From a virus, in the IMG/VR virus record IMGVR_UViG_3300028908_000005, positions 27,977 through 91,976 of that record: a DNA stretch of 64,000 nt. The stretch is one strand, 5' to 3'. The notes beneath the pieces are model-generated. The model worked only from the letters and a program-made list of their open reading frames with translations. It did no database searches and was not told where the DNA came from. The translations under genes were made by a program, and so were the position numbers. Positions 1 through 64,000 of the stretch are shown here, piece after piece; the first letter of the stretch is position 1, and the number at the start of each line of letters is the position of its first letter.

Positions 1-647
1 CGACGAACACGCAGCGACCGTATGTTGTACCGCAATGCGTCGGACATGGACTTAGGGTCCAAACCCATATACGCCATCAACTTACTGTCGCGATTCGGAC
101 GCAAAAGATCGATAAACCAACGAGGATCTACGATCTCTGCCAAAACTTTAGCTAACGCGAAACTGTCGTGCGGCACAAAAGAAACCGGCAAATACGCCGG
201 ATGTGCGTACAACAAACGCTGCTTCTGCGACACGAACTCGTCATAACGACAGTTACGCATACCAATGATCAAACTGTAAACTGCGTAATCATCCAGACTA
301 ACTTCATGAAATCCCCCTTGTGACGGTGCCAGCCGACAATAGTCCATCTCACGCAAAACAATCTCCGGATGCTTGCGATATCGCTTCGGTATCTGCAAAT
401 CCGGATTGCAAACCTGCAAGGACTTGAATTGGCGCCGCTCCCGAGCCACGAATAGCTCGCAAATCATAGCTGCGTTATCCGCTGCACCGACAAGCTGTAT
501 CGTCTCGTAACCGTCGATGTGACGGTCAACGAACTCCGGGATTGTCGCAGTAATAGACACAGCCCGACGCCCCGGCTGCGCTATCCAAATACGCCGCGAC
601 GACGATCCGAACGGGTCTACGTAGACTTTAAGCTTATCGTGTGACAT
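1..647 (-). CDS. Hypothetical protein, truncated by the window edge, with an IS110 transposase C-terminal-like motif
   Basis: Absent from the ORF track because it runs off the edge. Manual translation from ATG 647 is open to base 1: MSHDKLKVYVDPFG...LAKVLAEIVDPRWFIDLLRPNRDSKLMAYMGLDPKSM. It starts 5 nt after the SbcC stop. Confidence 0.6.
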   Translation of the reverse strand, partial: MSHDKLKVYVDPFGSSSRRIWIAQPGRRAVSITATIPEFVDRHIDGYETIQLVGAADNAAMICELFVARERRQFKSLQVCNPDLQIPKRYRKHPEIVLREMDYCRLAPSQGGFHEVSLDDYAVYSLIIGMRNCRYDEFVSQKQRLLYAHPAYLPVSFVPHDSFALAKVLAEIVDPRWFIDLLRPNRDSKLMAYMGLDPKSMSDALRYNIRSLRVR

Positions 648-652
648 TTAGG

Positions 653-2776
653 TTACACTTCCGAATAAACTACGTTGTCGAACAAGTAAGATAATCGCGG
701 ATCGTGCGTTACGAACAACAATTGCAACCCGTTAGTCGACGCAAGTTTCCGCAGCTGTTTCAACGCATCGGGCAAGCGGGCTAAGTGCTGCTCGTCCAAA
801 TACGCCTGCGCCTCGTCGAGCACCAAAACATCACTGCCAATAAACAGTGTATTCAATGCAATGCGCAACGCAAAAGCCAAAACGACGCGCTGCCCAACGG
901 ACAACCGCCGATCCGGTATCCGACGCCCATCAGCGAACAAAGCCGTGAAGCCTAAATCTTCAGTCGGCTCAACGCGGAACGGCGCATCGAAAATCTCCAA
1001 AGTCTCGTTGATATCTCCCAATAACCGTTCCATGTAGGTGTACGTCACAACCCGCTGCAACTCGTCGCGGTGGAAAATGCGTCGCAACTTCGTCATATGC
1101 TCCAAAGCTGCTTTAACACGCTCACGTTTCGCGATTTGCGCGTCAGCACGTTGCAACACACCTTCCATAACACCGAGCTGCCGCCTCAAATCGGTTAAAC
1201 TGTCAGTCAAAACGCGGATATTCGCTTCGATCTCGCTCTGGTCTCGTAACTGCGATTCCATCGCCTCCACGTCGTCACTGACTTCGATCGCATAGGCTTC
1301 GGCCAGCTTGCGGCTCGCCATTTCCTCTTCGTCTTTGATATTCGCTCGCGTCGACTCGTACTCGGTCTTCACTTTCGTCTGCGCCACCAACGTCTCGGAA
1401 ACACGCAAACCAGCTCGCTGCAATTGCTCACGACCGCGCCGCAGCTTGTTCAACTCTTCCTCGTCAGGCGGATCGCCCAACTTCGCCACAGCCTCGTCCA
1501 GCCGCTCCTGCAAGCGCCGCAACCGTTGCAAGCTTTCGTTGTATGACTTGAGCCGCTGCTCATAGTCGTGATACTGCTCGTACCTGGCCTTAACGTCGGC
1601 AGCCGCAGCTTCCAACTGCGCAATCTCTTGCTGCAAAGACGCCGATAGCGTTTGCTTGTCGACCGGCTGCCCGCATGTCGGGCAGTTCGCTTCATCGACT
1701 TGCTGCAGCTTGGCCAATCTGGCACGCGCATGTTCCAGCTGCGACGTCAACGAAGCGAACTCGCCGTACAATTCGCGCACTCTGTCGGGTGAATAGTCCA
1801 CAATCTCGGTCGTCGGCTCGCTTATGGTCGACGCCAACGTAATGACCGCCTGCTCCAACGACGCAACTTCATTCGCCCGCTCAGTGTAAAGCTGGGCCGC
1901 CGCGTTGAGCTCGGATAAACGCTCTTCGACATCGCCGTACTCTGCCAACAATTGATCGAACGCACGTTTAGCTTCGTCGTGCTCGGCGACAGCTTCGGCT
2001 AACGCTACAGCCAACTCGCCAAACCGCTCCGTCTTGGGCAATACCGCGTCAATACGTCGCTGCGCCTCGGCATACAATTGCTGCTGGCGGTCGCGCGCAG
2101 CAATCTGCCTACGGTACTCAGCCACCGTCTCGGGCGATAAACGGACGGCTTCGAGTCGAGACAATTCGGCCTCGTACTTATCGCGCTTCGCAAACATCTC
2201 GGCCAACGTCGACCTGACTTGCTCGATATCGTCAGGATACGGCGGAATCTCGACACGACTCGTTGCCGTCATAATTGCCTGCCAGATCCGCTCCGCCGTG
2301 TCCGTCCCAAAGAGCCGCGCCAGCTCCTTGGCGCGATCAGCCGGGCGCAGCTCCAACCACGCTGTAATCTGCTGCTGGCGCACGAAAATGTGCTCCTGCA
2401 GATAGCGCCGCGAAATGCCCAACCGCCTTTCGATCTCTTCGTTGACCTCGACGATCGTACGCCCGTAACGCTCGCCGTTGACCGTCAGTAACACTTTGTT
2501 CGGCCGCAAACCGCGATAGACCTCAATCGTGTCGCCGCGATGCTCCAGCGTTAATCGCACATACGCTCGGCTGCCTTCGGGTGCTCCTTGGCGTATGTCG
2601 TCGGCCTTCGTACCAGTGCCGCCAGCATCCCCGGTCAATGCGTAAAGCATCGCCCGAATCATGTTCGATTTGCCGGAGCCGTTCGGGCCGGCAATCAAGT
2701 TGAAATGCGGACTGAACTCGACCGTACGGTCGTCATACTGGCAAAAGTTCACCAGTTCAAGTTTCTGAAGTTTCAC
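653..2776 (-). CDS. sbcC: SbcC/Rad50-like SMC ATPase
   Basis: Probable GTG start at 2776 (VKLQKLELVNF). Walker A GPNGSGKS, long coiled coil with Zn hook CPTCGQ, signature LSVGQ, Walker B/D-loop VLVLDEAQAYLD, H-loop VTHD. Confidence 0.92.
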   Translation of the reverse strand: MKLQKLELVNFCQYDDRTVEFSPHFNLIAGPNGSGKSNMIRAMLYALTGDAGGTGTKADDIRQGAPEGSRAYVRLTLEHRGDTIEVYRGLRPNKVLLTVNGERYGRTIVEVNEEIERRLGISRRYLQEHIFVRQQQITAWLELRPADRAKELARLFGTDTAERIWQAIMTATSRVEIPPYPDDIEQVRSTLAEMFAKRDKYEAELSRLEAVRLSPETVAEYRRQIAARDRQQQLYAEAQRRIDAVLPKTERFGELAVALAEAVAEHDEAKRAFDQLLAEYGDVEERLSELNAAAQLYTERANEVASLEQAVITLASTISEPTTEIVDYSPDRVRELYGEFASLTSQLEHARARLAKLQQVDEANCPTCGQPVDKQTLSASLQQEIAQLEAAAADVKARYEQYHDYEQRLKSYNESLQRLRRLQERLDEAVAKLGDPPDEEELNKLRRGREQLQRAGLRVSETLVAQTKVKTEYESTRANIKDEEEMASRKLAEAYAIEVSDDVEAMESQLRDQSEIEANIRVLTDSLTDLRRQLGVMEGVLQRADAQIAKRERVKAALEHMTKLRRIFHRDELQRVVTYTYMERLLGDINETLEIFDAPFRVEPTEDLGFTALFADGRRIPDRRLSVGQRVVLAFALRIALNTLFIGSDVLVLDEAQAYLDEQHLARLPDALKQLRKLASTNGLQLLFVTHDPRLSYLFDNVVYSEV

Positions 2777-3878
2777 CAACGAGCTCCTCGAAAATAGCCT
2801 TCGCTTCGGTAACAGGATCAGCCGCACGGACCAACCTGACAGCATTCTGGTAAACCGCTTCGTCGTCCCGATAAAGCTCGGCAAGCCCGCGCAACAGCGC
2901 TTCTTTACCGCCGCCGGCGACGATGTGATCGCGCTTATCCTTCGGAATGGCAACTGCAGGGCCCTGCTCCGGCGGCGACACGCTGATAAACAAATGCACC
3001 GAATCGCCCGCCCGCCGCCGAATGAGTTCGACTGCGTCAGGAATATCCGCACGCACCTGAACCCAAACGATGTTCTTCTCGATCTCCGGCGGTACGTGCG
3101 GCTGCGGCTGCGACACTTGCGACTCGTCCCAACGAGCCAACAAGCTGTCCAAGTCGGCTTCGCTGTTGACGTACCACATGAAACACTGCCGCTCCAATAG
3201 CCGCCGAGGCTCCACATGCAAGTCGTCGTACAGAAGATAAACCCGCTTCGGTGCGTTCTCGTTGATCTTCTGCCGACACAACGGACCAGGCGACACGAAA
3301 GGCAAGCATTTGCTGCCAAACTCGCGATACATCCCGCAGTGGAAATCGCCGGATACGATCAAACGATGCTCCTGGCAAGCATCCAACCAGACGTCGCCCA
3401 AGACATCGCCCATCAGATCCTTCCAAACCTGATGCGTGACGAATACGTCAGCCGCCGCAACCTTCCCGACAGCCTCGACGACTTCGCTCGGATGCTGATA
3501 ATCCAAACCGGCAAACGCCAGATTGCCGACCTCGATCGGCGTATCGGTAAGATGCGTTGCCGCATGCGAAAGTGTCGAAATAATCGGCGGTTGCGAAAGT
3601 TCGTGCTGGCCTTGGACGTACAACACGCGACAGCTCGCCGCATCAGCCGCTGACAAGAATCGCTGCATCGTCGCCAAAGCAGTCGATCGTTGCAACTTTT
3701 CGTTGAATATGTCGCCGGCAAGCACCACGGCTCGCGGGGACAGCTGTTCCACGATATTCGCTACTTGACGGATGCCGTAGTCGATATCGCCAACCAAATC
3801 GGGGTGGTCAGCCCAAATGTACGGCATGCGGCGGATATGCCAGTCAGCCGTCAAAACTGCGATAAGCTCGTGTGACAC
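2757..3878 (-). CDS. sbcD: SbcD/Mre11-like metallophosphoesterase nuclease
   Basis: Motifs TADWH, LAGDIFN, QGQHE, VTHQ, SGDFH; overlaps the sbcC start. Confidence 0.88.
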   Translation of the reverse strand: MSHELIAVLTADWHIRRMPYIWADHPDLVGDIDYGIRQVANIVEQLSPRAVVLAGDIFNEKLQRSTALATMQRFLSAADAASCRVLYVQGQHELSQPPIISTLSHAATHLTDTPIEVGNLAFAGLDYQHPSEVVEAVGKVAAADVFVTHQVWKDLMGDVLGDVWLDACQEHRLIVSGDFHCGMYREFGSKCLPFVSPGPLCRQKINENAPKRVYLLYDDLHVEPRRLLERQCFMWYVNSEADLDSLLARWDESQVSQPQPHVPPEIEKNIVWVQVRADIPDAVELIRRRAGDSVHLFISVSPPEQGPAVAIPKDKRDHIVAGGGKEALLRGLAELYRDDEAVYQNAVRLVRAADPVTEAKAIFEELVGETSET

Positions 3879-4246
3879 TAAATATCCCTCCGTTCAAGAA
3901 GCTTGTTGAACTGATCGACCGTCAACGGCGGCGCGTCCAGTTGCCGATGACTGTAAAGTTGCACGCCAAAGTTATAAACTGCGTCCTTTTCGGCTTGAGT
4001 CGAAATACCCATGCTTTCATAAAGACCAGGCGGTACCGCCAGCCGGTGCGTACCGTCACGAACCTGCGACACCAGCGACTCTTTGAAATCGAGCCATAGC
4101 TCGTTGAGCTGCCGCCCATGTCGCATAGCCAACGAAAACTGCAACGTGCCGGCCTCAGCGCCGTACCAGGCAACCGCATCGGCAGCAGCTGCAAGTTCGC
4201 GCTGCAGTGTCTCACGGTAAAGCGATGCAAACAGTCTCGCACTCAT
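3878..4246 (-). CDS. Hypothetical protein
   Basis: ATG 4246 overlaps the upstream stop; fills the gap in an operon. Confidence 0.65.
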   Translation of the reverse strand: MSARLFASLYRETLQRELAAAADAVAWYGAEAGTLQFSLAMRHGRQLNELWLDFKESLVSQVRDGTHRLAVPPGLYESMGISTQAEKDAVYNFGVQLYSHRQLDAPPLTVDQFNKLLERRDI

Positions 4247-5610
4247 AGATCGATCTCCTTTATGCGAGCAACAAGTTCCGTTGTACTGCACGATACGGGC
4301 GGCTTCGGCGCTATACTGCAGAAATCGCCGCCGCAGGCCGCCACCGTGCTCCCTTCCGGTATCCCCGTCGGCGTATACCCCGGCCCTTTGAAGTACAGCC
4401 GCGGCTTGAGTTGCCGCAATATCTGCTGCGCAGTACGGCTGCTAAACGACGTCACCGCCGCCACGCTCTCCAACGCCGCTAACGAGAACATCCGCTGCTG
4501 GAGCGGAATGATCGGTCGCGAATAACCCTTGTTCTCCCGCGCTGACGCATCGTCGTTCACCAACACGAACGCCGGTGACATATAGCGATTTCTCGCCTCT
4601 GTCAACAAGGCGATATGCCCCACATGCATCAAGTCGAAAACGCCGTTGGTCGTCGGAAACACCTTGGCCAGCTGCGGCCCGAACGTCAGCGACAATTTCG
4701 GGGACAGAATCTTGCGCTGGATATCGCCAGCAATGTACTCGCCCCAGGCATCGAATAGCGATATCGGACACGGACCCACGTTGTCACAAGCTGCCGTCGC
4801 TGCAGCCGACGCGAACTCCAAGGCGGTCTTTGGCTCTAGTCCAAACAACTCAGCCATCACGTACGACGCTGTCAGCACGTCGCCGGCACCGACGGAATCG
4901 CATACCTGCCGTTGCCTGGTCAGCACGCTCTGCCCGTCGGAAGTAATCGCGCCGCGCGGACTCGTGATGATCAGCCGCTCCGTATTGAGCTGGTAGGCCA
5001 AAGTCTCCGTATCCTCAACACCCAACCGCAGTTGCATCACCGCCGCTTCGTCGCTATTCGGGAATATCGCCGTCGAGGGCGGATAGCGATGGAAATCGCC
5101 TTTGCTGTGCGGATCGATGTAGATTGGCGTCGTCACACCGCGAAATGCCACCGCTGCCGCCCCTACGGCGTCACCGCCGTAATCGGCCAGCACGATTGCG
5201 TCGTAAGCGTACGCGCCCAGCAAATACTCCACCTCATGCCGCAACTCACCTAACGCCGTCGCCGGCAACGCGTGATACTCCCGCGGCGTTATGTCGTGGC
5301 GAGCCAGCAAAGCGCCGTCGCGAGAATAGTATCGCCGGCGGATACGAGGTGGCCGCCGATGCGATATCGCAACGCTCACACCTTCGCCCGGTGCGTACTT
5401 GAGTCGCTCGAAGCAAACCAAGTCGACGTCGGCGCCGTACTTGCCGAGCTGCCGCGCAATCAGCGCCGCACCGCCATATCGGACATCATTCGGGGTCGTC
5501 GATATCTGATACACGGGGATCGGTGTCGTCTGGTCGACTCGGTCGCACTTGATATCGTACCGCTCGTCCGCAACGACATCACCGACCACCAGAATCTTGA
5601 AGTTCGCCAT
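4243..5610 (-). CDS. hldE: HldE/RfaE-like bifunctional heptose kinase / nucleotidyltransferase
   Basis: N-terminal PfkB kinase (ILVVGDVVADE, GGAA, LADY, DSVGAGD) fused to a cytidylyltransferase domain (TNGVFDLMHVGH, NDDAS...KG.SRPI, YFKG). Confidence 0.85.
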   Translation of the reverse strand: MANFKILVVGDVVADERYDIKCDRVDQTTPIPVYQISTTPNDVRYGGAALIARQLGKYGADVDLVCFERLKYAPGEGVSVAISHRRPPRIRRRYYSRDGALLARHDITPREYHALPATALGELRHEVEYLLGAYAYDAIVLADYGGDAVGAAAVAFRGVTTPIYIDPHSKGDFHRYPPSTAIFPNSDEAAVMQLRLGVEDTETLAYQLNTERLIITSPRGAITSDGQSVLTRQRQVCDSVGAGDVLTASYVMAELFGLEPKTALEFASAAATAACDNVGPCPISLFDAWGEYIAGDIQRKILSPKLSLTFGPQLAKVFPTTNGVFDLMHVGHIALLTEARNRYMSPAFVLVNDDASARENKGYSRPIIPLQQRMFSLAALESVAAVTSFSSRTAQQILRQLKPRLYFKGPGYTPTGIPEGSTVAACGGDFCSIAPKPPVSCSTTELVARIKEIDL

Positions 5611-5962
5611 TCTGCTGCTCCAACGAGAATATGAGCCGCCCATCGCCGTCTATCACGACAGGCTCGGAAAGATCGACGTGCGGCCGTACGCACGATGCTA
5701 GAAATTTGCCGTCCCGGTGCCACTGTATGTCCAGCCACGGGCCGTGCCTGGAATCGTACAGATACAAGTACACGCGGTCGCTCGAATTAGGTAACCCGGC
5801 AAGCGTAAGCGTATACAGCAGCGAATCTTCTGTCGTCGCTCCTGCGGTCAAAGAAAGCAGCGATGCCAGCGAAGCATACAGCTCCGCTGGCACCACGTAA
5901 ACTGCCGCAATTACCCCAGGCTGCTGGTGCAGCGCTGCCGGCAAGATCGGTTCATTCGCCAT
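5579..5962 (-). CDS. Hypothetical protein
   Basis: Overlaps both neighbours in the operon. Confidence 0.55.
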   Translation of the reverse strand: MANEPILPAALHQQPGVIAAVYVVPAELYASLASLLSLTAGATTEDSLLYTLTLAGLPNSSDRVYLYLYDSRHGPWLDIQWHRDGKFLASCVRPHVDLSEPVVIDGDGRLIFSLEQQNGELQDSGGR

Positions 5963-6281
5963 AAGTGCCTTCGACGCCACGCGCTTCGCGGTCAGCAGTC
6001 CGCGCTGCGAGCGCTGTCAACGCCTTGCCGATGTAATCCACCGCCAACGCGTTTTCAGGACACGCCAAACGGCTCTCTTGATACAGTTCCAAGCGATCGA
6101 GCACCGCTTGCAACACGTCCTCGACGCGCGCTCCGTTCGGCTCGTCGCCGTCCTGGACCGGACCGCGCTGCCACGCGATCGTAAAACCGCAACCCCAACT
6201 ATGCCCGCCTTCGGGCAGCCCATCCTGCGTAAACCAATGATGTTGACCGCCTGCCGGCCGCTCAGCTACTGCACTTCCCAT
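5952..6281 (-). CDS. tad1: Tad1-family (Thoeris anti-defence) nucleotide-signal sponge
   Basis: IAWQRGP...NGARVEDVLQAVLDRLELYQ...CPENALA...RTADREARGVEGT follows the Tad1 pattern (FQKG...G...DLL...DRL..FQ.....RENA.A....EEAL.W...R..DR..R.V.GT); GGAGG RBS upstream. Confidence 0.75.
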   Translation of the reverse strand: MGSAVAERPAGGQHHWFTQDGLPEGGHSWGCGFTIAWQRGPVQDGDEPNGARVEDVLQAVLDRLELYQESRLACPENALAVDYIGKALTALAARTADREARGVEGTYGE

Positions 6282-6317
6282 AGCAAACCTCCAATAACAA
6301 GTATCCGGATACTGATT

Positions 6318-7142
6318 TCAGCGAAGCAGCTCACCGTATCGCTGCACACGCCGCGGAATGCTTCGGTAAATAATCGCTAGGATCGCCGCCGCATGCGGCG
6401 ACATCGCATCTGTAAGCCACGATTTCGGATACCGCGACATGTTGACCACGCCGAACGCGATCTGAAAATCGCTCTGTGGTATCTGCCGCGCTGGAAATTC
6501 CAACGGCGGCTGCCAATCAGCCGGCGCAAGCATCATGTACGAAAACCTCGTTACGACATGCGCTTGCCGTTCGGCAAAACCATTAACCCGCCGCAACACG
6601 ACGGTAAACCTGTTAGCGGCGGCCGGTACGTCTGCTGCCACAAGACGTCGAAATTTTCGCCGCAACGGTTTATAAGTCTCTTTCGCTATTTTGTCAAACT
6701 GGACCGTCGGCGCCGGCCCGTAAAGCTCGATCACATTGCTGCCGTCGGTACTGCCAAGGCTCAATGATCCATGAAACACACGCATATTCGTGCTGTTTTC
6801 CCAGACACGACGCATCGCGAAGAACAACCTGACCACGGATGCGCCGAAACAAAATGGGCAAATTGGGATGTTACATCGCGGACGGGCGCCACGGTAATAA
6901 ACACCAACCGGCGGACAGACCATCGCAAGCCGCATCCTCGGGCTCACCGGCAAACCGGTGCGCTCCATGTCGTACAAACGGCGACGCCACAGTTTCTGCA
7001 CCTGGAGAATCTTCTCGCAGCAATTCTTCTGCGTCATCCGACCAACCAAACGATCGAACACGGCGCGACGAGCAGTCCAGCTTGCCTGGTCATTGAACAT
7101 CGCTACCGGTTCCCAATTCGGGTTCCACTGCGGTTTCTCCAT
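6318..7142 (-). CDS. Hypothetical protein with Cys cluster (CNIPICPFC)
   Basis: ATG 7142 with GGAGA upstream; first gene after the non-coding gap. Confidence 0.7.
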   Translation of the reverse strand: MEKPQWNPNWEPVAMFNDQASWTARRAVFDRLVGRMTQKNCCEKILQVQKLWRRRLYDMERTGLPVSPRMRLAMVCPPVGVYYRGARPRCNIPICPFCFGASVVRLFFAMRRVWENSTNMRVFHGSLSLGSTDGSNVIELYGPAPTVQFDKIAKETYKPLRRKFRRLVAADVPAAANRFTVVLRRVNGFAERQAHVVTRFSYMMLAPADWQPPLEFPARQIPQSDFQIAFGVVNMSRYPKSWLTDAMSPHAAAILAIIYRSIPRRVQRYGELLR

Positions 7143-7390
7143 CTGATCTTCTCCGTAGTTTGCCGCCTGAGCTCCGTACGCGGCGGCTGAGACGCTGTAA
7201 CGGTACTTGAGGTGTTCTGAGTCATTCGGCGGCTCGAGGCTCTCAGAAGCCAAATATGAGCTTCAATAAACACCACCCAAAAGTATTACGGTTTAGTGGT
7301 CCTTCGCATTGGTGTCATAGACATCTGTACACTATGGCGGAACTGTCAAAATCGGCGAGTGGAATTGGCTGTAGTCCAGCATCTGTAGGC

Positions 7391-7477
7391 TAGAGCACCC
7401 GCGTGCAAAGTAAAAGCACGCGGGTGTGCTCTATCCTGGATTACTTAGTAACTTTTACTTTGTTACTAAGTAACCAG
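7391..7477. other. Twin inverted repeats with mutually complementary loops in an AT-rich intergenic region (possible origin or structured element)
   Basis: Hairpin 1 at 7391-7433 has loop AAAGTAAAA; hairpin 2 at 7436-7477 has loop TTTTACTTT. Confidence 0.7.
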
Positions 7478-7851
7478 CAGGTTACAGAAACCGCATGTGT
7501 TAATTTTTTACCTTGTTTTATAGGCTAAAGTCCACTTTAGAGGCCAATTTCGCCAATTTGTTGTCACAGCAAATTTTGATTTTACACAATAAAAACATAC
7601 CACCTCTGGGGTTTGAAACGACTAGCTGCGGAATTTTCCAATCGGGTGGTTTTTACCACCTTTGGATTGAGATTATGTTTCAATAGTCTCTCTCCCTGCC
7701 GCCGCCGAACTAAACGTATGACCTCAAAGGTTGTAGAAAACTCTGTCATTTTGACACACAATCTAGTAGACCTTGGTTGTGTGCTAACAATTTGTCACAC
7801 TTCTGCCGCCGAAATGCTTGCATTTGTGCGACCAAAAAAAGAATTATTTGA

Positions 7852-7887
7852 GCGCAAAAACAACGGCCTGAGTCGTAGCTCAGGCCG
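7852..7887 (-). terminator. Intrinsic terminator
   Basis: On the minus strand CGGCCTGAG-ctacga-CTCAGGCCG is followed by TTGTTTTT, just after the stop at 7908. Confidence 0.7.
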
Positions 7888-7907
7888 CCGTTTCGGTATC
7901 CGGATAC

Positions 7908-8327
7908 TTATTTCTTGGACTTCTTGCAGGAGTCGAGTTCTGGATACTTCGCGCACACTTTTGCTTTCACCTTCGCCGGATCAGAAGCGTACCGCCGATA
8001 AGCTAGCGCTGCGATAGCTCTTTTCTTCGTATCGATCGGGAAACTGCCACTCGGCTCATGTTTCTTACTTGGGAATACTTGTTTTGATTTCGGCAGCTTC
8101 TCCCGCCGTTCTTGTGTTATTTCGGAGTACTTCCGAAACATCTTCTCGTGCTTCGCTTTGAGCTTCCGCAGCTTCTTCCTTTTCGTTTCGGCAAACTCTG
8201 TCGCCACCGACGGTTTCACCTTCTTGGCCAGTTGTTTGACCTTCTTGCTTGGCGCTTCGATTTCGCCTTTCTGTACGGCATGGACCATGCCGAACAGCCG
8301 CTGCTGCGCCTTCGATTTAGCGGGCAT
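7908..8327 (-). CDS. Small Lys-rich protein, DUF3008-like N-terminus
   Basis: MPAKSKAQQRLFGMVHAVQKGE start typical of DUF3008-like phage proteins; AGGAGG RBS; C-terminal FPIDTKKRAIAALAY. Confidence 0.75.
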   Translation of the reverse strand: MPAKSKAQQRLFGMVHAVQKGEIEAPSKKVKQLAKKVKPSVATEFAETKRKKLRKLKAKHEKMFRKYSEITQERREKLPKSKQVFPSKKHEPSGSFPIDTKKRAIAALAYRRYASDPAKVKAKVCAKYPELDSCKKSKK

Positions 8328-8396
8328 AATGTTTAACCTCCTGATTGGTTTGTTGTCCAATCCGGATTATAACACTCTGCCGACATAGAAGAAAAT

Positions 8397-10222
8397 AACC
8401 ATGCGATGCCTTGCCGAGCAGCGACTAGCCGCGCCAAGCCCTACCTAGCCGTGCCAAACCTCGCCGGGCTCTGCCCAGCGTGGCCAAGCCAAGCCAAAAG
8501 AAATCCCAGCAGCCGCCGTTAGACGACTGCTGGGCAATACCATGCAATACCGTGCCTTGCCCGGCAACGCCGCGCCTGGCCCCGCAGTGACAAGCCTTAC
8601 CGTGCTCGAGAAGCCTACGAAGTCCCAGCAGCCGCCGTTAGACGGCTACTGGGCAATACCATGCAATACCGTGCAGTGCCCCGCAACGACTAGCCGAGCC
8701 ATGTAGTGCCGGACCCCGCAGTGCCACACCATGCCATACCAGGAGAAATCCCAGCAGCCGCTGCTAAACGGCTACTGGGCAATACCTCACATCGCCGGGC
8801 AATACCTCGCATTGCCTCGCCGTACCATACCGAGCCCAGCAATGCCTTACACTGCCTAGCGTTACCGTGCCCAGCCGTGCTCGAGAAGCCTACGAAGTCC
8901 CAGCAGCCGCCGTTAGACGGCTACTGGGCGATGCCAAGCCTTGCTTCGGCAAGCGATGCTCTGCCTGGCCAGGCAACGCCCTGCCCAGCGCAGCCGCGCC
9001 TTGCCATAGCTGTTTTGCCACGCACGACCCAGCCTTGCCATACTCTGCCAAACCACGGCTTGCCAGCTGAAATCCCAGCAGCCGCTGTCAAACGGCTACT
9101 GGGCAATACCTTGCAATACCATGCAATACCTCGCAATGCCCAGCATTACCTCGCACCGCAGTGCCTTGCCATACCTAACCTTGCGCTGCGCTACCATGCC
9201 TCGCCACCCCTCGGCGCGCCGTGCCGCTCTTGAGAGCAGCAAGCAGAAATCCCAGCAGCCGCCGCTAGACGACTACTGGGCAATACCATGCAATGCCGCG
9301 CAGTACGGCGCCATGCCCCGCCCAGCCTAGCGCAGCCGAGCCAAAAGAAATCCCAGCAGCCGCCGCTAGACGACTACTGGGCAATACCATGCAATGCCGT
9401 ACACAGCCGTGCCAAACCTAGCCGAGCCATACCTGGCCTCGAACTGCCCTGCCCTACCGAGCCTAACCAAACCAGGCCGTGCCGTGTAAATCCCAGTAGC
9501 CGCCGCTAGACGACTACTGGGCAATACCTTGCAATGCCGCGCAGTACGGTGCCATGCCCCGCCCGGCCGAGCCCAGCAAGGCCACGGCTCACCCTGCCGC
9601 GCCGAGTAAATCCCAGTAGCCGCGGTCAAACGGCTACTGGGCAGTACCTTGCATTGCCACGCAGCGCCGTGCAAAGCCGAACAATGCCATACACTGCGTC
9701 GCCAAACCCCGCCCCGCATTACCAAGCCGAACGATACCTAGCCGAACCACGCCCTGCCCATCTTGGCCAAGCCTCGCCGTATGAAGCCTCGGCAGCGGCG
9801 ATTAAACCGTTGCCGAGTAATTGCCTTGCACCACCGGGGCAAGCCGAGCCTTGCACTGGCAGGCCGAACCCTGCAAAACCATGCCCATCCGGAGCATGCC
9901 GAGCCACGCAAATCCAAGCAGCCGCCGCTAGACGACTGCTTGGCAATACCTTGCAATGCCTGGCATCGCCAAGCCCAGCCCCGCCGTGCATCGCCATGAC
10001 GAGCTGCCGCCGTGCCGGGCCACGCCGATCCGTGCCGTGGGCAAGCCGAGCCTTGCAGTTCCAGGCCGTGCACTACCAAACCTCGCCCTGCCGCGCCGAG
10101 TAAATCCCAGCAGCCGCGGTCAAACGGCTACTGGGCGATATCATGCAATGCCGGACCTCACCAGACCTCGCCGGGCCTTACCAAACCCCGCCGGACCCGG
10201 CCTCGCCACACCTTGGCTTGCA
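8397..10222 (-). ncRNA. Structured repeat array: 13 GGY-NN pentamer tracts separated by 12 conserved hairpins (candidate guide-RNA array for the adjacent RAMP gene)
   Basis: 30-nt hairpins start at 8505, 8624, 8750, 8899, 9074, 9251, 9352, 9492, 9612, 9788, 9914 and 10106. Minus-strand unit: (GGY-NN)n, TGCAWGGTATTG, CCCAGYAGYCG-N8-CGGCTRCTGGG, AYTT. Stem mismatches read as G.U on the minus strand. The repeat structure is certain; RNA expression is inferred. Confidence 0.85.
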
Positions 10223-10235
10223 TCGAAACTCGGGT

Positions 10236-10829
10236 CTATGCGGCTGCAGACCGGGTCTTCTCGTCGACTTTCCACTTCGTGACGACGAACCGCCCATAAG
10301 GGCCTTTCGTGTCCGGGCGGAAATCTCCCAAGCCGATTCGTTTACCGGCTGCGTCGACCAACTCGCGCGTCAACCCGAGCGACATAATCTCTTCGTCGAG
10401 GTCCAAGGTAAACGCCAATTTCCAATCGGTAAAGCATGGACGGTGCCGCAGGATTCGACCGCCTGTCGACGGAATGCGAACCGCGCGGGTGTCTACCATC
10501 CACGGTTCCTTGTGGATAATTGGCAGCTCGATCTCAACAATCGCCAGCGCGCTCGGCACCAGCGACGTCTTTTGCGTTGTGATCTTCGACTTCCCGTTCT
10601 TGAAAAACTTTCCGGCGGCGATAATGGCGCGGAACAGATTCGGACCGGGGATAATCGGCTTACCGGTCTTTTCGCTGATATACAGGCAATCTTCAGCCTG
10701 TTCTTTCGGCGATTTCTGTTCGCCAACCTGGGCTGCTCTTGTGCCCTTGGTTGCAGCCATCGCAGCCGCATCGGTAAATTTGTGAACCAACAACGGGGAA
10801 ACGCCTTCGATCTCACAACTGATCAACAT
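10236..10829 (-). CDS. Stand-alone RAMP/Cas7-like RNA-binding protein
   Basis: RAMP hallmarks in order: first strand IEGVSPLLVH, PIIPGPNLFRAI (compare P.IPGSSLKGA), thumb-like VDTRAVRIPSTGGRILRHRP, WKLAFTL strand, C-terminal Gly-rich loop AGKRIGLGDFRPDTKGPYGRF. Confidence 0.8.
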   Translation of the reverse strand: MLISCEIEGVSPLLVHKFTDAAAMAATKGTRAAQVGEQKSPKEQAEDCLYISEKTGKPIIPGPNLFRAIIAAGKFFKNGKSKITTQKTSLVPSALAIVEIELPIIHKEPWMVDTRAVRIPSTGGRILRHRPCFTDWKLAFTLDLDEEIMSLGLTRELVDAAGKRIGLGDFRPDTKGPYGRFVVTKWKVDEKTRSAAA

Positions 10830-10861
10830 ACTACACACCTTACAAGAAAATGTCTTCGGTC

Positions 10862-10881
10862 GCGGGCTTAATTACGCCCGC
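10862..10881 (-). terminator. Short intergenic hairpin between the upstream gene and the RAMP gene
   Basis: GCGGGC-N8-GCCCGC immediately after the stop at 10885; weak U-tract. Confidence 0.35.
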
Positions 10882-10884
10882 AGC

Positions 10885-11295
10885 TTATTGAGCCTTATGG
10901 CCTTGGGCCGCGTCCTCGCGCGCCCATTTCAGCAGTAAATCGTAGAGTTCGTCGATCGACGCGACAGTCTCGAAATATGCGTAACTGTCGCTCGGTTCGT
11001 CGCCGAAACTCATACCGCCGGTAAGCAGCATCGCGTAGTCCATTCCCGGAAATCGCACTGCGCTAACATCCCGGCGATCGGGAGCTCCCAGAACGTGCTC
11101 GACGGCGTCCATGATCATCGCGCGGCGTTCTGCCGCTGTGACGTATTCGTCGCCGGCATCGAGCTGTCCTGTAAACTCGGCAATATCTTTAAGATCGCGA
11201 TCGCTGAACTTGTTTAGCAGTTCGCGAATCGCCGCCCGCCGCGAGTCCGTCAACTCTGCTTGCGGAACACCCATGAGGATTAAATCAGCGCCCAT
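10885..11295 (-). CDS. Hypothetical protein
   Basis: Acidic 136-aa ORF in operon orientation with AAGG RBS. Confidence 0.75.
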   Translation of the reverse strand: MGADLILMGVPQAELTDSRRAAIRELLNKFSDRDLKDIAEFTGQLDAGDEYVTAAERRAMIMDAVEHVLGAPDRRDVSAVRFPGMDYAMLLTGGMSFGDEPSDSYAYFETVASIDELYDLLLKWAREDAAQGHKAQ

Positions 11296-11299
11296 AACA

Positions 11300-11524
11300 C
11301 TACCTTTTGATTAACGGACATTCACGCAGCAACGCTTCGACCGCCTCGTCGCCGCCATGCTCGTGTGCAAACTTTTTGAACTGTTGCGACAATCGCACCA
11401 CGTTCAAAGTGCGGATACGTCTGCGGCATTTGCTGCAGGCCAGCAAATAACGCCGCTTGCCAGGTCGCAACCACGCGATCGATGTCAAATGCAATGCGTG
11501 GTCATCGTCCTCATACAACAACAT
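11300..11524 (-). CDS. Small hypothetical protein (CxxC...HxH)
   Basis: Fills the gap and overlaps the RNase H stop. Confidence 0.55.
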   Translation of the reverse strand: MLLYEDDDHALHLTSIAWLRPGKRRYLLACSKCRRRIRTLNVVRLSQQFKKFAHEHGGDEAVEALLRECPLIKR

Positions 11525-12134
11525 CGGTCATCCCTTCAGGAAAACTCTCTGGAAGAACATCATAAATTGTCGCCTCCTGTGGGAACCCTTTGTAGCGTCT
11601 TGCTAGAACAGCGAGGGCGTCATTTTCGACTCCTTTCGCCTTGAGCCTGGCTTGCCTTGCAATCTCGTCTACGAGAATGTTCATATGAACTACGTTTCGC
11701 GGGACATGATGCCACCGCACGCGGTAGCTATTACTCAAAGCATCTATCATCGCCCAGCTCGTACGGTACTTTTTGCGATAATCCGGCGTGTTGCCGGCTA
11801 ACGCGACCGCACGATTATCGGTAATGATGTCGATCGTCACCAACTCGCCGCGCTGCGCCAACTGTTTGCGAAATTTCGGGCCCTCGGTCTTGACGCCGAC
11901 GAACCATTCGATCGCATGCAGATACGGCCATAGCTCAGTGATCTGCGTATTCGCTACATTGAGCGAGCCGTAAAACAGTTTGCGCTTCTGCGTAAGCCGG
12001 TTGATCAGCACGCAGGCCCAGCCGCCTGCCCGTGCCCAGATGCTCCCGCTACCGTCACCAATCAGAATGATATGCCCATCTTCGATATTCAACCGCCGAA
12101 CTAATTGACCAACAGTAAAGATCTGTTGGCTCAT
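11511..12134 (-). CDS. rnhA: RNase HI-family protein
   Basis: IGDGSG...GGWACVL, TEL, IITDN, WHHVPRN...NILVDEIAR give the D-E-D-D catalytic layout. Confidence 0.8.
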   Translation of the reverse strand: MSQQIFTVGQLVRRLNIEDGHIILIGDGSGSIWARAGGWACVLINRLTQKRKLFYGSLNVANTQITELWPYLHAIEWFVGVKTEGPKFRKQLAQRGELVTIDIITDNRAVALAGNTPDYRKKYRTSWAMIDALSNSYRVRWHHVPRNVVHMNILVDEIARQARLKAKGVENDALAVLARRYKGFPQEATIYDVLPESFPEGMTDVVV

Positions 12135-12544
12135 TCCGTTGGCGACTCCTCAGACGAGTTTTCCAGGGCACCGCGTTGTCGCTGCAGCTCTTCGAGCTCT
12201 TTGTTGGCAGATTCCAAGATCTCTGCCGCGACCTGCAAATTGCGAGAGATGCGGTCTGTCACCGCATGCTGCACCCGCGCGATGTTTTCCGATAGTTTTA
12301 TCGAAAACAGCGGTTCGGACCCGGTATTTGTCGCAATCAAACCGAAGTCCAAATCGTGTGCCGGCAGATTCCACACGAACGCAATACCTGCGCCCGCAAA
12401 TTCGGGAATCTCCCGGTTGAGTCTCTGTGTCACTTCGTCGTACGCCTCTACGACTTTTTCGACAAAAGTCTTCTTGGGGTATTCGACGAAGGTCTTCTCG
12501 TCCTGCGACTCCGTAGGAGCCGCTTGTTCGTTTTCATTGCTCAC
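12131..12544 (-). CDS. Hypothetical protein, C-terminal coiled coil
   Basis: ATGA overlap with the next gene. Confidence 0.7.
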   Translation of the reverse strand: MSNENEQAAPTESQDEKTFVEYPKKTFVEKVVEAYDEVTQRLNREIPEFAGAGIAFVWNLPAHDLDFGLIATNTGSEPLFSIKLSENIARVQHAVTDRISRNLQVAAEILESANKELEELQRQRGALENSSEESPTE

Positions 12545-12563
12545 TGCTTATTACTTTCTGCTG

Positions 12564-12938
12564 CTACTCCATGTTATCTGCTACGTCTCCGCGAATACGT
12601 TGCAAGACGTAGCCTAACGCTAAACTCAGTCGCGTCGCCGCCATGCTATAGATCGGCAGTTTGACGACAATGTCCCACGGTTCTCGTAACCAGAGACTCG
12701 GAAGGTAGAAAAAGACGATGAGCAACAGCGGTACCCAATGCGATAGGCAGAAGCGGCAGGTTAAAAGGGTTGCCACTAATTCTCTATATGGCCCGACGCG
12801 CCTAGTGCGCGACCCGCCGGGTTCTCCCCACGCGGACACCCATTCCCGCCAGGCGGCAACGACGGATTGCTCGTACAACCAGGCGTTGATGGGTACACCT
12901 GCAGCCAAAGCTATCGCAATTAGGTCCACTGCGCTCAT
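12564..12938 (-). CDS. DUF1360-like membrane protein
   Basis: LLTCRFCLSHWV motif flanked by hydrophobic helices. Confidence 0.65.
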   Translation of the reverse strand: MSAVDLIAIALAAGVPINAWLYEQSVVAAWREWVSAWGEPGGSRTRRVGPYRELVATLLTCRFCLSHWVPLLLIVFFYLPSLWLREPWDIVVKLPIYSMAATRLSLALGYVLQRIRGDVADNME

Positions 12939-12981
12939 CGTCTCATCGCACGATTTGGGTTGTTTGCTTCGCTAGCGTGCT

Positions 12982-13164
12982 CTAGCGGTTGTTGGCTTCG
13001 TCCGCTTCGGCAATGCCCATACACACTTGATAAACCATGTACATGGCAAAGCCAACAGGGATGAACGGCAATAATGAGCCTGCGATCCAAGCAAGCACTG
13101 CCGTTCCGCCAAGCCACAATGCTGCGTAATTGAAATAGAAATCAGCAATACTAAAGTCGTCCAC
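12982..13164 (-). CDS. Small membrane protein
   Basis: 60 aa with two hydrophobic segments. Confidence 0.5.
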   Translation of the reverse strand: MDDFSIADFYFNYAALWLGGTAVLAWIAGSLLPFIPVGFAMYMVYQVCMGIAEADEANNR

Positions 13165-13167
13165 GGG

Positions 13168-13377
13168 TCAAGCTCCTTCGCCTCGCGGCCAAGGCTCCAG
13201 CGTCGCTCCTCGATCGGCCAATGGCGGTTTATGCCATAAGGCATCGACGATAGGCAACGGATCTTTCAGTTGCGGTACGCGATGTACCCGAATATCGTCA
13301 GGAGAAAGCGTAGGAGCCGGGTTCCGGTACGTTGCCCGTACACCGTATCGCTCCAAGAACAATTTCGCTGAAGTCAT
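13168..13377 (-). CDS. Small hypothetical protein
   Basis: ATG with AGGA upstream; first gene of a leftward run. Confidence 0.5.
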   Translation of the reverse strand: MTSAKLFLERYGVRATYRNPAPTLSPDDIRVHRVPQLKDPLPIVDALWHKPPLADRGATLEPWPRGEGA

Positions 13378-13567
13378 CTCAACCCGTCCTGTTTGTAGTT
13401 ATTGTGGTTAACTCGTATAATCTATCCGCCTATGCTCATTTTACCTGAGAAGCAGCTCGTATAGTACATAAACCACAACAACCACAACAAACAACCCATC
13501 CGGTACGGCGTCAGCTACGGCGCCGCACAGCTTTCCGAACCCTTCAAGACGCTCACGGTCGTTAGCC

Positions 13568-16500
13568 ATGTCAAACCTCCATACAGCTACCCAATTACCC
13601 GAAACATTTACACGAGTTTTTGAGTTGCAGAGAAGTGACGGCACAGCGATCCGCGACGAAGAGCGGCTATCGCGATTCGTTCATCTGATCCAAAACAAGC
13701 GTATACACTCTTTCGTCCACGCTTTGCCGCTCATTCTCAACTTGAAGGGCCGGCCATACACGCTCAAAGATCATGCCCCGTTCGAAGAACTGTTCCGGTT
13801 CAAACAGCCGCGGCGGACAACCTACAAGACGGGACGGCAAGTAGGTAAGACCGTATCGCAGGCTGCAGCAATCGTAGCTCGACTTGCGTCGATGCCTAAC
13901 AAGTATCACCCAGAGCCGCATACGATGCTGCACATCACGCCGCTCTATGAACAGATCCGGCGTTTCAGCACGATGTTCCTCGGACCGTTCCTGCAAACGT
14001 CGCCGATACGACAGCTGCTCGTCGACCCGCGCTGCGTCGAAAGTGTGCTGCACCGCACGTTCCGTAACGGCTCGCAAATCCTGCTGTCGTTCACCGGTAT
14101 CGGCCCGGAACCGAACCGAATACGTGGTGCTTTCGCAGACGAATTATCGGAAGATGAATCAGTCACCGGTGACACGCTGCTGACGACGCCGTTAGGCCAA
14201 ATACCGATCAAAGACGCTAGACCCGGCGACATCGTAAAATGTTTTACCGAAGATAACCACGTACGATGGACGACCGTATCCAAAGTGTGGTACGCTGGCA
14301 GACGCCACTGCTACCGCATCACGCTAGAGGATGGATCTTATGTCGACAGCACATCAGAATCGTACGTGGCCACAGATTCCGGATGCTTTCGAGTATCGCA
14401 ACTCATCGAAATTGCCGCCGGAAGCCGCAGCTGCGCAACGCGAAATCGTACTAGCGAACAAGAACAAACCACTGAACCAACAGCAGCTGCAGCTAGTGTA
14501 CGGGACGATGCTCGGCGACGGGCATCTGACGCCGCGAGGTGCCTACGTGGCGACACAGAGCTACGCGTTCAGGGAATACCACTGGGCAAAGTACACGATA
14601 TTGTCCGATTACGTCTACGGCGTACCGTCGAAGCAACAGAAACGCGGAACAGACTTCTGGTCGGTGAAATTCTGGACTGCCGCCACACCGGAATTAGCGT
14701 CCCTACGGCAGCTTTGGTACCCGGACGGCCACAAACGCGTAAATCGCGAAATCTTGCAGACTATCGACGAACTCGGATTTTTGGACTGCGTAATGTGGTG
14801 GATATGCGACGACGGAACCAGATGGGGTCCGAAGTACTCGCCTACACTAAGCCTTTGTACGCACGCTTTTCCACAAAGCGATGTCGAACTTTTGTCGAAC
14901 TGGCTGATGGAACACGGCTATCGATCATCGATTCGCGAGCAGACCCAGTACAGAAAGCCGTTGTATACCCTGATGTTTGCAACGGAGTCAGCCGTACGGC
15001 TGATGCGGAAACTGACACCTTTGGTACATCCTACTATGCTATACAAGGTGGCTGTTACTGGGAGGAACGACACGGAAATCTGTCTGTTCTGCAAACAACC
15101 ATTCCAGTTGAAAACGTTGCGGCGTCGGACCGACCTCGCGTGGTTCCCTTGCTGCGACAACCCCGCGTGCAAGTCTGCCAAGAAGAAGTTCATGCGCCAA
15201 CGCGAACTGTCCAAGCCCGGCGCCAAAGCCAAACGGCAGCAAGCAAAAAGAGAATACGTGCAACGAAACAAAGCCGCAATCTACGCCAAAAACGCCGAAT
15301 GGGCCAGAAACAATCCGGACAAGGTTCGCGAAATTTGGCGACGCGCCGACGCCAAGAAACGCCGCAAGCAACAAGAAGCTATGCCGCCGTGCGTCATTTG
15401 CGGCAAACAAATCAAATTGGAACGCGGCATGAAACATACGCGAACCGCTTGCGGCGGCTGCCAGCCGGAACTGCTGCGGCGACGGGCCAAGATCGCTTAC
15501 TACAAGCGCCGCATGCGTACCGCCAAGACACAGGAACAACGCGAAGCCGCAGCTGCGAAAATGCAAGCCCTGAAAAAGTCGATTGGCGTCGAATAGTCAG
15601 CATCGAATACGTCGGCATACGCGATGTTTACGACGTTGAAACCGCCGGACCGCATACCGTAATACTCAACGGGCATGCGCGACCGCAATGCCAAGACATC
15701 GACCCAAGCCACGAAGGCGTGGTTGACGAAACCATGTCACACTCTACTTGGGCCGTCAAGAAGAGCACCGGCACGCCAAAGACGCTCGACAACTTGCTGC
15801 AGATCAAGTGGGAAGAAAGCAGCCAAGCGGAGTGGTTCGTGCCGTGCTTTCATTGTACCACAAACGGACATCCGACCTACAACATTCCGTCGATCGAATA
15901 TCATCTCGACGCTATGATCGGCCCTTGGCGCGAAGATATATCCGACAAGAGCCCAGCGACGATTTGCTACAAATGCGGTAAGCCGATTTCACCGCGATTC
16001 GGTCGTTGGGTGCATCGTTACAAAGCGCGGCGTTGGACGCATGCCGGCTATCATATACCGCAGATTATTATGCCGATCCACTTCGCTGACCCAAACAAGT
16101 GGTCAACGTTATTACTCAAACGACGCACATTGCCAGCTTATCTGTTTTACAACGAAGTGCTCGGCGAAGCTTACGATACGGCAGCAAAACTTGTCACGCT
16201 CGCCGACCTTAACAAAGCTGCCGTGCTTTGGCCGAACGACGACCACGAAGCTCTGCAGCGACGTCGGAATTATTCACTCGTCGTCCTCGGCGTAGACTGG
16301 GGCGGCGGCGGTAAAGCCGGTGACAGCTACACGACACTTGCGCTCGTTGGCGTTCTGCCGACCGGCGAACTGAATGTCATCTGGGGCAAGCGACTGCTCA
16401 CGCCGCACGATCATATTCGCGAAGCCAAAGAAATCATACACTACTGCAACATGTTCTCGCCCGATTTCGTTGCACACGACTACACTGGCGGCGGTTCGCT

Positions 16501-16915
16501 ACGCGAAACGATATTGATCCAGTCAGGCTATCCGCTGCAGAAGATCATGGCCTGCAGCCTTGTACGCAGCGCTCGGCAGGCTCCGTGCCAGTTCATACCG
16601 GCTACGATGCAGCATCCGCGCGATCACTACAACGTCGACAAGGCCAGAACGCTGCTGCTTACGTGTGCCATGATCAAACTTGGGCGGCTCAGATTCTTTC
16701 AGAACGATTACATCTCGGAATCAGAGCCGGGGCTTATCCGCGATTTCTTGGCCCTCGTTGAAGATAAAATCAGCTCGCAAGCCGCTGCTGAGATTTACCG
16801 AATCACGAAGATCGCGAATAAATCTGACGATTTTGCGCAAGCCGTCAACTTCGCCTGCGTCGCTATCTGGCACGCCACGCGGTCCTGGCCAAACTTGGCG
16901 CTCGGCAACAACTAG
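13568..16915 (+). CDS. terL: Terminase large subunit (lambda GpA-like) containing an intein
   Basis: Walker A-like KTGRQVGKT, IRG.FADELSEDE|CQD Walker B split by the intein, STGTPK coupling motif, Zn-ribbon segment, FYNEVLGEAY, RNase H-like nuclease LGVDWG...DDFAQA. Confidence 0.92.
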   Translation: MSNLHTATQLPETFTRVFELQRSDGTAIRDEERLSRFVHLIQNKRIHSFVHALPLILNLKGRPYTLKDHAPFEELFRFKQPRRTTYKTGRQVGKTVSQAAAIVARLASMPNKYHPEPHTMLHITPLYEQIRRFSTMFLGPFLQTSPIRQLLVDPRCVESVLHRTFRNGSQILLSFTGIGPEPNRIRGAFADELSEDESVTGDTLLTTPLGQIPIKDARPGDIVKCFTEDNHVRWTTVSKVWYAGRRHCYRITLEDGSYVDSTSESYVATDSGCFRVSQLIEIAAGSRSCATRNRTSEQEQTTEPTAAAASVRDDARRRASDAARCLRGDTELRVQGIPLGKVHDIVRLRLRRTVEATETRNRLLVGEILDCRHTGISVPTAALVPGRPQTRKSRNLADYRRTRIFGLRNVVDMRRRNQMGSEVLAYTKPLYARFSTKRCRTFVELADGTRLSIIDSRADPVQKAVVYPDVCNGVSRTADAETDTFGTSYYAIQGGCYWEERHGNLSVLQTTIPVENVAASDRPRVVPLLRQPRVQVCQEEVHAPTRTVQARRQSQTAASKKRIRATKQSRNLRQKRRMGQKQSGQGSRNLATRRRQETPQATRSYAAVRHLRQTNQIGTRHETYANRLRRLPAGTAAATGQDRLLQAPHAYRQDTGTTRSRSCENASPEKVDWRRIVSIEYVGIRDVYDVETAGPHTVILNGHARPQCQDIDPSHEGVVDETMSHSTWAVKKSTGTPKTLDNLLQIKWEESSQAEWFVPCFHCTTNGHPTYNIPSIEYHLDAMIGPWREDISDKSPATICYKCGKPISPRFGRWVHRYKARRWTHAGYHIPQIIMPIHFADPNKWSTLLLKRRTLPAYLFYNEVLGEAYDTAAKLVTLADLNKAAVLWPNDDHEALQRRRNYSLVVLGVDWGGGGKAGDSYTTLALVGVLPTGELNVIWGKRLLTPHDHIREAKEIIHYCNMFSPDFVAHDYTGGGSLRETILIQSGYPLQKIMACSLVRSARQAPCQFIPATMQHPRDHYNVDKARTLLLTCAMIKLGRLRFFQNDYISESEPGLIRDFLALVEDKISSQAAAEIYRITKIANKSDDFAQAVNFACVAIWHATRSWPNLALGNN
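14159..15688 (+). mobile_element. Intein (510 aa) in the terminase Walker B
   Basis: N-terminal Hint region SVTGDTLLTTPLGQIPIKDARPGDIV...YRITLEDG; C-terminal RIVSIEYVGIRDVYDVET.GPHTVILNG..RPQ followed by Cys+1. Removing it restores ...EDE-CQD. Confidence 0.88.
14340..15596 (+). CDS. LAGLIDADG homing endonuclease with basic/Zn-finger C-terminus, nested in the +1 frame within the intein
   Basis: Two LAGLIDADG motifs (VYGTMLGDG, WWICDDG), LSLCTHAF, VHPTMLYKV, then CxxC pairs. Start codon uncertain. Confidence 0.88.
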   Translation: MSTAHQNRTWPQIPDAFEYRNSSKLPPEAAAAQREIVLANKNKPLNQQQLQLVYGTMLGDGHLTPRGAYVATQSYAFREYHWAKYTILSDYVYGVPSKQQKRGTDFWSVKFWTAATPELASLRQLWYPDGHKRVNREILQTIDELGFLDCVMWWICDDGTRWGPKYSPTLSLCTHAFPQSDVELLSNWLMEHGYRSSIREQTQYRKPLYTLMFATESAVRLMRKLTPLVHPTMLYKVAVTGRNDTEICLFCKQPFQLKTLRRRTDLAWFPCCDNPACKSAKKKFMRQRELSKPGAKAKRQQAKREYVQRNKAAIYAKNAEWARNNPDKVREIWRRADAKKRRKQQEAMPPCVICGKQIKLERGMKHTRTACGGCQPELLRRRAKIAYYKRRMRTAKTQEQREAAAAKMQALKKSIGVE

Positions 16916-19578
16916 CCGTAGACGCGTAATGTGCTGCTATCGTTCCACCAGCGAAACGATATGAACCAGCCCGGATTCTCCGCGTCGCCGACGCCTACCA
17001 GCTTGCTCGCTGCTGCCAGCCGTTTGGTAACGTCGTCCGGATCCGGGATCGGCACCCGCCACTTGTCGGCAATCAACAGTAGCGTCGCCTGCGGTATGAA
17101 CACAGTACGCCGAGACGGTTTGTCTATTTGCAGCAATGACAACTCTCGCCGCCGTTTCTCGTACTTCGGATTGTACAAGGCCAATTTGCCGTCGCTGACC
17201 GCCTCTCGCAGCGTATCGCGGAACAGCGCTGCCCACTCGGTCGTGTCCGAAGTATCCGTCAACAGCCGTAACGCTGCACGTTCCAAAGCGTCCGCATCGC
17301 CTGCAGCCATACTGAGCATGTCATGCAAAATGAACCTAACAAACCCCTCTCTAGCGTTAAGCAATCGCTGGGGATCTTTGGCGTACCGCTGCAGCCATGC
17401 CACCATGACAGCGCCAGCATGCCGTAGGAACCGCTCTGCGCCTACGTGACGCGTTTCGTCGCGAATTACGGTCCAGGAGCCCTGTAGGGCCAACCAAGGC
17501 GCCCAGGGCCGCGGAAACGCCATAACAGCGGCCTTTTCACTCCCGTCTTGGACCCATGTAAGCCGTTTTGCCGTTGGGTAACCGCGGCGGACCTCGACGA
17601 TTGCCGGCCAACGGCGTCCGCGGAGCCTGGCCTGCAGCTCACGGGCAAATTCTGCTTCGCTGTAGCTTGCTTGCAGTTTGATCGTATCGCAGCCGCAAGC
17701 CGCCGCCGTCAGGCTGCCGATCGTTTCGGCGCCGGTGCCGGTCAGCGCAACGCCGCGAGGCTTGATGACCCCCAATACCGAAACGACGTTAGCCGCAACG
17801 GCTGCCAACGTCGCCCAAAATACGGGTAGGGCAGGATGAGTGTCTGTCAGCTCATCCCACGGTACGCCTTGCTCGTCCGGGTTAGGAAACGGATCCGACG
17901 CGTTTAGCAAAGATTCCGTATCCGCGCTTACGTCCTTTGCGACAATGCGACCGCCGAGCTCGACTACAAATCGCGGGAAACGGAAGCCTGCAGCATCACC
18001 ATCCCACCCTATCCGGTTGTCTATGTTGCCGGCGCGCGGCGGATGCAGCTGCATGGCGATGTCGATAGCATGCTTCGACAACGTCGGCAAATACCGCATC
18101 ACACCAAGGCCGGCATCGAGTATCTTGTCCCGCATCCATCGAAACGTGTTCTGCTCGATCGTTTCGACAAGCTCGCAAAACTCCAGTGTGCTACCGGCAT
18201 ATTCGATATGCCCCGCATAGTACGTGTCTTGCGTATCTTTACTGTGGATGACGTTCGTTATCCGGAGTTTCGCATCGCATACGCAAGTCATATCTTTCTG
18301 CAGGAACCAGCCTGCTGCCGTCTCGATTACGACACGGTTACCGACAGCCGCGCGCCCGTAGCTCGCCGCTGGTTTGGCAGCTCTTATCGCACGGGAGATC
18401 GGGCGTGTCAGCATGTTATGCAACGAAATTTCAGCGCTTGGCGGCAGGTCCAGATCCTGTGCGTAAATCTGTATTTGGTCGAGTTTTGCCTCACGCAATT
18501 CCCGGTGCAACACGATACGCCATTCTTTTGCCGTTTTTGAGATGGCTTCGAGAAACGCTACTGGTCGCACCTGTAAATGTCCGCTGCCGCAGTGTACGCG
18601 GGCGTCGAGCCTGGCCGCCAAGTTGAATACTGCCGGTGACGGCTCGCAGCACCAGATTACGTAGTCCTTTCGCGGCAGATTGTCTAATGCGACCCGTGGG
18701 AAGCATAGCGGTTGTTTCTTTGTCCTGAGCCGGCCCAAGTAAGTCGCCAGCAGCGGCAGCGTTGTCGCCGTATCGCGGCTGTGTCGCAGGTGTAACAGCA
18801 ACGCTGCAGCCGGGTCAGTCGCAATCACTGTTGTGTTGCAGTGCAGCGGATGCGGGCGATATTCTGCGTCCCACGTCAAGAAACCGACGTCGGCAGTGTC
18901 GCCGCTGACACCGCTTAACGGTAGGTACGTCGCGAACTCCGGGGCATCCAAGCGGTCTGCTACGAAGAACCCGCAAACATGCTTCGGAGCGTCGAAAACA
19001 GGCGATATGATCAGCTCGCTTTTGGTCATTCCGGTCAGCATCTTAACGACGCCGAAGACCTTCGAATCGCCGTCGCGAAGCTGCTCGACAATCTGGTTTC
19101 CGAACATTGTGCCCAATAGCCAACCTACACGGCTTCGCCAAACCTCGCTCGGCAACATGTATGCGGCCGCGCCGGAGGCAAACAATGTCCGAAGATTCCG
19201 CGTGTGCTGCAGATTAGCTACGGCATCGCTGAAGATGTCGAGGGCTTTCGCGTTCTTCCCGACAGCCGCCAGATATTCGCCAAAAGTGTTATGCTCGATA
19301 GCCAAATCACGGACAGTCTCGATCTCTGAACGCCAGTGTAAAATGGCTTTTTCTTGGTCTACATCCAGATATTTGGCCAATAGTGATGTAAAATCACCAT
19401 AAGAGCCGCAGCGAGAACAATGATGCCACGGTACGCCAACTATGGTATCCTGGTAAAGCGTAAGCGTTGTATTACCGCATAAGGGGCATCTGACACGCAT
19501 CGGCAGTGCTGTGCCTGTCGCAGACGTGTCGATTAGCTTAAGTAAGTCATACCACCGCAAATATGAGCCTAATTGCAT
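16912..19578 (-). CDS. Large protein with N-terminal primase-type Zn finger (primase/helicase-like, divergent)
   Basis: CPLCG...WHHCSRCGSYGD resembles a primase zinc-binding domain; IGWD...FRFP resembles DUF927-type regions; no intact Walker A seen. Confidence 0.5.
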   Translation of the reverse strand: MQLGSYLRWYDLLKLIDTSATGTALPMRVRCPLCGNTTLTLYQDTIVGVPWHHCSRCGSYGDFTSLLAKYLDVDQEKAILHWRSEIETVRDLAIEHNTFGEYLAAVGKNAKALDIFSDAVANLQHTRNLRTLFASGAAAYMLPSEVWRSRVGWLLGTMFGNQIVEQLRDGDSKVFGVVKMLTGMTKSELIISPVFDAPKHVCGFFVADRLDAPEFATYLPLSGVSGDTADVGFLTWDAEYRPHPLHCNTTVIATDPAAALLLHLRHSRDTATTLPLLATYLGRLRTKKQPLCFPRVALDNLPRKDYVIWCCEPSPAVFNLAARLDARVHCGSGHLQVRPVAFLEAISKTAKEWRIVLHRELREAKLDQIQIYAQDLDLPPSAEISLHNMLTRPISRAIRAAKPAASYGRAAVGNRVVIETAAGWFLQKDMTCVCDAKLRITNVIHSKDTQDTYYAGHIEYAGSTLEFCELVETIEQNTFRWMRDKILDAGLGVMRYLPTLSKHAIDIAMQLHPPRAGNIDNRIGWDGDAAGFRFPRFVVELGGRIVAKDVSADTESLLNASDPFPNPDEQGVPWDELTDTHPALPVFWATLAAVAANVVSVLGVIKPRGVALTGTGAETIGSLTAAACGCDTIKLQASYSEAEFARELQARLRGRRWPAIVEVRRGYPTAKRLTWVQDGSEKAAVMAFPRPWAPWLALQGSWTVIRDETRHVGAERFLRHAGAVMVAWLQRYAKDPQRLLNAREGFVRFILHDMLSMAAGDADALERAALRLLTDTSDTTEWAALFRDTLREAVSDGKLALYNPKYEKRRRELSLLQIDKPSRRTVFIPQATLLLIADKWRVPIPDPDDVTKRLAAASKLVGVGDAENPGWFISFRWWNDSSTLRVYG

Positions 19579-19590
19579 GAGGGTTTCCCG

Positions 19591-20760
19591 ATGACGCAGC
19601 AAAATTCACCTGTTGCCGTACTCCCTCCGGATGGGAGCAGCCAGCATCTTTACAAATTGGCGCAAGCTTACGGCTTACCGCAATTCGTAAAAGATGCGTC
19701 TTTGACAGACGTTCAAGCCGTTGACAATCTAGGGTCGCATATGTTCGCAGACCCGCTGCGGCGACGATTTCCATGCCACTCGGCGGCTGCGACTTGGATC
19801 AGCGCTGCCGCTTTTGCCGAAAGCCAAGATAGTGGCGATAGCAAAATCGAGCATCGCATCAAGCAAGCTGCAGCTTATTTCGGCGTGCTGCCAGACGTCG
19901 AAAATGTCATGGCCAAAATCGCTGCCGACAACGTAGTCGACGAAGATGCGCTGCCAGACGACGTATTTGCTATTGTACGCCAATTCGAAGATGGTACCAA
20001 GCAGCGACATTACCCGCTGCGTAACACTGCCGAGATCCGCAAGGCCGCAGAGTATGTCGTTAAGCATCGCCGTGACCTGCGGTTCGCCGATCGTCACACA
20101 ATTGCAAGTAAAGTCCTCGAAAAAGCAGCCGAGTTCGGCGCCGACATCGCCGAGCATCGCGATATGCTCGAAAAGCTTGCTGCCCGCGGTATTTGCGCCA
20201 AGAGCGACGCGATCAAGATGATCGACAAACGCGTCCGATCGCTACGCGGTCAACAGCCCAAGATAGCAGAGCAACTGCAGAAGCTGGCTGAAACGATCGA
20301 CAAGATCGAAGATATCCATTTCGCGCACGAATCGTTTGTCAAACTGGCCGAAATTATCGACGACTTTGACCACCAACATCGGCTCGTCCAAGCATATGGC
20401 GATTACTACGAGCCGCCGGAAGACGTGCTGTTTGCAGTAACCGAGAAACTAGCAGCCGAGCAATCGAACGCGTTGATCGGTACAGTTACCGGCAATTACT
20501 ACCGCAAAGACGACCTACGCAATGTCTCGCCTGGTGTGCTGCGAGATCACCTCGGCGACGACTTCGCCGAAACTGTCAGTGCCGGCCCTTGGTTGAATAT
20601 CGAGAAGTTCGCCGAAATCGTGCCGACGCTGCCGCGAGACGACGCCGAAGTGCTTGATATAGCATTGCAAGACGCCGGCATTACGCCATTCGCCCAATCC
20701 ACCCCGACGCAGCCGCGAAAGAAATCGGCTGCGTCAGGGCTGTGGGCCGCGTTTGCTTAA
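19591..20760 (+). CDS. Hypothetical protein, possibly head-associated
   Basis: Two related motifs: FADPLRRRFPCHSAA and FAIV...RHYPLRNTAEI. Confidence 0.75.
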   Translation: MTQQNSPVAVLPPDGSSQHLYKLAQAYGLPQFVKDASLTDVQAVDNLGSHMFADPLRRRFPCHSAAATWISAAAFAESQDSGDSKIEHRIKQAAAYFGVLPDVENVMAKIAADNVVDEDALPDDVFAIVRQFEDGTKQRHYPLRNTAEIRKAAEYVVKHRRDLRFADRHTIASKVLEKAAEFGADIAEHRDMLEKLAARGICAKSDAIKMIDKRVRSLRGQQPKIAEQLQKLAETIDKIEDIHFAHESFVKLAEIIDDFDHQHRLVQAYGDYYEPPEDVLFAVTEKLAAEQSNALIGTVTGNYYRKDDLRNVSPGVLRDHLGDDFAETVSAGPWLNIEKFAEIVPTLPRDDAEVLDIALQDAGITPFAQSTPTQPRKKSAASGLWAAFA

Positions 20761-21098
20761 CGATCTTCGTTACGCCTGAGCGTCGGCGGCTCCGCGTCGT
20801 CGGCGCTTTTTTCGTCAGTGTCCTCCGTGTTGTCGTCGTTTTCTTCGTCGACAGCTTTTTCGCCTTGCAGCTCTTCTGCTTTGCTTTCTAGCCGCATAAG
20901 TGTCAGCTCGATAGCTTGCAGTCTTGCGTTCAGATGCGCGTAATCGCTAGAGATCGCTTCGACGTCAAGTGCATTATTGAGCAGTTTGTACATCCTGTCG
21001 TTGATCGCTGATATCACGTCCAGCGTGTCTGACGTCAGGATGTAGTTGTAGATCAGAATGGCGACAACAACGAGCCAGGCTACGACTGCTGAAGACAT
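20757..21098 (-). CDS. Membrane-anchored coiled-coil protein
   Basis: N-terminal TM helix, acidic tail. Confidence 0.65.
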   Translation of the reverse strand: MSSAVVAWLVVVAILIYNYILTSDTLDVISAINDRMYKLLNNALDVEAISSDYAHLNARLQAIELTLMRLESKAEELQGEKAVDEENDDNTEDTDEKSADDAEPPTLRRNEDR

Positions 21099-21769
21099 AT
21101 AGGCTCCTTATAGCAAATCCCGCACTGTGTGCAGGTTACCTCATGATGTTGGTTGATGCCGTTCTCTGCCGGACATACCGGCTTGCCGGCGACTGTCGTT
21201 TGCCGGGTATCTCGCATGACGCGAAACACGAGATCGACATATGCAGGCACCCTATCGCAGTCTTCCGGTACGAGCATCCATGCCACACGAACATTCTTCC
21301 ACCGTGGCGGCCTGCCAGATTCGCGATGCGTTTCGCGGTCGGTCGACCACCAGAGTGACATGTTCGGCAATTCCGCCAGCTCACGTAAGGCTTTACGGAG
21401 CCGCGGTAGCCGCCAAGATCGTGTGTACGCCCAAAACCGCGTTTCGGGGCATGCTTTGATAATGGCAATCCATTTGCGTACATATGCCGCAGAGTAAAAG
21501 TCTCCGCTAACGTGAATACGCACTAAACTGCGGCGACGCAAGCGATTGATAGTTTCAATCATCTCGCGCGCAAATTCGCGACTTTCCGCTCGCGAAAGAC
21601 GTTTCTCGTTTGCGCTGCTCACAATATTGTTGGCAAACCGACGGTGCTTTGCGTAGCAATGCTGGCGACACAGCTCGGTTGCACCGGGGCAGGTAACGTC
21701 TGCTGGTATGCTAAAACCGCGGACGTTTTTGCCTACCTTGATGTTCGGTTTCGAGAGCAGCAGCGTCAA
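21080..21769 (-). CDS. Phage GP88-family protein (radical-SAM-like Cys motif)
   Basis: N.KVG...FSIPA..TCPG....C...CYA, RIHVSGDFYS, FWAYTRSW, C-terminal CP...C..C..C. Confidence 0.8.
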   Translation of the reverse strand: MTLLLSKPNIKVGKNVRGFSIPADVTCPGATELCRQHCYAKHRRFANNIVSSANEKRLSRAESREFAREMIETINRLRRRSLVRIHVSGDFYSAAYVRKWIAIIKACPETRFWAYTRSWRLPRLRKALRELAELPNMSLWWSTDRETHRESGRPPRWKNVRVAWMLVPEDCDRVPAYVDLVFRVMRDTRQTTVAGKPVCPAENGINQHHEVTCTQCGICYKEPICLQQS

Positions 21770-22795
21770 CTAACCGATTCTCCGCAGGCGACGACGCACA
21801 GCATGCGTTGTCGCAGCATCGTTGGCGATGTTGACAACCGGTTCGACGGCTTGTGCTAAAGCATTAGCGGCCGCGCGATCTTCTGCGTTCAGCGCTGCGA
21901 TGTCCGCGTTGCTGAGCATTTGATCGAGACGGGAAACTTGTCGCATAATATCTTCGTCCTGCACGAAGCTGAAACCGCGAAGCAGTTCGACGGCTTCGGC
22001 AACCTGCCGTAAAGTTCCTTGTTTAACTACGCGCCGGCGCCGCAAGCTTTCGAGCAGATTCGCCGTTGCTTCGTGCAGCCGCTGCCGAGGCTCGGCAATG
22101 ATCTGCTCGACAAGCGTATCAGCGAACCTGGCGACGCGCTCCCGCAAAGCTTCGGCCAGATGCGGGTTTTGCGTCAACGGTCCGGCGTCGATATCGTCCA
22201 GTACCAGCCGTAAGCGTTCGGCCCGGTCGTTGTCGCCGGCAGCCGCCAACGCGCGGTACGCGTCACGGAGCACCGCTCTGTGCTCCGGCCCGAGGTTGTT
22301 GCCGTTGATCGGCACGACCATCGTCGCGAAATCGAATTTGTTCGCGATCGCGTCGGCACTCGGCAACTTCTCGATAAGCTCGTCTGCCACGATAATCGAG
22401 ATTCGCTGCAACCGTTGCCGAATATTGTGCAAAATATCCGGATATGCGGCGACAAACGAATCGCGGTGCGCAAGGAAGTCATGCCGAATCTCTTCAAGCT
22501 GCCTGAACACGTCGTCAGCTCGTGTTGCCGGCAACAGTGACAGCTTGCTATGGCTGATCGCGTGGCGATGCAGCACTTTTCTCGCTAAGTACTCATCGGT
22601 GCGAAACGTCTTGCTCCACCGCTCAGGCATCAGATGCCACTGCGGGTCGGTGCAAAAGTCGTCACGTACCGGCACGGTCTCATTGCCAGCCGATACGTTG
22701 ACGACAGCATCTCGCATATGCCGACGCAGCCGCGGCCAGCGGATCGTCAGATCCACGACCACGACGTTCTGCTTGATCGTATCAAGTGTTGGCAT
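21770..22795 (-). CDS. DUF3150-like helical protein
   Basis: VVVDLTIRW start, helical body with FVAAYPD and LPSADAIANKFDF; lies downstream of the AAA/DUF1257/DUF2997 module. Confidence 0.55.
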   Translation of the reverse strand: MPTLDTIKQNVVVVDLTIRWPRLRRHMRDAVVNVSAGNETVPVRDDFCTDPQWHLMPERWSKTFRTDEYLARKVLHRHAISHSKLSLLPATRADDVFRQLEEIRHDFLAHRDSFVAAYPDILHNIRQRLQRISIIVADELIEKLPSADAIANKFDFATMVVPINGNNLGPEHRAVLRDAYRALAAAGDNDRAERLRLVLDDIDAGPLTQNPHLAEALRERVARFADTLVEQIIAEPRQRLHEATANLLESLRRRRVVKQGTLRQVAEAVELLRGFSFVQDEDIMRQVSRLDQMLSNADIAALNAEDRAAANALAQAVEPVVNIANDAATTHAVRRRLRRIG

Positions 22796-23090
22796 ACTTC
22801 GTGTTTTCTCGCATGTATTCGAGTTCAGCAGCGATAGCTGCATCCTTCGTCGGATAAGGCCCAAGTACCGGGCCGCCGACGGGCAACATGTCTGCCCACC
22901 ACATCTCTGGTCGTATCCGTACCTGACAGTGTTTCTGCAGGTACGCACGAGCTTCCGGGCTCAACGAGTCCCGTGTTTCGACGTGTGAATTTCGCGTAAT
23001 CGCCGCTACCTCGCCAATCGCGTTAAGCCACGGCTGCTCGTCTTCCAACAAGTTAACAATGGTCCCGTCAGCTTTGACTACAAATTCCAT
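22782..23090 (-). CDS. Hypothetical protein of the AAA module
   Basis: VKADGTI...ITRNSHVE...WWADMLPVGGPVLGPY.TK..AI.AE. Confidence 0.7.
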   Translation of the reverse strand: MEFVVKADGTIVNLLEDEQPWLNAIGEVAAITRNSHVETRDSLSPEARAYLQKHCQVRIRPEMWWADMLPVGGPVLGPYPTKDAAIAAELEYMRENTKYANT

Positions 23091-23120
23091 GATGCAGTAT
23101 CCGGATACTGGGTTTGTGTG

Positions 23121-23156
23121 AAAAACAAACCGCTGCGGATTGTGTATCCGCAGCGG
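23121..23156 (-). terminator. Intrinsic terminator
   Basis: CCGCTGCGGAT-N5-ATCCGCAGCGG followed by TTTGTTTTT on the minus strand. Confidence 0.75.
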
Positions 23157-23176
23157 CCCAGGAGAAGGAGGAACCG

Positions 23177-23374
23177 CTAGTTGCGGTTCTCAGCTTGGAT
23201 TTTCGCAGATTCGCCGTGAGCATAAAACTCCGGTTTCAGCTGCCGCTCCCCAAGCTGCTCGCCGAAAATGTTTTCAAACGGCGCCGACAGATCGGTGCAC
23301 GACGCGCCCTTGGCGCCGTCGACGCTCACTTCGACGGTGCCGTCACGTTTTGCTGTAATGATGATTTTAGCCAA
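23177..23374 (-). CDS. DUF2997-family protein
   Basis: TTG start; IIITAKRDGTVEVSVDGAKGASC..L...FE..G...RQLKPEFY. Confidence 0.85.
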   Translation of the reverse strand: MAKIIITAKRDGTVEVSVDGAKGASCTDLSAPFENIFGEQLGERQLKPEFYAHGESAKIQAENRN

Positions 23375-23786
23375 CTGCGTACCCTCCTTCGCCAGCCTGC
23401 TCGTCGCCGCCGTCGACACCATAGCCGCCGACATTAACAGTAATTTTGATGTCGCCGTTATCCAGCGTAGCCACTTCGTAATTGGCCCCAAGCGCTTCGG
23501 CCTGCATGGTAGCTGCCTCGACGGCATACTTTTGCAGCATGTTGTCGAGATCGTGCTGATCGCCCCAGCGGCCCTCGTAGTTGTCGAACGCGACCTCGCC
23601 GGTCTGCGTATCGACGACGATGGGATACCGCCAATTCGGCAATGAGATGCCGATGCCGGTAGCCGAACCGCTGTAAAATTGATAACGGTCGTTGCCAAGC
23701 AGCTTGGCGCCGGCGATCTTGCTCAAGGCGCGCTTCAGCGCCGTGAGATTCTTGACTGTTGTTTTACGCTTCACAGTATGCGACAT
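23367..23786 (-). CDS. DUF1257 (Ycf35-like) protein
   Basis: MSH...T.VKN..ALKRAL, WRYPIVVD..TG...FDNYEGRWG...L.Q.YA.E, G.IK.TV. Confidence 0.85.
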   Translation of the reverse strand: MSHTVKRKTTVKNLTALKRALSKIAGAKLLGNDRYQFYSGSATGIGISLPNWRYPIVVDTQTGEVAFDNYEGRWGDQHDLDNMLQKYAVEAATMQAEALGANYEVATLDNGDIKITVNVGGYGVDGGDEQAGEGGYAVG

Positions 23787-23799
23787 TAGCAACTTCCTC

Positions 23800-25770
23800 C
23801 TAGTTCGCACTAGCGGTTACGTCGGTAAATACGCCATTACCGACATTCTTCTTGGCCCGCCGCTTCGGCTTCTGCGGCGACGTAACTGGCACCGTACGTT
23901 TACGGCAAAAGTCTTCTACGGTCGCGATTTCCTGACTGTCGAGCTTCGCCAGGATCGGCAAAGTGTCGACTTCTGCCAGCAAATCGTCGATAGTCGGCCA
24001 CAGCGATTCGCCCGATGGCGGCTCGCCAGGCTTTCCGGCGGCTTCCCATTTGCCGAGCTCGCGATCATACGCAGCATGCCGCGCCGAGATCACGATTTCT
24101 TCGATTTCCGAGCCGGTGAATCGATCCAGCGCTGTTGCCACCGTAGCCAACGCCTTCTCATTATAATGCGACGGATCGACGCCGTAGCGCTGCAACTGGA
24201 TGCGAAGATGCTGAATCCGTTCTTCCTTGCTCGGCAGCCCAACGCCGAACACGCGGTCGAATCGCCCAGCACGCAGCATTTCCGGCGGAATGCCGTCGGT
24301 TCGATTCATCGTTACGATCACGAATGTACGATCGTCCTTACCGCGTTCAGTCAGCCATTTCAAGAAATAGCTGACCAAGCGGCTTGAAACACCACTGTCA
24401 GTCGACGCATTCTGGTGCGCGCCAGCAAACGCTTTGTCGATTTCATCGATCATCAACACGCAGTTCTTCAGCGAACTGACGATGCTGAGCGCTTGCCGCA
24501 TCCGTCGCTCGGATGCGCCGACCAAACTGTCGTACATCGACCCGATATCCATCGTAACAAGATCGAGCCCAAGAATCCTCGCCGTGATCTGGCCGATCAT
24601 CGTCTTACCCGTACCCGGCGTACCGATCAGCGCGCATCCGCGAGGAGTCGGAATACCGGCTTCCTGCGCATGCCGGCTGTACGCCCGCGACCGCCGCCGA
24701 ATGAACTTGATGTACTGATCGTAACCCGCAACCGTTGAAACGTCGCGGATATTACGATACGGAATGTACTCCAAGCCTTCGATCTTGCGAAAGATCACTG
24801 ACTTAGCGTCAGCGATCTGCGGCAGCATAGCTTCGCTGAACTGTCCGGAGAACGCAATCAGCTCGGCTAAAAGCTGAATCGCTTCTTCTACGGTCAGCCC
24901 AAGCATCGCATGTGCTAGCTTGTCACGGAGCTCGTCGCTGCACTCCACCGGTTCGCCAACCGTCGCTTCGCGAGACTCGACGATGTAATCGACGACTTCT
25001 TCGCGAAGTTCCTGTGCGTCCGGCAGTTCGAAATCGATAACGGTGCAGTAATCTTTGATCGCCGGATGTGGCGTCGGCGAATCGGCCAAGATGACCAACG
25101 GCGTCATCCGGCTACGGTTGCTCAATTTGCTGTACTTAGCAAGGTTGAGCAGCGATCTCCGCAAACGCCAGTTCGCTTGCGCGTTCAGCAGCAAGTGAAT
25201 GTCGCGTACGATGATCAAGCCGCGCGCCACGTTCAGATTCTCCAACGAATCCAGCATCGCCGTCGGATCCTTCAGTTCAGGATCCCACGATGCGCCCGCT
25301 TGGCAATCCCACATCAGCAGTTCCAGCCGAACATCCTTGCCGAACTCCGGCGGCGAATAGTCGTCCACCAGCGATGCCGCAAGTTGCGGTATGTCGTCGC
25401 TGATCGGCGTAGTCTCGACGATAAACTCCGGCTCGTCGTCGCTCTGTCGAAACTCGTTGATCGAAATAGCCACGAGCCAGCTGCTGCCGACAGGTACTTT
25501 ATCAGTCGGCCATGTTAACCGCAGCTTCCCTGCGATCTCTGACGACTCGCCTGCTGCATACGGCAGCTCGTGCGTATCGCCGCTAGTCCCGCGGACAGTC
25601 ACCACGTCTTCGGCTGTCCGCTCGACGCGGTACACTTCGACGTTATTACACACCGAGGCGATGCTACGTTCGCATCGTCCCTCGTCGCCAGCCATCGATA
25701 TCCAGATGATATCGGTACCGGCGGTGATTTTCTGCCGCAACTGCGCTTTGAATCGTTCCCCTGGTCTCAT
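23800..25770 (-). CDS. Ycf46-like AAA+ ATPase
   Basis: GTPGTGKT, LMIDEIDKAF, TMN...PPEMLRAGRFD; N-terminal inactive AAA-like half with RDIH. Confidence 0.9.
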   Translation of the reverse strand: MRPGERFKAQLRQKITAGTDIIWISMAGDEGRCERSIASVCNNVEVYRVERTAEDVVTVRGTSGDTHELPYAAGESSEIAGKLRLTWPTDKVPVGSSWLVAISINEFRQSDDEPEFIVETTPISDDIPQLAASLVDDYSPPEFGKDVRLELLMWDCQAGASWDPELKDPTAMLDSLENLNVARGLIIVRDIHLLLNAQANWRLRRSLLNLAKYSKLSNRSRMTPLVILADSPTPHPAIKDYCTVIDFELPDAQELREEVVDYIVESREATVGEPVECSDELRDKLAHAMLGLTVEEAIQLLAELIAFSGQFSEAMLPQIADAKSVIFRKIEGLEYIPYRNIRDVSTVAGYDQYIKFIRRRSRAYSRHAQEAGIPTPRGCALIGTPGTGKTMIGQITARILGLDLVTMDIGSMYDSLVGASERRMRQALSIVSSLKNCVLMIDEIDKAFAGAHQNASTDSGVSSRLVSYFLKWLTERGKDDRTFVIVTMNRTDGIPPEMLRAGRFDRVFGVGLPSKEERIQHLRIQLQRYGVDPSHYNEKALATVATALDRFTGSEIEEIVISARHAAYDRELGKWEAAGKPGEPPSGESLWPTIDDLLAEVDTLPILAKLDSQEIATVEDFCRKRTVPVTSPQKPKRRAKKNVGNGVFTDVTASAN

Positions 25771-25811
25771 AACGTACTACTCCCTGAAAAAGTGAGAAAT
25801 TCTGCGATTGC

Positions 25812-26303
25812 CTAGACCGTCAACAACCGCACGAAGGTCGCCAAATCAGCATGCACGCTCTGGTGCGTCTTCGGCTTGATCAACTTACCGTGCTCGTCGA
25901 TGCTGTGGCCCGGTCCGAACTTGGTCAAATTGTTCCAATCGACCAGCTGCATCGGGTAGCTGTCTGGTATGCCAGCAGCCGACAAAGAACCGGTCGTTAC
26001 GACCAGCGTGTCGCAACAGCCGTCAACAAATTCGACCAAATCGAACTCGTGCGTACGTTCGCACGAGAAGTCCGTTATATGGTTTGTAACCGGCGAGTTG
26101 AGTTTGCACTCGCCGTGAAACGTGACGGTAACGCCAGCGGCGTTCGCCGTCTCCAGCACCTCTTCCAGCATCAGCCTGATACGCAGCTCTGCTGTAGCCG
26201 CATCGAGGTCTTTCGGTTTGCTCGGCACGTTTTGCCCGGCCAAACCCATAAAATCCTCGACAGCTTGCTGATGCCACGACTTCCTTTTGATTTCTTCCAA
26301 CAT
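25812..26303 (-). CDS. MazG-like / PRA-PH nucleotide pyrophosphohydrolase
   Basis: LRIRLMLEEVLE, EFVDGCCD..VV..G, VDWNNLTK, GKLIKP. Confidence 0.8.
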   Translation of the reverse strand: MLEEIKRKSWHQQAVEDFMGLAGQNVPSKPKDLDAATAELRIRLMLEEVLETANAAGVTVTFHGECKLNSPVTNHITDFSCERTHEFDLVEFVDGCCDTLVVTTGSLSAAGIPDSYPMQLVDWNNLTKFGPGHSIDEHGKLIKPKTHQSVHADLATFVRLLTV

Positions 26304-26315
26304 GGTGTTCTCCAG

Positions 26316-27140
26316 CTACTGAATATGTTTCAGCTCACGCGACAAATCTTTCGCTGTCGTACGCTCAGAATGCACTGGCGTCCAACAGTGTTTGGCGATC
26401 GTTTTATCGAGCGGCCGCCGCAGCGAAGCATCCATTCGTAACGACGTCATCGCCCGCGGTGCCAGATGCAGCGCCGGAATCAGCCGCGACAGCTGCGAAT
26501 CGCCAAGCAGCCGCACCTGCAGGTAAGCCGATCCGAACACCAGATACGATGCCGGCGACTCCAGATGCGAAAACCACTGGCGATGCAGCCGCACCGCAGC
26601 GTAACCGAACATATCGCTCGAGTTATCTACGATGACTTGGTACGTACCGAACGCTGACGTATCGAGAGTAGCCAGCGGTAGGTCGCGATCGCCGGTAATC
26701 GTCAGCACGACACGCCACGACGTCGACGATGCGCTATTGCGGATCACTTTAAGACACCAGCTAGCGTCGGTGTCGCGGGATGCCACATATCGCCGCGGCG
26801 GTTCGGTGTGGTAATCCAAAACCCACTCCGGCGGCCCTTCAGTAGCTGTGTCATAAATCAAACCGTAACGCCAACCGGCAATACAAGCGCGATCGGTAGC
26901 CGCGCAGCGCGCTTTTAGATGGCGAACGATTCGCCAAAACGTTGGATCACCAGCGTCGATCGTCGCCTTGCGGTTAACACGCCGCGAGAAGTGTGCGCCG
27001 CTAAACGGTGTAGTGACAATCGCAACTGCCGGCAGCGCCGGATAGTACAGTTGTAGCAGTTTCGCGACAACCTCGTGGATCGGTTCTGTCTTTGACTGTT
27101 CGACTAATTCATACTTCGCGTCGATATTCGCATCTGCCAT
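26316..27140 (-). CDS. Hypothetical protein
   Basis: 274-aa ORF in the operon. Confidence 0.7.
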   Translation of the reverse strand: MADANIDAKYELVEQSKTEPIHEVVAKLLQLYYPALPAVAIVTTPFSGAHFSRRVNRKATIDAGDPTFWRIVRHLKARCAATDRACIAGWRYGLIYDTATEGPPEWVLDYHTEPPRRYVASRDTDASWCLKVIRNSASSTSWRVVLTITGDRDLPLATLDTSAFGTYQVIVDNSSDMFGYAAVRLHRQWFSHLESPASYLVFGSAYLQVRLLGDSQLSRLIPALHLAPRAMTSLRMDASLRRPLDKTIAKHCWTPVHSERTTAKDLSRELKHIQ

Positions 27141-27151
27141 CGCATCACCCC

Positions 27152-27886
27152 TTACTGTATGTTTTTCAGCTGTCTTGCGCCGCGACGCTTCGCGTCTTGT
27201 TGCATATCTGTCGGCGGCGACACGAACCTACTTTCGCAGGTCCATACCACGTTGCCGATCGAGCTCGATACGCTGCAGGTGTACATAAGCAACGATGTAT
27301 CGCCCGAAACTGACGGTCGCAACGTTTGCAGCAACTGCTCGTATGCTGTCACAGCCGCGTCTGTTGGACTATCGGCAGCCACATCGTTTGTTGTGTACGT
27401 GCCGCGAGGGTCGGCGAAAATGTCGCTGCTTGAAAAGGTGCCGTGTACTGTGAACGTCACATTATACAGTAACGGCAAGCGAGCAGCTGCAGCCGCTTCG
27501 TAAACAGCGTGCCCGGAAACGAAAGGTCGCGCATCCGGCACCGAAAAGCGCTGCGTTACCACGCCGTCTTCGCCGTGTTGCTTTATGTACAGCATGCCGT
27601 CTCGCGTCCAAAGCGCGGCCGTTGCTGTACTTAGCCGCGTTTCCTCCCTGACCATCATCTCTAACGCGCGGTTACAGAGCTCCAGGTACTCCTGGTCCTG
27701 CGTTTGCGGCGAGATATGCCGGATTTCCACGTCGTTGCTGTTGGCCATACGCTTACCGTCTTTGGCCACCACAAGCGTCGCGTCGAAGTTTTCGGCGCCC
27801 TCGAGCACCGTATAATACTGCGACCAGAACCACCAATGAGGGGTGCCGTCTAGATATAATTTCAACAACCGTAGGTTGACCGCCAT
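27152..27886 (-). CDS. Hypothetical protein
   Basis: 244-aa ORF in the operon. Confidence 0.7.
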   Translation of the reverse strand: MAVNLRLLKLYLDGTPHWWFWSQYYTVLEGAENFDATLVVAKDGKRMANSNDVEIRHISPQTQDQEYLELCNRALEMMVREETRLSTATAALWTRDGMLYIKQHGEDGVVTQRFSVPDARPFVSGHAVYEAAAAARLPLLYNVTFTVHGTFSSSDIFADPRGTYTTNDVAADSPTDAAVTAYEQLLQTLRPSVSGDTSLLMYTCSVSSSIGNVVWTCESRFVSPPTDMQQDAKRRGARQLKNIQ

Positions 27887-27887
27887 A

Positions 27888-28226
27888 CTAATCGACCTTT
27901 TCTAAACGTTTACGAATTTCGTCGACATTCGGATTGTCCAAATAATCGGCAAGACCTTCGGCCAAGTCATCCAAATCGTCGTCTTCCGGGTCGAAGAAGA
28001 CCGGCGTACCCAGCTGCAACACCCAAGTGTCGTCAGCTGCCGATTTGATCGTGACAAAACCGACAACGCGCTCGCCGCAGCTAGTGTCGTAACCGAGCGA
28101 CACTTCGTCAAACCGGATATTTGTGTTCGGATCGATCGCGCACACTTCGCGTATCTTTTCGACTAACTCTTTGCCGAACTCGTCAATGAACCGTTCGGCT
28201 CGACTGATTCTCGCTATCTGACCCAT
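27888..28226 (-). CDS. Hypothetical acidic protein
   Basis: GGAGG RBS, tight packing. Confidence 0.7.
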   Translation of the reverse strand: MGQIARISRAERFIDEFGKELVEKIREVCAIDPNTNIRFDEVSLGYDTSCGERVVGFVTIKSAADDTWVLQLGTPVFFDPEDDDLDDLAEGLADYLDNPNVDEIRKRLEKVD

Positions 28227-28494
28227 CGCGGTCCTCCACTGGTTCTGTAATCACTACCGCCGTAACGTTTTGCACGCGACCTGCCGGCAGCATTAACGCT
28301 TCCCGCAAGTTGACCGCTTCTGCATTCTTCACTGCTAATTCCTCCCGCAACGCTTTGGCCCGCTGATGGCACCTGACGAGCGCTGTCGCATCCTTGTCAG
28401 GGTTCGGAAACGTCACAAGCGGATCAAGCACGAACATCGTTTTATCGTTGCGCTTGATCCTAAACATGCAAACGCAATAGCGGTTACTGAACAT
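28183..28494 (-). CDS. Hypothetical protein
   Basis: AAAGGA RBS before ATG 28494. Confidence 0.6.
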   Translation of the reverse strand: MFSNRYCVCMFRIKRNDKTMFVLDPLVTFPNPDKDATALVRCHQRAKALREELAVKNAEAVNLREALMLPAGRVQNVTAVVITEPVEDRDGSDSENQSSRTVH

Positions 28495-28507
28495 GTCGCA
28501 AATCCTT

Positions 28508-29149
28508 TCAACTGTACACGCGATAGCGCCGCAACTCGCCCACGCTACCGTGGCTGAATATCGCAAACGGAACCTGTTCGAAATATCGCGGCAGCTTTCC
28601 GCGGTGTCCTTTGATCTCCACGTTAAATGTTGTATCTAACGCGTCTTTCCCAAACGCGTCTTGCAACCCGCGAGCAATCTCGCGTAGCTGGCTAACACCT
28701 ACCGGCACAGCCAACTGTATGTTATTGTTCGCGACTCTGATCCAGTGTTTCTCTCGGATGATCCAGTCGCGGATATCGTCTGCCGCACCGTCGGCATCGT
28801 TGTCGATCAGCATGCTAAACTGCTTCTCCGGCCATGCGATAATATTTCGCAGCGTCGCGTAACAGTCGACAAGGCTCGCCGGCGACGTGTCATAGATCAC
28901 GCCGCGAAGCGCCACCGGATCGCCGGTATCGGCGACTAACCAAGTCGCAACCTCCCTGGCGATCGCTTTGAGCCACTCGCAGTTCACCTCCGGCTCTCGC
29001 CACCGCGCAGTCTGCAGATCCGTAAGAAATTCTTCGAGAAGATAATTCCAAGCCTGCGACGCATGATTGTCGTCGCCACTGTCACCGGCTGGTATAAGCA
29101 GGCCATTGGCGAGCCAAAACTCGCCACAGAGCGTGTTGTTAGTTGTCAT
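28508..29149 (-). CDS. Hypothetical protein
   Basis: 213-aa ORF in the operon. Confidence 0.7.
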   Translation of the reverse strand: MTTNNTLCGEFWLANGLLIPAGDSGDDNHASQAWNYLLEEFLTDLQTARWREPEVNCEWLKAIAREVATWLVADTGDPVALRGVIYDTSPASLVDCYATLRNIIAWPEKQFSMLIDNDADGAADDIRDWIIREKHWIRVANNNIQLAVPVGVSQLREIARGLQDAFGKDALDTTFNVEIKGHRGKLPRYFEQVPFAIFSHGSVGELRRYRVYS

Positions 29150-29170
29150 GCGTGTCTGCCGTAGAAAGCG

Positions 29171-29827
29171 TCAAGCCACGTCGGCGCCGATGATACGATC
29201 GTACATCGATGTAACGATCTCTTCGGCACTGCGGCGGCCGCCTGAGCGCAAAGAAGCAGGGATGACCGTCCACGGCCATCCCTGCGAAGCCATCGCAAGA
29301 TACGCCTCGCGTACCCGCTTGAGGTACGCTTTCGTCCACCCAAGCTTGCGGCCTGGGTGCGTCGCCGTAATACGCTTGAATGCGTGTTCGGCCGGCATAT
29401 CGAGATAAAAGATGTGCTTTGGCTTCCTTGCCTTGAAGATCTTATATTCGATAACCGCAATCTGTGCGGCTACCCGTTCGCGGTCCCGATCGCGGTAGTA
29501 ACCGCTCTGGAACGCGATATTACGTTCGACATACGAAGCGCAGACGACGACGCGACCGCGATTGATATTCATCGTGATCTCGTCCTGCATCTCGTAATGG
29601 TCGCCAACGGAAAGCATCGCAGCCAGCAGCGGATCAGACTTTTTGAACTTGCCGGCCTGCAGTTTGGCTGCGAGGTTCCCGAAGAATGTCCGATCTTTCG
29701 CTGGGAAAGTCAGCAATCTCGCATCGCACTCGTAGACACCTTCGCCCGTATTCAGGCGACCGCACAGCAAGCGAGCTTCCAACTCACAGAGGGCCCAATC
29801 CAAGCTCTCTACCGTGATCAACATCAC
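29171..29827 (-). CDS. Thymidylate kinase-fold protein with degenerate P-loop
   Basis: LITVESLD, LTFP, GRVVVCASY..NIAFQ, P..IFYLDMP.E.AFKRI, YLKRVREAYL follow the Tmk layout, but GxGKT and DR are absent. Confidence 0.7.
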   Translation of the reverse strand: MMLITVESLDWALCELEARLLCGRLNTGEGVYECDARLLTFPAKDRTFFGNLAAKLQAGKFKKSDPLLAAMLSVGDHYEMQDEITMNINRGRVVVCASYVERNIAFQSGYYRDRDRERVAAQIAVIEYKIFKARKPKHIFYLDMPAEHAFKRITATHPGRKLGWTKAYLKRVREAYLAMASQGWPWTVIPASLRSGGRRSAEEIVTSMYDRIIGADVA

Positions 29828-29845
29828 GCGCTCCGTCGAGAAATG

Positions 29846-30091
29846 CTAGCTCCGAGATTCTGCTTTACGTCGCTTTCGGCGTCTTAGTGCAGCAATCGCC
29901 CGCCGCAACTTGCCGTCGACAATACGTTGCACACTCTCAGGTAGATTATCGTAGTCCCTGATTTGTGCAAGTACTTCGTCCGACAACTGCGGCAAGTCAC
30001 GGAACTCGTCGTGGTCCAAAACGATCTTGCTTTTGTGCTGCGTCAGCGCTATCGACGTCGGCGCAGCTACCCGGTATCGTTGCCTTCGCAT
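29846..30091 (-). CDS. Small hypothetical protein
   Basis: Fills the gap and overlaps the csrA end. Confidence 0.5.
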   Translation of the reverse strand: MRRQRYRVAAPTSIALTQHKSKIVLDHDEFRDLPQLSDEVLAQIRDYDNLPESVQRIVDGKLRRAIAALRRRKRRKAESRS

Positions 30092-30258
30092 CGCGGCGTC
30101 TCGTTGTCAAAAAGTTGCAACTCCCCGCGAACGACGCGTACGCTTTTCGGCGCCGAGATGCCAAGCTTAACGCGGTTCGCGTCAATCCGTACGACATCGA
30201 CGTAGATGTTTTTGCCGATACGCACGCGCTCTCCCTGCTTTCTTGTTAATACTAACAT
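30067..30258 (-). CDS. csrA: Carbon storage regulator CsrA
   Basis: MLVLTRKQGERVRIG.NI.V.VV.I..NRVKLGISAPKSVRV.RGEL. Confidence 0.95.
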   Translation of the reverse strand: MLVLTRKQGERVRIGKNIYVDVVRIDANRVKLGISAPKSVRVVRGELQLFDNETPRCEGNDTG

Positions 30259-30272
30259 CAGCTTCTCCAAAA

Positions 30273-31241
30273 TTAGCCGAAAATTTGTTTACCTTCGTCG
30301 GGCATCGGACGTTTGTTCTGCGTGAACAAATTGACAGACGTGTCGATAATCTCGGGCTGCTGCGGCGGTGTATAGGCCGCCGGCAGCAACACTTGAGTTA
30401 CCGACGTGAAACCGGCTGCATGCTTGTGCCCGCCGCCGCCATATCGCGTAGCGATCACCGAAACGTCAGCGCCGCCCTTGCTTCGCAGCTCGTAGGCGAA
30501 GCCGCCGCTGGCCAGTTCACGCCAGACGACAGCCATTTTGGCGCCGCCTTCAAGCAGCCGCTCGGCAATATCGCTGCTCAACTCTTTGATCGTGCAGTTT
30601 ACAGCTGGCACTTTCTCGCCGTCAAACAGCATGTCGCGAGCATCAGCTACAGCTGCATCGACAAGCCGCGTGCGGTAACGCAATATGGCCGTACCTTCGG
30701 CGGCCAACGCATCCGGACCTTTTTCGGCCATCGCGTCCCACGCTTCAATCGTGTACGGATAGCTCCGAATGGCCGCGTTTACTTCACGAGAGTTTTCGAG
30801 TTTCCAGCGCCAAAGGTCGCGGTCTTCCGTGAAGACGACTAGCCACGGCGGCAGATTCTGCAAATGCTCGTCGGGCGAAATCGTCAATTCTGCGATGCTT
30901 ACGAGGTTATCCTCGTTCACGTCAGATCGCTTGCACACGTACTCCCACATTAGACGCGCGCCCGACCGTTCGATATCGAACACGCAGAATGGGAGCCCGC
31001 TCAGCTTCGCTTCAGCCGATTCGTGATGATCCAATACGATCAACGAATTTGCGGCAGCGTGCATTGTTGTCAGCGTTTCGCGATCGTATGAGAAGTCGGC
31101 GATTATTACGTCTTCGCCAGCAACGTTCGGCGCCGGCTCGCCGTGTTTTGCTGGGTACAGCTTAGCTTCTGGCCACGCCTTCTTGGCGATCCAAGCAGCA
31201 CAGAAACCGTCTGAACAGTTTGCATGGTAGATAATCAGCAT
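30273..31241 (-). CDS. DHH/DHHA1 phosphoesterase (NrnB-like)
   Basis: IYHANCSDG, ADFSY, LDHHES, RSGA, EDRDLW, YGGGGHKHAAGF. Confidence 0.9.
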   Translation of the reverse strand: MLIIYHANCSDGFCAAWIAKKAWPEAKLYPAKHGEPAPNVAGEDVIIADFSYDRETLTTMHAAANSLIVLDHHESAEAKLSGLPFCVFDIERSGARLMWEYVCKRSDVNEDNLVSIAELTISPDEHLQNLPPWLVVFTEDRDLWRWKLENSREVNAAIRSYPYTIEAWDAMAEKGPDALAAEGTAILRYRTRLVDAAVADARDMLFDGEKVPAVNCTIKELSSDIAERLLEGGAKMAVVWRELASGGFAYELRSKGGADVSVIATRYGGGGHKHAAGFTSVTQVLLPAAYTPPQQPEIIDTSVNLFTQNKRPMPDEGKQIFG

Positions 31242-31251
31242 TGTCTTCCCT

Positions 31252-31461
31252 CTATTTAGTTTTCGCTTTCGTTTGACGCAGTTGCGTAATCGCAGCTTGC
31301 AAACACTCTTCGCAAATCGACTCAAAACCGTAAGCTTCGTTGTCGAGAAAAACGAAGCACCACCGCCGCTCCCTGCAAAAGATGCATGTCGCCGGGAGGA
31401 ATCGTATGTCGCGGAAATTGTCTTTGTATAACCGCGATACGTCAATCTCGTCTGTTGTCAT
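31252..31461 (-). CDS. Small C4 Zn-finger protein
   Basis: CIFC...ICEEC. Confidence 0.6.
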   Translation of the reverse strand: MTTDEIDVSRLYKDNFRDIRFLPATCIFCRERRWCFVFLDNEAYGFESICEECLQAAITQLRQTKAKTK

Positions 31462-31666
31462 GGTTACCGCCTATAGGCACTCCGCAAATTCGGCATTTCG
31501 GCATTTGCTGCAGCTGCCGCTTTGCTTCGGCAGTCGTCGTCTCCCAGTCGAGCAAGATTTGCCGCAAAGCGAACAGTATCGTTACTGCTACGCCGAACAG
31601 GAATCCGACAACCAATCCAGCGATCATACCCACCGTAACCCAAATCCCGATATTGCTTTGCATCAC
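31442..31666 (-). CDS. Small membrane protein
   Basis: N-terminal TM helix, C-terminal CRICG. Confidence 0.55.
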   Translation of the reverse strand: MMQSNIGIWVTVGMIAGLVVGFLFGVAVTILFALRQILLDWETTTAEAKRQLQQMPKCRICGVPIGGNHDNRRD

Positions 31667-32151
31667 TTCCAGCTCGCTTCCAAATTTGCGGCAAATTCTT
31701 GTGCTTGTTCGTACTGTACGAAACGTTTAAGAATCTTACCTTCATCATTTAATACTGCCCAATGCTGATCGGCTTCAATCCACGCTACACAGCAGCCGTA
31801 GTCCAAGCCGTACAGCTCGCTCAACGCGCGGCAGCCGTCTTCGTCGATGCGCCACCGCTGACCGTCGGCGCTTCCGTGAGCCACTATCACACCATCGCAA
31901 CGAACTAACATTTCGTCGCCACGCTGCGCAATCTGCCCACGTATTTCTTCCGGCATGCCTGGCGGCGGTTCTTGCGACCAGCTCCACCACGCCAGCACGA
32001 CGCGGTCTGTCCGCTCGAGCCACCAAGCGCCGTTGCTGTAACACAACGCAATCGCCAATGGTAATTTGGGTTGCCCCGCATCCGGCAAAGAATGCAGCAA
32101 CCATTTCGCGGCTTTTGCTATTCCGCGACTCAGCTTATCTAGCGCTTTCAT
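31663..32151 (-). CDS. Hypothetical protein
   Basis: GGAGG RBS before ATG 32151. Confidence 0.65.
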   Translation of the reverse strand: MKALDKLSRGIAKAAKWLLHSLPDAGQPKLPLAIALCYSNGAWWLERTDRVVLAWWSWSQEPPPGMPEEIRGQIAQRGDEMLVRCDGVIVAHGSADGQRWRIDEDGCRALSELYGLDYGCCVAWIEADQHWAVLNDEGKILKRFVQYEQAQEFAANLEASWK

Positions 32152-32194
32152 CGTCGCTCCCTCCGAATCCAATCCGGTTAAATTAACGACAAAT

Positions 32195-32229
32195 TAAAAG
32201 CAAGGCCGGCTGCATCAGCACAGCCGGCC
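32195..32229 (-). terminator. Probable intrinsic terminator
   Basis: GGCCGGCTG...CAGCCGGCC hairpin followed by TTGCTTT on the minus strand, after the stop at 32257. Confidence 0.6.
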
Positions 32230-32256
32230 CAAGTTACGATCAGTTTCGTAACGCCG

Positions 32257-32517
32257 CTACTCAGCCGGCGATGCTTTCTCTGATTCGACTGGCGGTTCGG
32301 GTTCGGGTTCCGGAGCTGTCTCTGCTTCCGCCTCTGCTACCGCCTCCGGTTCAGGTGCTGTCTCCGGAGCTGGTTCGGGTTCAGGTGCCGGTTCAGGTGC
32401 CGGTTCAGGTTCGGGTACAGTCGGAGCTTCCGCTATCAGCTCCGCATCCGTACCAGCCGTTGCCTCCGCCTTTGCTGCTTCTTCACGTACTCGTTGTCGC
32501 CATTCGATTGAACTCAT
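32257..32517 (-). CDS. Small Pro/Glu/Ala-repeat protein
   Basis: PEPEPAPE repeats. Confidence 0.6.
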   Translation of the reverse strand: MSSIEWRQRVREEAAKAEATAGTDAELIAEAPTVPEPEPAPEPAPEPEPAPETAPEPEAVAEAEAETAPEPEPEPPVESEKASPAE

Positions 32518-33221
32518 ACTACTGTCTCCGATTTGAAATAGTTTACGGTAACACACTTTGGTTCTGGCATTTCGGCATCGTTTTTACCGAGCAGATACCG
32601 CGATTTCCAAGCGCGGCTATTCGGATGCCACGTATGGAAAAACCCTTGCAAACGTTCGCGGACAAGCTCAAGGCCGCCGCGTTTAGCACGCCAATAGACG
32701 TAATCATCGTTGCCGCCGTACGTCAGCCCGGAAGCAACGCTCCAACCGCCGATTACGCGATTATAGTCTGCCGCTAGGAACGCACAGTTGCCGCGACCAG
32801 ACGACCGCCACCAGCCGTTGCCTCGCTTCGCTTCCATCGGCTTATACCGATATAGCGAAAAGCATATCGGAAACCAGGATACGCCTGGCTCGACCACTTC
32901 TCTCGCTCTGGCTACATACGTCGTCGGCAGCCGCATATCGGCATCGACGAACAATACGATATCGTCATCAGCGATATCCGTATGCGACACGCCGATATTC
33001 AGGCACAGTGGCTTATTGAACGGGATGCCGCAAACAGTGATTAGTTTCGTCGGCACCGTTGTCGCCGCTACGGCCGCTTTGACGTCGCCGTCGGTCGACT
33101 CGTTATCGATAACGGTAAGGTCGTAAAGGCCGGCATCCTGCTGTCGCCCGATGTCGCCGACTAGATCGGCTACCTTAGCCGTGCGATTTTTCGTGCTTAT
33201 GAAAATATGTGCAGTACTCAA
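32514..33221 (-). CDS. GT-A glycosyltransferase (GT2/GT7-like), paralog 2
   Basis: VIDNESTD, FNKPLCLNIG, LFVDAD, WFPICFSLY, YGGNDD, FFHTWH. Confidence 0.85.
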   Translation of the reverse strand: MSTAHIFISTKNRTAKVADLVGDIGRQQDAGLYDLTVIDNESTDGDVKAAVAATTVPTKLITVCGIPFNKPLCLNIGVSHTDIADDDIVLFVDADMRLPTTYVARAREVVEPGVSWFPICFSLYRYKPMEAKRGNGWWRSSGRGNCAFLAADYNRVIGGWSVASGLTYGGNDDYVYWRAKRGGLELVRERLQGFFHTWHPNSRAWKSRYLLGKNDAEMPEPKCVTVNYFKSETVV

Positions 33222-33910
33222 TCTGGGAACGTCCTTATGTCGACTCGCGTAGGCTTCGCAACGAAACCGCGTTTACCGGACATATAGCGCGATTTCCATT
33301 GCTTGTCGTTGCGGTGCCATGAATGGTAAAAGCCGTTAACGCGTTTCCGTATAATCCGTAACCCTGCCCGCTTAGCTCGCTTGAATATATCCGTATCCTC
33401 ACCGCCCCAACGCCAGCAAAGTTTTGCGTTCCACTGCCTGATGTTGCAAAAATCAGTTTTAACAAAACCACAGTTACCGTATCCGCGATCTCGCCACCAA
33501 CCGTTTCCGGCTTTGACAACCATCGGCTTGTCGCGGTGTAACGAGTAGCAAATGGGAAACCATGCAGTGCCGGGAGTTATAACAGAAAAGGCTAAAACCG
33601 CAAAGTCTTCCGGCAATCGCACATCCGCATCCGCAAAGAATACTATATCCTGTTTGCGGATATTGGCAGAAGCGACGCCGGTGTTGAGGCATTGTCCCCT
33701 GTTAAACGGCACACCATGCAGTGTCACGAGCGTCGCCGGTATCGCAGCCGCTTTGACGACCTCGGCGACATCCGCATCGTCTGACTGGCAGTCGACAACC
33801 ACGACACGGCATCGCTCGACCTTTTGCAATCTGCGTATATCTTGCAGCAACGCGGCAACGTGCTGTGTACGGTTTTTGTTCGCTACGACGAACGTCAAAT
33901 GCGGTATCAT
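33218..33910 (-). CDS. GT-A glycosyltransferase (GT2/GT7-like), paralog 1
   Basis: VVDCQSDD, FNRGQCLNTG, FFADAD, WFPICYSL, WGGED, FYHSWH. Confidence 0.85.
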   Translation of the reverse strand: MIPHLTFVVANKNRTQHVAALLQDIRRLQKVERCRVVVVDCQSDDADVAEVVKAAAIPATLVTLHGVPFNRGQCLNTGVASANIRKQDIVFFADADVRLPEDFAVLAFSVITPGTAWFPICYSLHRDKPMVVKAGNGWWRDRGYGNCGFVKTDFCNIRQWNAKLCWRWGGEDTDIFKRAKRAGLRIIRKRVNGFYHSWHRNDKQWKSRYMSGKRGFVAKPTRVDIRTFPD

Positions 33911-33923
33911 GATTTCGCTGCAA

Positions 33924-35801
33924 TCATTGCATTTGGCCGACGACCTGCTGCTGTGCCATCGCTACGCCCTGGCGCGCCGCGTCTTGGCGAATTGCGTCAA
34001 GCTGATCGCGGATTATCGGGTGTAAACTTGGTGCCCGCTGTTTGATCTGCCGCAACGCGCTGTCCTTCATCGTTTCCGGAAGCTGGAACAGCTGCTGCGC
34101 AATGTTCTGGGCTATTTGCATTGCTTCTTCAGGTGTGAGTTTTTCGAATTGCCCTTGCGGTAGTTGCGCCAAAATCGCGGCTATCGGGTCGCCGGCGGCT
34201 TGCGCTGCTGGGCCGCCGCCGGCAGGAGCCGCACCGCCGGCTGGCGCTGCTGCGGGTGCGCCGCCAGGAGCAGCACCAGCGGCTGCGTCCTGCTGCCCTG
34301 GCGTAATGCCAGCAGCCAAAATATCGCCAAGGCCGCCGGCTTCCAACTCTTCTTGCGTCTCTTTGCTCTTCTCGGCCACGAACTTCTCTTCTTCGAGCAG
34401 CCGCGATTGCTCTTCCTCGAAATCGAGTCCAATACCTTTGAGTCCGGTAGTTTGGCTGATTTGCCGCTGCATCATCAGCTGCAGTTTTGCCAGCTGGCGG
34501 TTCATGTCGTCGACGTGCGACGGGCGTTGCAGCTTCGGTTTGACCGATTCCCAACGCAACAGCTCGCTGACACGATCGCAAAGCCAATGCAGGAAACGAT
34601 TCATCATATGAATCAAATGACCCCAATGGCTTTCCATAAGCCGCAATGAAACGTTAGCTGACTGGATCGTCATCGAACCGCGGTAAAACTCGACCGGAAT
34701 GCCGGTAGCATTCAGCAGCGTGTCGATCGCTTGATCCATTAGCTGGTACGGTGCCAACTGCGAAGCTTCGCCGCCAAGCACCTGATAACGCACCGGGAAC
34801 GGCAGCGTGTGCCACGTTGTCGGATCTTGCCGCCGTTGCCGCAGCATACTTTGCACTTGGCCAGTAAAGCCGGCCAGGTCCGCAGTGAACATTGGATCTG
34901 CAAACTCGGCGCCAGCCCCTGACGGGCGCGGCTCGGGCGTAATAACGCGGAAAGGAATGATGTAATCCAGTCCGATCGCTTCGTTGTACCGGTGCAACAC
35001 TTGGACGTACCAAGCATGGCGGAAGTTCGTCAGTGTTCGGCTGATTCCCCAACCGCGATTAACGATACCCGCCAGTGTATCTTCCTTGGCGTGGTAGATC
35101 ACGCCAGGGTTGAATTTGAAATACGCATTCTCTTTTACCGCTTGTATGATCTCCCACGGAGCGCGCTCCAACACATGCGGAACGCCGCGTGTGATCAATT
35201 CGCGGTAATACTGAGGGATTCGCCAGATATACTCGACTTCGTGCGTATACGGATCCCAGACGAGCTCGATATGCTTCGGGTTTCGCCGGAGTACCTGCAA
35301 TCTGGACGAGTCGGTTGACCGCCTATCAACACGCGACCACACACCGGTATATCCGCACAGCGGGCATGTAGCGTTGAACTGCATATCCCACTTGAATCTG
35401 AACTTCTGGTTGTCCACAACCGTTCGCATAGGCGCTTCGAAGCCGCATTTGCGGCAGCGAAGATACCGGTGCTGCGGCATGACTACCGTCGTAAAGCTAT
35501 TGCCGTACGTGATGTAATCAAGGCCGAGTTGCCGCAGTACCGGCATGATTCCGATTTCGTCGTAGAGAAAATCCAAATACTGTCGCTTCAGATCGTGGTC
35601 AGCATCAGTGATATCGATGTCGGTTATGAAATAACTGATGATCCGTTCAATCGCCGTACGGTAGATCCCGTTCGCCATGACGACTTGTTCGCACAGCTCC
35701 AAGGCATCTGCTATCGACGCCGGCATCGACATCGAAGCATAATCGTAAAACGGATCGGGAAACGGCTCGATACCAGCCTTCTGCGACCATCGATCTAACA
35801 T
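33924..35801 (-). CDS. Probable portal protein
   Basis: 625 aa with a portal-like order of motifs (LGLDYITYGNSF, RNPKHIEL, IYHAK, RGWGIS, ATGIP.EF) and a Gln/Ala/Gly-rich C-tail; Zn-ribbon insert CRKC...CPLC. Confidence 0.6.
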   Translation of the reverse strand: MLDRWSQKAGIEPFPDPFYDYASMSMPASIADALELCEQVVMANGIYRTAIERIISYFITDIDITDADHDLKRQYLDFLYDEIGIMPVLRQLGLDYITYGNSFTTVVMPQHRYLRCRKCGFEAPMRTVVDNQKFRFKWDMQFNATCPLCGYTGVWSRVDRRSTDSSRLQVLRRNPKHIELVWDPYTHEVEYIWRIPQYYRELITRGVPHVLERAPWEIIQAVKENAYFKFNPGVIYHAKEDTLAGIVNRGWGISRTLTNFRHAWYVQVLHRYNEAIGLDYIIPFRVITPEPRPSGAGAEFADPMFTADLAGFTGQVQSMLRQRRQDPTTWHTLPFPVRYQVLGGEASQLAPYQLMDQAIDTLLNATGIPVEFYRGSMTIQSANVSLRLMESHWGHLIHMMNRFLHWLCDRVSELLRWESVKPKLQRPSHVDDMNRQLAKLQLMMQRQISQTTGLKGIGLDFEEEQSRLLEEEKFVAEKSKETQEELEAGGLGDILAAGITPGQQDAAAGAAPGGAPAAAPAGGAAPAGGGPAAQAAGDPIAAILAQLPQGQFEKLTPEEAMQIAQNIAQQLFQLPETMKDSALRQIKQRAPSLHPIIRDQLDAIRQDAARQGVAMAQQQVVGQMQ

Positions 35802-35819
35802 TTTTCGGCCTTCGACAAA

Positions 35820-36008
35820 TTAAGATTTCGTTGGCGTTTCTGCAGTTTCCGCAGCTTCCGCAGCTTTCGCCAACTTGCTAAGCGCCCAATCCTCAAGCTC
35901 TCTGCTAGCATCAAATGCTGACGCCTGCTTCTTCTGCTTAGCGTCATCCTCGAATGCCGCTACCGGTTTGGTACGCCCAGGCTCTACGACGTTGCGTTTC
36001 TCCATCAT
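35820..36008 (-). CDS. Small hypothetical protein
   Basis: Tight packing before the portal. Confidence 0.6.
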   Translation of the reverse strand: MMEKRNVVEPGRTKPVAAFEDDAKQKKQASAFDASRELEDWALSKLAKAAEAAETAETPTKS

Positions 36009-36012
36009 TGGA

Positions 36013-36624
36013 TCAATCCCAGTCCGACGGTGCCGGCAATTCCTCGGTAATCAGCAGTACCGCCACCTTGTAGTTATCTAATTGAAAGTCGATACCCGGC
36101 GCTTTCGTACGGTATAACACTTTTGTACCGGGTATGTACACCGCAATATCGTCGTCCCCCGCTTGGGGGATGACACGCGGATAGCCAGCAGCCCGGTCGT
36201 CGAAGACCAGCGCCAGCACGAATCCGTTGCGTATCACTTTATGGAAATACGCCTCGATGATCAGCGATTGCCCCTTTACTTGGAACTGCAATCGCTGTTT
36301 TGGCCGCAGATCGGTCGGCGCCGGCGGTTCGTTTGCCTGCGCTACCGGCCACAGCGAACCTTTAATTGCTCGGGGCTGCTCAGCCGCCGGTTCGACCGGT
36401 TCTGGGAGAGCTGCCGTCGTCGCAGCAGGCTCGGGTTCCGCCGCTACCTGCTTCGCCGCTTCTGGCAGCGGTTTCCCTTTAGCAACAGCCTCCAAATACT
36501 GCTGCTGATTTAGTTCCACATTGACGCCGTCGGGGTCGATCACGATCTTCGGCGCCGGTGTCGCAACCGGTCGCTCATCCGGTGTTTCGTCTAATGTCTG
36601 GTTCGCGCTCATGGGTATTTCCAA
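36013..36624 (-). CDS. Hypothetical protein
   Basis: ORF in the operon. Confidence 0.65.
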   Translation of the reverse strand: MEIPMSANQTLDETPDERPVATPAPKIVIDPDGVNVELNQQQYLEAVAKGKPLPEAAKQVAAEPEPAATTAALPEPVEPAAEQPRAIKGSLWPVAQANEPPAPTDLRPKQRLQFQVKGQSLIIEAYFHKVIRNGFVLALVFDDRAAGYPRVIPQAGDDDIAVYIPGTKVLYRTKAPGIDFQLDNYKVAVLLITEELPAPSDWD

Positions 36625-36940
36625 ATGTTGTACTATGCTGCAAAGCGGTTATCGGCACTTCGCAGAACCATAACCGCTGAAGCTTCCGCATCGTAGGCAA
36701 ATCTTGCGGGCGTTCTGCAACGCCCATCACAACTCTGTCGATCTCGGTAAAATCAAGCGGGCTCTCGCCTTCTCCTACGCGAGAGAACGCAAGCAAGTCT
36801 TCGAGCGAAAGGTCGGGGCACTCGACGTAAACCGGCAAGTACCCCGACCTCGGCCAATATGGATAGATCACGGGCTCGCTGTCAGAAACTGACAAAAGCC
36901 AGTCCAACGGCGATGCGCCGCTTAGCGTTTCGATCTCCAC
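36575..36940 (-). CDS. Hypothetical protein
   Basis: ORF in the operon, GGAGG upstream. Confidence 0.6.
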   Translation of the reverse strand: MEIETLSGASPLDWLLSVSDSEPVIYPYWPRSGYLPVYVECPDLSLEDLLAFSRVGEGESPLDFTEIDRVVMGVAERPQDLPTMRKLQRLWFCEVPITALQHSTTFGNTHEREPDIRRNTG

Positions 36941-38416
36941 CTAACGCCTCCGTGAGTCCATCTGCGACAAGCTCCAGCGCACATGGGCGCTTGCGTCACG
37001 TCCCCGCAGCATCGGTGTGTTGACGGTTCGTCGCCCAGCGTCAACGACGGTCGCGGTACAATTATACCGCAAATCTCGCAATCCGTCAGCATCGACAAGC
37101 TGCGAGATGCCGCAGCCGAAGCGGACGATCATACCGCCAGCAACCGCATCTGTTGCGCGATAATCGACAATCTTTTCACCGCGCAGCGTCAGCTGGTGCG
37201 ACGCCTGCCGAAAGTCGGCACCAACGAACACGAACTCCGGCGGCGCCGGCTTGCCGTCGTAAACCTGGCTGTACGTCGCAAAATCGCAGACGTATAGCTG
37301 CGACTCGCTGACGTGTTCCAGCGGCAAATCCTCCTGCGGCGGTTCGCTAAACGCAGCGACGTAGTTAGCAACTTGCGGCCTACCGTAGCGCACAAACTGC
37401 TGCTCGGCCTCGTCGCGCCACTTGCACAGAACCTCAACCGTGCCTGCCGCGTCGCCGGCCAAACTTGGATCACTCTCCAAATCTGCCATGCTGACGCCGG
37501 CACTCTGAGCGGCAAGTAGCAATTCTTCGCTGCATTTCTTCGCGACGCCGTACGCATAAACGGCCCGGAGTGCATGCAAGAACGCTTGCATGTTTTTCGT
37601 GTTGATCACCCCGAGCTGCCACGGCCTGAACGGCTGGAACTGCTCGGGATCGACTGCGCCGGGGCGACGATTCGCCTCGCGGAGCTCCATCTCAGCGATA
37701 TCGGTAAGCAGCCGTTTGCGGTCGTTAGCCGGCAGCGTATCGACCGTAAACTTGCGGCCGTACTTTCGCTTGGCGTCCCGCAGCGCCCGCTGTTCGCGAT
37801 GCTTGCGCTTTGCCGCGACGTTAAACGCCCCCGGTGTCCGCCAGCCGTCGATATCCCACAAGTTATTCGCAGCCCCACCAATGACGATATCGTCGTCCTG
37901 CCGCTGTATGCGATACCCTCGCCATGCGATCTTCGGCCTCGCCTTCGTGCCATACACATAGCAAACCGCTGCCGACGTGTCGCCGATTGGCATTATCAGC
38001 GACTTTCTCTGCAGCTCCTGCGGCAGCGAAATCGTCGCATACGCGCCTTGAATCTCGTCCCACACGTCACGGAGCCGCAGCCGTACATCGACAATCCAGC
38101 GCAAAAACAGCTGCATCGCGCGGCTCAGCTGCTTGCCGTGGGTAGCGATAATGTTGTCGCCATCGAATGGCCCGGCGATTAGGCCGGCCTCGCTCATGTG
38201 GTACGCATAGCCGGCAAAACAGTATCTGACCGCCTCGATGATGGTCGAAGATTTGTAGTCGTCGAACAGATCGACCGGCCACTCTTCGCCATCGAGAATG
38301 CCTTGCAACATCCGTTCGCCGAGTGCTGCAATTCCCGGATCCTTCGGTTTTTGCGGCCTTTCCAGCTTGCGATCGGCGGCTACCACACTGTTGCCCATGC
38401 TTAAAAACGTCTTCAT
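36941..38416 (-). CDS. Hypothetical protein (~490 aa)
   Basis: AGGAG RBS before ATG 38416. Confidence 0.75.
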   Translation of the reverse strand: MKTFLSMGNSVVAADRKLERPQKPKDPGIAALGERMLQGILDGEEWPVDLFDDYKSSTIIEAVRYCFAGYAYHMSEAGLIAGPFDGDNIIATHGKQLSRAMQLFLRWIVDVRLRLRDVWDEIQGAYATISLPQELQRKSLIMPIGDTSAAVCYVYGTKARPKIAWRGYRIQRQDDDIVIGGAANNLWDIDGWRTPGAFNVAAKRKHREQRALRDAKRKYGRKFTVDTLPANDRKRLLTDIAEMELREANRRPGAVDPEQFQPFRPWQLGVINTKNMQAFLHALRAVYAYGVAKKCSEELLLAAQSAGVSMADLESDPSLAGDAAGTVEVLCKWRDEAEQQFVRYGRPQVANYVAAFSEPPQEDLPLEHVSESQLYVCDFATYSQVYDGKPAPPEFVFVGADFRQASHQLTLRGEKIVDYRATDAVAGGMIVRFGCGISQLVDADGLRDLRYNCTATVVDAGRRTVNTPMLRGRDASAHVRWSLSQMDSRRR

Positions 38417-38447
38417 TTGCCGTTCTCCTGTAAAAACTGGCAATCAA

Positions 38448-38479
38448 TTAAAAAAGCCGCGGTTTACGTAACCGCGGCT
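38448..38479 (-). terminator. Intrinsic terminator
   Basis: AGCCGCGGTT-N5-AACCGCGGCT followed by a T-run on the minus strand. Confidence 0.8.
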
Positions 38480-38509
38480 GGTGAGGTACTGACAGCTGAC
38501 TAACTGTGA

Positions 38510-38875
38510 CTACTCTGTCGCTTCTTCGTTTTGCTCTTCCTGTTCCTCTTCGTCGTCCGTTTCCGTAGACGTGTCGGCAAGCCTGCCTGGCGGTCTGACG
38601 CGACCGTCGTCATCAGTCAACGTCCGTACTGCCATCCTTGCTACGTCCATGTCGATATCAGGCCGACCGTCGCGGAGCATCGCTGGAAACTCGGCTACCC
38701 CTACGCGGACGCGGCTGCCCTGAAACATAAACACGTAAACTTCTTCGTCCGGCCTAACAGTCGTGTAAATGTTGTTGGCCGCTTCGACTAGCGTTTCAGT
38801 ATCCGGATACTCGCGGCAGTAAACGTTTGTCGCGTCGCCTACCGTTACGCACACCAAAAAACATTTAGCGTCCAT
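38510..38875 (-). CDS. Hypothetical protein with acidic tail
   Basis: ORF in the operon. Confidence 0.65.
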   Translation of the reverse strand: MDAKCFLVCVTVGDATNVYCREYPDTETLVEAANNIYTTVRPDEEVYVFMFQGSRVRVGVAEFPAMLRDGRPDIDMDVARMAVRTLTDDDGRVRPPGRLADTSTETDDEEEQEEQNEEATE

Positions 38876-39221
38876 GATCTGCTTTCGTTATCGGTGCCAA
38901 CCGCAGCCATGACGTGTCTTGTTCCTGCTTCGGTAGCGTCGGTTGCGGAGGCGGTGTCGGCGTTGCGGCCGCGTTCTCTCTGTACAACACGACAACGCCA
39001 ATTGTGACTGCGCGCTTCGTCATCTCGCGGTCAAGCCACACCGTGTGGTAACCCGGCGGACTGACGTTGACAATCTCCGCACCAGTCGCCGCCACCCAAG
39101 CGTTGACTTGCGCGTCGAGCGGCGCGTCAGCCGTCGTCGCGTCCCATTTATCACCCTGCTGGTCCAGCTTTACCGCTGTCCACGTTTGCTGGACCAGTTT
39201 CGACTTTATTTGCATCGTCAC
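38865..39221 (-). CDS. Hypothetical protein
   Basis: ORF in the operon. Confidence 0.65.
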   Translation of the reverse strand: MTMQIKSKLVQQTWTAVKLDQQGDKWDATTADAPLDAQVNAWVAATGAEIVNVSPPGYHTVWLDREMTKRAVTIGVVVLYRENAAATPTPPPQPTLPKQEQDTSWLRLAPITKADHGR

Positions 39222-39465
39222 CGCCTTGATCGAAAATGCTCAACACTGCCTCTTCCTCGTCAACGTACCGGACATGCACACGACCGGTCTTACCAGATAC
39301 GTACAACGTACCTCGCTTGACCGTGCCGCTGTCGCCAACCGTCTCGACATAGCCGATCGGTTGAAGGCTGCCCGGTGTGCGGAATTTCGGCTGAATAACC
39401 AGCCGGTTCCCGTTGACTGACCAAACGGCTTCCGTCTCACTCGGAGGGATCGCGTTAATCTTCAT
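39151..39465 (-). CDS. Hypothetical protein
   Basis: AAGGA RBS before ATG 39465. Confidence 0.6.
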   Translation of the reverse strand: MKINAIPPSETEAVWSVNGNRLVIQPKFRTPGSLQPIGYVETVGDSGTVKRGTLYVSGKTGRVHVRYVDEEEAVLSIFDQGGDDANKVETGPANVDSGKAGPAG

Positions 39466-40168
39466 GTTTCGTTTCCTTTGCGATTCCAAACTTTAGATTA
39501 CGTTGCAGCTGCTCGTTGTAGCGGCGGACAAAAGAAGCCAACGCCGGGTTTGCTCGTGCTGCGAGTTGTTCGGTCGTATCTTGCGATATGATCGACTGCA
39601 GCGCTTGCGCCCCCGGCGTTGCGGCCACTTTTTGCAGTTTAGCGGTCCCCATGCCAAACTGCGCTCTCACCCCGTAGTCCGGCCCGTTTATGCCGTAGAT
39701 GGTCAACGTGACCAACGGCGTGTCTGGCGTCACCAGGCCGGTTACGGCATCTGCAACATTTCCTGTGTACGGGACAGTCTCATACACTTTCCGCCGGTTG
39801 CGGTCGACGACAACAACACCGCAGAGAAACTCGTGGAGACTCTGCCAGTATTCGTGTCGTACGCCGAGCACCAGCTGGCCCCACGTCGGTTCCCCTCTAT
39901 CACACGATCGATGTGTGAGGCCGCTGATGATCGGCTGTTTGCAAATATACCTGATGATACGGATGTTCGCATCACCTTGCTGCGCGTACCAGTCGGCCAG
40001 CGGATCGTCTTCGGGATCCCGCATGCCGGCAAACTGAAAGAGGGCGCCGTGATTGAAGAATCGGTAGTCGGTCTGCAACGCCGCCAAACTATGCCGCGGC
40101 TTGACTTGCTCAACCGTAGCCGATTCCTTCGGTATTCGCGAACATTTTCCGTATTCGTCAGGTATCAT
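39455..40168 (-). CDS. Hypothetical protein
   Basis: ATGA overlap with the upstream gene. Confidence 0.7.
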   Translation of the reverse strand: MIPDEYGKCSRIPKESATVEQVKPRHSLAALQTDYRFFNHGALFQFAGMRDPEDDPLADWYAQQGDANIRIIRYICKQPIISGLTHRSCDRGEPTWGQLVLGVRHEYWQSLHEFLCGVVVVDRNRRKVYETVPYTGNVADAVTGLVTPDTPLVTLTIYGINGPDYGVRAQFGMGTAKLQKVAATPGAQALQSIISQDTTEQLAARANPALASFVRRYNEQLQRNLKFGIAKETKHED

Positions 40169-40812
40169 ACGCTCTCTCGTACGAGCTGCATTTTCGCTGT
40201 GAACTCGGCGGCGGCTTGTGCCAACGTCAACGCCGAATTATCCGGCAGCTCGATCTTGTACATTTCGCAAAACTGCCGCACAGTCGTCGCTTTGCGTGCA
40301 GCCGCTTTTGTAACAAGTTCGAACGGATCGATCAAGCCAGTAGACTGCGTCCACAGACTTGCCGGCACCGCCAGATCACGGCTGCCGAACCGCAAATACT
40401 GCGCGCAAAGGACACGCAGAACGTCGCGAACATCGAAGCCGAATATCGCAATTTCGGCGTCGTACACGGTCTGGTATATGTCACCAGTGAACGCGAACAG
40501 CCGTCGCAAAACGGGATGCACCGCCAAATCATGCAGGAACTCGCCGGGAATATCCGTTTGCGAAACGATCTCGTCGTGGCTGTCCAATAAGCAGACCTGG
40601 CGGATACGGCCAAAACCGGCTGCCGTTTGCAGCTCGGCTGCCCGCTCAATCGCCTTCCGCGCTTTGTATTCTGCTTGTTTGTCCGGATTCTTGATCGCCT
40701 TGCTATCCGGGATCGGCACACAGTATTTCTCCATGTCGTCATCCAGGTGCTGATCGTAGTCATCGAAAACGCCGCCCAGATAGAACACGTCGATATGCTT
40801 ACATTGAGACAT
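40165..40812 (-). CDS. Divergent 3'-5' exonuclease-like (PolB-exo-like) protein
   Basis: Weak layout similarity (FGRIRQVCL, IFGFDV, IDPF, FCEMYKIE); catalytic acids not evident. Confidence 0.4.
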   Translation of the reverse strand: MSQCKHIDVFYLGGVFDDYDQHLDDDMEKYCVPIPDSKAIKNPDKQAEYKARKAIERAAELQTAAGFGRIRQVCLLDSHDEIVSQTDIPGEFLHDLAVHPVLRRLFAFTGDIYQTVYDAEIAIFGFDVRDVLRVLCAQYLRFGSRDLAVPASLWTQSTGLIDPFELVTKAAARKATTVRQFCEMYKIELPDNSALTLAQAAAEFTAKMQLVRESV

Positions 40813-41101
40813 AAGGAATTTTCCGTTTTCCGAGGATCAAGCGACGCACAAGTACCACAAGCAGGTGGTAAATGCTTGCGACGCAGAGTGCAACGATAAA
40901 TAGCAGCGGCGCGATCGCCGTCAAAACGGCGATAGCCGCCGACAGCAGCGACAGCAGCGTTAGCCACAACGGCCAGGTTAATCCGATAACCGCAGCAAAC
41001 GCCTTTGCGTCTTCGTCAGGCTCGTCGTCGAACAGGTAGTACGCGCGTTCACCAATCAACGCTGCGACCACCAGATACGTAATTACAATCGCAGTAGTCA
41101 T
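40799..41101 (-). CDS. Membrane protein
   Basis: Three hydrophobic segments, TWPLWL. Confidence 0.65.
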   Translation of the reverse strand: MTTAIVITYLVVAALIGERAYYLFDDEPDEDAKAFAAVIGLTWPLWLTLLSLLSAAIAVLTAIAPLLFIVALCVASIYHLLVVLVRRLILGKRKIPYVSM

Positions 41102-41730
41102 CTCTGCTCTCCGATCAGCGCTGCCCCGTACTCCTCGAAACCGAGATAAGCGACGAAGGCAGCGTCAGCCATGTTATCGACACCTGTCGTTTGGTAATCG
41201 GCAGGATCAAGCTCGGTACCGAACTTCTCGTTGCATGCTTTGATCATAGCGACTTTATTTGCGTTCCCCTTGCCGGTTGCCGCCTTTTTGATCTCGCCGA
41301 TACCGTAGCCGACAGCTGGCGTATTCTGCTCTTCGGCCCAGGTGGTCGTAACTATTTTCAGGCCGCCCAAGAACTCGATCGCAGTCGCTGCCCGTGCCAG
41401 TATAGCCTGCACCGACGTGCGGCCGACGTATCGCTCTTTGCTGCCGCTGAACTTGACATCCTCAAACGCGATCAGGTCCGGCGCCGTCGCCAGCAACAAT
41501 TGTTTGAGGCGTATAAATTGTGTCGGCCCGCTGTCGTAACGGCCCAACGACAAATCCCACTGCCCGAGAAGCAGTTGGACTTTGTTCGGCGTCGTCGCCG
41601 TAAAATCGATTATGGCGACGCCGCACGAGCGACCGAAATCCAAGCCGAGAATGCGACGACCGCGTTTTTGCCGCAGTTTGGCCCGGTACGTTTCGATATC
41701 TCGGAGTTTCGAAAAAACAGCAGTCTGCAT
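41098..41730 (-). CDS. ruvC: RuvC-like Holliday junction resolvase
   Basis: ILGLDFG, IAFED, IKKAATGKGNANK..M, DNMADA. Confidence 0.88.
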   Translation of the reverse strand: MQTAVFSKLRDIETYRAKLRQKRGRRILGLDFGRSCGVAIIDFTATTPNKVQLLLGQWDLSLGRYDSGPTQFIRLKQLLLATAPDLIAFEDVKFSGSKERYVGRTSVQAILARAATAIEFLGGLKIVTTTWAEEQNTPAVGYGIGEIKKAATGKGNANKVAMIKACNEKFGTELDPADYQTTGVDNMADAAFVAYLGFEEYGAALIGEQR

Positions 41731-42230
41731 TACGGCCTCGGAGTTGCAACTATTTTGTAAAAACGCAGAGTGCCACCGCCATCGTCAACCAGCACTACTG
41801 GCAGTTTCGTAGCATCGTCCGGCGACGCGACCAGAACTCTGCGCTGCGCTATATCAAGCGCTTTGCGTGCGTCGATTCCCAGCCTGTCGCAGTAAAAGTC
41901 GAAAAGGATCGTCTCCGCGTTAGCGACCAACGCTGCTGCCTGCCCGCGCGTAAGCTGCTCGATACGGATATCGGTTGCTTCGCTGGCGAGGTCGGATATC
42001 TCAAACCCGTCTGTAACCAGCACCGATGTGTACCGCGGCGCCTGCGAATCAGCTGCCGCTTTCATTTTCTCCAGCGAATGGTCGTTCTCGCAATAAACGT
42101 CAGGTACTTCGTCAAAGCCGGTTATAACAACATGTTTGAGCTTCCAATTGTCGCCCAGCTTACATTGGCTGGCGTATGCCTTTATCGACGCTTGGATCTC
42201 GCCACCGCAAATAGGACATTTGTCGATCAT
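41730..42230 (-). CDS. Hypothetical protein with N-terminal CPICG
   Basis: ORF in the operon. Confidence 0.65.
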   Translation of the reverse strand: MIDKCPICGGEIQASIKAYASQCKLGDNWKLKHVVITGFDEVPDVYCENDHSLEKMKAAADSQAPRYTSVLVTDGFEISDLASEATDIRIEQLTRGQAAALVANAETILFDFYCDRLGIDARKALDIAQRRVLVASPDDATKLPVVLVDDGGGTLRFYKIVATPRP

Positions 42231-42952
42231 TTGCTCAGCTCCGCATGTTTCTCGTAAAGCGCTGCTAACAACCGCGTTGTCGACGTGACGCGAACAAGCT
42301 GCGAACTCGTCAGTTTTGCAGCGCTAAGTAGATCATACTTCGGTACGCAATGATTCAGCATACTCCAGCGAACGCCAGGAGCTATCTCTTCCGCTATCCT
42401 GTCGTAAAACTCTGGCAGCGATTCATCGAGTACCGGTAATGGCACTATTTCGTAGTCGCGTTCGAAAAGCTGTGCCGCTTTTTCGGCCAACCCAGCGCAG
42501 TAGTATTGCTCCGGCGGCTCCCACTTTATGTCAAACTGCTCCGCCAAACGCACCAATTGCGGTATGTCGAGGCCGTAGCCGTGAAATGTGACCAATGGCA
42601 ACTGCTTGACGGCGTCGAGCGAGTCGAACACCGCTCGCGCGGCAATGTCCGGCAGATTACCTTGTTCCGCCAAAATGCGATCGGTGTAATAATCTTTTCG
42701 CTGTGACCCGCGGCGACCTAAGTCATCGAATGTTCGTCGCTTGATGTACTCTGCCGCGACCTCTGCTGGCACTCCTGGAGCCGACCAGTTAAATATGATT
42801 TCGTCGTTTGCAAAAACTTTGCCGCGGCTTGCCAGCGAGATGCCGACGGCTTTTACGAAATCCTGTGACCCGAGCCCGGTAGTATCGAGCGCTATCGTCA
42901 CATACTCGCGTGCGTATGGAAAGCTACGCGCAAAACTCTTAAACCAGTTCAA
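42227..42952 (-). CDS. DnaQ/DEDD exonuclease-fold protein, degenerate
   Basis: VTIALDTTGL (compare DxETTGL) and LVTFHGYGLDIP (compare H/N..FD); no ExoIII HxAxxD. Confidence 0.55.
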   Translation of the reverse strand: MNWFKSFARSFPYAREYVTIALDTTGLGSQDFVKAVGISLASRGKVFANDEIIFNWSAPGVPAEVAAEYIKRRTFDDLGRRGSQRKDYYTDRILAEQGNLPDIAARAVFDSLDAVKQLPLVTFHGYGLDIPQLVRLAEQFDIKWEPPEQYYCAGLAEKAAQLFERDYEIVPLPVLDESLPEFYDRIAEEIAPGVRWSMLNHCVPKYDLLSAAKLTSSQLVRVTSTTRLLAALYEKHAELSK

Positions 42953-43014
42953 TGTTTTTCTGATACCTAAAAACTCAGGTAAGCAAGCTACCGCGAGCGT
43001 CTCGCTCGCAGTAT

Positions 43015-43473
43015 TTAATTCCAGGCCGGCCTTGGGCCTTCGCCGGTGTACGGTTTAGCTAGTTTCGCGTCAAGTAGCATCTCGCTAAGCAGCTTACCGT
43101 CCAGCTCTACATCCGCAATGATGCGGAAATACTTGCCGCGGCGCATGTGCCGCAGGTAGATAACCTTGGCTCCGGCCAGCAATTTCTTCGTCAGCATCTT
43201 TGCCCTGACGGCTTTCGTTTTGACGCTAAGCTTATGTGCCGTCATTTCAGGGCAGTCGATGCCGGCAACTCTCACCGGCATCGCATGACCGACAATCGCA
43301 GGCCAACCGTCGACGTCAACGTGAAACGTATCTCCGTCGTACACGCTGACCACGCGGCTGACACGGATGTCGCCGAAATCGGCTGCACGTTCGTGTCGCG
43401 GTTCTACAGTGAACCCGAACACGAACGTGCTGCCGGCTACCAACAGACTAAACCACAAAAGCAGTTGCCGCAT
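43015..43473 (-). CDS. Thermonuclease (SNase-like) with signal/TM N-terminus
   Basis: VYDGDTF, VRVAGIDCPE, GKYFRIIADV, AKPY.G. Confidence 0.9.
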   Translation of the reverse strand: MRQLLLWFSLLVAGSTFVFGFTVEPRHERAADFGDIRVSRVVSVYDGDTFHVDVDGWPAIVGHAMPVRVAGIDCPEMTAHKLSVKTKAVRAKMLTKKLLAGAKVIYLRHMRRGKYFRIIADVELDGKLLSEMLLDAKLAKPYTGEGPRPAWN

Positions 43474-43894
43474 CTGGAAGCTCCCAGGGAGTGACGCGGC
43501 CCGTTGCTGCGTGCCAGTTATCTGACACGCGGCGGCACAAGCCACACGATTTTGCCGCATACTTCAGTCGGCGGTCGAGTTGCCGCAGATGATACTCAGC
43601 CGCGTACGTGCTGTACCACTTCATTTTCATGGCAAGCACGGCGCAGTAGAGGTCTAACCTCCCCTGCGCTACTTCCGCCAGCACGTCGTCCCGAGCTGGC
43701 TGCGGCAATTCTACAGCTTCGTCTAGTCTTTCTTCAAGCCGAATCGCTTCATAGAAGATTGCCTCCGTGCAATCATCAATGTGGTCATCCGGCGTTTCGC
43801 CGGAAAGCACTAACTTTCCAAATGCGATCGCCTGTTCCAACATGTTGGTCGCACTCTTGTAATCGATTTTCGCCAATGTCTTGAACGCGGTCAT
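43448..43894 (-). CDS. Hypothetical protein
   Basis: ORF with RBS. Confidence 0.6.
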   Translation of the reverse strand: MTAFKTLAKIDYKSATNMLEQAIAFGKLVLSGETPDDHIDDCTEAIFYEAIRLEERLDEAVELPQPARDDVLAEVAQGRLDLYCAVLAMKMKWYSTYAAEYHLRQLDRRLKYAAKSCGLCRRVSDNWHAATGRVTPWELPDAATAFVV

Positions 43895-43920
43895 CTCTAC
43901 ACTCCCTGCAGTGAAAAAAG

Positions 43921-44592
43921 TTAACCAGCAAGCGCATCGGCCAACGCAGCCGTTGCTTGCTGGTCGTTAAAACCTATCGCTCGCAGCTGCGCCATAAGCT
44001 GCTGCAAGCGAGCTTTTACCATATTGTTGATCTCTTCGGTCTTGCCGGCCTCGAGATCGTAGATAGCGTTAAACATCTCCGGGTCGTCAGAAAATTCCTC
44101 TTGGATCTGCTGCCACAGATCCTCGCGACCCAAGATGCCTAAACGCAGTACATCCGGCGGCTGGATAATCCCTTCCGCTTTTACGGCCTCGCCGATGTAC
44201 GCCAAGACATCTCGCGAAAACGGTTCCGGATCGTTACGGTCCGGCGGCGAGATGATCAATGCTTCTGTGACACCCCACGCGATCTCCCCGGCGTCTGCTG
44301 GATCGAATGTCGTCGGGTCGAAGAAGCCAGAATCGAGCGCGTTGCAGATTTCGACAAAATCCGGCACGCTCTTATAAAACGCATCCGACGTAACAAGGCG
44401 AACCGCGGCCATGAGCTTGTTGAAAGCCGATCGCCGCGGTTCGACGCCGAATGTCGCCTTTATCTCGTCGCGGATGGTCTCAGGATCCCAATCGAAGAAC
44501 TCATTCTTCCACGCACGCGCTGCCAAAATGAGCAACGTCGTCGCACGTACGTTAGGATCCAACCACCAGCGTCGATACTTTTCCATTTTCAA
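43921..44592 (-). CDS. Hypothetical protein
   Basis: 223-aa acidic helical ORF. Confidence 0.75.
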   Translation of the reverse strand: MKMEKYRRWWLDPNVRATTLLILAARAWKNEFFDWDPETIRDEIKATFGVEPRRSAFNKLMAAVRLVTSDAFYKSVPDFVEICNALDSGFFDPTTFDPADAGEIAWGVTEALIISPPDRNDPEPFSRDVLAYIGEAVKAEGIIQPPDVLRLGILGREDLWQQIQEEFSDDPEMFNAIYDLEAGKTEEINNMVKARLQQLMAQLRAIGFNDQQATAALADALAG

Positions 44593-44873
44593 AATCCGTT
44601 CGTCAGCTCAAAACAAGCGCGGAAACCCATATCTCCCGGCGTTGCGACCTGCGACGGCTCGGTGATGATACCGCCCGACTTCTTGTCGATCGCAAACACC
44701 TGCGGAAAACCCGCAAAACCTGCTTGCAGCATACCTTTATCAGCAGCCACTTTCAAAGCAAGTTTCTTGGCCTCCGGGCTTGTCACCTCGTTCCGCGTAT
44801 CTCCGTCTACGCTGACGCGAAGTTTCTGCGAAAATCCGCCTGGCACGACTTCCATATGACTAACTTTGATCAT
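44589..44873 (-). CDS. Hypothetical protein
   Basis: GGAG RBS before ATG 44873. Confidence 0.65.
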   Translation of the reverse strand: MIKVSHMEVVPGGFSQKLRVSVDGDTRNEVTSPEAKKLALKVAADKGMLQAGFAGFPQVFAIDKKSGGIITEPSQVATPGDMGFRACFELTNGF

Positions 44874-44976
44874 ATCGATACTCCAATTGACAACAGTAAT
44901 CGAATAGCAGCACCCCGTGTAACTGCTTTCCAACTACTGTTATCGCGGATTTCCGCATTTTGGCAAGTTCAATGGC

Positions 44977-45035
44977 TAAAAAAGCCGGTGAACCGCCATT
45001 GGCAGTTTAGCGAAACGCTAAACTGCCGGCTCACC
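44977..45035 (-). terminator. Long hairpin/terminator ending the structural-gene run
   Basis: GGCAGTTTAGCG-AAA-CGCTAAACTGCC (45001-45027) extended by GGTGA/TCACC, followed by TTTTTT on the minus strand. Confidence 0.7.
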
Positions 45036-45085
45036 TTAAAATGCCACGAAAATTGGGAAAATTAAGCAGTATCCGGATACTGTTT

Positions 45086-45394
45086 TCAGAATTTCAAAAC
45101 GATGATTTTGCCGCTGTCGCTACGGTACGTTACACGCACCTGTCGCGCCTGCAGCAGCCGTTTCAGTTTCAGCTTTTGGTTGTTCGTAGTGCCGACCGCG
45201 AAGTTTTTCTTTACCCAGCCGTAGTCGACCGACGTAATCGTTTGCGCCGGCCGTCCGCAGCAACCTTTTGTTCGCCGCGTACGAACAGCCTGTTTCAGAA
45301 ACGGGAACACGGTAGTGAATCTGCTGTCGTTGATCATGCGATCGATCAACTGCGATGTGATATCGACGCGGGGGAGCTCGCTCACTTTTACCAC
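45086..45394 (-). CDS. Small basic protein (GCCG motif)
   Basis: Abuts the upstream stop. Confidence 0.65.
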   Translation of the reverse strand: MVKVSELPRVDITSQLIDRMINDSRFTTVFPFLKQAVRTRRTKGCCGRPAQTITSVDYGWVKKNFAVGTTNNQKLKLKRLLQARQVRVTYRSDSGKIIVLKF

Positions 45395-45856
45395 CTAAAA
45401 TGATACCGGCACGGCCTCCAGGAGTGTTCGTGCCTGGTTTACGCTCTGTACCAGCTGCGAAACCTCTTCTTGGGTTATCTGCCAAGCCTCGTAAGCCAAA
45501 CTTTCGGTATCGACAATGATGTCGAAATAGTCCAAGCGGTAAACTTTCGGGCTGTCGCCGTCGCGAGGTTTGTCCTCTGGCACCTCGATAAGATCCACGT
45601 ACGAGCAAACGCCCGTGAACTCGTCAACTTCCGGGCCGCCGACGCTAATCTCTGGGTACCGGTAGTAACGGAATATCTTGGTCGGCATGTTGTCAGCCGA
45701 CGCTACTTCGACACGAATGCGGTAACCGCTGTGTTTGTTGACCTGAAATCGCGGCTCGAACTGCAATCGCAGCGTCAATGTCGCCGGCGGCCCCGTCGTT
45801 GTCGCTTTGCCGCCCGCTACCGGTTCGAACGATACCGTTTTGTCGCTTACTGTCAT
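45395..45856 (-). CDS. Hypothetical protein
   Basis: ATG 45856, 1 nt after the upstream stop. Confidence 0.7.
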   Translation of the reverse strand: MTVSDKTVSFEPVAGGKATTTGPPATLTLRLQFEPRFQVNKHSGYRIRVEVASADNMPTKIFRYYRYPEISVGGPEVDEFTGVCSYVDLIEVPEDKPRDGDSPKVYRLDYFDIIVDTESLAYEAWQITQEEVSQLVQSVNQARTLLEAVPVSF

Positions 45857-45857
45857 G

Positions 45858-46883
45858 CTAGTCGCCTTTCGGGTTGCCGCCGGGTACCCAACCAATTGTG
45901 CCCGTGTGCCGCTCGTCAAGCCCCCGGCGCGGCTCGTTGTCCCAAATCAGCTTCGATCCGCGATTCCAGCCATGCAATTTGTACCCGGCTTGCCAGACCT
46001 GCTGCATGATCATGTAATCGCCGCCGTTGTTTCCGATATCCGGATCGGGGATGTTCTGCTCTCTGACTACATCCATGTCTAAACACCAGACAGCCCCGCG
46101 CGGAAAATGCACGTAGCTGCCGTTCGGCGCCTCGTGACCGTTACGCAACTGGAAGTGCCGCCCGCGATACCAAGGCCGGCTCTTGATCCACTCCTGCTGC
46201 GCCGTGGAAATGCCTATAAAATAAGGATTTCCGAATATACGACAGCCATCCTTGTAGTAATCAACTATATCATAGGCCACACGCACCCACCAACGCGGGT
46301 CGATAATGCGAACGTCATCGTCCAACCAGACTACCCACTTGTCGACAATCGGGTCGTCTTGGTCGTGAAACAGCTGCCGCATCGCCGGATACTTCTTCCG
46401 ATTCTCGTGATTGATGATCAACTTGTAGATTTCGCCGGTATTCGACAAGTTTTTCACAAAATCGACCGTCTTTTGGCAGGCTTCGTTGGTCGCTACGCGA
46501 AGCTGCCGCCGGTTTTTCGGCACCGATGACAAGATTCCGGTAAGCACGCGCTCGTGGAGCTCGAAATACTCGCCATACAGGCATGTGCATATGACGAATC
46601 GCCCGCCGATCAGCGGATTATCCATCACAGAATCGTCCGAAAACTTAGCTGTTTCGGCTGCTTTGGCACGTTGTTGCTGCGTTTCGTGCTGAAATGCCGC
46701 TGTGCGCGTCAGATTAGCGCCTGCTTTGCGCAAATCTCGCAGAGGCGTATCGAGCCCAAACCCAGTAGGGACGAATCTGAGGCCATTCTGGCGGCTCTGA
46801 TCGACCTTCGGAACGTCGATCGGGGCTAAATTGCTAAACGGCTGCTGGCAATAGGGGCAAAGTATCGGTTTTTGGTTGGCCAT
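45858..46883 (-). CDS. GT-A fold glycosyltransferase
   Basis: ICTCLYG, ENRKKYPA, WVVWLDDD, GAVW, GNNGGD. Confidence 0.7.
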   Translation of the reverse strand: MANQKPILCPYCQQPFSNLAPIDVPKVDQSRQNGLRFVPTGFGLDTPLRDLRKAGANLTRTAAFQHETQQQRAKAAETAKFSDDSVMDNPLIGGRFVICTCLYGEYFELHERVLTGILSSVPKNRRQLRVATNEACQKTVDFVKNLSNTGEIYKLIINHENRKKYPAMRQLFHDQDDPIVDKWVVWLDDDVRIIDPRWWVRVAYDIVDYYKDGCRIFGNPYFIGISTAQQEWIKSRPWYRGRHFQLRNGHEAPNGSYVHFPRGAVWCLDMDVVREQNIPDPDIGNNGGDYMIMQQVWQAGYKLHGWNRGSKLIWDNEPRRGLDERHTGTIGWVPGGNPKGD

Positions 46884-47919
46884 AGGGCAGATTCTCGCTT
46901 CGAAAACGGTCTTCGTGGTCCATTCCGGTGTACTTTTGGTCGATTTTCGGCAAAATACCCGTCTGGTAGTACCAAAGTATGGCGTCGCGGGCCATTTCGG
47001 CGGTAACCATCTGGTGGCAGCGCGGAATAAGCTGCCCCGAAACGTCCTTTTCGGGGTATTTGCACCAGGTAGACGGGTTTGTCTTGCCGCCGTGTATTTT
47101 ATTCTTCCAGCAGCCGCGGCGTTGGCAGCAGTCAAGCAGATCCTGCGTGTGCAAATAGCGGTGCGGGACTTTCACCTTGCGCGACGCGATAGGGCCGAAA
47201 TTATCGACCGCTACGTTGACGTAAGCCTCCCACCACCAATGCTCCCGGCCGCCGGCTGTAACGACGCAAGGCTTATCGAACACGGCAGCGACGTGCATCG
47301 CGCCGGTAATCGGGCACAAAACGCCGTCAGCGTGATAGATTACCCACAAGAAGTCTCGTAGATTCGTTTTGCCGCGGATATCGACGACGTTTTTCAGCGA
47401 ATAGTGCTTATGGTTGCCACCGACAGCGCCCATCTGGACGCACGGTATGCCGTATTCGGCCAAATCGTCTACAACCTGCTGGCAATACCGCCAATTCCAA
47501 ATCTTGACCGGGTAATCAAGCTTCCCGCCGGCGAAGACGACCCAATACCGCCCGTTAAACGGCGACTGCTGTTTCTGCTCCGGCGATAGGTACAGATCGC
47601 CCTTGGGTTTGAGTACCGGAACCTCTAGGCCGAGCTGCCGTCGCATGTCGCGATGAAACGCTGTCAGGAAATGCAGCGGCGATCGGTTGGCTTCGTTGAT
47701 GTACCGACCATAGCCGAGTTTGATCTCCCTGGCGTCGAGCTTGTTGTTCACGCCGAGATAGCCGGCAATGTGCGGATTGTAGTTCCATAGCGTGCTGCAT
47801 GAAGTCCGTACATAGATTTGGTACTTCCCCGGATACGTTACTGCCAGATCGCGAATACTCGCGGTCATACAAACGATATCGCCAAGCGCCAATGTGTGTT
47901 TGAAGATTATCGTTTCCAT
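46834..47919 (-). CDS. GT9 ADP-heptose heptosyltransferase-like protein
   Basis: ALGDIVCMT, YNPHI, GGK.D..VKIW, DIRGKTNLRD, TGAMHVAAVFDKPCV. Confidence 0.88.
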   Translation of the reverse strand: METIIFKHTLALGDIVCMTASIRDLAVTYPGKYQIYVRTSCSTLWNYNPHIAGYLGVNNKLDAREIKLGYGRYINEANRSPLHFLTAFHRDMRRQLGLEVPVLKPKGDLYLSPEQKQQSPFNGRYWVVFAGGKLDYPVKIWNWRYCQQVVDDLAEYGIPCVQMGAVGGNHKHYSLKNVVDIRGKTNLRDFLWVIYHADGVLCPITGAMHVAAVFDKPCVVTAGGREHWWWEAYVNVAVDNFGPIASRKVKVPHRYLHTQDLLDCCQRRGCWKNKIHGGKTNPSTWCKYPEKDVSGQLIPRCHQMVTAEMARDAILWYYQTGILPKIDQKYTGMDHEDRFRSENLPYGQPKTDTLPLLPAAV

Positions 47920-47929
47920 AGCAATTTGT

Positions 47930-50881
47930 CTAAATCAAGCCGCCGTCGTCGCCAGTATCGGCTGCTGTCGATGAAATACCAGAGCCTTGACCGGCTGACG
48001 GAGACGATACCGGAGTCGTTTCGGAAGTATTTGACTCGGTATCCGGAGACGATACCAACCCTTCCGACGTATGACTCGACTGTGTCTCTGACGGTGTAGC
48101 TGCCAAGTACGCGTCCACGGTATTTGTTTCTGATGGATGCCAACCAAGCAAAGCGTCGACATCGTGTGTCTCCGATGGACGACGCCCGAGGAGTGCGTCG
48201 ACATCGTGTGTCTCTGATGGGTGACGCCCGAGAAGTGCGTCGACAGTATGTGTTTCTGATGGGTGCCAACCAAGCAAAGCATCCACGGTATGCGTCTCTG
48301 ATGGATGACGCCCGAGGAGTGCGTCGACAGTATGCGTCTCTGATGGGTGCCAACCAAGCAAAGCATCCACGGTATGCGTCTCTGATGGGTGCCGGGCTAA
48401 CAATGCGTCGACCTTGTAATCTATCGTGACGATCTTGAGCAATCTTGCATCTACGTTGTACGTCTTTTCGTGGATTTCGCCAAGTACAGCATCGACTGAA
48501 ACAGTAACGATCGGCTGGCGGTACAGTGTTGCGTCGATCGAGTAGGTTTTCGTTTCGGTTTTGGCGAGCTCGGCGTCAGTCGAAACGTCTTTGACGATAA
48601 CAGTCTGCAACACGGCGTCTACCATATACGTCTCGCTGACGGTAGCAGCCAACTCTGCATCCGTACTGGCTGTTTTTGTGAATGATGTGAGCAGCTCAGC
48701 ATCTACACTTGCTGTTTTTGTGAACGATGTAAGCAGCTCAGCATCTACGCTAGCAGTCTTAGTAAATGCCGTAAGTAGTTCAGCATCTACACTTGCTGTT
48801 TTTGTGAACGATGTAAGCAGCTCAGCATCTACACTTGCCGTTTTTGTGAATGATGTAAGCAGCTCAGCATCTACGCTAGCGGTCTTAGTAAATGCCGTAA
48901 GTAGTTCAGCATCTACACTTGCCGTTTTTGTGAATGATGTAAGTAGTTCAGCATCTACGCTAGCCGTCTTAGTAAATGCCGTAAGTAGTTCAGCATCTAC
49001 GCTTGCGGTCTTAGTAAATGCCGTAAGTAGTTCAGCATCTACACTTGCTGTTGCTGTTTCGGCCTTTACGAGCAAGCCGTCAACAGAAATAGTTACTGTT
49101 TTAGCGGCTAGAAGCTCTGCATCGACGCTAACGGTATGCGCCGGCGTTGACAACAACAAAGCATCGATTTGATCTGTAGTCGTAATAGTCTGCAGCAGTC
49201 TGGCGTCTACTTCGGCTGTCGCCGTTTCGGCTACCTGTAAGTCTGCATCGATCTGGTTAGTTACCGTAGCTGTACTCAACAACAGTCCGTCTACGCCGTG
49301 CGTTACGGTAAACGCCGTTTCGATATCAGCATCAACCGAATGATCCCGCGTAAACGACGTCAGCAGCAACGCATCTGTCGTGTGCGTATGCGTGAACGCT
49401 GTCTCGATATCGGCATCGACGTCGCCGGTCAGTGTGGCGGCAGCTTGTAGGTAGGTGTCAGTCGATACAGTCTTGGTAATCGCCTCTAGCAATTCCGCAT
49501 CGACGCTATGTGTCAGCTCCGGATACGCAGCCGCGTAAGCGTCCGTGTCGTGCGTTGTAGTAATCGCAGCCTTTAATACAGCATCCGCACTGGCCGTCGT
49601 AGTAATGGCAGCCTTTAATACAGCATCCGTACTAGCCGTCGTAGTAAGCGATCGGAGCAACTCGGCGTCGATGTCGTGCGACACCGTTTCGGTAGTTTCA
49701 AGGTCTGCATCGACCTTGTACGTCACCGTTTGCGTTTTCTGCAGGTCTGCATCAACCCTATGAGTTACTTGACCGGCACCGCTTAGCATCGCGTCAGTGC
49801 TATGCGTTGTCGTAATGTCGCCTTGCAGCGTAGCGTCTAACTGATGCTGTGTCGTTATACCTGCGAGCAGCAGAGCGTCGACGTCGTGCGTAGCCGTTTC
49901 AGTGCTCTGGATATCGCTATCGACGTCCCATGTCGTTGTCTGCGTTTTCTGCAGGTCTGCATCAACCCTATGAGTTACTTGACCAGCGCCGCTTAGCATC
50001 GCGTCCGTACTGTGTGTTGTCGTAATCACGCCGCGAAGTTCGGCGTCTGTTTGGAACGTATAGCTGCCGATAACCTGCAAAATTGCATCGACTGTACTCG
50101 TCTGCAGCACGGATGTCAGCAAGTCAGCATCAACTTTATGGGTTAGCTGGCCGGCGCCGCTTAGCATGCCGTCAGTCGTATGCGTCACGGTCGTCGCTGC
50201 CTGCAGAATCGCATCGACCGTAGCCGTCTCCTCTTCGGCTGCTACCAGCAAGGCATCGCCGCCGAATGTTAGTATCTCGATCGTTGCCGATGACGACCGA
50301 CCGATCCACTCCGGAGTTCGCGAAGGCTCCTGCTCAGATATGCTTGACCCGATAGGTAACGCTATACTGCTGCTAGCTTGCGCCGGACACGGACACACAA
50401 GCTCTGCTTGGCCTTCGAAATCGCCATTGATAGGCGGCGGGCCGAGTTCGCCGCAGTCTTCGCCGTGCAGCGGGATCCACGTATAGCCGCCTTCGCAGTC
50501 GTCAGTACGGTAGCGTACCAGCGTCCAAGCTTGTGAAGACTCCGAAAGGTACGCAGAAGACGAACCGTATTGGGCCACGCACGGACACCATACCCACAAA
50601 CAACAGTCGATAAGCGGCGTAACATTACCGTCTTTGCCATCTTTGCCGTCTTTGCCGTCCTTGCCAGGCGGCCCAGGTGGTCCTGGTTTACCGTCTTTAC
50701 CGGGTGGGCCTGGCGGGCCAGGTATGCCGATATCGCCTAAATCTTGCGGTGCCGCCGCTTCGCATTGCCAGATAGGGTCTGGCGCCAAAGGGATACTACA
50801 ATTGCTGATCAGCGTCGGCGGCCCGATGACGGTCATCGACGGTAGTGAACACCGATCTGGATCAAAAATGTAGTCGGCCAT
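47930..50881 (-). CDS. Virion structural protein: collagen-like N-terminus plus long 14-aa Thr/Asp repeat region
   Basis: GPPGPPGKDG triplets; dozens of T.T.sVDA.L units with a 14-aa period. Confidence 0.8.
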   Translation of the reverse strand: MADYIFDPDRCSLPSMTVIGPPTLISNCSIPLAPDPIWQCEAAAPQDLGDIGIPGPPGPPGKDGKPGPPGPPGKDGKDGKDGKDGNVTPLIDCCLWVWCPCVAQYGSSSAYLSESSQAWTLVRYRTDDCEGGYTWIPLHGEDCGELGPPPINGDFEGQAELVCPCPAQASSSIALPIGSSISEQEPSRTPEWIGRSSSATIEILTFGGDALLVAAEEETATVDAILQAATTVTHTTDGMLSGAGQLTHKVDADLLTSVLQTSTVDAILQVIGSYTFQTDAELRGVITTTHSTDAMLSGAGQVTHRVDADLQKTQTTTWDVDSDIQSTETATHDVDALLLAGITTQHQLDATLQGDITTTHSTDAMLSGAGQVTHRVDADLQKTQTVTYKVDADLETTETVSHDIDAELLRSLTTTASTDAVLKAAITTTASADAVLKAAITTTHDTDAYAAAYPELTHSVDAELLEAITKTVSTDTYLQAAATLTGDVDADIETAFTHTHTTDALLLTSFTRDHSVDADIETAFTVTHGVDGLLLSTATVTNQIDADLQVAETATAEVDARLLQTITTTDQIDALLLSTPAHTVSVDAELLAAKTVTISVDGLLVKAETATASVDAELLTAFTKTASVDAELLTAFTKTASVDAELLTSFTKTASVDAELLTAFTKTASVDAELLTSFTKTASVDAELLTSFTKTASVDAELLTAFTKTASVDAELLTSFTKTASVDAELLTSFTKTASTDAELAATVSETYMVDAVLQTVIVKDVSTDAELAKTETKTYSIDATLYRQPIVTVSVDAVLGEIHEKTYNVDARLLKIVTIDYKVDALLARHPSETHTVDALLGWHPSETHTVDALLGRHPSETHTVDALLGWHPSETHTVDALLGRHPSETHDVDALLGRRPSETHDVDALLGWHPSETNTVDAYLAATPSETQSSHTSEGLVSSPDTESNTSETTPVSSPSAGQGSGISSTAADTGDDGGLI
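48120..49050 (-). repeat. 42-bp coding tandem repeats
   Basis: HPSETH(T/D)VDALLG(W/R) about 7 times (48120-48410) and TKTASVDAELLT(A/S)F about 9 times (48655-49045). Confidence 0.9.
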
Positions 50882-50910
50882 CCCATTTTGTTGTTCGGCT
50901 CGTGGTTTCG

Positions 50911-51909
50911 TTAAACCGGCGGTACGGCAACCTCGACGTAAATCGTCGGCGGCCAGTTACATATCAACGACGATTCTGCAACTTTGTCCAACGTGTATGC
51001 GATATTCTTGCAATCAATGCGACCGTTCACTTTCTTTTCGTAGGTAGCGCAACCCGTCTCGCAGGTTATCTTAGTTGTGTCTGCCGCTGCATCATAATCG
51101 AGCGCAACGCATATCTGGCCGCACGTTGCAGGATCGGAGTTGATGCTATTCCAGTAGTTGCCCCAAACGCACTGGCCGAGACTGAGGCATGTAGCTCCGT
51201 CTATGACCAAGTAGAACGTACCGTTATAGTCGTTGCAGCCCGTGCCTACGCCGACGACGCCGTCAATGGTAACTTTCAGATATGTCGGCAGCTGATCGCA
51301 GAACAGACACGCCGGACATTTCCAACACAGCGATTGTGATTGACCAATACTAGACGCCGACGACAGCGACGATGCTGAGCCTTCTTCGCACGGGCAGATT
51401 ATCACGGTTTGCCCGAAATACTTCCCTGCTGACGGTGGCGGGCCGAGATCGTCGCAGTCTTCGCCGTAATACAGATCCCAATAACCACCATCGACGCATT
51501 TCGTTGTACCCCAAACGGCTGCAGGCGTTTGTGCCGCTTCTGATGACGGGTGTGTGACGCTCGGATTTGATAACGACGTCGAGCTGTTATTGGTGTCGCC
51601 TCCGTCGCAGGGGCACCAAACCCAGATGCAGCAGTCTAGCAGGAAACCGTCGCCATCTTTGCCGTCTTTGCCATCTTTGCCGTCCTTGCCAGGCGGTCCA
51701 GGAGGTCCAGGGTCGCCGTCTTTGCCGGGCGGGCCTGGCGGACCTGGCGGACCGATTTCGCCCAGATCGGGGATGTCGATATCCACTTGTGCGCACTGGA
51801 ATATCGGATCCGGCGCCAAAGGGATACTACAATCGCTGATCAACATCGGTGGCCCGATGATGGTCATCGACGGTAGTGAACACCGATCTGGGTCGAAAAT
51901 AAAATCCAT
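50911..51909 (-). CDS. Collagen-like, Cys-rich structural protein (N-terminus paralogous to 47930..50881)
   Basis: FDPDRCSLPSMT.IGPP..IS.CSIPLAPDPI, GPP/GKD collagen repeats and DCC.WVWCPC are shared between the two. Confidence 0.8.
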   Translation of the reverse strand: MDFIFDPDRCSLPSMTIIGPPMLISDCSIPLAPDPIFQCAQVDIDIPDLGEIGPPGPPGPPGKDGDPGPPGPPGKDGKDGKDGKDGDGFLLDCCIWVWCPCDGGDTNNSSTSLSNPSVTHPSSEAAQTPAAVWGTTKCVDGGYWDLYYGEDCDDLGPPPSAGKYFGQTVIICPCEEGSASSLSSASSIGQSQSLCWKCPACLFCDQLPTYLKVTIDGVVGVGTGCNDYNGTFYLVIDGATCLSLGQCVWGNYWNSINSDPATCGQICVALDYDAAADTTKITCETGCATYEKKVNGRIDCKNIAYTLDKVAESSLICNWPPTIYVEVAVPPV

Positions 51910-51911
51910 CG

Positions 51912-52466
51912 TTACCAGTAACCGAGTGGGCAGTGCTCGGTAGCCATCCTGATCTTGTTGGTGAGCGTATCTAACAGTCCGAGGAAACTGCGGCCGGCGG
52001 ATCTACTGCTACTCCGCAAATTACAACCGCACACCGTACAACGACCTGACTCGCCAGACCGCTGCGAGAACCGCGGACATACTTTGCAATGTTTTTCGAA
52101 TATCTCGGCTACTTCCTGTACTGACCGCGTCGGGTAGCCGGCAGCCTTCCAACGCGATACCGCGGCAGCATATCGCTGTGCCAGCACTTCCGGGCGCGGT
52201 TTTGTAGGTCCGGTCGTCAGGAAATACGGTTCAAACTCTTTTGCCAATTCTGCTGCGCGTCGTTTGTCGATTTTGCGCATCAAACCAACCGACAACGACG
52301 CGATAACGTTATTCATTTCGCCTAATTTCGGCGTATCCGACTTGCAACAATAAGCGCACGCGTCCTCTTTAACGCTGCACTTTTCAAGCGGCTGTTGCGT
52401 AACGTCTGCTATCAGTCTGCAGCAGCCGTTAATGCGATATTGACAATCGCACAAACCCCCGGACAC
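51912..52466 (-). CDS. Cys-rich hypothetical protein
   Basis: C..CP...RC..CGC...KIRMATEHCPLGYW. Confidence 0.75.
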   Translation of the reverse strand: MSGGLCDCQYRINGCCRLIADVTQQPLEKCSVKEDACAYCCKSDTPKLGEMNNVIASLSVGLMRKIDKRRAAELAKEFEPYFLTTGPTKPRPEVLAQRYAAAVSRWKAAGYPTRSVQEVAEIFEKHCKVCPRFSQRSGESGRCTVCGCNLRSSSRSAGRSFLGLLDTLTNKIRMATEHCPLGYW

Positions 52467-52479
52467 ATTATGCTCCTTT

Positions 52480-54990
52480 CTAAGACGTATAGCAGTTCAC
52501 TTTGACTTGTTGACCATCGTACGAACCATCGTAAGATGGCGGATCGCCGCAAATACACGTCGGTGCCGGCGATGCCGAGCCTTGGTAATCCTCGCATTCA
52601 TTTGCGACTTCGACCCACGTATAACCTGTACCCGGATTCGACCACTCATACGTACAAGTGCCTGGGCAATCGTCACCGTCGTCAGCCGGCGTCGAAACCG
52701 AAGCTTGTGCGGGTTGCGACCCTTGCGATTGCTGCTGCGATCCTTGCGATTGTTGTTGTGATTGCTGCGAAGGTTGTTGCGAAGGTTGCTGTGAGGGTTG
52801 CTCAGACGGCTGTTGCGAAGGTTGCTCAGACGGCTGTTGCGAAGGTTGCTCAGACGGCTGCTCAGATGGCGGTGTTTGCGACGACGGTTGCTCAGATGAC
52901 AAATGCAAACTGCTGGAAGCAATCGAAGCCGCAGACGAACTCGATGTACAGAGTAACCACGGCTTTGCCATATCGCAGAACGGGTCGCGTATGATGAATC
53001 GCCACGTAGCATCGCAACAAACTGCTGGGTCGGTATCTACCTTGTAAACAGTGATATTGAACAGCGCCTGGAAACAATCCGGAGAGTACAAGCAGTTGAA
53101 CTCAGATGCGCAGACTCTGCCGAAGCACTGCGGGTGCAGCTTGTCCGGGCCGACGGATACTTCCAACACCCAGCAATTACCGTCGTAGTACATCTTCAAC
53201 CACATCGGCCCGTAAATGATATGGTCGCCAGCGGCAATTTTGCAGTAACCTTCCCAATACTTGTACGGGAAGCCGGATTGCTGCCGCAGCCGCATCCATG
53301 AGCAGGTACAGCCGGGCCACGTCGAGGTGTCGCCGCACGGCGTGTTTACGAGTGTGCATAGCACTTCCAGGCAGTCCGTCGGCCAGCAATCCATCGTACT
53401 ACACGACATGCTGCTGGCACTGCTGCATGCGAGATCGCCTATCAAGCCGGTAAACTTGGCGTTGCAGCAGCTATCTGCCGGCGCGGCATTCCGCATATCG
53501 ACGTAAAGCTTCGACACGAAACAAGGGTCGCAACCGCTAACCGGCGATAGCCGACTGCGATACCAGACGTTATCAGCGCCGCACAGTACTGCGAAATACC
53601 AATAACCGTTTATGCACTCCATGCGTACTGCGAAATCGCCGAACGAGAACGACGCGGTGCCGAACCAAGTGTGTAAGACAGGGCTGTACGACAGAATCGT
53701 TTTATCGCTTTCCCTGCCGCAAATGCCGTCGTAGACAAGCAAAAGCGGCAAACACTCGCCCGGCCAGCAGCACGCTTGCGAAGACAGCGAACTCGACGCG
53801 TTGCCGACAGCCGCGCTGCTGCTTTGCGACGCTGCAGATGATTTGGCCGGCCCGGAAGATGGATGGCTAGACGTATCGCTGCTCTGCCCGCCCTGCGTGC
53901 GGCTGCTGCTTGGCCCACTCGTATGCGACGTACCCGGCGTCAGCGGCTGCTGCGATGATCCCGATTGCAACTGCAAACTCGACGAAACTACCGGTGCCTT
54001 CGGTAAGTTCGGGCAAATCGCCAAATCGTGTAAATCGACATCGACCACCACGGTGTGCGGATCAGTCGCGTGTTGCCGTACCGTTACGCCGGTGCCGCCT
54101 AGCAGATTGATTCGCGGGCCGGGAACGCCGTCGATCGTTTTGATAAGCTCGCCGCATTGAGGGCTGCCGTCAAGAAGCGTAGCGCCGGCAGGCGGACGTT
54201 CACCGTCATAAAGGGGCACTTCGCTACACGGCTCGCCAAGACCGGCACCGACAAACGCGTTGACGATGATGCTGTTATCGGCTGCGTTTTGCTCGATCGT
54301 ACAGTTATAGCCCTCCTTGAGCTCGACAGCGCCTTGGATACAGCGGCGGTTGACGTAGTATGCCTGTACTGATTCGCTCAGACTGCCGCGACACGCCGCC
54401 GGCGGTTCGTACATCGTACGGGCGGCGTTAGCTGCGTTCAGCGTCCGTACAAAACCGTTGCGGAGGCTTTGGATTCTCGCCGGCTCGATATATAGCGCGG
54501 TATCGTCCCGCGTCAGCGATTGCCCTTCGGCCAATATGGTACACAGCTCGGTCAGCGTCCCGATCGTCATCCAAGCTTCGGCTACGAAAAGTTCGCACGT
54601 CTGCGAACTTTGCGAGCTGGCGCTGCTAGAGCTCGATGTAGTGGTGAGCGGCGCAGAACTGCTGGACTGCGGTCGCAGCCGCACCTCGGCAATACTGACG
54701 GCGTACTCATCGTCGCTAACGGCAAATTCGAACACCAGCTGATAATTCTGTAAGCTGGCTGCCGTGAAGCCGAATGTGAAGGCGACAATACCGACCGTAC
54801 GCGTGATCTCCTCGAGATATACGCGATTCAAAGCTTCGTCGTAGTCCGCAGCGACGCCAACGACGCACGAGAAGTCGACGACGGTCGTGTCCGGCAGCTG
54901 GAACTTGCTGCCGTCGGATCGCGTCAACTCGCTTGCCGTATCGACAAACGGATAAGCTCGGCCCTGGTTGTCGTTGTAGAACGGAATCAT
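52480..54990 (-). CDS. Tail/baseplate-associated protein with Cys-rich modules and SEQP/SQQP repeats
   Basis: N..RAYPF start and IKTIDGVPG motif shared with neighbouring genes. Confidence 0.7.
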   Translation of the reverse strand: MIPFYNDNQGRAYPFVDTASELTRSDGSKFQLPDTTVVDFSCVVGVAADYDEALNRVYLEEITRTVGIVAFTFGFTAASLQNYQLVFEFAVSDDEYAVSIAEVRLRPQSSSSAPLTTTSSSSSASSQSSQTCELFVAEAWMTIGTLTELCTILAEGQSLTRDDTALYIEPARIQSLRNGFVRTLNAANAARTMYEPPAACRGSLSESVQAYYVNRRCIQGAVELKEGYNCTIEQNAADNSIIVNAFVGAGLGEPCSEVPLYDGERPPAGATLLDGSPQCGELIKTIDGVPGPRINLLGGTGVTVRQHATDPHTVVVDVDLHDLAICPNLPKAPVVSSSLQLQSGSSQQPLTPGTSHTSGPSSSRTQGGQSSDTSSHPSSGPAKSSAASQSSSAAVGNASSSLSSQACCWPGECLPLLLVYDGICGRESDKTILSYSPVLHTWFGTASFSFGDFAVRMECINGYWYFAVLCGADNVWYRSRLSPVSGCDPCFVSKLYVDMRNAAPADSCCNAKFTGLIGDLACSSASSMSCSTMDCWPTDCLEVLCTLVNTPCGDTSTWPGCTCSWMRLRQQSGFPYKYWEGYCKIAAGDHIIYGPMWLKMYYDGNCWVLEVSVGPDKLHPQCFGRVCASEFNCLYSPDCFQALFNITVYKVDTDPAVCCDATWRFIIRDPFCDMAKPWLLCTSSSSAASIASSSLHLSSEQPSSQTPPSEQPSEQPSQQPSEQPSQQPSEQPSQQPSQQPSQQSQQQSQGSQQQSQGSQPAQASVSTPADDGDDCPGTCTYEWSNPGTGYTWVEVANECEDYQGSASPAPTCICGDPPSYDGSYDGQQVKVNCYTS

Positions 54991-55766
54991 GGTATCGTTT
55001 TTTCGCCGACGGCTTCAACATGCACGCCGTCAGGCTGCGGGTATATCCGTAAAATCGTATCTTTCGCCCAATGCGAACCGGCTGTGATTTTGAAATCGCC
55101 ATACGCGTCGGGCGGCAAATGGTTGATCGTTTTCAAATAGGCTTTCGGCGCGAACAGTTCAATGCCGCCGGTTTGATCGGTTTGATCTTCGCATTCTTTC
55201 TTGAGATAGAGCGGATCGCCGACCATATCGAATCGGATGGCGCCAGCCGCTTCGTCATAACGTACGACAACGCCGTGCTCGCCAACAAGCCAAACATCGC
55301 CGGTAACAATCGTGTCGTCTTCGAGAACTAAGCCACGCAGACCGATTTCGGGCGTCGGTACGCAAACGCTGGCTGCAAAAGCGCCCGACTCTTGTGTGAA
55401 CAGATGCTTGGACTGTTCCCAAACTTGGAACTGTGACAGGATCGCCGGATCTGCGACAAGCAAGCCGGCTGCGCGCTTGTACGAATCTTCCAGTGCGATC
55501 TCGCTCGGCGGGCTGTACCGATCGAATTTGCCCGAGCACAGGTCGCCGGCATCGTTGCCGATACGCACGGTCACGTCGTCGCGGCTCACCTCGATACTCC
55601 GCAAGTACATATTCGCCGTACCGCCGATCGGGTAGAGCTGCGCGTCCAGCAGCATGTTCTTAGGCAGTACGCGACCGGTGCTGCTTACGAGCGTAGCATC
55701 ATCGGCAAACGGATATTTCGAATCCGCTTGTTGCGGTCGCCACTGTCTGTGAATTATCGCTGTCAC
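54987..55766 (-). CDS. Tail/baseplate-associated paralog
   Basis: KYPFADDA start, LKTINHLPPDAYGDF. Confidence 0.7.
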   Translation of the reverse strand: MTAIIHRQWRPQQADSKYPFADDATLVSSTGRVLPKNMLLDAQLYPIGGTANMYLRSIEVSRDDVTVRIGNDAGDLCSGKFDRYSPPSEIALEDSYKRAAGLLVADPAILSQFQVWEQSKHLFTQESGAFAASVCVPTPEIGLRGLVLEDDTIVTGDVWLVGEHGVVVRYDEAAGAIRFDMVGDPLYLKKECEDQTDQTGGIELFAPKAYLKTINHLPPDAYGDFKITAGSHWAKDTILRIYPQPDGVHVEAVGEKTIP

Positions 55767-57409
55767 GGGTAATTGCTCACAAAGAACGTATCGAACTTAG
55801 CCATGCTTTCGCGCACATGCACGCCGCAATACATTTTCCGGGAACCGCTTAGTTTTGCTGATGTTACTTGCGTGTTCGCCAGTTTTTGGCCGCTTACGTC
55901 GTCATACAGTGTGCAATCGACGACAGTTGCCGTAGCCGACGTCGGCATTGTCGTGACGGTTATCTTGTACGTATGGTCGTTCTGCAACGACATCGGCGAC
56001 AACTCAGCCAGTACGATGTAGTGCAGGCCGGTCCAAAACAGCACCCTGAAAGCGTCTCTACGCTTATCGACTTCGACTGCCAAATACTCGGCGTGTACTG
56101 TCGTCAGGCCGGAAGACGTGCTCTGCCGATCTGCATAACCGATGAGTACGCCGGCGTTGGTGGTTACCTTGCCGGACATCAGCTGCACGCGGGCGCTGAT
56201 CAGCTTGTGTTGGATATTGTCGTAGGCGCAGTCGTCCCAGATAGCCAAATTCCTGGCCATCTCGTTGGTAGCTTGGTAGAACCCGCCGTTTACGACATAG
56301 CTGCCGTTCACGACATGGAAGCTGCCTGGGCCGCTCACAAACGTTTCCATCTTCGGCAGCGGCGGGCATGGCGAGCTGCTCTGCGTCGGTGCCGGCGAGC
56401 TGCTGGACGGGCCCGGCGGTATGATGTGCGCCGTCGACGAGTGCTGCGGCAACGACGGTTGCAAACACAAGTCGTCGAACTGCCGTAAGTTGCCGTCAAC
56501 CGGCAAGTCGTCCGGCAAGCACGCTGACGACAGCCCCAGGCAGTAATCGACAACGATGCCCGGATCTGAACTCGCTTCATAGCCGACGGCAGCACACGGC
56601 GACGGAAAGATGATGTTGATATTGCCGTCGCAATCCGGGATCGCAGCGTTGATCGCCTCGATTGGCGGTTTGAGGCAAGTCCCGCTATCCGGACGACCGC
56701 CGCACGGGCCGGTGTACTCGGCCAATACTTTGCGGCCAGTCTGCTCGGCTAAGCGAAAGACGATGGCGTTACGCAGCTTGCCGGCTATTTCTCGCTGCTC
56801 GTGCGAAATTTCGATGTCGTTGCCGGCGCGCAGCTTGACGAGTCCGGTCAGCGCCGTCGCGTTATGCTGTTTGCTGAGCGATTTTATCGGTAGCCCCGTA
56901 TATGATCTGGCTACGCGCGGTGCCAGCATGCTCTGTACGGCCTCGGCAAATTTGCCGGTAAAGTAGTTTTTACACGGCCCGAAGACGAGCCAGCCGCCTG
57001 ATCCCGGATATATCGGCGTGATGAGCACTTGCCGGCCCGGCTGCAATTCGGTCCGCGGGAAACTTACCGATGCGATTACAGTATCCGGATACTTCGTTGG
57101 GTCGTAGTCCGGCGGCAAGCCGCTTCCAGCAGCCAAGTTTGACGCCCGCTTAATGGGCCAAGCGCGGACCTCTCGACCAAGCGCGGCCGGAACGTACGTT
57201 GCCATGATGACGGCTGAAATGAGGTGTTCGCTGACGTGCAAAGCCCCGAGATATGCGTAATGGCCGGCACTGGCGGGAAACCGGATATTGGCGTCGAGCA
57301 GGATATCGTCAGGAATAGACAGCCCGGCATCGCTCTCACCGGAGGCTGCATCGTCGAGCGGGTATTGCCGCCCGGCGTTCAAGTTGTACCAGTTTTGAGC
57401 GATAACCAT
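55763..57409 (-). CDS. Tail/baseplate-associated paralog with C-terminal lectin-like domain
   Basis: RQYPLDDA, IEAINAAIPDCDGNI; beta-rich C-terminus ending AKFDTFFV. Confidence 0.7.
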   Translation of the reverse strand: MVIAQNWYNLNAGRQYPLDDAASGESDAGLSIPDDILLDANIRFPASAGHYAYLGALHVSEHLISAVIMATYVPAALGREVRAWPIKRASNLAAGSGLPPDYDPTKYPDTVIASVSFPRTELQPGRQVLITPIYPGSGGWLVFGPCKNYFTGKFAEAVQSMLAPRVARSYTGLPIKSLSKQHNATALTGLVKLRAGNDIEISHEQREIAGKLRNAIVFRLAEQTGRKVLAEYTGPCGGRPDSGTCLKPPIEAINAAIPDCDGNINIIFPSPCAAVGYEASSDPGIVVDYCLGLSSACLPDDLPVDGNLRQFDDLCLQPSLPQHSSTAHIIPPGPSSSSPAPTQSSSPCPPLPKMETFVSGPGSFHVVNGSYVVNGGFYQATNEMARNLAIWDDCAYDNIQHKLISARVQLMSGKVTTNAGVLIGYADRQSTSSGLTTVHAEYLAVEVDKRRDAFRVLFWTGLHYIVLAELSPMSLQNDHTYKITVTTMPTSATATVVDCTLYDDVSGQKLANTQVTSAKLSGSRKMYCGVHVRESMAKFDTFFVSNYP

Positions 57410-57414
57410 AGCGA

Positions 57415-59640
57415 TCAGCAAACATTGGTCGAAGGGCACGTCCCATAAAAGGCTGATGTTTCAACGACGTCAGGATACGCTTTGCCGGCAAATGTCGCCG
57501 ATACGGTGACGCGGGCACTGCCGCCGTCGAGGATATTGCAGCCTTGTACCATGAATACCAGTTTAGCACCATCTCGGCTGTTCAGCAGATCCCAATGTGC
57601 CAACCAGCGCCCGCCGACGTACGGCAAATCGACAGGAACCATCCTACCAGTTGCCGGATCGCTCTTTTTAGCCGTATTTGGCACCAACTTTACTGAGCTA
57701 GCTGCAGACGGCACTGCTCCTCCACCGCCAGCAGCGAACACCTCGATTTTGATCGCGATATCGAGCGGCCCGCGGCATTTGTCAGTCGTATTGCAGAAAC
57801 CGTACCCGATGCCGAGTTTGTCGTCGCAATACTGGTAAATCGTCAGATTCTGCGGGTTATCCTCGCGGCAGTGCTTTTGCGCTAGCCACCGGCGGCGAGA
57901 GTCGGCATATATATCTCGCGACCGCTCTGCCCGTTTTGCCAGGATTCGCCATTTTTCGAATTGCTTCTGCATAGCTTTCTGCACGCGAACGTAGTCGTCG
58001 CATTCGCAGCACGGCTTACAATTATCGTGCAGCTGCATCGTATGCTGAACGGTATCGACGCGCCGCGGGTGCGAGTTGGTAATCGTGCCTGGCCGCTCGT
58101 ACCAAACGCAGTCTTTCGGCGTCAGTAGGAAATCCCCGTAAGCGTTCGGACCGACGCCATTGATGAATCGCAGCGATATGTCGACATCGCCGCAGCCGGG
58201 GTAGCGGCCTAAGCCGCTTCCTGGCGAGGCCGAAATCTTGATACGCCGGCCGGCTCTGATCGTCGTCTGCTCGATAGGGCTGAATGTCTCCTGCTGCTTT
58301 TCGATTGCTCCGCCGTCGGTCAGCTCGACATTGAATCCGCCGGTAAGGCTGATATGCCCAGTCAACCTATTTGAGCCGATCTTGATGCTTTTTACGCGCT
58401 TCGGCTGCCGCAAAATCGTGCGCGGGTCCAACAATGCGTACTGCGGCGCCATGTGTTCTTCAAAGTCGGGTGCTGTCGGGTTGCCTTTGCCATCACCTAC
58501 ACGGTGGACGAGCCGTAGCACGGACTCGCCGAGTATCCACTCGTGGACAAGCATATGGCTACCCCAAGGCCGGCTGCGATAATCCGTTGATTTGGTCGAA
58601 TCGAAAACCGCGTACCCGTCAGCGTCGGTTACAACCACGTCGTACGCGTGTGACGGTGTCGGTGCCCAGGCAGGTGGCGTGCTCGTCTTCGAGCCGAAGC
58701 CGTAGACGTAGATTATCCGCAACGGCAGTTTGAATGCGGAAAGCTTTGAGTTGTAATCGGAAGGGTCTTCGTACAAGAGATACGCGTCGGCAAACAGATA
58801 CTGCAGTTCGGGCACCGGCAGCGTAAATGGGTAGTCGAAACCGAGTTCTTGCGCTACCGATATCGGTCGCATATCGACGACATCGGCGATCGGTAACGGC
58901 GAACCGGATAAGAGATCGATAGCTGCGACCGGAAACTGCGCTACCGCTCCGGATGTTTTCGGTATGTGCGGCAGAAAACTGTCGGACGTTATAACAGTCG
59001 GCGGCACAACAGTCGCAGCTGCCGAAAGCGTTGCGAGCTGAATATCGATTTTCGGCGTCGGCGCTGGTACGCTCGCTTGCAGTTGTCTTACGGCTGTCTG
59101 TTTTGTCGTAGAGTTGTGCGTTACGAGCGATACTGGCAAAACCGCAGCTGTAGCGGCCAAAGCGGTTGCGGTGAAAGTCTCGCTACGCGTAGCATTAACC
59201 GTAACCGGATTGACCGAAGCTGTAGCGGTCAGCGCGGCTGCTGTGAAAGTCTCGCTAAGTGTAGCTGCAGCTGTAACTGCGTTGACCGAAGCTGTAGCGG
59301 TCAGCGCGGTTGCTGTGAAAGTCGCATTACGCGTAGCATTAACCGTAACCGGATTGACCGAAGCTGTAGTGGCCAAAGCGGTTGCTGTGAAAGTCGCATT
59401 ACGCGTAGCATTAACCGTAACCGGATTGACCGAAGCTGTAGTGGCCAAAGCGGTTGCTGTGAAAGTCGCATTACGCGTAGCATTAACCGTAACCGGATTG
59501 ATCGAAGCTGTAGCGGTCAGCGCCGTTGCTGTGAAAGTCTCGCTAAGCGTAGCATTAACCGTAACCGGATTGACCGAAACGGTTAACTTTGTAGCACCGT
59601 TAAGCGATACGCCGGATGTGATATCAACGACAGTTGCCAT
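57415..59640 (-). CDS. Tail/baseplate-associated paralog with N-terminal 24-aa repeats
   Basis: VNPVTVNAT...FTATAL..TAS about 6 times; DYPF; LRFINGVGPNAYGDF; CKPCCEC. Confidence 0.7.
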   Translation of the reverse strand: MATVVDITSGVSLNGATKLTVSVNPVTVNATLSETFTATALTATASINPVTVNATRNATFTATALATTASVNPVTVNATRNATFTATALATTASVNPVTVNATRNATFTATALTATASVNAVTAAATLSETFTAAALTATASVNPVTVNATRSETFTATALAATAAVLPVSLVTHNSTTKQTAVRQLQASVPAPTPKIDIQLATLSAAATVVPPTVITSDSFLPHIPKTSGAVAQFPVAAIDLLSGSPLPIADVVDMRPISVAQELGFDYPFTLPVPELQYLFADAYLLYEDPSDYNSKLSAFKLPLRIIYVYGFGSKTSTPPAWAPTPSHAYDVVVTDADGYAVFDSTKSTDYRSRPWGSHMLVHEWILGESVLRLVHRVGDGKGNPTAPDFEEHMAPQYALLDPRTILRQPKRVKSIKIGSNRLTGHISLTGGFNVELTDGGAIEKQQETFSPIEQTTIRAGRRIKISASPGSGLGRYPGCGDVDISLRFINGVGPNAYGDFLLTPKDCVWYERPGTITNSHPRRVDTVQHTMQLHDNCKPCCECDDYVRVQKAMQKQFEKWRILAKRAERSRDIYADSRRRWLAQKHCREDNPQNLTIYQYCDDKLGIGYGFCNTTDKCRGPLDIAIKIEVFAAGGGGAVPSAASSVKLVPNTAKKSDPATGRMVPVDLPYVGGRWLAHWDLLNSRDGAKLVFMVQGCNILDGGSARVTVSATFAGKAYPDVVETSAFYGTCPSTNVC
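59140..59580 (-). repeat. 72-bp coding tandem repeats
   Basis: GTAGCATTAACCGTAACCGGATTGA recurs at multiples of 72 nt. Confidence 0.9.
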
Positions 59641-59650
59641 AACCAGCTAC

Positions 59651-60073
59651 TTACGTGATGTTGATAATACCGTCAGAATCCCACTGAATCGTGAATGTGC
59701 CACTCGATACAGTTTGCGCACCACCGAAATCAATGGAACAGATTAGCGGGTCTGCCGGCGAAGTCGGAGTAGTATCGTGCAACACCGCGTGGTAAGCCGT
59801 AAATGTCGCTGATGTCCAAGATAGGTCATCTGCGTCGAAGACACCATCGTTATTGGTGTTATTCTGTGTGACCGATTTGTTCGCCAACGCTGCGCCACCG
59901 GCGGTATAACCGGTGCCGCTAATCTCGTTAGCGCTTACGCTGGACCAACCAATCGCCGATGCAGAGAACGAATGGGAGCTGTTCATCAACGCTACCTTTA
60001 CGGTGTCGTTGACAAGATCAAACGTCCCACTCATCAGCTCTGCTTTGAATTGATTATAAATACCAGACGCCAT
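59651..60073 (-). CDS. Phage tail-associated structural protein
   Basis: DL.NDTVKVALM, NEISGTGYTAGG..L, FDADD.SW, IDFGG...SSGTFTIQW: a common phage tail family. Confidence 0.8.
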   Translation of the reverse strand: MASGIYNQFKAELMSGTFDLVNDTVKVALMNSSHSFSASAIGWSSVSANEISGTGYTAGGAALANKSVTQNNTNNDGVFDADDLSWTSATFTAYHAVLHDTTPTSPADPLICSIDFGGAQTVSSGTFTIQWDSDGIINIT

Positions 60074-60074
60074 G

Positions 60075-60254
60075 TTATTGTCCTCCTGCTGGCCGTTTAG
60101 CACCAGCACTGATCTTGGGAACTTTTACCAAACAGTCCTTGCGGCCGTCGTCGTGATAGGTTTCGACGATTGTTAACGTAACCGGAACCTTTACGGCCTT
60201 TCCTTCGACTAACACATTTACGCTTCCTTGCTGCTGTTTTGTTTCTACTCTCAC
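60075..60254 (-). CDS. Small hypothetical protein (59 aa, below the ORF-track cutoff)
   Basis: GTG overlaps the upstream TGA; VRVETKQQQGSVNV...YHDDGRKDCLVKVPKI...; stops 1 nt before the next ATG. Confidence 0.65.
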   Translation of the reverse strand: MRVETKQQQGSVNVLVEGKAVKVPVTLTIVETYHDDGRKDCLVKVPKISAGAKRPAGGQ

Positions 60255-61066
60255 AACGTCAACTCCAATGTTTTGTTGCTTTGAACGGTATCGCCTGGGA
60301 TTGTTGTTGCTGCTGACAGTTGATTGGCAGAGAAAATGGCGTCCAGCGATGGCGACATGAAAAATGTGCTGCGGGTACGTTTACGGCGGATAAGGTCTGG
60401 GTAGCCTTTGAGGGACTGCTCGTATAAGAAGGTCATTTCCGACTCATTTAATGCCCTAGTAAACGCGGCAAACATTGTCGCCGGACCATCTAACCACTTA
60501 TCGCCATAGCTACCTAAAATCAAGTTGTTTTCTGTCCCAACAGTAGCTGACAGTGTAGAGCTTACACATTTTTGACCATTGCGATATATTATAAACCCAT
60601 CTGTTTCCCCTGAGTTGAACGCCATTGCGCACTGCTGCCACCCATAAACAATATCACCTGTAGCCATAAGCCCAGTATTAGCTATCTGTGCTTCGATTTT
60701 ACCGCCGTTAAATTTTAATTCTGTCCCATAAGACTTATCTACCATGATTCTTGCGTACGCTTGTACTACCGGATTTGGTCTATACACGTAAGCAACATAT
60801 GTTATTTTCGTAGTACCAGCAATTCCAACAGAGGTTGCTGTTACAGTTGGCCCGTATCCGTCAAAATCTATCGCATGGCCGAACTTTGTAGCGCACCACG
60901 CACTACTATTGTCCACAGTTGCGTGATGTTTATTCAAACCAAAATCATATAATTTTCCTCCTGTATAGCACGAGATATGCGGCATCCACCAACCAACTAA
61001 GTTGTGAAATATATCATGGTCAGTAAGCGGACGAGCCAGATCAATGTCAGCGTACCAGTTGCTCAT
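60251..61066 (-). CDS. LamG/concanavalin A-like domain protein
   Basis: LVGWW, AIDFDG, WQQCAMAF, IYRNGQ, ILGS, RALNESEM..LY; lower GC. Confidence 0.8.
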   Translation of the reverse strand: MSNWYADIDLARPLTDHDIFHNLVGWWMPHISCYTGGKLYDFGLNKHHATVDNSSAWCATKFGHAIDFDGYGPTVTATSVGIAGTTKITYVAYVYRPNPVVQAYARIMVDKSYGTELKFNGGKIEAQIANTGLMATGDIVYGWQQCAMAFNSGETDGFIIYRNGQKCVSSTLSATVGTENNLILGSYGDKWLDGPATMFAAFTRALNESEMTFLYEQSLKGYPDLIRRKRTRSTFFMSPSLDAIFSANQLSAATTIPGDTVQSNKTLELTL

Positions 61067-61491
61067 TGGATCTCTTCGTTGTACGTATAAGCCGTGAGGG
61101 TCACGCTACTAGCAGCCTGATCCAGTTCACTCTTGAGCAGAATCTTAAACGCAAACGGCGAGATCGGAATATCGACCTTCGTTTGCCGTTGAGCTGATGT
61201 CACCGCTCTGGCAAGAAAAGCCTCGTCTGGTCCTTTAGCTGGATCGGTAGGAGTAGCGTCGCCATCTTCGTAATTTGTGCCGTCAAGCGAATAGAGTACA
61301 TACACCTCCACCGCTTTTCCTGCCGATGGCGCTGTTGAGCATGTAAACTGCAACTCTAGCGCCAGGAACCGGTCTTTGTTCGTGCTGTTATCAATAGCCG
61401 AACTCAGCAGGTTAGCTCCAGCGGCTAAACTCGCTGCACTAATACCAGTTGTCCGCGATGTAGCACTCGTCCATTTGATAGCATTAGCCAT
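61063..61491 (-). CDS. Structural protein
   Basis: IDNSTN...YSLDGTNYED; beta-rich. Confidence 0.7.
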   Translation of the reverse strand: MANAIKWTSATSRTTGISAASLAAGANLLSSAIDNSTNKDRFLALELQFTCSTAPSAGKAVEVYVLYSLDGTNYEDGDATPTDPAKGPDEAFLARAVTSAQRQTKVDIPISPFAFKILLKSELDQAASSVTLTAYTYNEEIQ

Positions 61492-61948
61492 TTGCTTTTG
61501 CTCCTGTTACATCTGCGGCATACACTGTCCCAAGACCAAGCTCTTCTGCTCTGCTGATCTGCTGCGTTGCCATTGCGTACAACCCGTCTTTCTCATCTGC
61601 CGTCAGCACGCCGCCAGCAACAAGAGCATCGACCATCGCTGCCCGGTCAGGCAAAGACAGATCAAGCTCGGTACTGTCTCTGTCAATCAATCTGATCGCC
61701 GCTTTACATGCCCCACGTACGGCTCCAGACGCGTGTTCCGTAGCTGCAGTCTCGATACGTTCGTAGCGGCTTGCGATGTTGTTGTCATCATCGGCTCCGC
61801 CACCCGACCAAGCGAGCAGCGCAGCCGACGATAACGGAACAATGCGATCGCGATCCTTCGTATTCAGACTGTCAGCAATCTCTGCGTCGGTCATATCGGC
61901 GTATCCGCGGCCAAGCGGATCGTTAAGGATCTCTTCTCGCAGTGACAT
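61484..61948 (-). CDS. Hypothetical phage tail-region protein
   Basis: NDPLGRGYA.M.D..IAD.LN...SRAEELGLG.V. Confidence 0.75.
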   Translation of the reverse strand: MSLREEILNDPLGRGYADMTDAEIADSLNTKDRDRIVPLSSAALLAWSGGGADDDNNIASRYERIETAATEHASGAVRGACKAAIRLIDRDSTELDLSLPDRAAMVDALVAGGVLTADEKDGLYAMATQQISRAEELGLGTVYAADVTGAKANG

Positions 61949-62376
61949 TACTCTTGCGCCTCCTGATATGCTTGCTTAGCTTCGTCTACAGCAGTTTGCG
62001 CTGCGGTAACTGCTTGTTGCAGTTCTTCGTTGTCAGGATCTGCTGCCGCTGCTTGCTTCGCAGCTTCCAACGCCTTCAGCAGTTCCGTCTCCTTGGCGAT
62101 CTTTGCCAGCTCGGCAGTAAATGTCGCCATAGCGGCAGCAAGCGTCGGACGCTCAGCAACAAAGCCCCAAAAGTCGGCAATGTTCAGGCTGATGTCCTGA
62201 TCGTCTTTCTCGTACAGTTCTTTCGTCTCGTAGTTGTAAGGCCGATACGAGACAACTGCATTTCCAGCAGCCGGTCGGATGACCAACAGCACGTTAAACC
62301 AGTTCGGATACGTCCGCTCCGGGACTGGGGGAACCGTAACAGGATTTACAGCTTGGATTTCGGGTAGGTCTGTCAT
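61948..62376 (-). CDS. Hypothetical protein (possible fibre chaperone)
   Basis: Directly follows the fibre gene. Confidence 0.65.
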   Translation of the reverse strand: MTDLPEIQAVNPVTVPPVPERTYPNWFNVLLVIRPAAGNAVVSYRPYNYETKELYEKDDQDISLNIADFWGFVAERPTLAAAMATFTAELAKIAKETELLKALEAAKQAAAADPDNEELQQAVTAAQTAVDEAKQAYQEAQE

Positions 62377-64000
62377 TCGATAACCTCCATTAGAGTTTGA
62401 CCAGTAAGTTCTTCAACGAGAGCAACGAGCTTCTCCATGTTGACTCGTTTCGTTATACCCGTCTTAGTGTTATGAGAAAAGAATACCCACTCGCCTGTTT
62501 CTGGATCGTGCGGCGATAGTTGGGTTACGTTGCCTGCTTCGTCGCAAGCAAATAGCTCGACTGTTCCTGATACATCTTTGGCGTAGAGGCCAGCGGTGTC
62601 TGCTCCAAGTGTTGGATCTGCAGCATTGTCGCCAAGGACTAGGACTTTGCCGGAGTTAGCGGTAGGTTTTGTTGTCGTACCAATAAGCGTATCTGAGTTT
62701 AAGTTGATAGATTTACCACTATCGACAGTCAAACTAAGATCAGAATAAAGACAGCGGAAAAGATCGCGTTCCAGGTACGATGCACCTAAATATAATCTGT
62801 TATTCACATATACCGCACACCAATACGCGCCTGCAGAGGTCGCATATGTTTGAATATGAAAAACCCTGTGCGTTAAGGCCCAACATTCTATTGCGTGTGC
62901 AGAATTATAACCATCTATTGGATTGCTGATTTTTAATCCCACATCGCCGTCTACTGGTGTTTCTATATTCAATGTGCCGCTGCTATCAATTGACACATTC
63001 TGAGTGTCTAGCGATGACGAGTCACTGGTTCTGAAAGTGATGCTACCGCCGACACCTGCTTGGTCGATGTAGCTCGTACCGCCAGCATTATTGAACTCGA
63101 CAGTGTTGTTCGAAATGTCTGTCCAATAAGCTTCGCTGTCGTTTCCGACCCGCACACTTCTATTACCGCCTGTTATAGAAAAAACAGCAACATTTGGCGT
63201 CACTGACGTGTCCATAAAGCGGAAATTCGCAGCCCACTCCCCAAAATAAGACACATCTCCACCACTCCCAGAACTGTAGAAATATGACGCAGATGATCCA
63301 GTGCGGAAGTAAATTCTATTAGTATCGCCCCCAAGATTATCGCCGATATGCAAGCTGCCAGAGGTGCTGATTGTCCTATTAAATGAGATCCCACCATAAC
63401 CGGTGTAAATGCGCATATAATCCTTCGCATAAATAACTAAATCGTTTTGGCCAGCACCAATAATTTGCGAAGAATCAATATACGAACCGCCAATAAAATC
63501 AATCCTTCCTGGCGTCCCTGAAGAAGCTGCCCCAACACCAAGACCATTATTAAATTCTACATTACCGGCACTATCAATCGTCATCGCCGTCGTGTCTAGC
63601 GATGATGCGTTGCTTACACGCAATGACAACGAACCACCGACACCCGCTTGGTCGATAAACGATGCCGCCCCTGCGTTGTGGAACACGACATGGTTGTTAT
63701 CCATGCTGGTGTAGTACGTGTCTGCAGACTTACCAATCTGGAACGTACCACTCATGTTCAGTTCTGTTTCAGGGTCCAAATACCCAAACCCTGTGTAACC
63801 GCCGGACGTGACGAAAATACGCATCGCGTTATTTGTACGTATCTCGACACCGTGTGCCGTCCTGGCACCGAGCACCACTGACCCATTACCAGCAGAATAG
63901 CCAAGCAACCCAGTTATTGTTGATGAGCCCCACCATACCTCACCGTTGTAGACTTGCAATTTGGCACTTGGGTTTTCTATGCCAATACCAACAGGACCGT
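62373..64000 (-). CDS. Tail fibre protein, N-terminus outside the window
   Basis: VGIG..P..KLQV-type fibre repeats and two internal copies of NN.V.F.NAG..S.IDQAGVGGS...R.S..SSLDT. Confidence 0.8.
   Translation of the reverse strand, partial: GPVGIGIENPSAKLQVYNGEVWWGSSTITGLLGYSAGNGSVVLGARTAHGVEIRTNNAMRIFVTSGGYTGFGYLDPETELNMSGTFQIGKSADTYYTSMDNNHVVFHNAGAASFIDQAGVGGSLSLRVSNASSLDTTAMTIDSAGNVEFNNGLGVGAASSGTPGRIDFIGGSYIDSSQIIGAGQNDLVIYAKDYMRIYTGYGGISFNRTISTSGSLHIGDNLGGDTNRIYFRTGSSASYFYSSGSGGDVSYFGEWAANFRFMDTSVTPNVAVFSITGGNRSVRVGNDSEAYWTDISNNTVEFNNAGGTSYIDQAGVGGSITFRTSDSSSLDTQNVSIDSSGTLNIETPVDGDVGLKISNPIDGYNSAHAIECWALTHRVFHIQTYATSAGAYWCAVYVNNRLYLGASYLERDLFRCLYSDLSLTVDSGKSINLNSDTLIGTTTKPTANSGKVLVLGDNAADPTLGADTAGLYAKDVSGTVELFACDEAGNVTQLSPHDPETGEWVFFSHNTKTGITKRVNMEKLVALVEELTGQTLMEVIE

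What the first reader, a model, noticed from the sequence alone, without database searches (positions are those of the whole stretch)
8397..10829. Candidate non-CRISPR RNA-guided system: solo RAMP/Cas7-like gene plus an array of GGY-NN coded RNAs
Seen: a 197-aa protein with RAMP motifs (SPLLVH, PIIPGPNL, C-terminal Gly loop GLGDFRP..GPYGRF) is followed 13 nt after its stop, on the same strand, by 1.8 kb of non-coding DNA. This DNA holds 12 conserved hairpins spaced 101-192 nt apart. The intervals are not free sequence like CRISPR spacers: they are phased pentamers with a fixed GGY and a variable NN. No cas1, cas2, cas3, cas5, cas6 or cas10 is recognisable in the window. Established: RAMP/Cas7 proteins polymerise along guide RNA at a fixed nucleotide step. 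Inference: one subunit binds each GGY and displays NN, so the string of dinucleotides forms a discontinuous guide, probably aimed at rival phages/MGEs or host genes. From memory, unverified, this matches a recently reported phage system called VIPR (RAMP-like protein with GGY/NN RNAs), so it may be a new member and not a new class.
Basis: partly seen in the sequence, partly recalled or inferred. Interest (0 to 1): 0.97.

Follow-up and report, generated by a model that had tools for sequence, protein, structure and literature searches.

The report
Phage VIPR locus: Vipr plus 13 guides
An uncultured large phage carries a genuine VIPR system, a Cas7-like protein followed by 13 guide-RNA genes built from five-base GGY-NN repeats; this class was first described in 2026 preprints, so it is a new example and not a new kind, and what its guides target is still unknown.

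Summary
On the minus strand, a 197-aa gene (10829-10236) is followed by 1.84 kb of non-coding DNA (10235-8387) holding 13 tracts of in-phase YNNGG pentamers. Twelve tracts end in a conserved 13-bp hairpin; the last has a plain T-rich end.

The protein is a Vipr. It matches the solved SUSP1 Vipr chain by sequence (E 1.2e-5) and a SUSP1-clade Vipr by profile over its full length (99.2%). It keeps the GGY-binding residues. Its confident model (pLDDT 94.7) hits Csm3/Cas7 folds.

In 58 homologous loci, YNNGG tracts flank vipr in 45, always on its strand (1387 units against 0).

VIPR (Vipr plus vrRNA, 1-nt-skip code) is described in four 2026 bioRxiv preprints. This scan has also logged similar loci in at least 240 other genomes. 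So this is a new member of a known kind.

Local features: a large 13-guide array, guides of up to 28 units, a lineage-specific hairpin tail, and no recognisable vap gene.

No self-target and no credible external target turned up in exact-seed scans of IMG/VR and JGI metagenomes, or in a mismatch-tolerant vr1 scan of 406 genomes. Host, VIPR type and targets remain unresolved.

The parts
10236..10829 (-). vipr gene (197 aa plus stop): single-RRM RAMP with thumb and Gly-rich loop
   Evidence: Translation. PDB 36pp_D 'SUSP1 Vipr protein' E 1.2e-5. phrog_4652 E 5e-20. hhalign to a Felixounavirus Vipr 99.2%, E 5.6e-20. AF2 pLDDT 94.7. Foldseek hits to Csm3/Cas7 at E about 1e-7.
8387..10235 (-). vrRNA array: 13 guide units, 281 pentamers in all
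10102..10235 (-). vr1: 13 perfect YNNGG units (10215-10151), 3 near-constant units, then hairpin tail 10135-10102
   Evidence: fold.
9910..10101 (-). vr2: 31 units in three phase runs, then tail 9943-9910 (carries a compensatory C:G to A:U change)
9784..9909 (-). vr3: 18 units, then divergent hairpin tail 9817-9784 (stem kept through several double changes)
9608..9783 (-). vr4: 28 units, then tail 9641-9608
9488..9607 (-). vr5: 17 units, then tail 9521-9488; its 3' half resembles vr7
9348..9487 (-). vr6: 21 units, then tail 9381-9348 (terminator-like T run after the stem)
9247..9347 (-). vr7: 13 units, then tail 9280-9247 (terminator-like)
9070..9246 (-). vr8: 28 units with internally repeated constant units, then tail 9103-9070
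8895..9069 (-). vr9: 27 units in two phase runs, then tail 8928-8895
8746..8894 (-). vr10: 23 units, then tail 8779-8746 (terminator-like); shares its 5' leader with vr12
8620..8745 (-). vr11: 18 units, then tail 8653-8620
8501..8619 (-). vr12: 17 units, then tail 8534-8501 (terminator-like)
8387..8500 (-). vr13: 20 units, no hairpin; ends ...CATGG TTATTTTCTTCT, like the plain GGTATTTT / GGATTTT tails of relatives

Best explanation
This is a VIPR (Viral Interference Programmable Repeat) system carried by a large uncultured phage. Shown here: the vipr gene encodes a single-RRM RAMP homologous to the structurally solved SUSP1 Vipr, with the residues that hold the GGY bases conserved. The 1.84 kb after it encodes 13 vrRNA-like units on the same strand, each a run of YNNGG pentamers with a fixed GGY and a free NN. 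Twelve units are capped by three near-constant pentamers (CATTG CAWGG TATTG) and a 13-bp hairpin whose G.U pairs and compensatory changes fit an RNA made from the minus strand.

Inferred from the published mechanism (cryo-EM and genetics on SUSP1 VIPR): one Vipr protomer binds each pentamer and the protomers form a helical filament. GGY is flipped out and held (G1 by H16 and D169; G2 by R130 and F170; Y3 by R171 of the next protomer). The exposed NN pairs read double-stranded DNA while skipping every third base (NNx), forming an R-loop triplex that blocks transcription. No nuclease or helicase partner lies beside the locus, so silencing of rival mobile elements or host genes is more likely than cleavage.

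Also inferred: the array is co-transcribed with vipr. Phased pentamers start directly after the stop codon (the first perfect YNNGG unit 20 nt on), and there are no promoter-like gaps between units. The hairpins define and protect the 3' ends and cap the filament, as the SUSP1 pseudoknot does. Four of the 12 also look like leaky intrinsic terminators.
For: Protein: phmmer hit to PDB 36pp_D SUSP1 Vipr, E 1.2e-5. hhalign of the 79-sequence family profile to a Felixounavirus Vipr, 99.2%, E 5.6e-20, residues 1-185 against 1-189. Equivalences H17/H16, K33/R31, R138/R130, D177/D169, W178/F170 and R179/R171 come, read against paper .720927 sections 5-6. R130, R171, G166 and P172 are at least 90% conserved in the family. 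The AF2 model has pLDDT 94.7 and pTM 0.89 with an RRM plus beta-hairpin thumb plus Gly loop, and its top Foldseek hits are Csm3, Cmr4 and type VII Cas7.

Array: phasing statistics; strand-exclusive tracts; hairpin 97.4% paired, 5 pairs with double changes, 0 of 500 shuffles as good, one invariant and two variable U.G pairs.

Association: 45 of 58 homologous loci from many phyla have YNNGG tracts beside vipr, 1387 units on its strand and 0 on the other.

Context: phage record, terminase large subunit 3 kb away, no Cas1 or Pfam RAMPs match. No self-target reaches 80% NN match, as the paper reports for its own systems.
Against: Nothing here shows transcription, processing, RNP formation or DNA binding. 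No credible natural target was found. Exact seeds of 9-11 units from six guides gave three hits, whose flanking units match at chance level and which do not converge on one element. The full vr1 code with up to 3 mismatches gave nothing in 406 genomes. About 38% of units depart from perfect YNNGG and several long units change phase, so some guides may be decayed. No vap accessory gene is recognisable: the neighbours have no homologues beside vipr in relatives and no similarity to the gene directly downstream of vipr in the SUSP1-clade phage ESCO50, its presumed vap1. F170 replaces the stacking Trp of SUSP1.
Confidence: 0.88

Rival explanations
1. It is a VIPR-derived locus that is partly or wholly decayed. 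The protein is intact, but many guides are degenerate relics made by duplication and recombination between constant regions, and only a few units, such as vr1, still work.
For: 108 of 281 units are not perfect YNNGG. vr2 and vr9 change phase. vr8, vr10 and vr11 carry internal copies of the constant units. vr5/vr7, vr10/vr12 and vr2/vr3 share segments. No target was found for any guide tested.
Against: The paper states that internal degeneracy of vrRNAs is frequent in working systems. 249 of 281 units keep YNNNG. All 12 hairpins keep their pairing, including by compensatory change, which argues for continuing selection. The failure to find targets is expected from exact-seed searches with an unknown host.
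Confidence: 0.07
2. It is a Vipr-vrRNA complex with another output: it targets RNA, or recruits an unlinked nuclease encoded elsewhere in the missing half of the phage genome, so the outcome is destruction and not silencing.
For: The fold is closest to the RNA-targeting type III Cas7 (Csm3/Cmr4). The record is estimated at only about 44% complete. The paper describes types III-V with nuclease or helicase vap genes. Many close relatives have RusA and an SNF2/DEAD helicase just downstream of vipr.
Against: The residues that hold GGY are conserved with the DNA-binding SUSP1 Vipr. No nuclease or helicase adjoins vipr here. In the relatives, RusA and the helicase sit in an ordinary phage replication module with AAA_24 and DUF669, so they need not be VIPR partners.
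Confidence: 0.04
3. It is not an RNA system at all. The pentamer field and the 34-nt inverted repeats act as DNA (iterons, a packaging or replication site, or an odd CRISPR array with 34-nt repeats), and the adjacent RAMP-like gene is coincidental.
For: No expression data exist. There are regularly spaced conserved inverted repeats. ORF-free G-rich repeats can be DNA-binding sites.
Against: The stems hold U.G pairs that would be C.A mismatches on the other strand, and the tail model scores 61-87 bits on the minus strand against 19 bits or less on the plus strand. The 'spacers' are phased pentamers, not free sequence. No Cas1 or Pfam RAMPs match was found, and no other cas gene is recognisable. 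The pentamer tracts travel with vipr on its strand in 45 of 58 loci across phyla.
Confidence: 0.01

Closest known systems
VIPR systems (Vipr protein plus vrRNA); reference system is type II of Escherichia phage SUSP1 (bioRxiv 10.64898/2026.04.26.720920; structures in 10.64898/2026.04.26.720927, PDB 36pp; biology in 10.64898/2026.10.15.759431)
   Same: A lone single-RRM RAMP homologous to SUSP1 Vipr with conserved GGY-contact residues. Same-strand guide genes made of YNNGG pentamers with a fixed GGY and a hypervariable NN. A variable tract capped by a conserved structured 3' tail. Phage-borne. No cas genes. No self-targeting.
   Different: Only about 29% identical to SUSP1-clade Vipr, so it belongs to another clade; its type could not be assigned. 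13 guides in one downstream array against 4 in SUSP1. Tracts of 13-31 units against 9-16. The tail is a plain 13-bp hairpin, not a pseudoknot. No upstream vrRNA. No vap gene recognised. F in place of the stacking W178.
Other VIPR array architectures named in the discovery paper: staggered arrays, hammerhead-interspersed arrays and single-vrRNA loci (legends of figs S18-S20)
   Same: The nearest relatives found here fit these forms. L003 (69% identical Vipr) has 12 units separated only by GGATTTTAG, and L004 and L007 have single vrRNAs on each side of vipr. All share the terminal ...CAAGG-type units.
   Different: In the window a 34-nt hairpin sits between GGTATTG and ATTT in 12 of 13 units. 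That hairpin sequence has no exact match in IMG/VR and only weak model matches in 63 related loci. An archaeal relative (L049) has the same layout with an unrelated hairpin. No ribozyme was found (Rfam).
Class 1 CRISPR Cas7 backbone proteins (Csm3, Cmr4, type VII Cas7)
   Same: RRM core, thumb beta-hairpin and Gly-rich loop. Foldseek E 2e-7 to 1e-5, TM about 0.5-0.58. One subunit per fixed step of guide RNA, with a base flipped at each step.
   Different: 11-15% sequence identity. Step of 5 nt with 3 bases displaced, against 6 nt with 1. No Cas1 or Pfam RAMPs match in the record and no other cas gene recognised. No free-sequence spacers. The guide is read discontinuously.

Membership tests
VIPR system | Protein homologous to Vipr (the family seeded from X1U2U4 and SUSP1 Vipr) | tested here: met
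   phmmer to PDB 36pp_D 'SUSP1 Vipr protein', E 1.2e-5. Profile against a Felixounavirus Vipr: 99.2%, E 5.6e-20, near full length. tblastn hits in 73 Escherichia and 6 Felixounavirus phage records.
VIPR system | Minimal RAMP fold: one RRM, thumb, Gly-rich loop, no second RRM | tested here: met
   AF2 pLDDT 94.7; elements b1-a-b-a, beta-hairpin 111-133, a151-165, loop 166-180, b181-189. Csm3/Cas7 are the top Foldseek hits. 197 aa leaves no room for a second RRM.
VIPR system | Residues that hold GGY and the skipped base (SUSP1 H17, R138, D177, W178, R179, K33) | tested here: met
   H16, R130, D169, F170 (aromatic kept), R171 and R31 (basic kept), from the alignments read. E71/M72 align to P63/N64, which are not conserved.
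VIPR system | Adjacent same-strand tandem YNNGG repeats (at least 4 units) with conserved GGY and hypervariable NN | tested here: met
   281 units in 13 tracts. Information per position: 0.91, 0.15, 0.04, 0.74 and 1.48 bits. 96 in-phase pairs against 10.1 +/- 3.2 in shuffles.
VIPR system | Variable tract followed by a conserved, structured 3' tail | tested here: met
   12 of 13 units end in CATTG CAWGG TATTG plus a 13-bp hairpin, 97.4% paired, with 5 pairs showing double changes. It is a hairpin, not the SUSP1 pseudoknot.
VIPR system | No CRISPR array or cas genes; viral or proviral context | tested here: met
   IMG/VR virus record. Terminase. No Cas1 or Pfam RAMPs match in 92 kb. The record is about 44% complete, so this says nothing about the missing part.
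VIPR system | A vap accessory gene next to vipr (typical, not universal) | tested here: not met
   The flanking genes 10885-11295 and 7908-8327 have no Pfam, NCBIfam or PADLOC assignment, no homologue beside vipr in 58 relatives, and no similarity to the ESCO50 gene directly downstream of vipr, its presumed vap1. The paper says loci 'typically' hold a vap, so this does not exclude membership.
VIPR system | vrRNAs are expressed and co-purify with Vipr; the RNP binds dsDNA by the 1-nt-skip rule | not testable with these tools
   Needs small-RNA sequencing, pull-down and binding or repression assays.
VIPR system | Natural targets at 80% NN match or better under the NNx rule; none in the system's own genome | tested here: inconclusive
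   Own genome: best matches are about 52-71% of NN bases (vr1 24/40 = 60%) and equal to permuted controls, which fits. External: three seed-only hits at chance level and none in 406 genomes. The method requires exact seeds, so its sensitivity is low.
VIPR type I-VII assignment | Position in the published Vipr tree, plus vap and array type | not testable with these tools
   The type tables and figures are not held. It is not in the SUSP1 / P. fulva type II clade by identity (about 29%).
CRISPR-Cas | Direct repeats separated by free-sequence spacers, plus cas1/cas2 or effector cas genes | tested here: not met
   The intervals are phased pentamers of 67-158 nt. No Cas1 or Pfam RAMPs match.

The most novel reading that the evidence does not exclude
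The hairpin-tailed array could be a distinct VIPR sub-architecture. In it, a GC-rich stem inserted into the ancestral GGTATTTT tail would take over 3'-end formation (leaky termination or a host RNase cut) and filament capping. That would allow unusually long guides (up to 28 units, about 56 read bases) and a vap-independent mode of silencing. The same layout with an unrelated hairpin in a Methanoregula MAG (L049) would then mean the solution arose more than once.
Probability: 0.2. Interest if true: 0.5.

Novelty: new member of a known kind. Interest (0 to 1): 0.35.

Why it matters
It confirms that a reader working from raw sequence alone can spot VIPR loci, and it adds a well-resolved example from a large environmental phage unrelated to the E. 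coli and Pseudomonas models. The locus has 13 guides in one operon-like array, each with a clean hairpin boundary. That makes it a convenient natural substrate for three questions: how vrRNA arrays are transcribed and cut, how long a Vipr filament can be, and whether a vap partner is needed. It does not open a new class, because the system, its code and its structure are already in print.

Tried and rejected
1. Rfam scan of 7500-11500 at E up to 1: nothing, so there is no hammerhead or other known RNA between units.

2. Self-targeting under skip rules 0-3 in the 92-kb record: best scores equal the permuted controls.

3. Exact gapped seeds in IMG/VR. vr1 at 11 units and vr6 at 11 units: 0 hits. 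vr6 and vr13 at 9 units: 0 hits. vr1 at 9 units: one hit, L065, in a coding frame with the skip base at wobble, but its flanks match 4 of 8 bases and no other guide hits that locus. vr12 at 9 units: one hit, L066, with flanks at chance.

4. JGI metagenomes. vr7 at 10 units: 0 hits. vr1 at 10 units: one hit, L067, in a histidine-kinase-like gene with flanks at chance.

5. vr1 at 13 units with up to 3 mismatches: 0 hits in 5 genomes holding the closest Vipr relatives and in 401 genomes of one phylum.

6. All 12-unit sub-guides against the 464 kb of held loci, including relatives' vipr genes: no score above the controls.

7. Host inference from the terminase: only distant hits (21-30% identity) to phages of unrelated hosts. 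The closest Vipr relatives are spread over Planctomycetota, Magnetococcales, Victivallales and others, so no host call is possible.

8. vap search: see the membership table. The ESM Atlas gave no informative neighbours for the upstream 136-aa protein.

9. Codon-phase likelihood of NN strings: 11 of 16 runs favour codon positions 1-2, sense or antisense. This is suggestive only, because the guides share a composition and are not independent.

10. Reading the ORFs inside the array as genes: rejected. They have no family hits, and their only similarity is to spurious ORFs across other arrays.
Full report
**What is there.** All features lie on the minus strand. An ORF from 10829 to 10236 encodes 197 aa. 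The ATG at 10829 fits the N-termini of its homologues.

From 10235 down to 8387 there is no credible gene. The ORFs listed there have no family match, and they resemble only spurious ORFs across other such arrays. Instead the DNA reads as in-phase pentamers of the form YNNGG.

I parsed 281 units in 13 tracts of 13-31 units:
- Position 1 is C or T in 96% of units.
- Positions 2-3 are almost free (0.15 and 0.04 bits).
- Position 4 is G in 69% of units.
- Position 5 is G in 92% of units.
- 173 units are perfect YNNGG and 249 keep YNNNG.

In-phase neighbouring YNNGG pairs number 96. Five hundred dinucleotide-preserving shuffles gave 10.1 +/- 3.2, with a maximum of 21. Tracts of at least five units occur 17 times, all inside 8429-10215 on the minus strand. 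There are none elsewhere on either strand of the window or of the whole 92-kb record.

**Tails.** Twelve tracts end with three near-constant pentamers (CATTG CAWGG TATTG), then a 34-nt element, then ATTT. The element folds as a 13-bp stem with a 4-nt loop.

Across the 12 copies, 97.4% of cells pair and five pairs show changes on both sides. No shuffle out of 500 reaches the observed values, and sliding the partner columns destroys the pairing. One pair is U.G in all copies and two more are U.G in 5-7 copies. These would be C.A mismatches on the plus strand.

A covariance model of the tail scores the 12 copies at 61-87 bits on the minus strand and at most 19 bits on the plus strand. So the functional form is an RNA read from the same strand as the gene.

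Four of the 12 hairpins are followed by a T-rich run and meet a simple terminator rule. The 13th tract (8500-8399) lacks the hairpin and ends in TTATTTTCTTCT. That resembles the plain GGTATTTT and GGATTTT ends seen in relatives.

**The protein.**
- It has no match in Pfam, NCBIfam or PADLOC. It matches phrog_4652, a family of unknown function, at E 5e-20.
- A plain phmmer search of PDB sequences finds 'SUSP1 Vipr protein' (36pp_D) at E 1.2e-5 over the thumb and Gly-loop region.
- An exhaustive search of 1.84 billion representatives finds 3090 relatives at E of 1e-3 or better, the nearest 58% identical.
- A 79-sequence profile aligns with the Vipr of a Felixounavirus (the genus of Felix O1-type phages, taken here as the SUSP1 clade) at 99.2% probability and E 5.6e-20, covering residues 1-185 against 1-189.
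- AlphaFold2 with that alignment gives pLDDT 94.7 and pTM 0.89. The model has an RRM core, a beta-hairpin at 111-133 and a loop at 166-180.
- Foldseek against the PDB returns Csm3, Cmr4 and type VII Cas7 chains, at E 2e-7 to 1e-5 and TM about 0.5-0.58.

The cryo-EM paper names the residues that hold the GGY bases and the skipped target base. From the alignments:

| SUSP1 Vipr | P0001 | Note |
|---|---|---|
| H17 | H16 | same |
| K33 | R31 | basic kept |
| R138 | R130 | same |
| D177 | D169 | same |
| W178 | F170 | aromatic kept |
| R179 | R171 | same |
| E71/M72 | P63/N64 | differs |

**Does the array travel with the protein?** Yes. I fetched five IMG/VR loci (55-69% identity) and 58 loci from species-representative genomes. 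The genome loci come from Planctomycetota, Magnetococcales, Victivallales, Desulfobacterota, Alphaproteobacteria, Patescibacteria and Archaea.

Of the 58 loci tabulated (the 5 IMG/VR loci plus 53 of the genome loci), 45 have YNNGG tracts within tens of bases of vipr. That is 1387 units on the vipr strand and none on the other. Tracts lie upstream in 36 loci and downstream in 28. The window has only a downstream array.

Array forms differ even among close relatives. L003 has 12 units separated only by GGATTTTAG. L004 and L007 have single vrRNAs on each side of vipr.

The window's hairpin sequence has no exact match elsewhere in IMG/VR, and related loci give only weak model matches. An archaeal relative, L049 (Methanoregula MAG), has the same layout: GGCAAGGTTTTG followed by a GC-rich hairpin of unrelated sequence.

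**Context.** The window is bases 27977-91976 of a 91,976-bp IMG/VR virus record that CheckV rates about 44% complete. If that is right, the phage is roughly 200 kb (inference).

A terminase large subunit lies at 13568-16915. Nearly all long ORFs are on the minus strand, and there are no tRNAs. The terminase has only distant relatives among cultured phages, so the host is unknown. The record has no Cas1 or Pfam RAMPs match.

The genes beside the locus are 10885-11295 (136 aa) and 7908-8327 (139 aa). Neither has an informative family, a homologue beside vipr in relatives, or similarity to the gene directly downstream of vipr in the SUSP1-clade phage, its presumed vap1. In many relatives vipr sits in a phage replication module: sigma factor, AAA_24, DUF669, vipr, RusA, SNF2/DEAD helicase. 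None of these adjoin vipr here.

**What is known.** VIPR was reported in 2026.
- The discovery paper covers Vipr plus vrRNAs of 9-16 YNNGG repeats with a 3' tail. DNA recognition is by the NN pairs with one base skipped. It demonstrates programmable repression and phage defence. It defines seven types with vap1-6, and arrays that may be staggered, ribozyme-interspersed or single.
- A structural paper shows one protomer per repeat, the GGY contacts and the R-loop triplex.
- A third paper shows the phage-satellite arms race and solo vrRNAs.
- A fourth recovers 99 VIPR-like clusters from period-5 entropy.
- This scan's own index holds notes on VIPR-like loci in at least 240 other genomes.

The locus meets every sequence-level defining feature of VIPR that I could test, except a recognisable vap, which the paper calls typical and not obligatory.

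**How it most likely works.** Shown here: homology, fold, conserved contact residues, the phased code, the structured strand-specific tails, and the family-wide association of tracts with vipr.

Inferred from the published mechanism: Vipr polymerises on each vrRNA, one protomer per pentamer. It sequesters GGY and presents NN. The filament reads double-stranded DNA as NNx repeats and represses transcription.

My own inferences:
- The array is co-transcribed with vipr. Phased pentamers run on directly after the stop codon, and no promoter-like gaps separate the units.
- The hairpins set the 3' ends and cap the filament.
- Shared segments between vr5/vr7, vr10/vr12 and vr2/vr3, and internal copies of the constant units in vr8, vr10 and vr11, point to growth of the array by duplication and recombination.

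**Targets.** None could be established.
- The phage's own record gives best matches of about 52-71% of NN bases (vr1: 24 of 40, 60%), equal to permuted controls and below the paper's 80% criterion.
- Exact gapped seeds from vr1, vr6, vr7, vr12 and vr13 in IMG/VR and JGI metagenomes gave three hits. Their flanking units match at chance level and they do not converge on one element.
- The full vr1 code with up to three mismatches gave nothing in 406 genomes.
- A codon-phase likelihood test leans towards NN being codon positions 1-2 in 11 of 16 runs. That fits the published wobble-skip pattern but is weak evidence.

**Verdict.** This is a real and cleanly delimited VIPR locus. It is a new member of a known kind, with local peculiarities: 13 guides, long tracts, a lineage-specific hairpin tail and no evident vap. 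Host, type and targets are unresolved.

Noticed in passing
window 13568-16915 (+) and 14331-15596 (+): The terminase large-subunit gene is 1115 aa, but the PHROG and Pfam terminase matches cover only about residues 709-1103. An ORF of 421 aa in another frame inside it matches LAGLIDADG_2 homing endonuclease at E 8.6e-20.
   Followed up: partly
window 4243-5643 (-): A phage gene with PfkB kinase plus cytidylyltransferase-like domains, similar to bifunctional heptose kinase/adenylyltransferase HldE. It may be an auxiliary gene touching LPS heptose synthesis and hints at a Gram-negative-type host.
   Followed up: no
window 653-3319 (-): An 888-aa SMC/SbcC-like ATPase (AAA_23, SMC_N) in the replication/recombination region.
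   Followed up: no
L003:4145-4946 (+), IMGVR_UViG_3300044698_000422: The closest viral relative (69% identical Vipr) has 12 vrRNA units of about 60-80 nt upstream of vipr, separated only by GGATTTTAG. This is probably the 'staggered' array form of the discovery paper.
   Followed up: partly
L049:3380-3710 (+), Methanoregula sp. MAG: An archaeal Vipr relative (39% identity) has vrRNA tracts ending in GGCAAGGTTTTG followed by a GC-rich hairpin unrelated in sequence to the window's. Hairpin-capped vrRNAs therefore recur in the family.
   Followed up: partly
L014, L011 and about 15 other genome loci: In many bacterial MAG relatives vipr is embedded in a conserved phage module: sigma-70-like factor, AAA_24, DUF669, vipr, RusA, SNF2/DEAD helicase. 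Whether RusA or the helicase act as vap partners was not tested.
   Followed up: partly
window 47930-50881 (-) and 52480-54990 (-): Large proteins (983 and 836 aa) with a sub-threshold collagen-repeat match and a sub-threshold PT-repeat match. They may be tail-fibre or structural proteins.
   Followed up: no

What the first reader, a model, noticed from the sequence alone, without database searches (positions are those of the whole stretch)
10148..10212. Decoded first tract: 13 perfect GGY-NN units give a testable gapped target
The minus strand reads GGT-GT GGC-GA GGC-CG GGT-CC GGC-GG GGT-TT GGT-AA GGC-CC GGC-GA GGT-CT GGT-GA GGT-CC GGC-AT. The NN string is GT GA CG CC GG TT AA CC GA CT GA CC AT, about 26 informative bases, similar to a CRISPR spacer. 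The gene-proximal tract looks the most regular; distal tracts carry more variants (TGC, AGC, CGC) but largely keep phase, e.g. 19 pentamers in register at 8401-8495. Inference: if one target base is skipped per NN, the target is GTnGAnCGnCCnGGnTTnAAnCCnGAnCTnGAnCC or its complement, and skipping every third base could tolerate synonymous codon changes.
Basis: partly seen in the sequence, partly recalled or inferred. Interest (0 to 1): 0.8.

Follow-up and report, generated by a model that had tools for sequence, protein, structure and literature searches.

The report
Phage VIPR guide-RNA array, first tract
The 13 GGY-NN pentamers are real and form the first guide of a 13-tract VIPR array, a phage RNA-guided DNA-silencing system first described in 2026. 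It is a genuine new example of a known class, and its target is still unknown.

Summary
The minus strand 10212->10148 reads 13 perfect GGY-NN pentamers, beginning 23 nt after the stop of a 197-aa gene.

That gene is a Vipr protein. It matches the solved SUSP1 Vipr structure (E 1e-5 alone, 9e-12 with a profile). It keeps the residues that hold G1, G2 and Y3, and its model folds like Cas7/Csm3.

The 1.8-kb array holds 12 conserved hairpin tails, with compensatory changes and minus-strand-only G-U pairs, and 13 pentamer tracts. NN positions carry 1.9-2.0 bits. The scaffold G2 is 99% and Y3 is 100%.

In 108 related loci, GGY-NN runs lie almost only on the vipr strand (1778 units against 30). Six relatives' guides have significant targets, all at a 1-nt skip and none at 0, 2 or 3. 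In each, the skipped base falls on the wobble position of a long ORF; the two sites annotated are a helicase and a recombination exonuclease.

No target was found for this window's own guides. The best near-match, 21/24 in dnaE-type polymerase genes, is not above shuffled controls.

This scan has noted VIPR arrays in at least 269 other genomes. Verdict: new member of a known kind.

The parts
10236..10829 (-). vipr gene. 197 aa from the ATG at 10829; an in-frame GTG lies at 10838. Stand-alone Cas7-like RAMP protein.
   Evidence: called product P0002. PDB 36pp 'SUSP1 Vipr protein': E 1.2e-5 and 9.2e-12 over the full length with a profile. AF2 model pLDDT 79. Best Foldseek hits are Csm3/Cas7 chains, prob 1.0. 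PHROG 4652.
8396..10212 (-). Whole vrRNA array: 13 pentamer tracts and 12 hairpin tails, starting 23 nt after the vipr stop.
10102..10212 (-). vrRNA 1, the finding. 13 strict GGY-NN units (10212-10148), then TGCAT GATAT CG, hairpin 10135-10106 and AUUU.
9910..10097 (-). vrRNA 2. A long tract with two 1-nt register shifts. Hairpin 9943-9914 carries the CCAAG/CTTGG compensatory variant.
9784..9905 (-). vrRNA 3. Hairpin 9817-9788 has a largely rewritten but still paired stem.
9608..9778 (-). vrRNA 4. About 26 in-phase units, many with UGC/CGC/UGU scaffolds. Hairpin 9641-9612.
9488..9603 (-). vrRNA 5. Hairpin 9521-9492.
9348..9483 (-). vrRNA 6. 8 strict units, one off-pattern unit (TTCGA), then 7 strict units. 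Hairpin 9381-9352 is followed by a U-run.
9247..9342 (-). vrRNA 7. Hairpin 9280-9251. Its 3' half is a near-duplicate of vrRNA 5.
9070..9225 (-). vrRNA 8. Hairpin 9103-9074.
8895..9064 (-). vrRNA 9, with an internal register shift. Hairpin 8928-8899.
8746..8881 (-). vrRNA 10. Hairpin 8779-8750.
8620..8740 (-). vrRNA 11. Hairpin 8653-8624.
8501..8601 (-). vrRNA 12. Hairpin 8534-8505 is followed by a U-run.
8396..8495 (-). Tract 13. 20 pentamers in register and no hairpin tail. It ends just before the next gene's ribosome-binding region.
10885..11295 (-). 136-aa gene immediately upstream of vipr. It sits where an accessory (vap) gene could be, but it has no assignable family and is not conserved next to vipr in relatives.

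Best explanation
This is a VIPR (Viral Interference Programmable Repeat) locus of an uncultured, probably large, phage. The 197-aa Vipr protein is a stand-alone Cas7-like RAMP. It is followed on the same strand by an array of 12-13 vrRNA genes.

Each vrRNA is a run of GGY-NN pentamers ending in a conserved segment (GGCAU-UGCAW-GGUAU) and a 13-bp hairpin with an AUUU(C/A) tail.

Inferred from the solved SUSP1 system: one Vipr protomer binds each pentamer and sequesters G1, G2 and Y3. The N4N5 bases are presented for pairing to double-stranded DNA that reads NN-x-NN-x, with one skipped base per unit. Binding silences transcription of a competing mobile element.

The tract in the finding is the first and cleanest guide. 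It has about 12 variable units and predicts the site GTnGAnCGnCCnGGnTTnAAnCCnGAnCTnGAnCC on either strand, most likely in frame with the skipped base at the codon wobble position.

What is shown here:
- The repeat anatomy.
- Homology of the protein to Vipr, with the GGY-contact residues kept.
- The structured tails.
- The link between vipr and GGY-NN tracts across relatives.
- The 1-nt-skip rule in relatives.

What is inferred: expression, RNP assembly, silencing, and the identity of this array's targets.
For: Protein:
- PDB 36pp 'SUSP1 Vipr protein' is the only significant sequence hit (E 1.2e-5). With a 30-sequence profile it aligns over 1-186 against 1-190 at E 9.2e-12.
- The SUSP1 residues that read GGY are H17, R138, D177, W178 and R179 (paper). 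They align with H16, R130, D169, F170 and R171 here. R130, D169 and R171 are invariant and F170 is nearly invariant in 30 homologues; H16 is not conserved, the clade consensus there being N.
- The AF2 model (pLDDT 79) hits Csm3/Cas7 chains first in Foldseek (E 8e-7, prob 1.0).

RNA:
- 13 of 13 perfect units in tract 1, and 230 in-phase units against 6.4 in shuffles.
- NN entropy is 1.9-2.0 bits while the scaffold is near-invariant.
- The hairpin has 97.4% of cells paired and 5 pairs with changes on both sides. 0 of 500 shuffles reach this. Its U-G pairs would be C-A mismatches on the other strand.

Context:
- The source is an IMG/VR virus record and a terminase gene lies 3 kb away.
- No CRISPR array is in the window and the proteins flanking vipr match no known defence-system or cas model.

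Comparative:
- About 1628 homologues.
- In 108 loci, strict GGY-NN runs total 1778 units on the vipr strand against 30 on the opposite strand, mostly directly flanking the gene.

Rule:
- 6 of 125 relatives' guides have hits at E<0.01, all at skip 1 and none at 0, 2 or 3.
- In all six, and in a seventh 16/16 hit, the skipped base is codon position 3 of an ORF of 255-606 aa. The two target ORFs annotated are a DEAD/ResIII helicase and a DUF3799/exonuclease VIII-like gene of related phages.

Literature.
Against: - No target was found for any of this window's own guides. No gap size beats shuffled guides in the phage's 92 kb or in 1.2 Mb of related loci.
- Exact 1-nt-skip scans gave nothing convincing for tract 1 (three collections), tracts 6 and 13, or the 3' halves of tracts 1, 4 and 6. 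The single hit is a histidine-kinase gene with the skip on codon position 1, which is about what chance gives.
- No accessory vap gene could be recognised.
- About a quarter of the units have UGC/CGC/AGC instead of GGY, and tracts 2 and 9 have register shifts, so some guides may be decayed.
- Several tracts have 17-26 in-phase units, more than the published 9-16.
- Expression was not measured.
- The type (I-VII) could not be assigned because the papers' tables are not held.
Confidence: 0.9

Rival explanations
1. A real VIPR-type array that is largely decayed, or that serves as a decoy or sponge. The tracts still bind Vipr, but most no longer address any DNA. Alternatively they titrate a rival phage's Vipr, as described for satellite-borne solo vrRNAs.
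For: - No targets were found for any guide.
- 25% of units have non-GGY scaffolds, and tracts 2 and 9 have register shifts.
- Tracts share duplicated segments, for example vrRNA 5 and vrRNA 7.
- The third VIPR paper describes decoy and redirecting vrRNAs.
Against: - Tract 1 is perfect (13 of 13), and tracts 6 and 13 are nearly so.
- The vipr gene is intact with all GGY-contact residues kept.
- The tails stay paired through compensatory changes.
- NN positions are at maximal entropy rather than drifting towards a consensus.
- Missing targets are expected for an environmental phage whose rivals are unsampled.
Confidence: 0.07
2. An ordinary non-coding minisatellite or REP-like repeat field with no guide function. 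Its position next to a RAMP-like gene would be a coincidence.
For: TRF reports only weak 10- and 20-nt periods here, and Rfam has no match.
Against: - The 5-nt phase is kept over 1.8 kb with invariant G2/Y3 but random N4N5.
- The same pairing of vipr homologue and same-strand GGY-NN tracts recurs in most of the 108 related loci (1778 against 30 units).
- Relatives' guides hit real genes only at skip 1.
Confidence: 0.01
3. The region is protein-coding on the plus strand (ORFs 8706-9233, 9534-10103 and 10143-10871), and the periodicity reflects a repetitive protein.
For: Open frames of 175-242 aa exist on the plus strand.
Against: - A 5-nt period is incompatible with a fixed reading frame.
- The two plus-strand ORFs tested (8706-9233 and 9534-10103) have no Pfam hit.
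- RCC-NN repeats simply lack stop codons.
- The hairpins need G-U pairs that exist only on the minus strand.
Confidence: 0.01

Closest known systems
VIPR systems (Vipr protein plus vrRNA). The reference is the type II system of Escherichia phage SUSP1 and the Pseudomonas fulva prophage (bioRxiv 10.64898/2026.04.26.720920, .720927 and 10.64898/2026.10.15.759431).
   Same: - A stand-alone protein of about 20 kDa homologous to SUSP1 Vipr, with the GGY-contact residues kept.
- vrRNAs built of GGY-NN pentamers with hypervariable NN, followed by a conserved structured 3' tail.
- An array next to vipr on the same strand, in a phage.
- The 1-nt-skip rule with wobble-aligned skips, verified in the clade.
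   Different: - Only about 25% identical to phage Vipr homologues (identity to SUSP1 itself not measured).
- 12-13 vrRNAs, all downstream of the gene; SUSP1 has one upstream and three downstream.
- The tail is a plain 13-bp hairpin, in four copies followed by a U-run like an intrinsic terminator. SUSP1 has a pseudoknot.
- Several tracts have 17-26 units instead of 9-16.
- About 25% of units use UGC/CGC/AGC scaffolds.
- No recognisable vap gene.
- The host is probably Planctomycetota-like rather than enterobacterial.
- The type (I-VII) is not assignable here.
Class 1 CRISPR-Cas backbone (Cas7/Csm3 filaments on crRNA).
   Same: - RAMP fold with G-loop and thumb.
- One protomer per fixed RNA step.
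- Periodic interruption of guide-target pairing by the thumb.
- An array of alternating conserved and variable RNA segments.
   Different: - No cas1/cas2, Cas5, Cas6 or large subunit.
- No free-sequence spacers.
- Step of 5 nt with 3 sequestered bases rather than 6 nt with 1 flipped base.
- The target is read 2 of every 3 bases.
- No sign of spacer acquisition; tracts appear to diversify by duplication and point change.
TRAP (trp RNA-binding attenuation protein) and its (G/U)AG-NN repeat RNA sites.
   Same: A protein oligomer reads a triplet repeated every 5 nt on single-stranded RNA while the two spacer bases are free. This was my first working analogy.
   Different: TRAP is a closed ring that regulates its own operon's mRNA, and its spacer bases carry no information. 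The protein here is a RAMP homologous to Vipr, not TRAP, and the spacer bases are the informative part.

Membership tests
VIPR system | Stand-alone RAMP protein homologous to Vipr, with RRM core, glycine-rich loop and thumb. | tested here: met
   - PDB 36pp SUSP1 Vipr: E 1.2e-5 and 9.2e-12 over the full length with a profile.
- The G-loop GLGDFRP..GP(Y/F)G(R/K)F is conserved in 30 homologues.
- The AF2 model matches Csm3/Cas7 first in Foldseek.
VIPR system | Residues that sequester G1, G2 and Y3 of each repeat (SUSP1 H17, R138, D177, W178, R179). | tested here: met
   They align with H16, R130, D169, F170 (aromatic for W) and R171 here. The roles of these residues come from the structure paper. 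Contacts in this protein are inferred, not observed.
VIPR system | vrRNA made of tandem YNNGG / GGY-NN pentamers (4 or more units, typically 9-16) with conserved GGY and hypervariable NN, in the intergenic DNA flanking vipr. | tested here: met
   - 13 of 13 units in tract 1.
- 230 in-phase units in 13 tracts, against 6.4 in shuffles.
- G2 99%, Y3 100%, NN 1.90 and 2.00 bits.
- Same strand as vipr, starting 23 nt after its stop.
VIPR system | Conserved, structured 3' tail after each repeat tract. | tested here: met
   12 tails align at 84% mean identity. The 13-bp hairpin is 97.4% paired with 5 pairs changed on both sides, and 0 of 500 shuffles are as high. It is a simple hairpin, not the SUSP1 pseudoknot.
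VIPR system | Not part of a CRISPR-Cas locus, and usually viral. | tested here: met
   - IMG/VR virus record, with a terminase nearby.
- No CRISPR-type repeat family in the 64-kb window.
- No PADLOC cas or defence hit for the neighbours.
VIPR system | Accessory gene (vap1-6) next to vipr. | tested here: inconclusive
   The neighbours (136 aa upstream, 150 aa downstream of the array) have no Pfam or PHROG function and are not conserved beside vipr in 80 related viral loci. The papers say 'typically', so this is not an absolute requirement.
VIPR system | Natural targets matching the NN string with a 1-nt skip. | tested here: inconclusive
   - This array: no hit above shuffled guides, and exact scans were empty or at chance.
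- Tract 1 with up to 3 mismatches in 401 Planctomycetota genomes: 6 hits, against 1, 1 and 4 in controls.
- The clade: 6 of 125 guides are significant, all at skip 1 and all wobble-aligned.
VIPR system | vrRNAs are expressed, bind Vipr and silence transcription of matching DNA. | not testable with these tools
   This needs sRNA-seq, pull-down and reporter assays.
CRISPR-Cas | Identical direct repeats separating unconstrained spacers, together with cas1/cas2 and effector cas genes. | tested here: not met
   The intervals between the conserved elements are themselves strictly 5-nt periodic. The genes flanking vipr match no cas model. Vipr itself matches no PADLOC Cas7 model.

The most novel reading that the evidence does not exclude
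This array may represent an undescribed VIPR array architecture. In it, each guide would end in a plain hairpin that doubles as an intrinsic terminator or processing signal. The evidence is that four tails are followed by U-runs and that tracts run up to about 26 units.

In addition, its cleanest guide may be aimed at a dnaE-type DNA polymerase gene of the host or of a rival element. The evidence is an in-frame, wobble-aligned 21/24 match in two Planctomycetota genomes. If true, this would extend VIPR targets to replication polymerases.
Probability: 0.1. Interest if true: 0.45.

Novelty: new member of a known kind. Interest (0 to 1): 0.25.

Why it matters
It adds a well-formed, large (12-13 guide) VIPR array from an environmental phage far from the enterobacterial and Pseudomonas systems studied so far.

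The comparative work gives an independent computational check of the published rule. In this clade, guides match rival phages only with a 1-nt skip. The skip sits on the wobble base of an ORF, and the annotated targets are replication or recombination genes lying next to the rivals' own vipr loci.

It opens no new question, because the class, the code and the wobble logic were published in 2026. This scan has already flagged such arrays in at least 269 genomes.

Tried and rejected
1. My first working ideas were a TRAP-like protein-binding RNA, a new guide array, or a minisatellite. I dropped them once the protein matched SUSP1 Vipr.
2. Rfam (evalue mode) on 7000-11500 gave no family.
3. Self-targeting: none in the 92-kb record.
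4. Cross-targeting of 108 related loci by this window's guides: none. The perfect 'skip 3' scores are self-matches to unmasked variant units of the array itself.
5. Exact 1-nt-skip scans:
   - Tract 1, full length: viral, metagenome and genome collections.
   - Tract 6 (first 12 units) and tract 13: viral collection.
   - 3' ten units of tract 1: viral and metagenome collections.
   - 3' halves of tracts 6 and 4: viral collection.
   All were empty except one metagenome hit in a histidine-kinase gene. There the skip is on codon position 1, and about one hit is expected by chance.
6. Tract 1 with up to 3 mismatches in 401 Planctomycetota genomes gave 6 hits. Two are in homologous dnaE-type Pol III alpha genes, in frame. 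A unit-shuffled control gave 1 hit and the reversed controls gave 1 and 4. No other guide converges on those genes. I treat this as a lead only.
7. A tail-motif scan of viral contigs found no other record with this hairpin.
8. Conserved-neighbour clustering to find a vap gene: relatives share an exonuclease, RusA and helicase module that this locus lacks.
9. VIPR type assignment was not possible because the supplementary tables are not held.
Full report
**Observation.** On the minus strand, 10212->10148 reads GGTGT GGCGA GGCCG GGTCC GGCGG GGTTT GGTAA GGCCC GGCGA GGTCT GGTGA GGTCC GGCAT. That is 13 of 13 GGY-NN units. The tract begins 23 nt after the TAG stop (10238-10236) of a minus-strand gene.

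The tract is the first of 13 pentamer-phased tracts spread over 8396-10212. Twelve tracts end in a conserved element of about 55 nt: GGCAT-TGCAW-GGTAT-TG, a 30-nt hairpin, then ATTT(C/A). A caller for in-phase NG(C/T)-NN runs of 4 or more units finds 230 units here. Shuffles of the region give a mean of 6.4 and a maximum of 21. Apart from one 4-unit run in likely coding sequence near the window end, judged chance, strict GGY-NN runs occur nowhere else in the 92-kb record, and none are on the plus strand.

Over 159 variable-region units the scaffold is G 75% / G 99% / C-or-T 100%. N4 and N5 carry 1.90 and 2.00 bits, and all 16 dinucleotides are used. Two small corrections apply. The 13th unit belongs to the conserved tail-proximal segment, which leaves about 24 informative bases. 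Tracts 2 and 9 contain 1-nt register shifts.

**The gene.** The upstream gene (10829-10236, 197 aa) has no Pfam hit. It matches one solved structure, PDB 36pp 'SUSP1 Vipr protein'. The E-value is 1.2e-5 alone and 9.2e-12 over the full length with a profile of 30 homologues.

The structure paper names the SUSP1 residues that hold the GGY bases: H17 and D177 for G1, R138 and W178 for G2, and R179 for Y3. In the alignments these correspond to H16, D169, R130, F170 and R171 here. R130, D169 and R171 are invariant and F170 is nearly invariant in the clade; H16 is not, the clade consensus there being N. An AlphaFold2 model (pLDDT 79, pTM 0.75) finds Csm3/Cas7 chains of type III, IV and VII CRISPR complexes as its best Foldseek matches (E 8e-7, probability 1.0). 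The family is large, with about 1628 proteins at E<=1e-3, and is PHROG 4652, 'unknown function'.

**The tails.** The 12 tails align at 84% mean identity. The 13-bp stem is paired in 97.4% of cells. Five pairs show changes on both sides, and none of 500 shuffles reaches the observed values. Sliding the partner by 1-3 columns destroys the pairing. The recurrent U-G pairs would be C-A mismatches on the plus strand, so the RNA is the minus-strand transcript, the same sense as vipr. Four tails are followed by U-runs and score as intrinsic-terminator-like sites. Whether they terminate or mark processing is unknown.

**What it is.** A note from this scan used the word 'VIPR-like', and that led me to the literature. 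Three 2026 preprints describe Viral Interference Programmable Repeat systems:
- They consist of a stand-alone RAMP protein (Vipr) plus vrRNAs of 9-16 YNNGG repeats with a conserved structured tail.
- One Vipr protomer binds per repeat.
- The GGY bases are sequestered and the NN bases pair with double-stranded DNA, skipping every third target base.
- The skipped base usually sits at the codon wobble position.
- The outcome is transcriptional silencing of rival phages and satellites.
- Seven types are defined, some with relaxed scaffolds such as YNNNG.

Every sequence-level defining feature that I could test is met here (see Membership tests). The exception is that I could not recognise an accessory vap gene. 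The context is viral: an IMG/VR record estimated 44% complete, a terminase gene nearby, no CRISPR array in the window, and no match to any known defence-system or cas model for the proteins flanking vipr.

**Relatives.** I fetched 80 viral and 28 genomic loci encoding homologues at 47-69% identity. The genomic ones come from MAGs of Planctomycetota, Magnetococcales, Victivallales, Desulfobacterota and others. The closest are Planctomycetota, so a planctomycete-like host is plausible but not shown.

Strict GGY-NN runs of 4 or more units total 1778 units on the vipr strand against 30 on the opposite strand. They lie mostly directly upstream or downstream of the gene. Arrays in L003 and L035 look like textbook VIPR arrays with their own short tails. 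The tail differs between relatives. No other viral contig carries this window's hairpin.

**Testing the code.** For this window's 16 guide segments I scanned the phage's own 92 kb and then 0.7 and 1.2 Mb of related loci, at gaps of 0-3 on both strands, against shuffled guides. Nothing exceeded the null at any gap.

Exact 1-nt-skip patterns were scanned in the public collections:
- Tract 1, full length, in viral, metagenome and genome contigs: 0 hits each.
- Tract 6 and tract 13 in viral contigs: 0 hits.
- 3' halves of tracts 1, 6 and 4 in viral contigs: 0 hits.
- 3' ten units of tract 1 in metagenomes: 1 hit. It lies in a PAS/histidine-kinase gene with the skipped base on codon position 1. About one such hit is expected by chance.

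With up to 3 mismatches, tract 1 finds 6 sites in 401 Planctomycetota genomes. The reversed control gave 1. A unit-order-shuffled pattern gave 1, and its own reversed control gave 4. This is not a clear excess. Two of the six sites are the same position of dnaE-type Pol III alpha genes in two genomes (21/24, in frame, skip at wobble). No other guide converges on those genes, and the phage has no dnaE of its own in the part held. I keep this as a lead only.

**The code does hold in the clade.** I called 125 guides in the relatives, each with 9 or more NGY units of which at least 70% are GGY. Six have a match at E<0.01 after correction for database size and windows. All six are at skip 1, and none is at skip 0, 2 or 3. 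A seventh guide (8 units) matches 16/16 and extends to 21/22 through degenerate 5' units.

In all seven hits the skipped base is codon position 3 of an ORF of 255-606 aa. The two target ORFs I annotated are a DEAD/ResIII helicase and a DUF3799 / exonuclease VIII-like gene of other vipr-carrying phages. Guides from two different arrays (L082, L090) overlap on the same K-T-C-D codons of what are probably homologous ORFs upstream of vipr in L085 and L011; these two ORFs were not annotated. Pairing stops where the conserved tail-proximal units begin. This justifies leaving GGCAT-TGCAW-GGTAT out of the guides here.

**Mechanism, and how sure.** I put 0.9 on this being a VIPR locus whose tracts are vrRNA guides read by the encoded Vipr. 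That they silence a rival mobile element through 1-nt-skip pairing follows from the solved SUSP1 system and from the clade-level test. For this array it is inferred, since no target is known.

Alternatives, in order of weight:
- A partly decayed or decoy array (0.07).
- A meaningless minisatellite (0.01).
- Plus-strand coding (0.01).

**Novelty.** The class, the code and the wobble argument are all in print, and this scan has flagged VIPR arrays in at least 269 genomes. This locus is a new member. It has some variant traits:
- All 12-13 guides are downstream of the gene.
- The tails are plain hairpins, some terminator-like.
- Tracts are long.
- About 25% of scaffolds are non-GGY.
- No vap gene is recognisable.

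**Limits.** Collection scans allow exact patterns only, so targets with 80-95% NN match in IMG/VR or in the home metagenome would have been missed.

Noticed in passing
L082:464 -> L085:3568-3596; L090:4399 -> L011:3115-3140: Guides from two different relatives' arrays overlap on the same K-T-C-D codon stretch of what are probably homologous ORFs (275 and 296 aa) upstream of vipr in two other phages. The ORFs were not annotated; by position and size they resemble the DUF3799/exonuclease VIII-like gene annotated in L023. This looks like convergent targeting of a conserved motif.
   Followed up: partly
L013:2810 -> L021:7072-7109; L025:6361 -> L092:13786-13820: Relatives' guides match sites in ORFs of 589 and 606 aa next to the target phage's own vipr. 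The matches are 23/26 and 22/24 at skip 1, wobble-aligned. The L021 ORF is a DEAD/ResIII helicase; the L092 ORF was not annotated. In many relatives vipr sits in an exonuclease - array - vipr - RusA - helicase module that this window lacks.
   Followed up: partly
L112 and L116 (two Planctomycetota genomes), site at 1501-1535 of each locus: Tract 1 matches 21/24 in frame, with the skip at wobble, in dnaE-type Pol III alpha genes (peptide VDPPGWKPHLDP, between the palm and finger motifs). The match is not above shuffled controls.
   Followed up: yes
window 8505-8534, 8750-8779, 9251-9280, 9352-9381 (minus strand): Four of the twelve vrRNA tail hairpins are followed by U-runs and score as intrinsic-terminator-like sites. 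They could end each vrRNA or be processing signals.
   Followed up: no
window 48069-49068: Long runs of a 42-nt tandem repeat (two blocks of 7 and 9 or more copies at 60-83% identity). They probably encode 14-aa repeats in a structural protein.
   Followed up: no
window 59069-59644: Six copies of a 72-nt tandem repeat at 63-86% identity.
   Followed up: no
window 52718-52870: A 12-nt repeat rich in TGC/TGT codons (TGTTGCGAAGGT-like). If translated it would give a Cys-Cys-Glu-Gly type repeat.
   Followed up: no
window 11511-12134 (minus strand): The 207-aa gene two genes upstream of vipr has a weak RNase H PHROG hit (phrog_531, E 6.5e-5).
   Followed up: no
window 13568-16915 (plus strand): A 1115-aa ORF with a GpA-type terminase ATPase match only at residues 728-810. 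I did not re-examine it.
   Followed up: no

What the first reader, a model, noticed from the sequence alone, without database searches (positions are those of the whole stretch)
8505..10135. Array hairpins covary and show a strand-specific G.U signature, indicating a functional RNA on the minus strand
All 12 copies keep exactly 11 bp plus an 8-nt loop (minus-strand loop UYURRYVG). In ten copies the imperfect pairs are G.U on the minus strand (A.C on plus), one copy is perfect, and only the 9788 copy has an A.C on minus. The 9914 copy swaps C-G for A-U at pair 3. The divergent 9788 copy (CTCGGCAACGG/CCGCTGCCGAG) has three compensatory pair changes. Each stem is preceded by a conserved UGCAWGGUAUUG-like handle that continues the 5-nt phase and is usually followed by AYUU. 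Inference: the hairpin is a processing site or 3' cap defining individual RNAs of about 100-190 nt.
Basis: seen in the sequence. Interest (0 to 1): 0.7.

Follow-up and report, generated by a model that had tools for sequence, protein, structure and literature searches.

The report
VIPR guide-RNA array with hairpin tails

Summary
Twelve hairpins (11 bp, 8-nt loop) lie at the stated places. Non-Watson-Crick pairs are 12 G.U and 1 A.C on the minus strand, and the reverse on plus. The compensatory changes in copies 9914 and 9788 are real.

The hairpins belong to a VIPR locus. The window is an IMG/VR phage record. The gene just upstream on the minus strand (10829..10236) is a Vipr protein: its family profile hits only PDB 36pp, "SUSP1 Vipr protein" (E 3e-19), and its model has a Csm3/Cas7 RAMP fold. 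Between the hairpins the minus strand is made of YNNGG pentamers, the published vrRNA guide code. These run in phase into each stem through a conserved 15-nt handle. Each hairpin therefore corresponds to the constant 3' "tail" of one vrRNA.

What differs from published VIPR:
- The tail is a plain stem-loop, probably 13 bp with a tetraloop, not the SUSP1 pseudoknot.
- It has no homologue in 204 related Vipr loci.
- It looks inserted into an ancestral hairpin-less junction.

Not shown here: RNA ends, the processing enzyme and the targets. No reads were obtainable and no targets were found.

This scan had already met VIPR arrays, some with hairpin tails, on DNA of at least 18 other genomes. Verdict: a real new member of a known kind, of modest interest.

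The parts
10236..10829 (-). vipr gene (197 aa from the ATG; an upstream GTG at 10838 would give 200 aa). Lone RAMP/Cas7-like protein.
   Evidence: The profile of its family hits only PDB 36pp_D 'SUSP1 Vipr protein', E 3.1e-19, full length. It is 24% identical to wV8 gp096, E 4e-13. AF2 model pLDDT 94.5. Top folds are Csm3, E 1e-7. phrog_4652.
10106..10235 (-). vrRNA unit 1 (130 nt): 18 in-phase pentamers at 10225-10136, hairpin at 10135-10106
9914..10105 (-). unit 2 (192 nt): three tracts in different phases (10105-10046, 10039-10010, 9998-9944), hairpin at 9943-9914 (pair 3 is A-U)
9788..9913 (-). unit 3 (126 nt): tract 9913-9824 (my trim's 9923-9824, which runs into the preceding hairpin), 1 nt out of phase with the divergent hairpin at 9817-9788 (three compensatory pairs, one A.C)
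9612..9787 (-). unit 4 (176 nt): about 30 pentamers ending at 9642, perfect hairpin at 9641-9612
9492..9611 (-). unit 5 (120 nt): 17 pentamers at 9606-9522, hairpin at 9521-9492
9352..9491 (-). unit 6 (140 nt): 21 pentamers at 9486-9382, hairpin at 9381-9352
9251..9351 (-). unit 7 (101 nt): 13 pentamers at 9345-9281, hairpin at 9280-9251
9074..9250 (-). unit 8 (177 nt): tracts 9228-9194 and 9183-9104, hairpin at 9103-9074
8899..9073 (-). unit 9 (175 nt): tracts 9067-9018 and 9008-8929 in different phases, hairpin at 8928-8899
8750..8898 (-). unit 10 (149 nt): 20 pentamers at 8879-8780, hairpin at 8779-8750
8624..8749 (-). unit 11 (126 nt): 18 pentamers at 8743-8654, hairpin at 8653-8624
8505..8623 (-). 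unit 12 (119 nt): 14 pentamers at 8604-8535, hairpin at 8534-8505, followed by the best U-rich run
8399..8498 (-). 13th YNNGG tract (20 pentamers) with no hairpin. Its end reads like the usual handle joined directly to the AUUU element.
   Evidence: reading

Best explanation
The region is the guide-RNA array of a phage VIPR (Viral Interference Programmable Repeat) system.

Proposed mechanism:
1. The minus strand is transcribed, probably together with vipr, whose stop codon lies 10 nt before the first tract.
2. Each unit is one vrRNA: a short AU-rich leader, then 11 to about 30 YNNGG pentamers, then a constant handle, then a GC-rich stem-loop.
3. In each pentamer GGY is held by Vipr protomers and the two N bases carry the targeting information.
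4. The stem-loop is the vrRNA's 3' tail. [quoted passage not shown]
5. The conserved AYUU just after the stem is the likely point where the precursor is cut, or where transcription sometimes stops.
6. By analogy with SUSP1, the loaded filament would bind double-stranded DNA of competing mobile elements through gapped (NN-x-NN) pairing and silence it.

Shown here: the Vipr homology and fold, the pentamer code, its strand, the hairpin covariation, and the phase and handle continuity.

Inferred: transcription, cleavage at AYUU, the capping role and DNA targeting.
For: 1. Protein.
- The family profile hits only 'SUSP1 Vipr protein' in the PDB sequences (36pp_D, E 3.1e-19, residues 1-188).
- The pairwise alignment with the Felixounavirus wV8 homologue keeps the thumb Arg and the G-loop Asp-aromatic-Arg (GLGDFRP against GVGDWRP).
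- The AF2 model (pLDDT 94.5) matches Csm3/Cas7.

2. RNA code.
- 267 pentamers fall in 17 in-phase tracts. Position 1 is Y in 96%, position 4 is G/U in 93%, position 5 is G in 94%. Positions 2-3 carry 0.17 and 0.05 bits.
- 226 pentamers fit YNNKG, against at most 61 per phase in shuffles.
- All tracts of the 92-kb record lie here, on the minus strand.

3. Strand. Tracts in 204 related loci lie on the vipr strand 343 times and opposite 6 times. Hairpin G.U pairs are 12 on minus against 1 on plus.

4. Tail.
- 97.4% of cells pair in a 13-bp helix. Five pairs change on both sides. No shuffle of 500 reaches this.
- The 15-nt handle is in phase with the stem. The stem's first C sits where the next Y would be.

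5. Control. The wV8 locus shows the same plan of tract plus constant structured tail.

6. Literature. vrRNAs are 9-16 YNNGG repeats plus an invariable 3' tail, and array architectures vary among seven types (10.64898/2026.04.26.720920). The tail caps the filament's 3' end (10.64898/2026.04.26.720927).
Against:
- No target was found for any guide.
- No vap-like accessory gene is conserved beside this vipr.
- The hairpin has no homologue in about 1.3 Mb of related loci. All covariation therefore comes from paralogues in one array.
- Most relatives do without a hairpin, so it is not essential to this Vipr clade.
- Several units are longer than the published 9-16 repeats and contain phase breaks. 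How much of each unit is a working guide is unclear.
Confidence: 0.85

Rival explanations
1. The hairpins act mainly as leaky intrinsic terminators or attenuators. They would create vrRNA 3' ends by termination, not by cleavage, and would set a 5'-to-3' expression gradient along the array. This overlaps with the best explanation on the 3'-end role and differs only in how the end is made.
For: Four of the 12 (8505, 8750, 9251, 9352) pass a terminator-like scan on the minus strand: 13-bp GC-rich stem, 4-nt loop, at least 5 U in the next 8 nt. The last hairpin has the best U run.
Against: Eight copies are followed by only AUUU or ACUU and then G/C-rich pentamers. The terminator count for the region (6) is close to the shuffle mean of 4.6. 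No promoter-like site lies inside the array on the minus strand, so efficient termination would silence the downstream units.
Confidence: 0.2
2. The array is matured in a CRISPR-like way. The RAMP protein itself, or another phage protein, recognises the stem-loop and cuts at its 3' base, as Cas6 does. The hairpin would then be a true repeat that evolved or was acquired for protein-catalysed processing.
For: The layout resembles type I-E/I-F crRNAs: a variable part, then a 3' stem-loop, then a short constant leader of the next unit. A RAMP gene lies next to it.
Against: - Vipr here is 60-70% identical to homologues whose arrays have no hairpin, and it has no extra domain.
- No nuclease activity is reported for Vipr in the passages read of the preprints.
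- No Cas1 is present in the 92-kb record, and there is no Rfam CRISPR-DR hit.
- The variable parts measure 71-162 nt and are pentamer-periodic, unlike spacers.
Confidence: 0.07
3. The palindromes work at the DNA level, or are selfish insertions (a small palindromic element spread by unit duplication), with no role in the RNA.
For: The hairpin is private to this phage. The 13th tract looks like an empty site. Units have clearly been duplicated: the flanks of 8624 and 8899 are 89% alike over 57 nt.
Against: - A DNA palindrome predicts no strand bias, yet G.U pairs are 12 to 1 in favour of the minus strand. The U.G closing pair (12 of 12) would be C.A on plus.
- Compensatory changes keep pairing in the divergent copies.
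- Insertion is always at the same point relative to the handle and in one orientation.
Confidence: 0.05
4. The region codes for repeat proteins on the plus strand (ORFs 8706-9233 and 9534-10103).
For: ORFs of 175 and 189 aa exist.
Against: Hairpin spacings taken modulo 3 are 2,0,2,1,0,2,2,0,2,0,0, so the repeat falls in all three frames. The sequence has a 5-nt period, not a 3-nt one. Open frames are expected in G-poor, C-rich sequence.
Confidence: 0.01

Closest known systems
Type II VIPR system of Escherichia phage SUSP1 and Felix O1-like relatives (bioRxiv 10.64898/2026.04.26.720920, 10.64898/2026.04.26.720927, 10.64898/2026.10.15.759431; PDB 36pp)
   Same: Phage-borne. A Vipr protein of about 200 aa with a RAMP fold. 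Guide RNAs made of YNNGG pentamers on the vipr strand. Each tract ends in a constant structured 3' tail.
   Different: - The tail here is a simple 11-13-bp stem-loop, not a hairpin plus pseudoknot.
- There are 12-13 contiguous units with no promoter-like sites between them, all downstream of vipr. In the Felix O1-like relative wV8 the tracts lie on both sides of vipr-vap1, and a promoter-like box precedes the upstream one, read by eye.
- Tracts reach about 30 pentamers, against 9-16.
- No vap1-like gene is present.
- Protein identity is only about 24%.
VIPR arrays of the same Vipr clade (47-69% identical proteins) in uncultured phages and MAG contigs, e.g. L007, L045/L195, L088
   Same: The same protein clade. 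The same YNNGG tracts (median 14 pentamers). An A/U-rich element right after the last pentamer.
   Different: - Their tracts end in the handle CAAGGCAAGG and are separated by short unstructured A/U-rich spacers (7-30 nt), mostly upstream of vipr.
- None carries this hairpin.
- A few have unrelated hairpins after the tract (L186, L179/L184, L064, L073).
Class 1 CRISPR crRNAs with a 3' repeat hairpin (types I-E and I-F, Cas6-processed). Comparison from established knowledge.
   Same: An array of palindromic repeats next to a RAMP gene. The hairpin would stay at the 3' end of each mature guide. The RAMP fold is closest to Cas7/Csm3.
   Different: - The variable parts are not spacers of fixed length. 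They are pentamer-coded tracts of 71-162 nt.
- No cas1 is present.
- No CRISPR-DR family match.
- Published VIPR pairing is gapped, not contiguous.
Rho-independent terminators
   Same: GC-rich stem, tetraloop, U-rich 3' flank in four copies.
   Different: Most copies lack a U tract. The stems are preceded by a conserved in-phase handle and repeated 12 times inside one apparent transcription unit.

Membership tests
VIPR system | Vipr protein homologous to the characterised SUSP1 Vipr | tested here: met
   The profile of 78 family members hits only 36pp_D 'SUSP1 Vipr protein', E 3.1e-19, full length. BLASTP against wV8 gp096 gives E 4e-13.
VIPR system | Minimal RAMP fold: one RRM core, a thumb hairpin, and a glycine-rich loop before the last strand | tested here: met
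   AF2 pLDDT 94.5. The strand/helix order includes a beta-hairpin at 114-136 and the G-loop at 169-183 between helix 154-168 and strand 184-191. Foldseek top hits are Csm3 chains, E about 1e-7, TM about 0.55.
VIPR system | Tandem YNNGG repeats (conserved GGY, hypervariable NN) next to vipr on its strand | tested here: met
   267 pentamers. Information is 0.97, 0.17, 0.05, 0.86 and 1.58 bits at positions 1-5. They occur only here in the 92-kb record, on the minus strand. The first tract starts 10 nt after the vipr stop.
VIPR system | Invariable, structured 3' tail after each tract | tested here: met
   12 of 13 tracts end in the conserved handle plus hairpin. The structure class differs from SUSP1: a stem-loop, with no pseudoknot seen.
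VIPR system | vrRNAs are expressed as discrete small RNAs and co-purify with Vipr | not testable with these tools
No reads were laid.
VIPR system | Guides match natural targets under the 1-nt-skip rule (at least 80% of NN bases) | tested here: inconclusive
   - Nothing above shuffled guides in the own contig or in about 1 Mb of related loci.
- No exact 10-pentamer match in IMG/VR for four guides.
- No match with up to 3 mismatches for guide 1 in 5 MAG genomes carrying vipr relatives plus 401 genomes of the phylum of the Pirellulales MAG G001.
- The host and its mobile elements are unknown, and these searches were far less sensitive than the published nhmmer scan.
VIPR system | Accessory vap gene beside vipr (typical, but not in every type) | tested here: inconclusive
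   None of this locus's neighbours recurs beside vipr in 159 related loci. Relatives sit among helicase, RusA-like and AAA-ATPase-like genes, named from the printed sequences. The type (I-VII) could not be assigned without the preprint's data files.
CRISPR-Cas array | Regular repeat-spacer units with cas1/cas2 and known repeat families | tested here: not met
   Spacing is 101-192 nt. The variable parts are pentamer-periodic. No Cas1 in the 92-kb record. No Rfam hit.
Hammerhead-ribozyme-interspersed VIPR arrays (described for types I and V) | Hammerhead ribozyme between vrRNAs | tested here: not met
   No Rfam family at E up to 1 in 7000-12000, nor at gathering score in the whole window.
Intrinsic terminator | GC-rich stem followed directly by a U tract | tested here: inconclusive
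   4 of 12 copies pass the scan. The regional count of 6 compares with 4.6 in shuffles.

The most novel reading that the evidence does not exclude
The stem-loop is a recent, lineage-specific module inserted between the ancestral handle and the AU-rich separator of a hairpin-less vrRNA array, and then spread by unit duplication. This would turn a VIPR array into a CRISPR-like one (palindromic repeat plus variable guide) with hairpin-dependent maturation, possibly by Vipr itself. It would be an independent, observable step along the path that the 'VIPR preceded CRISPR' hypothesis proposes.
Probability: 0.1. Interest if true: 0.6.

Novelty: new member of a known kind. Interest (0 to 1): 0.3.

Why it matters
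The finding adds a well-resolved natural example to a system known so far only from 2026 preprints. It has three useful features.
- It is a 12-13-guide array read from one strand with no internal promoters, so the guides must be matured from a precursor.
- The guide tail is a plain hairpin that close relatives lack.
- One unit in the same array lacks the hairpin.

This contrast makes the role of the vrRNA tail directly testable: end definition, protection or filament capping. The test is to compare hairpin-bearing and hairpin-less units with one Vipr protein.

It also shows that vrRNA tails are modular and replaced quickly even within one Vipr clade. The strand-biased G.U signature proved a reliable way to call the transcribed strand.

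Tried and rejected
- A single-sequence AF2 fold of Vipr was useless (pLDDT 33.5). It was repeated with a 78-sequence alignment.
- Pfam and NCBIfam gave nothing for Vipr or most neighbours.
- Rfam gave nothing in the region or the window. There are no tRNAs.
- Hairpin homologues were sought by exact degenerate pattern in IMG/VR (0 hits). They were also sought with covariance model R1 over 204 related loci. Only the 12 window copies matched.
- Target searches under the 1-nt-skip rule found nothing significant: own contig, related loci, four exact IMG/VR scans, 5 MAG genomes carrying vipr relatives plus 401 genomes of the phylum of G001.
- I looked by eye for a pseudoknot between loop and flanks. 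I saw no complementary partner and no consistent covariation between loop and handle variants.
- The protein-coding, CRISPR and DNA-palindrome readings were rejected, as set out under the rival explanations.
- Complex prediction was not used, because no protein-protein claim is made.

Full report
**The observation**

The 2.3 kb around the finding contain a repeat family of about 57 nt (D4).

In the 11-bp stems the minus strand has 119 Watson-Crick pairs, 12 G.U and 1 mismatch. The plus strand has 119, 1 and 12. Ten copies carry only minus-strand G.U, copy 9612 is perfect, and copy 9788 carries the single A.C.

On an alignment of the 12 copies (A2), pair counting confirms three things:
- the A-U swap at pair 3 of copy 9914;
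- three double changes in copy 9788 (pairs 2, 4 and 10);
- a U.G / C-G / U-A series at pair 6.

Pair counting also shows that the outer loop bases pair. The closing pair is U.G in 12 of 12 copies. The next pair is C-G in 7, U-A in 2 and unpaired in 3. RNAfold therefore draws a 13-bp stem with a tetraloop in most copies. Typical copies fold at about -26 kcal/mol on minus (z from -3.9 to -4.9), against -17 to -19 on plus. Copy 9788 is about equal on the two strands (-21.7, z -3.2, against -21.4).

All five covariation measures but one exceed 500 of 500 shuffles. However, the copies are paralogues, and the double changes come from only three or four lineages.

**What lies between the hairpins**

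Read on the minus strand and anchored at each stem, the intervening sequence falls into pentamers of the form YNNGG. Over 17 in-phase tracts (267 pentamers):
- position 1 is a pyrimidine in 96%;
- position 4 is G or U in 93%;
- position 5 is G in 94%;
- positions 2 and 3 are nearly random (0.17 and 0.05 bits).

Of these pentamers, 226 fit YNNKG, against at most 61 per phase in shuffles. The last three pentamers form a conserved handle (consensus CAUUGCAUGGUAUUG) that abuts the stem in phase. The stem's first C falls where the next pyrimidine would be.

After the stem only AYUU is conserved, and the phase of the next tract is free: spacings modulo 5 are 4,1,4,0,2,1,0,0,1,1,2. This asymmetry places the hairpin at the 3' end of the tract before it.

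**Context**

The window is part of a 92-kb IMG/VR virus record, about 44% complete. All genes from 653 to 13244 are on the minus strand. A roughly 200-aa gene ends 10 nt before the first tract. It has no Pfam or NCBIfam hit but belongs to phrog_4652.

A note from this scan on the same stretch used the word "VIPR-like". That led me to the literature. Four 2026 preprints describe Viral Interference Programmable Repeat systems. These consist of a phage-borne minimal RAMP protein (Vipr) and vrRNAs of 9-16 YNNGG repeats followed by an invariable structured 3' tail. The NN bases pair with double-stranded DNA, skipping one target base per repeat. There are seven types with variable array architectures. 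[quoted passage not shown]

**Membership tests**

- A profile of 78 family members (A3) finds a single PDB sequence, 36pp_D "SUSP1 Vipr protein". The E-value is 3.1e-19 and the match is end to end.
- The pairwise alignment with the homologue of Felixounavirus wV8 (E 4e-13) keeps the thumb arginine and the Asp-aromatic-Arg of the glycine-rich loop.
- With the alignment, AlphaFold2 gives pLDDT 94.5. Foldseek ranks Csm3/Cas7 chains first.
- The family is very large: 3104 representatives at the 50% cluster level.
- As a positive control, the wV8 locus shows YNNGG tracts ending in a constant hairpin/pseudoknot tail on both sides of vipr-vap1.
- All YNNGG tracts of this phage's record are in the array, on the vipr strand.
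- In 204 related loci from viral, metagenome and genome collections, tracts lie on the vipr strand 343 times and on the other strand 6 times.

I therefore file the locus as a VIPR system and the hairpins as vrRNA tails.

**What is particular here**

Relatives with 47-69% identical Vipr end their tracts with CAAGGCAAGG. Their units are separated by short A/U-rich spacers such as AUUUUAG, mostly upstream of vipr. A few carry unrelated hairpins (L186, L179/L184, L064, L073).

The 30-nt hairpin of this window has no match in IMG/VR by pattern. It also has no match in any of the 204 loci by covariance model.

The 13th tract (8498-8399) ends in a sequence that reads like the usual handle fused directly to the AUUU element, as if the hairpin were absent from an otherwise similar junction.

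Taken together, these points suggest that the AU-rich element is the older unit boundary and that the hairpin is a lineage-specific addition. This is an inference.

There is no promoter-like site on the minus strand within the array. The units are therefore probably cut from one precursor. Four hairpins also pass a terminator-like scan, so partial termination cannot be excluded.

Several long units contain phase breaks. They may be fused or decayed guides.

**What could not be shown**

- Targets: guides decoded by the 1-nt-skip rule match nothing above shuffled controls in the phage itself (this agrees with the preprints' report of no self-targeting) or in the related loci.
- Four exact scans of IMG/VR and a mismatch-tolerant scan of 5 MAG genomes carrying vipr relatives plus 401 genomes of the phylum of G001 found nothing.
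- The host is unknown. The nearest Vipr relatives sit in Planctomycetota and Magnetococcales MAG contigs.
- No conserved accessory gene accompanies this vipr, and the VIPR type could not be assigned.

**Verdict**

The element is a new member of a kind already described in 2026 preprints. This scan had already met that kind in at least 18 other genomes, some with hairpin tails. The plain, private hairpin tail and the natural hairpin-less unit beside it are the only features that go beyond what is described.

Noticed in passing
window 8399-8498 (-): A 13th YNNGG tract of 20 pentamers follows the last hairpin but has no hairpin of its own. Its 3' end looks like the handle joined directly to the AU-rich element, a possible 'empty site'.
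   Followed up: partly
window 9914-10105, 9074-9250, 8899-9073 (-): The three longest units each hold two or three pentamer tracts in different phases. They may be fused units that lost a hairpin, or decayed guides.
   Followed up: partly
window 9788-9913 (-): The divergent hairpin copy also has a different handle, and its tract is 1 nt out of phase with the stem, unlike the other 11.
   Followed up: partly
window 8338-8367: A 9-of-11-bp inverted repeat lies just upstream of the start (8327) of the downstream minus-strand gene and overlaps its AGGAGG ribosome-binding site. It may control translation.
   Followed up: no
window 7908-8327 (-): The gene after the array encodes a lysine-rich 139-aa protein. 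Its N-terminus matches several PHROGs of unknown function (best phrog_28725, E 1e-9). It is not found beside vipr in relatives.
   Followed up: partly
window 653-5643 (-): The phage carries a Rad50/SbcC-like ATPase (653-3319), a weak Mre11/SbcD-like phosphoesterase (2757-3878) and an HldE-like bifunctional heptose kinase/adenylyltransferase (4243-5643).
   Followed up: no
window 11511-12134 (-): A 207-aa protein has a weak RNase H match (phrog_531 E 6.5e-5; NCBIfam RNase HI E 0.0016) three genes upstream of vipr.
   Followed up: no
L045 / L195 344-2170: A related array of 15 vrRNA units is separated by conserved U-rich spacers of about 30 nt that end in TATAAT-like boxes. Each unit may have its own promoter, unlike the array studied here.
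   Followed up: no
L186 3633-3900; L179 and L184 about 2450-2560: Other members of this Vipr clade have short GC-rich hairpins, unrelated in sequence, right after their tracts. Structured tails seem to arise repeatedly.
   Followed up: no
I did not examine it here.
   Followed up: no
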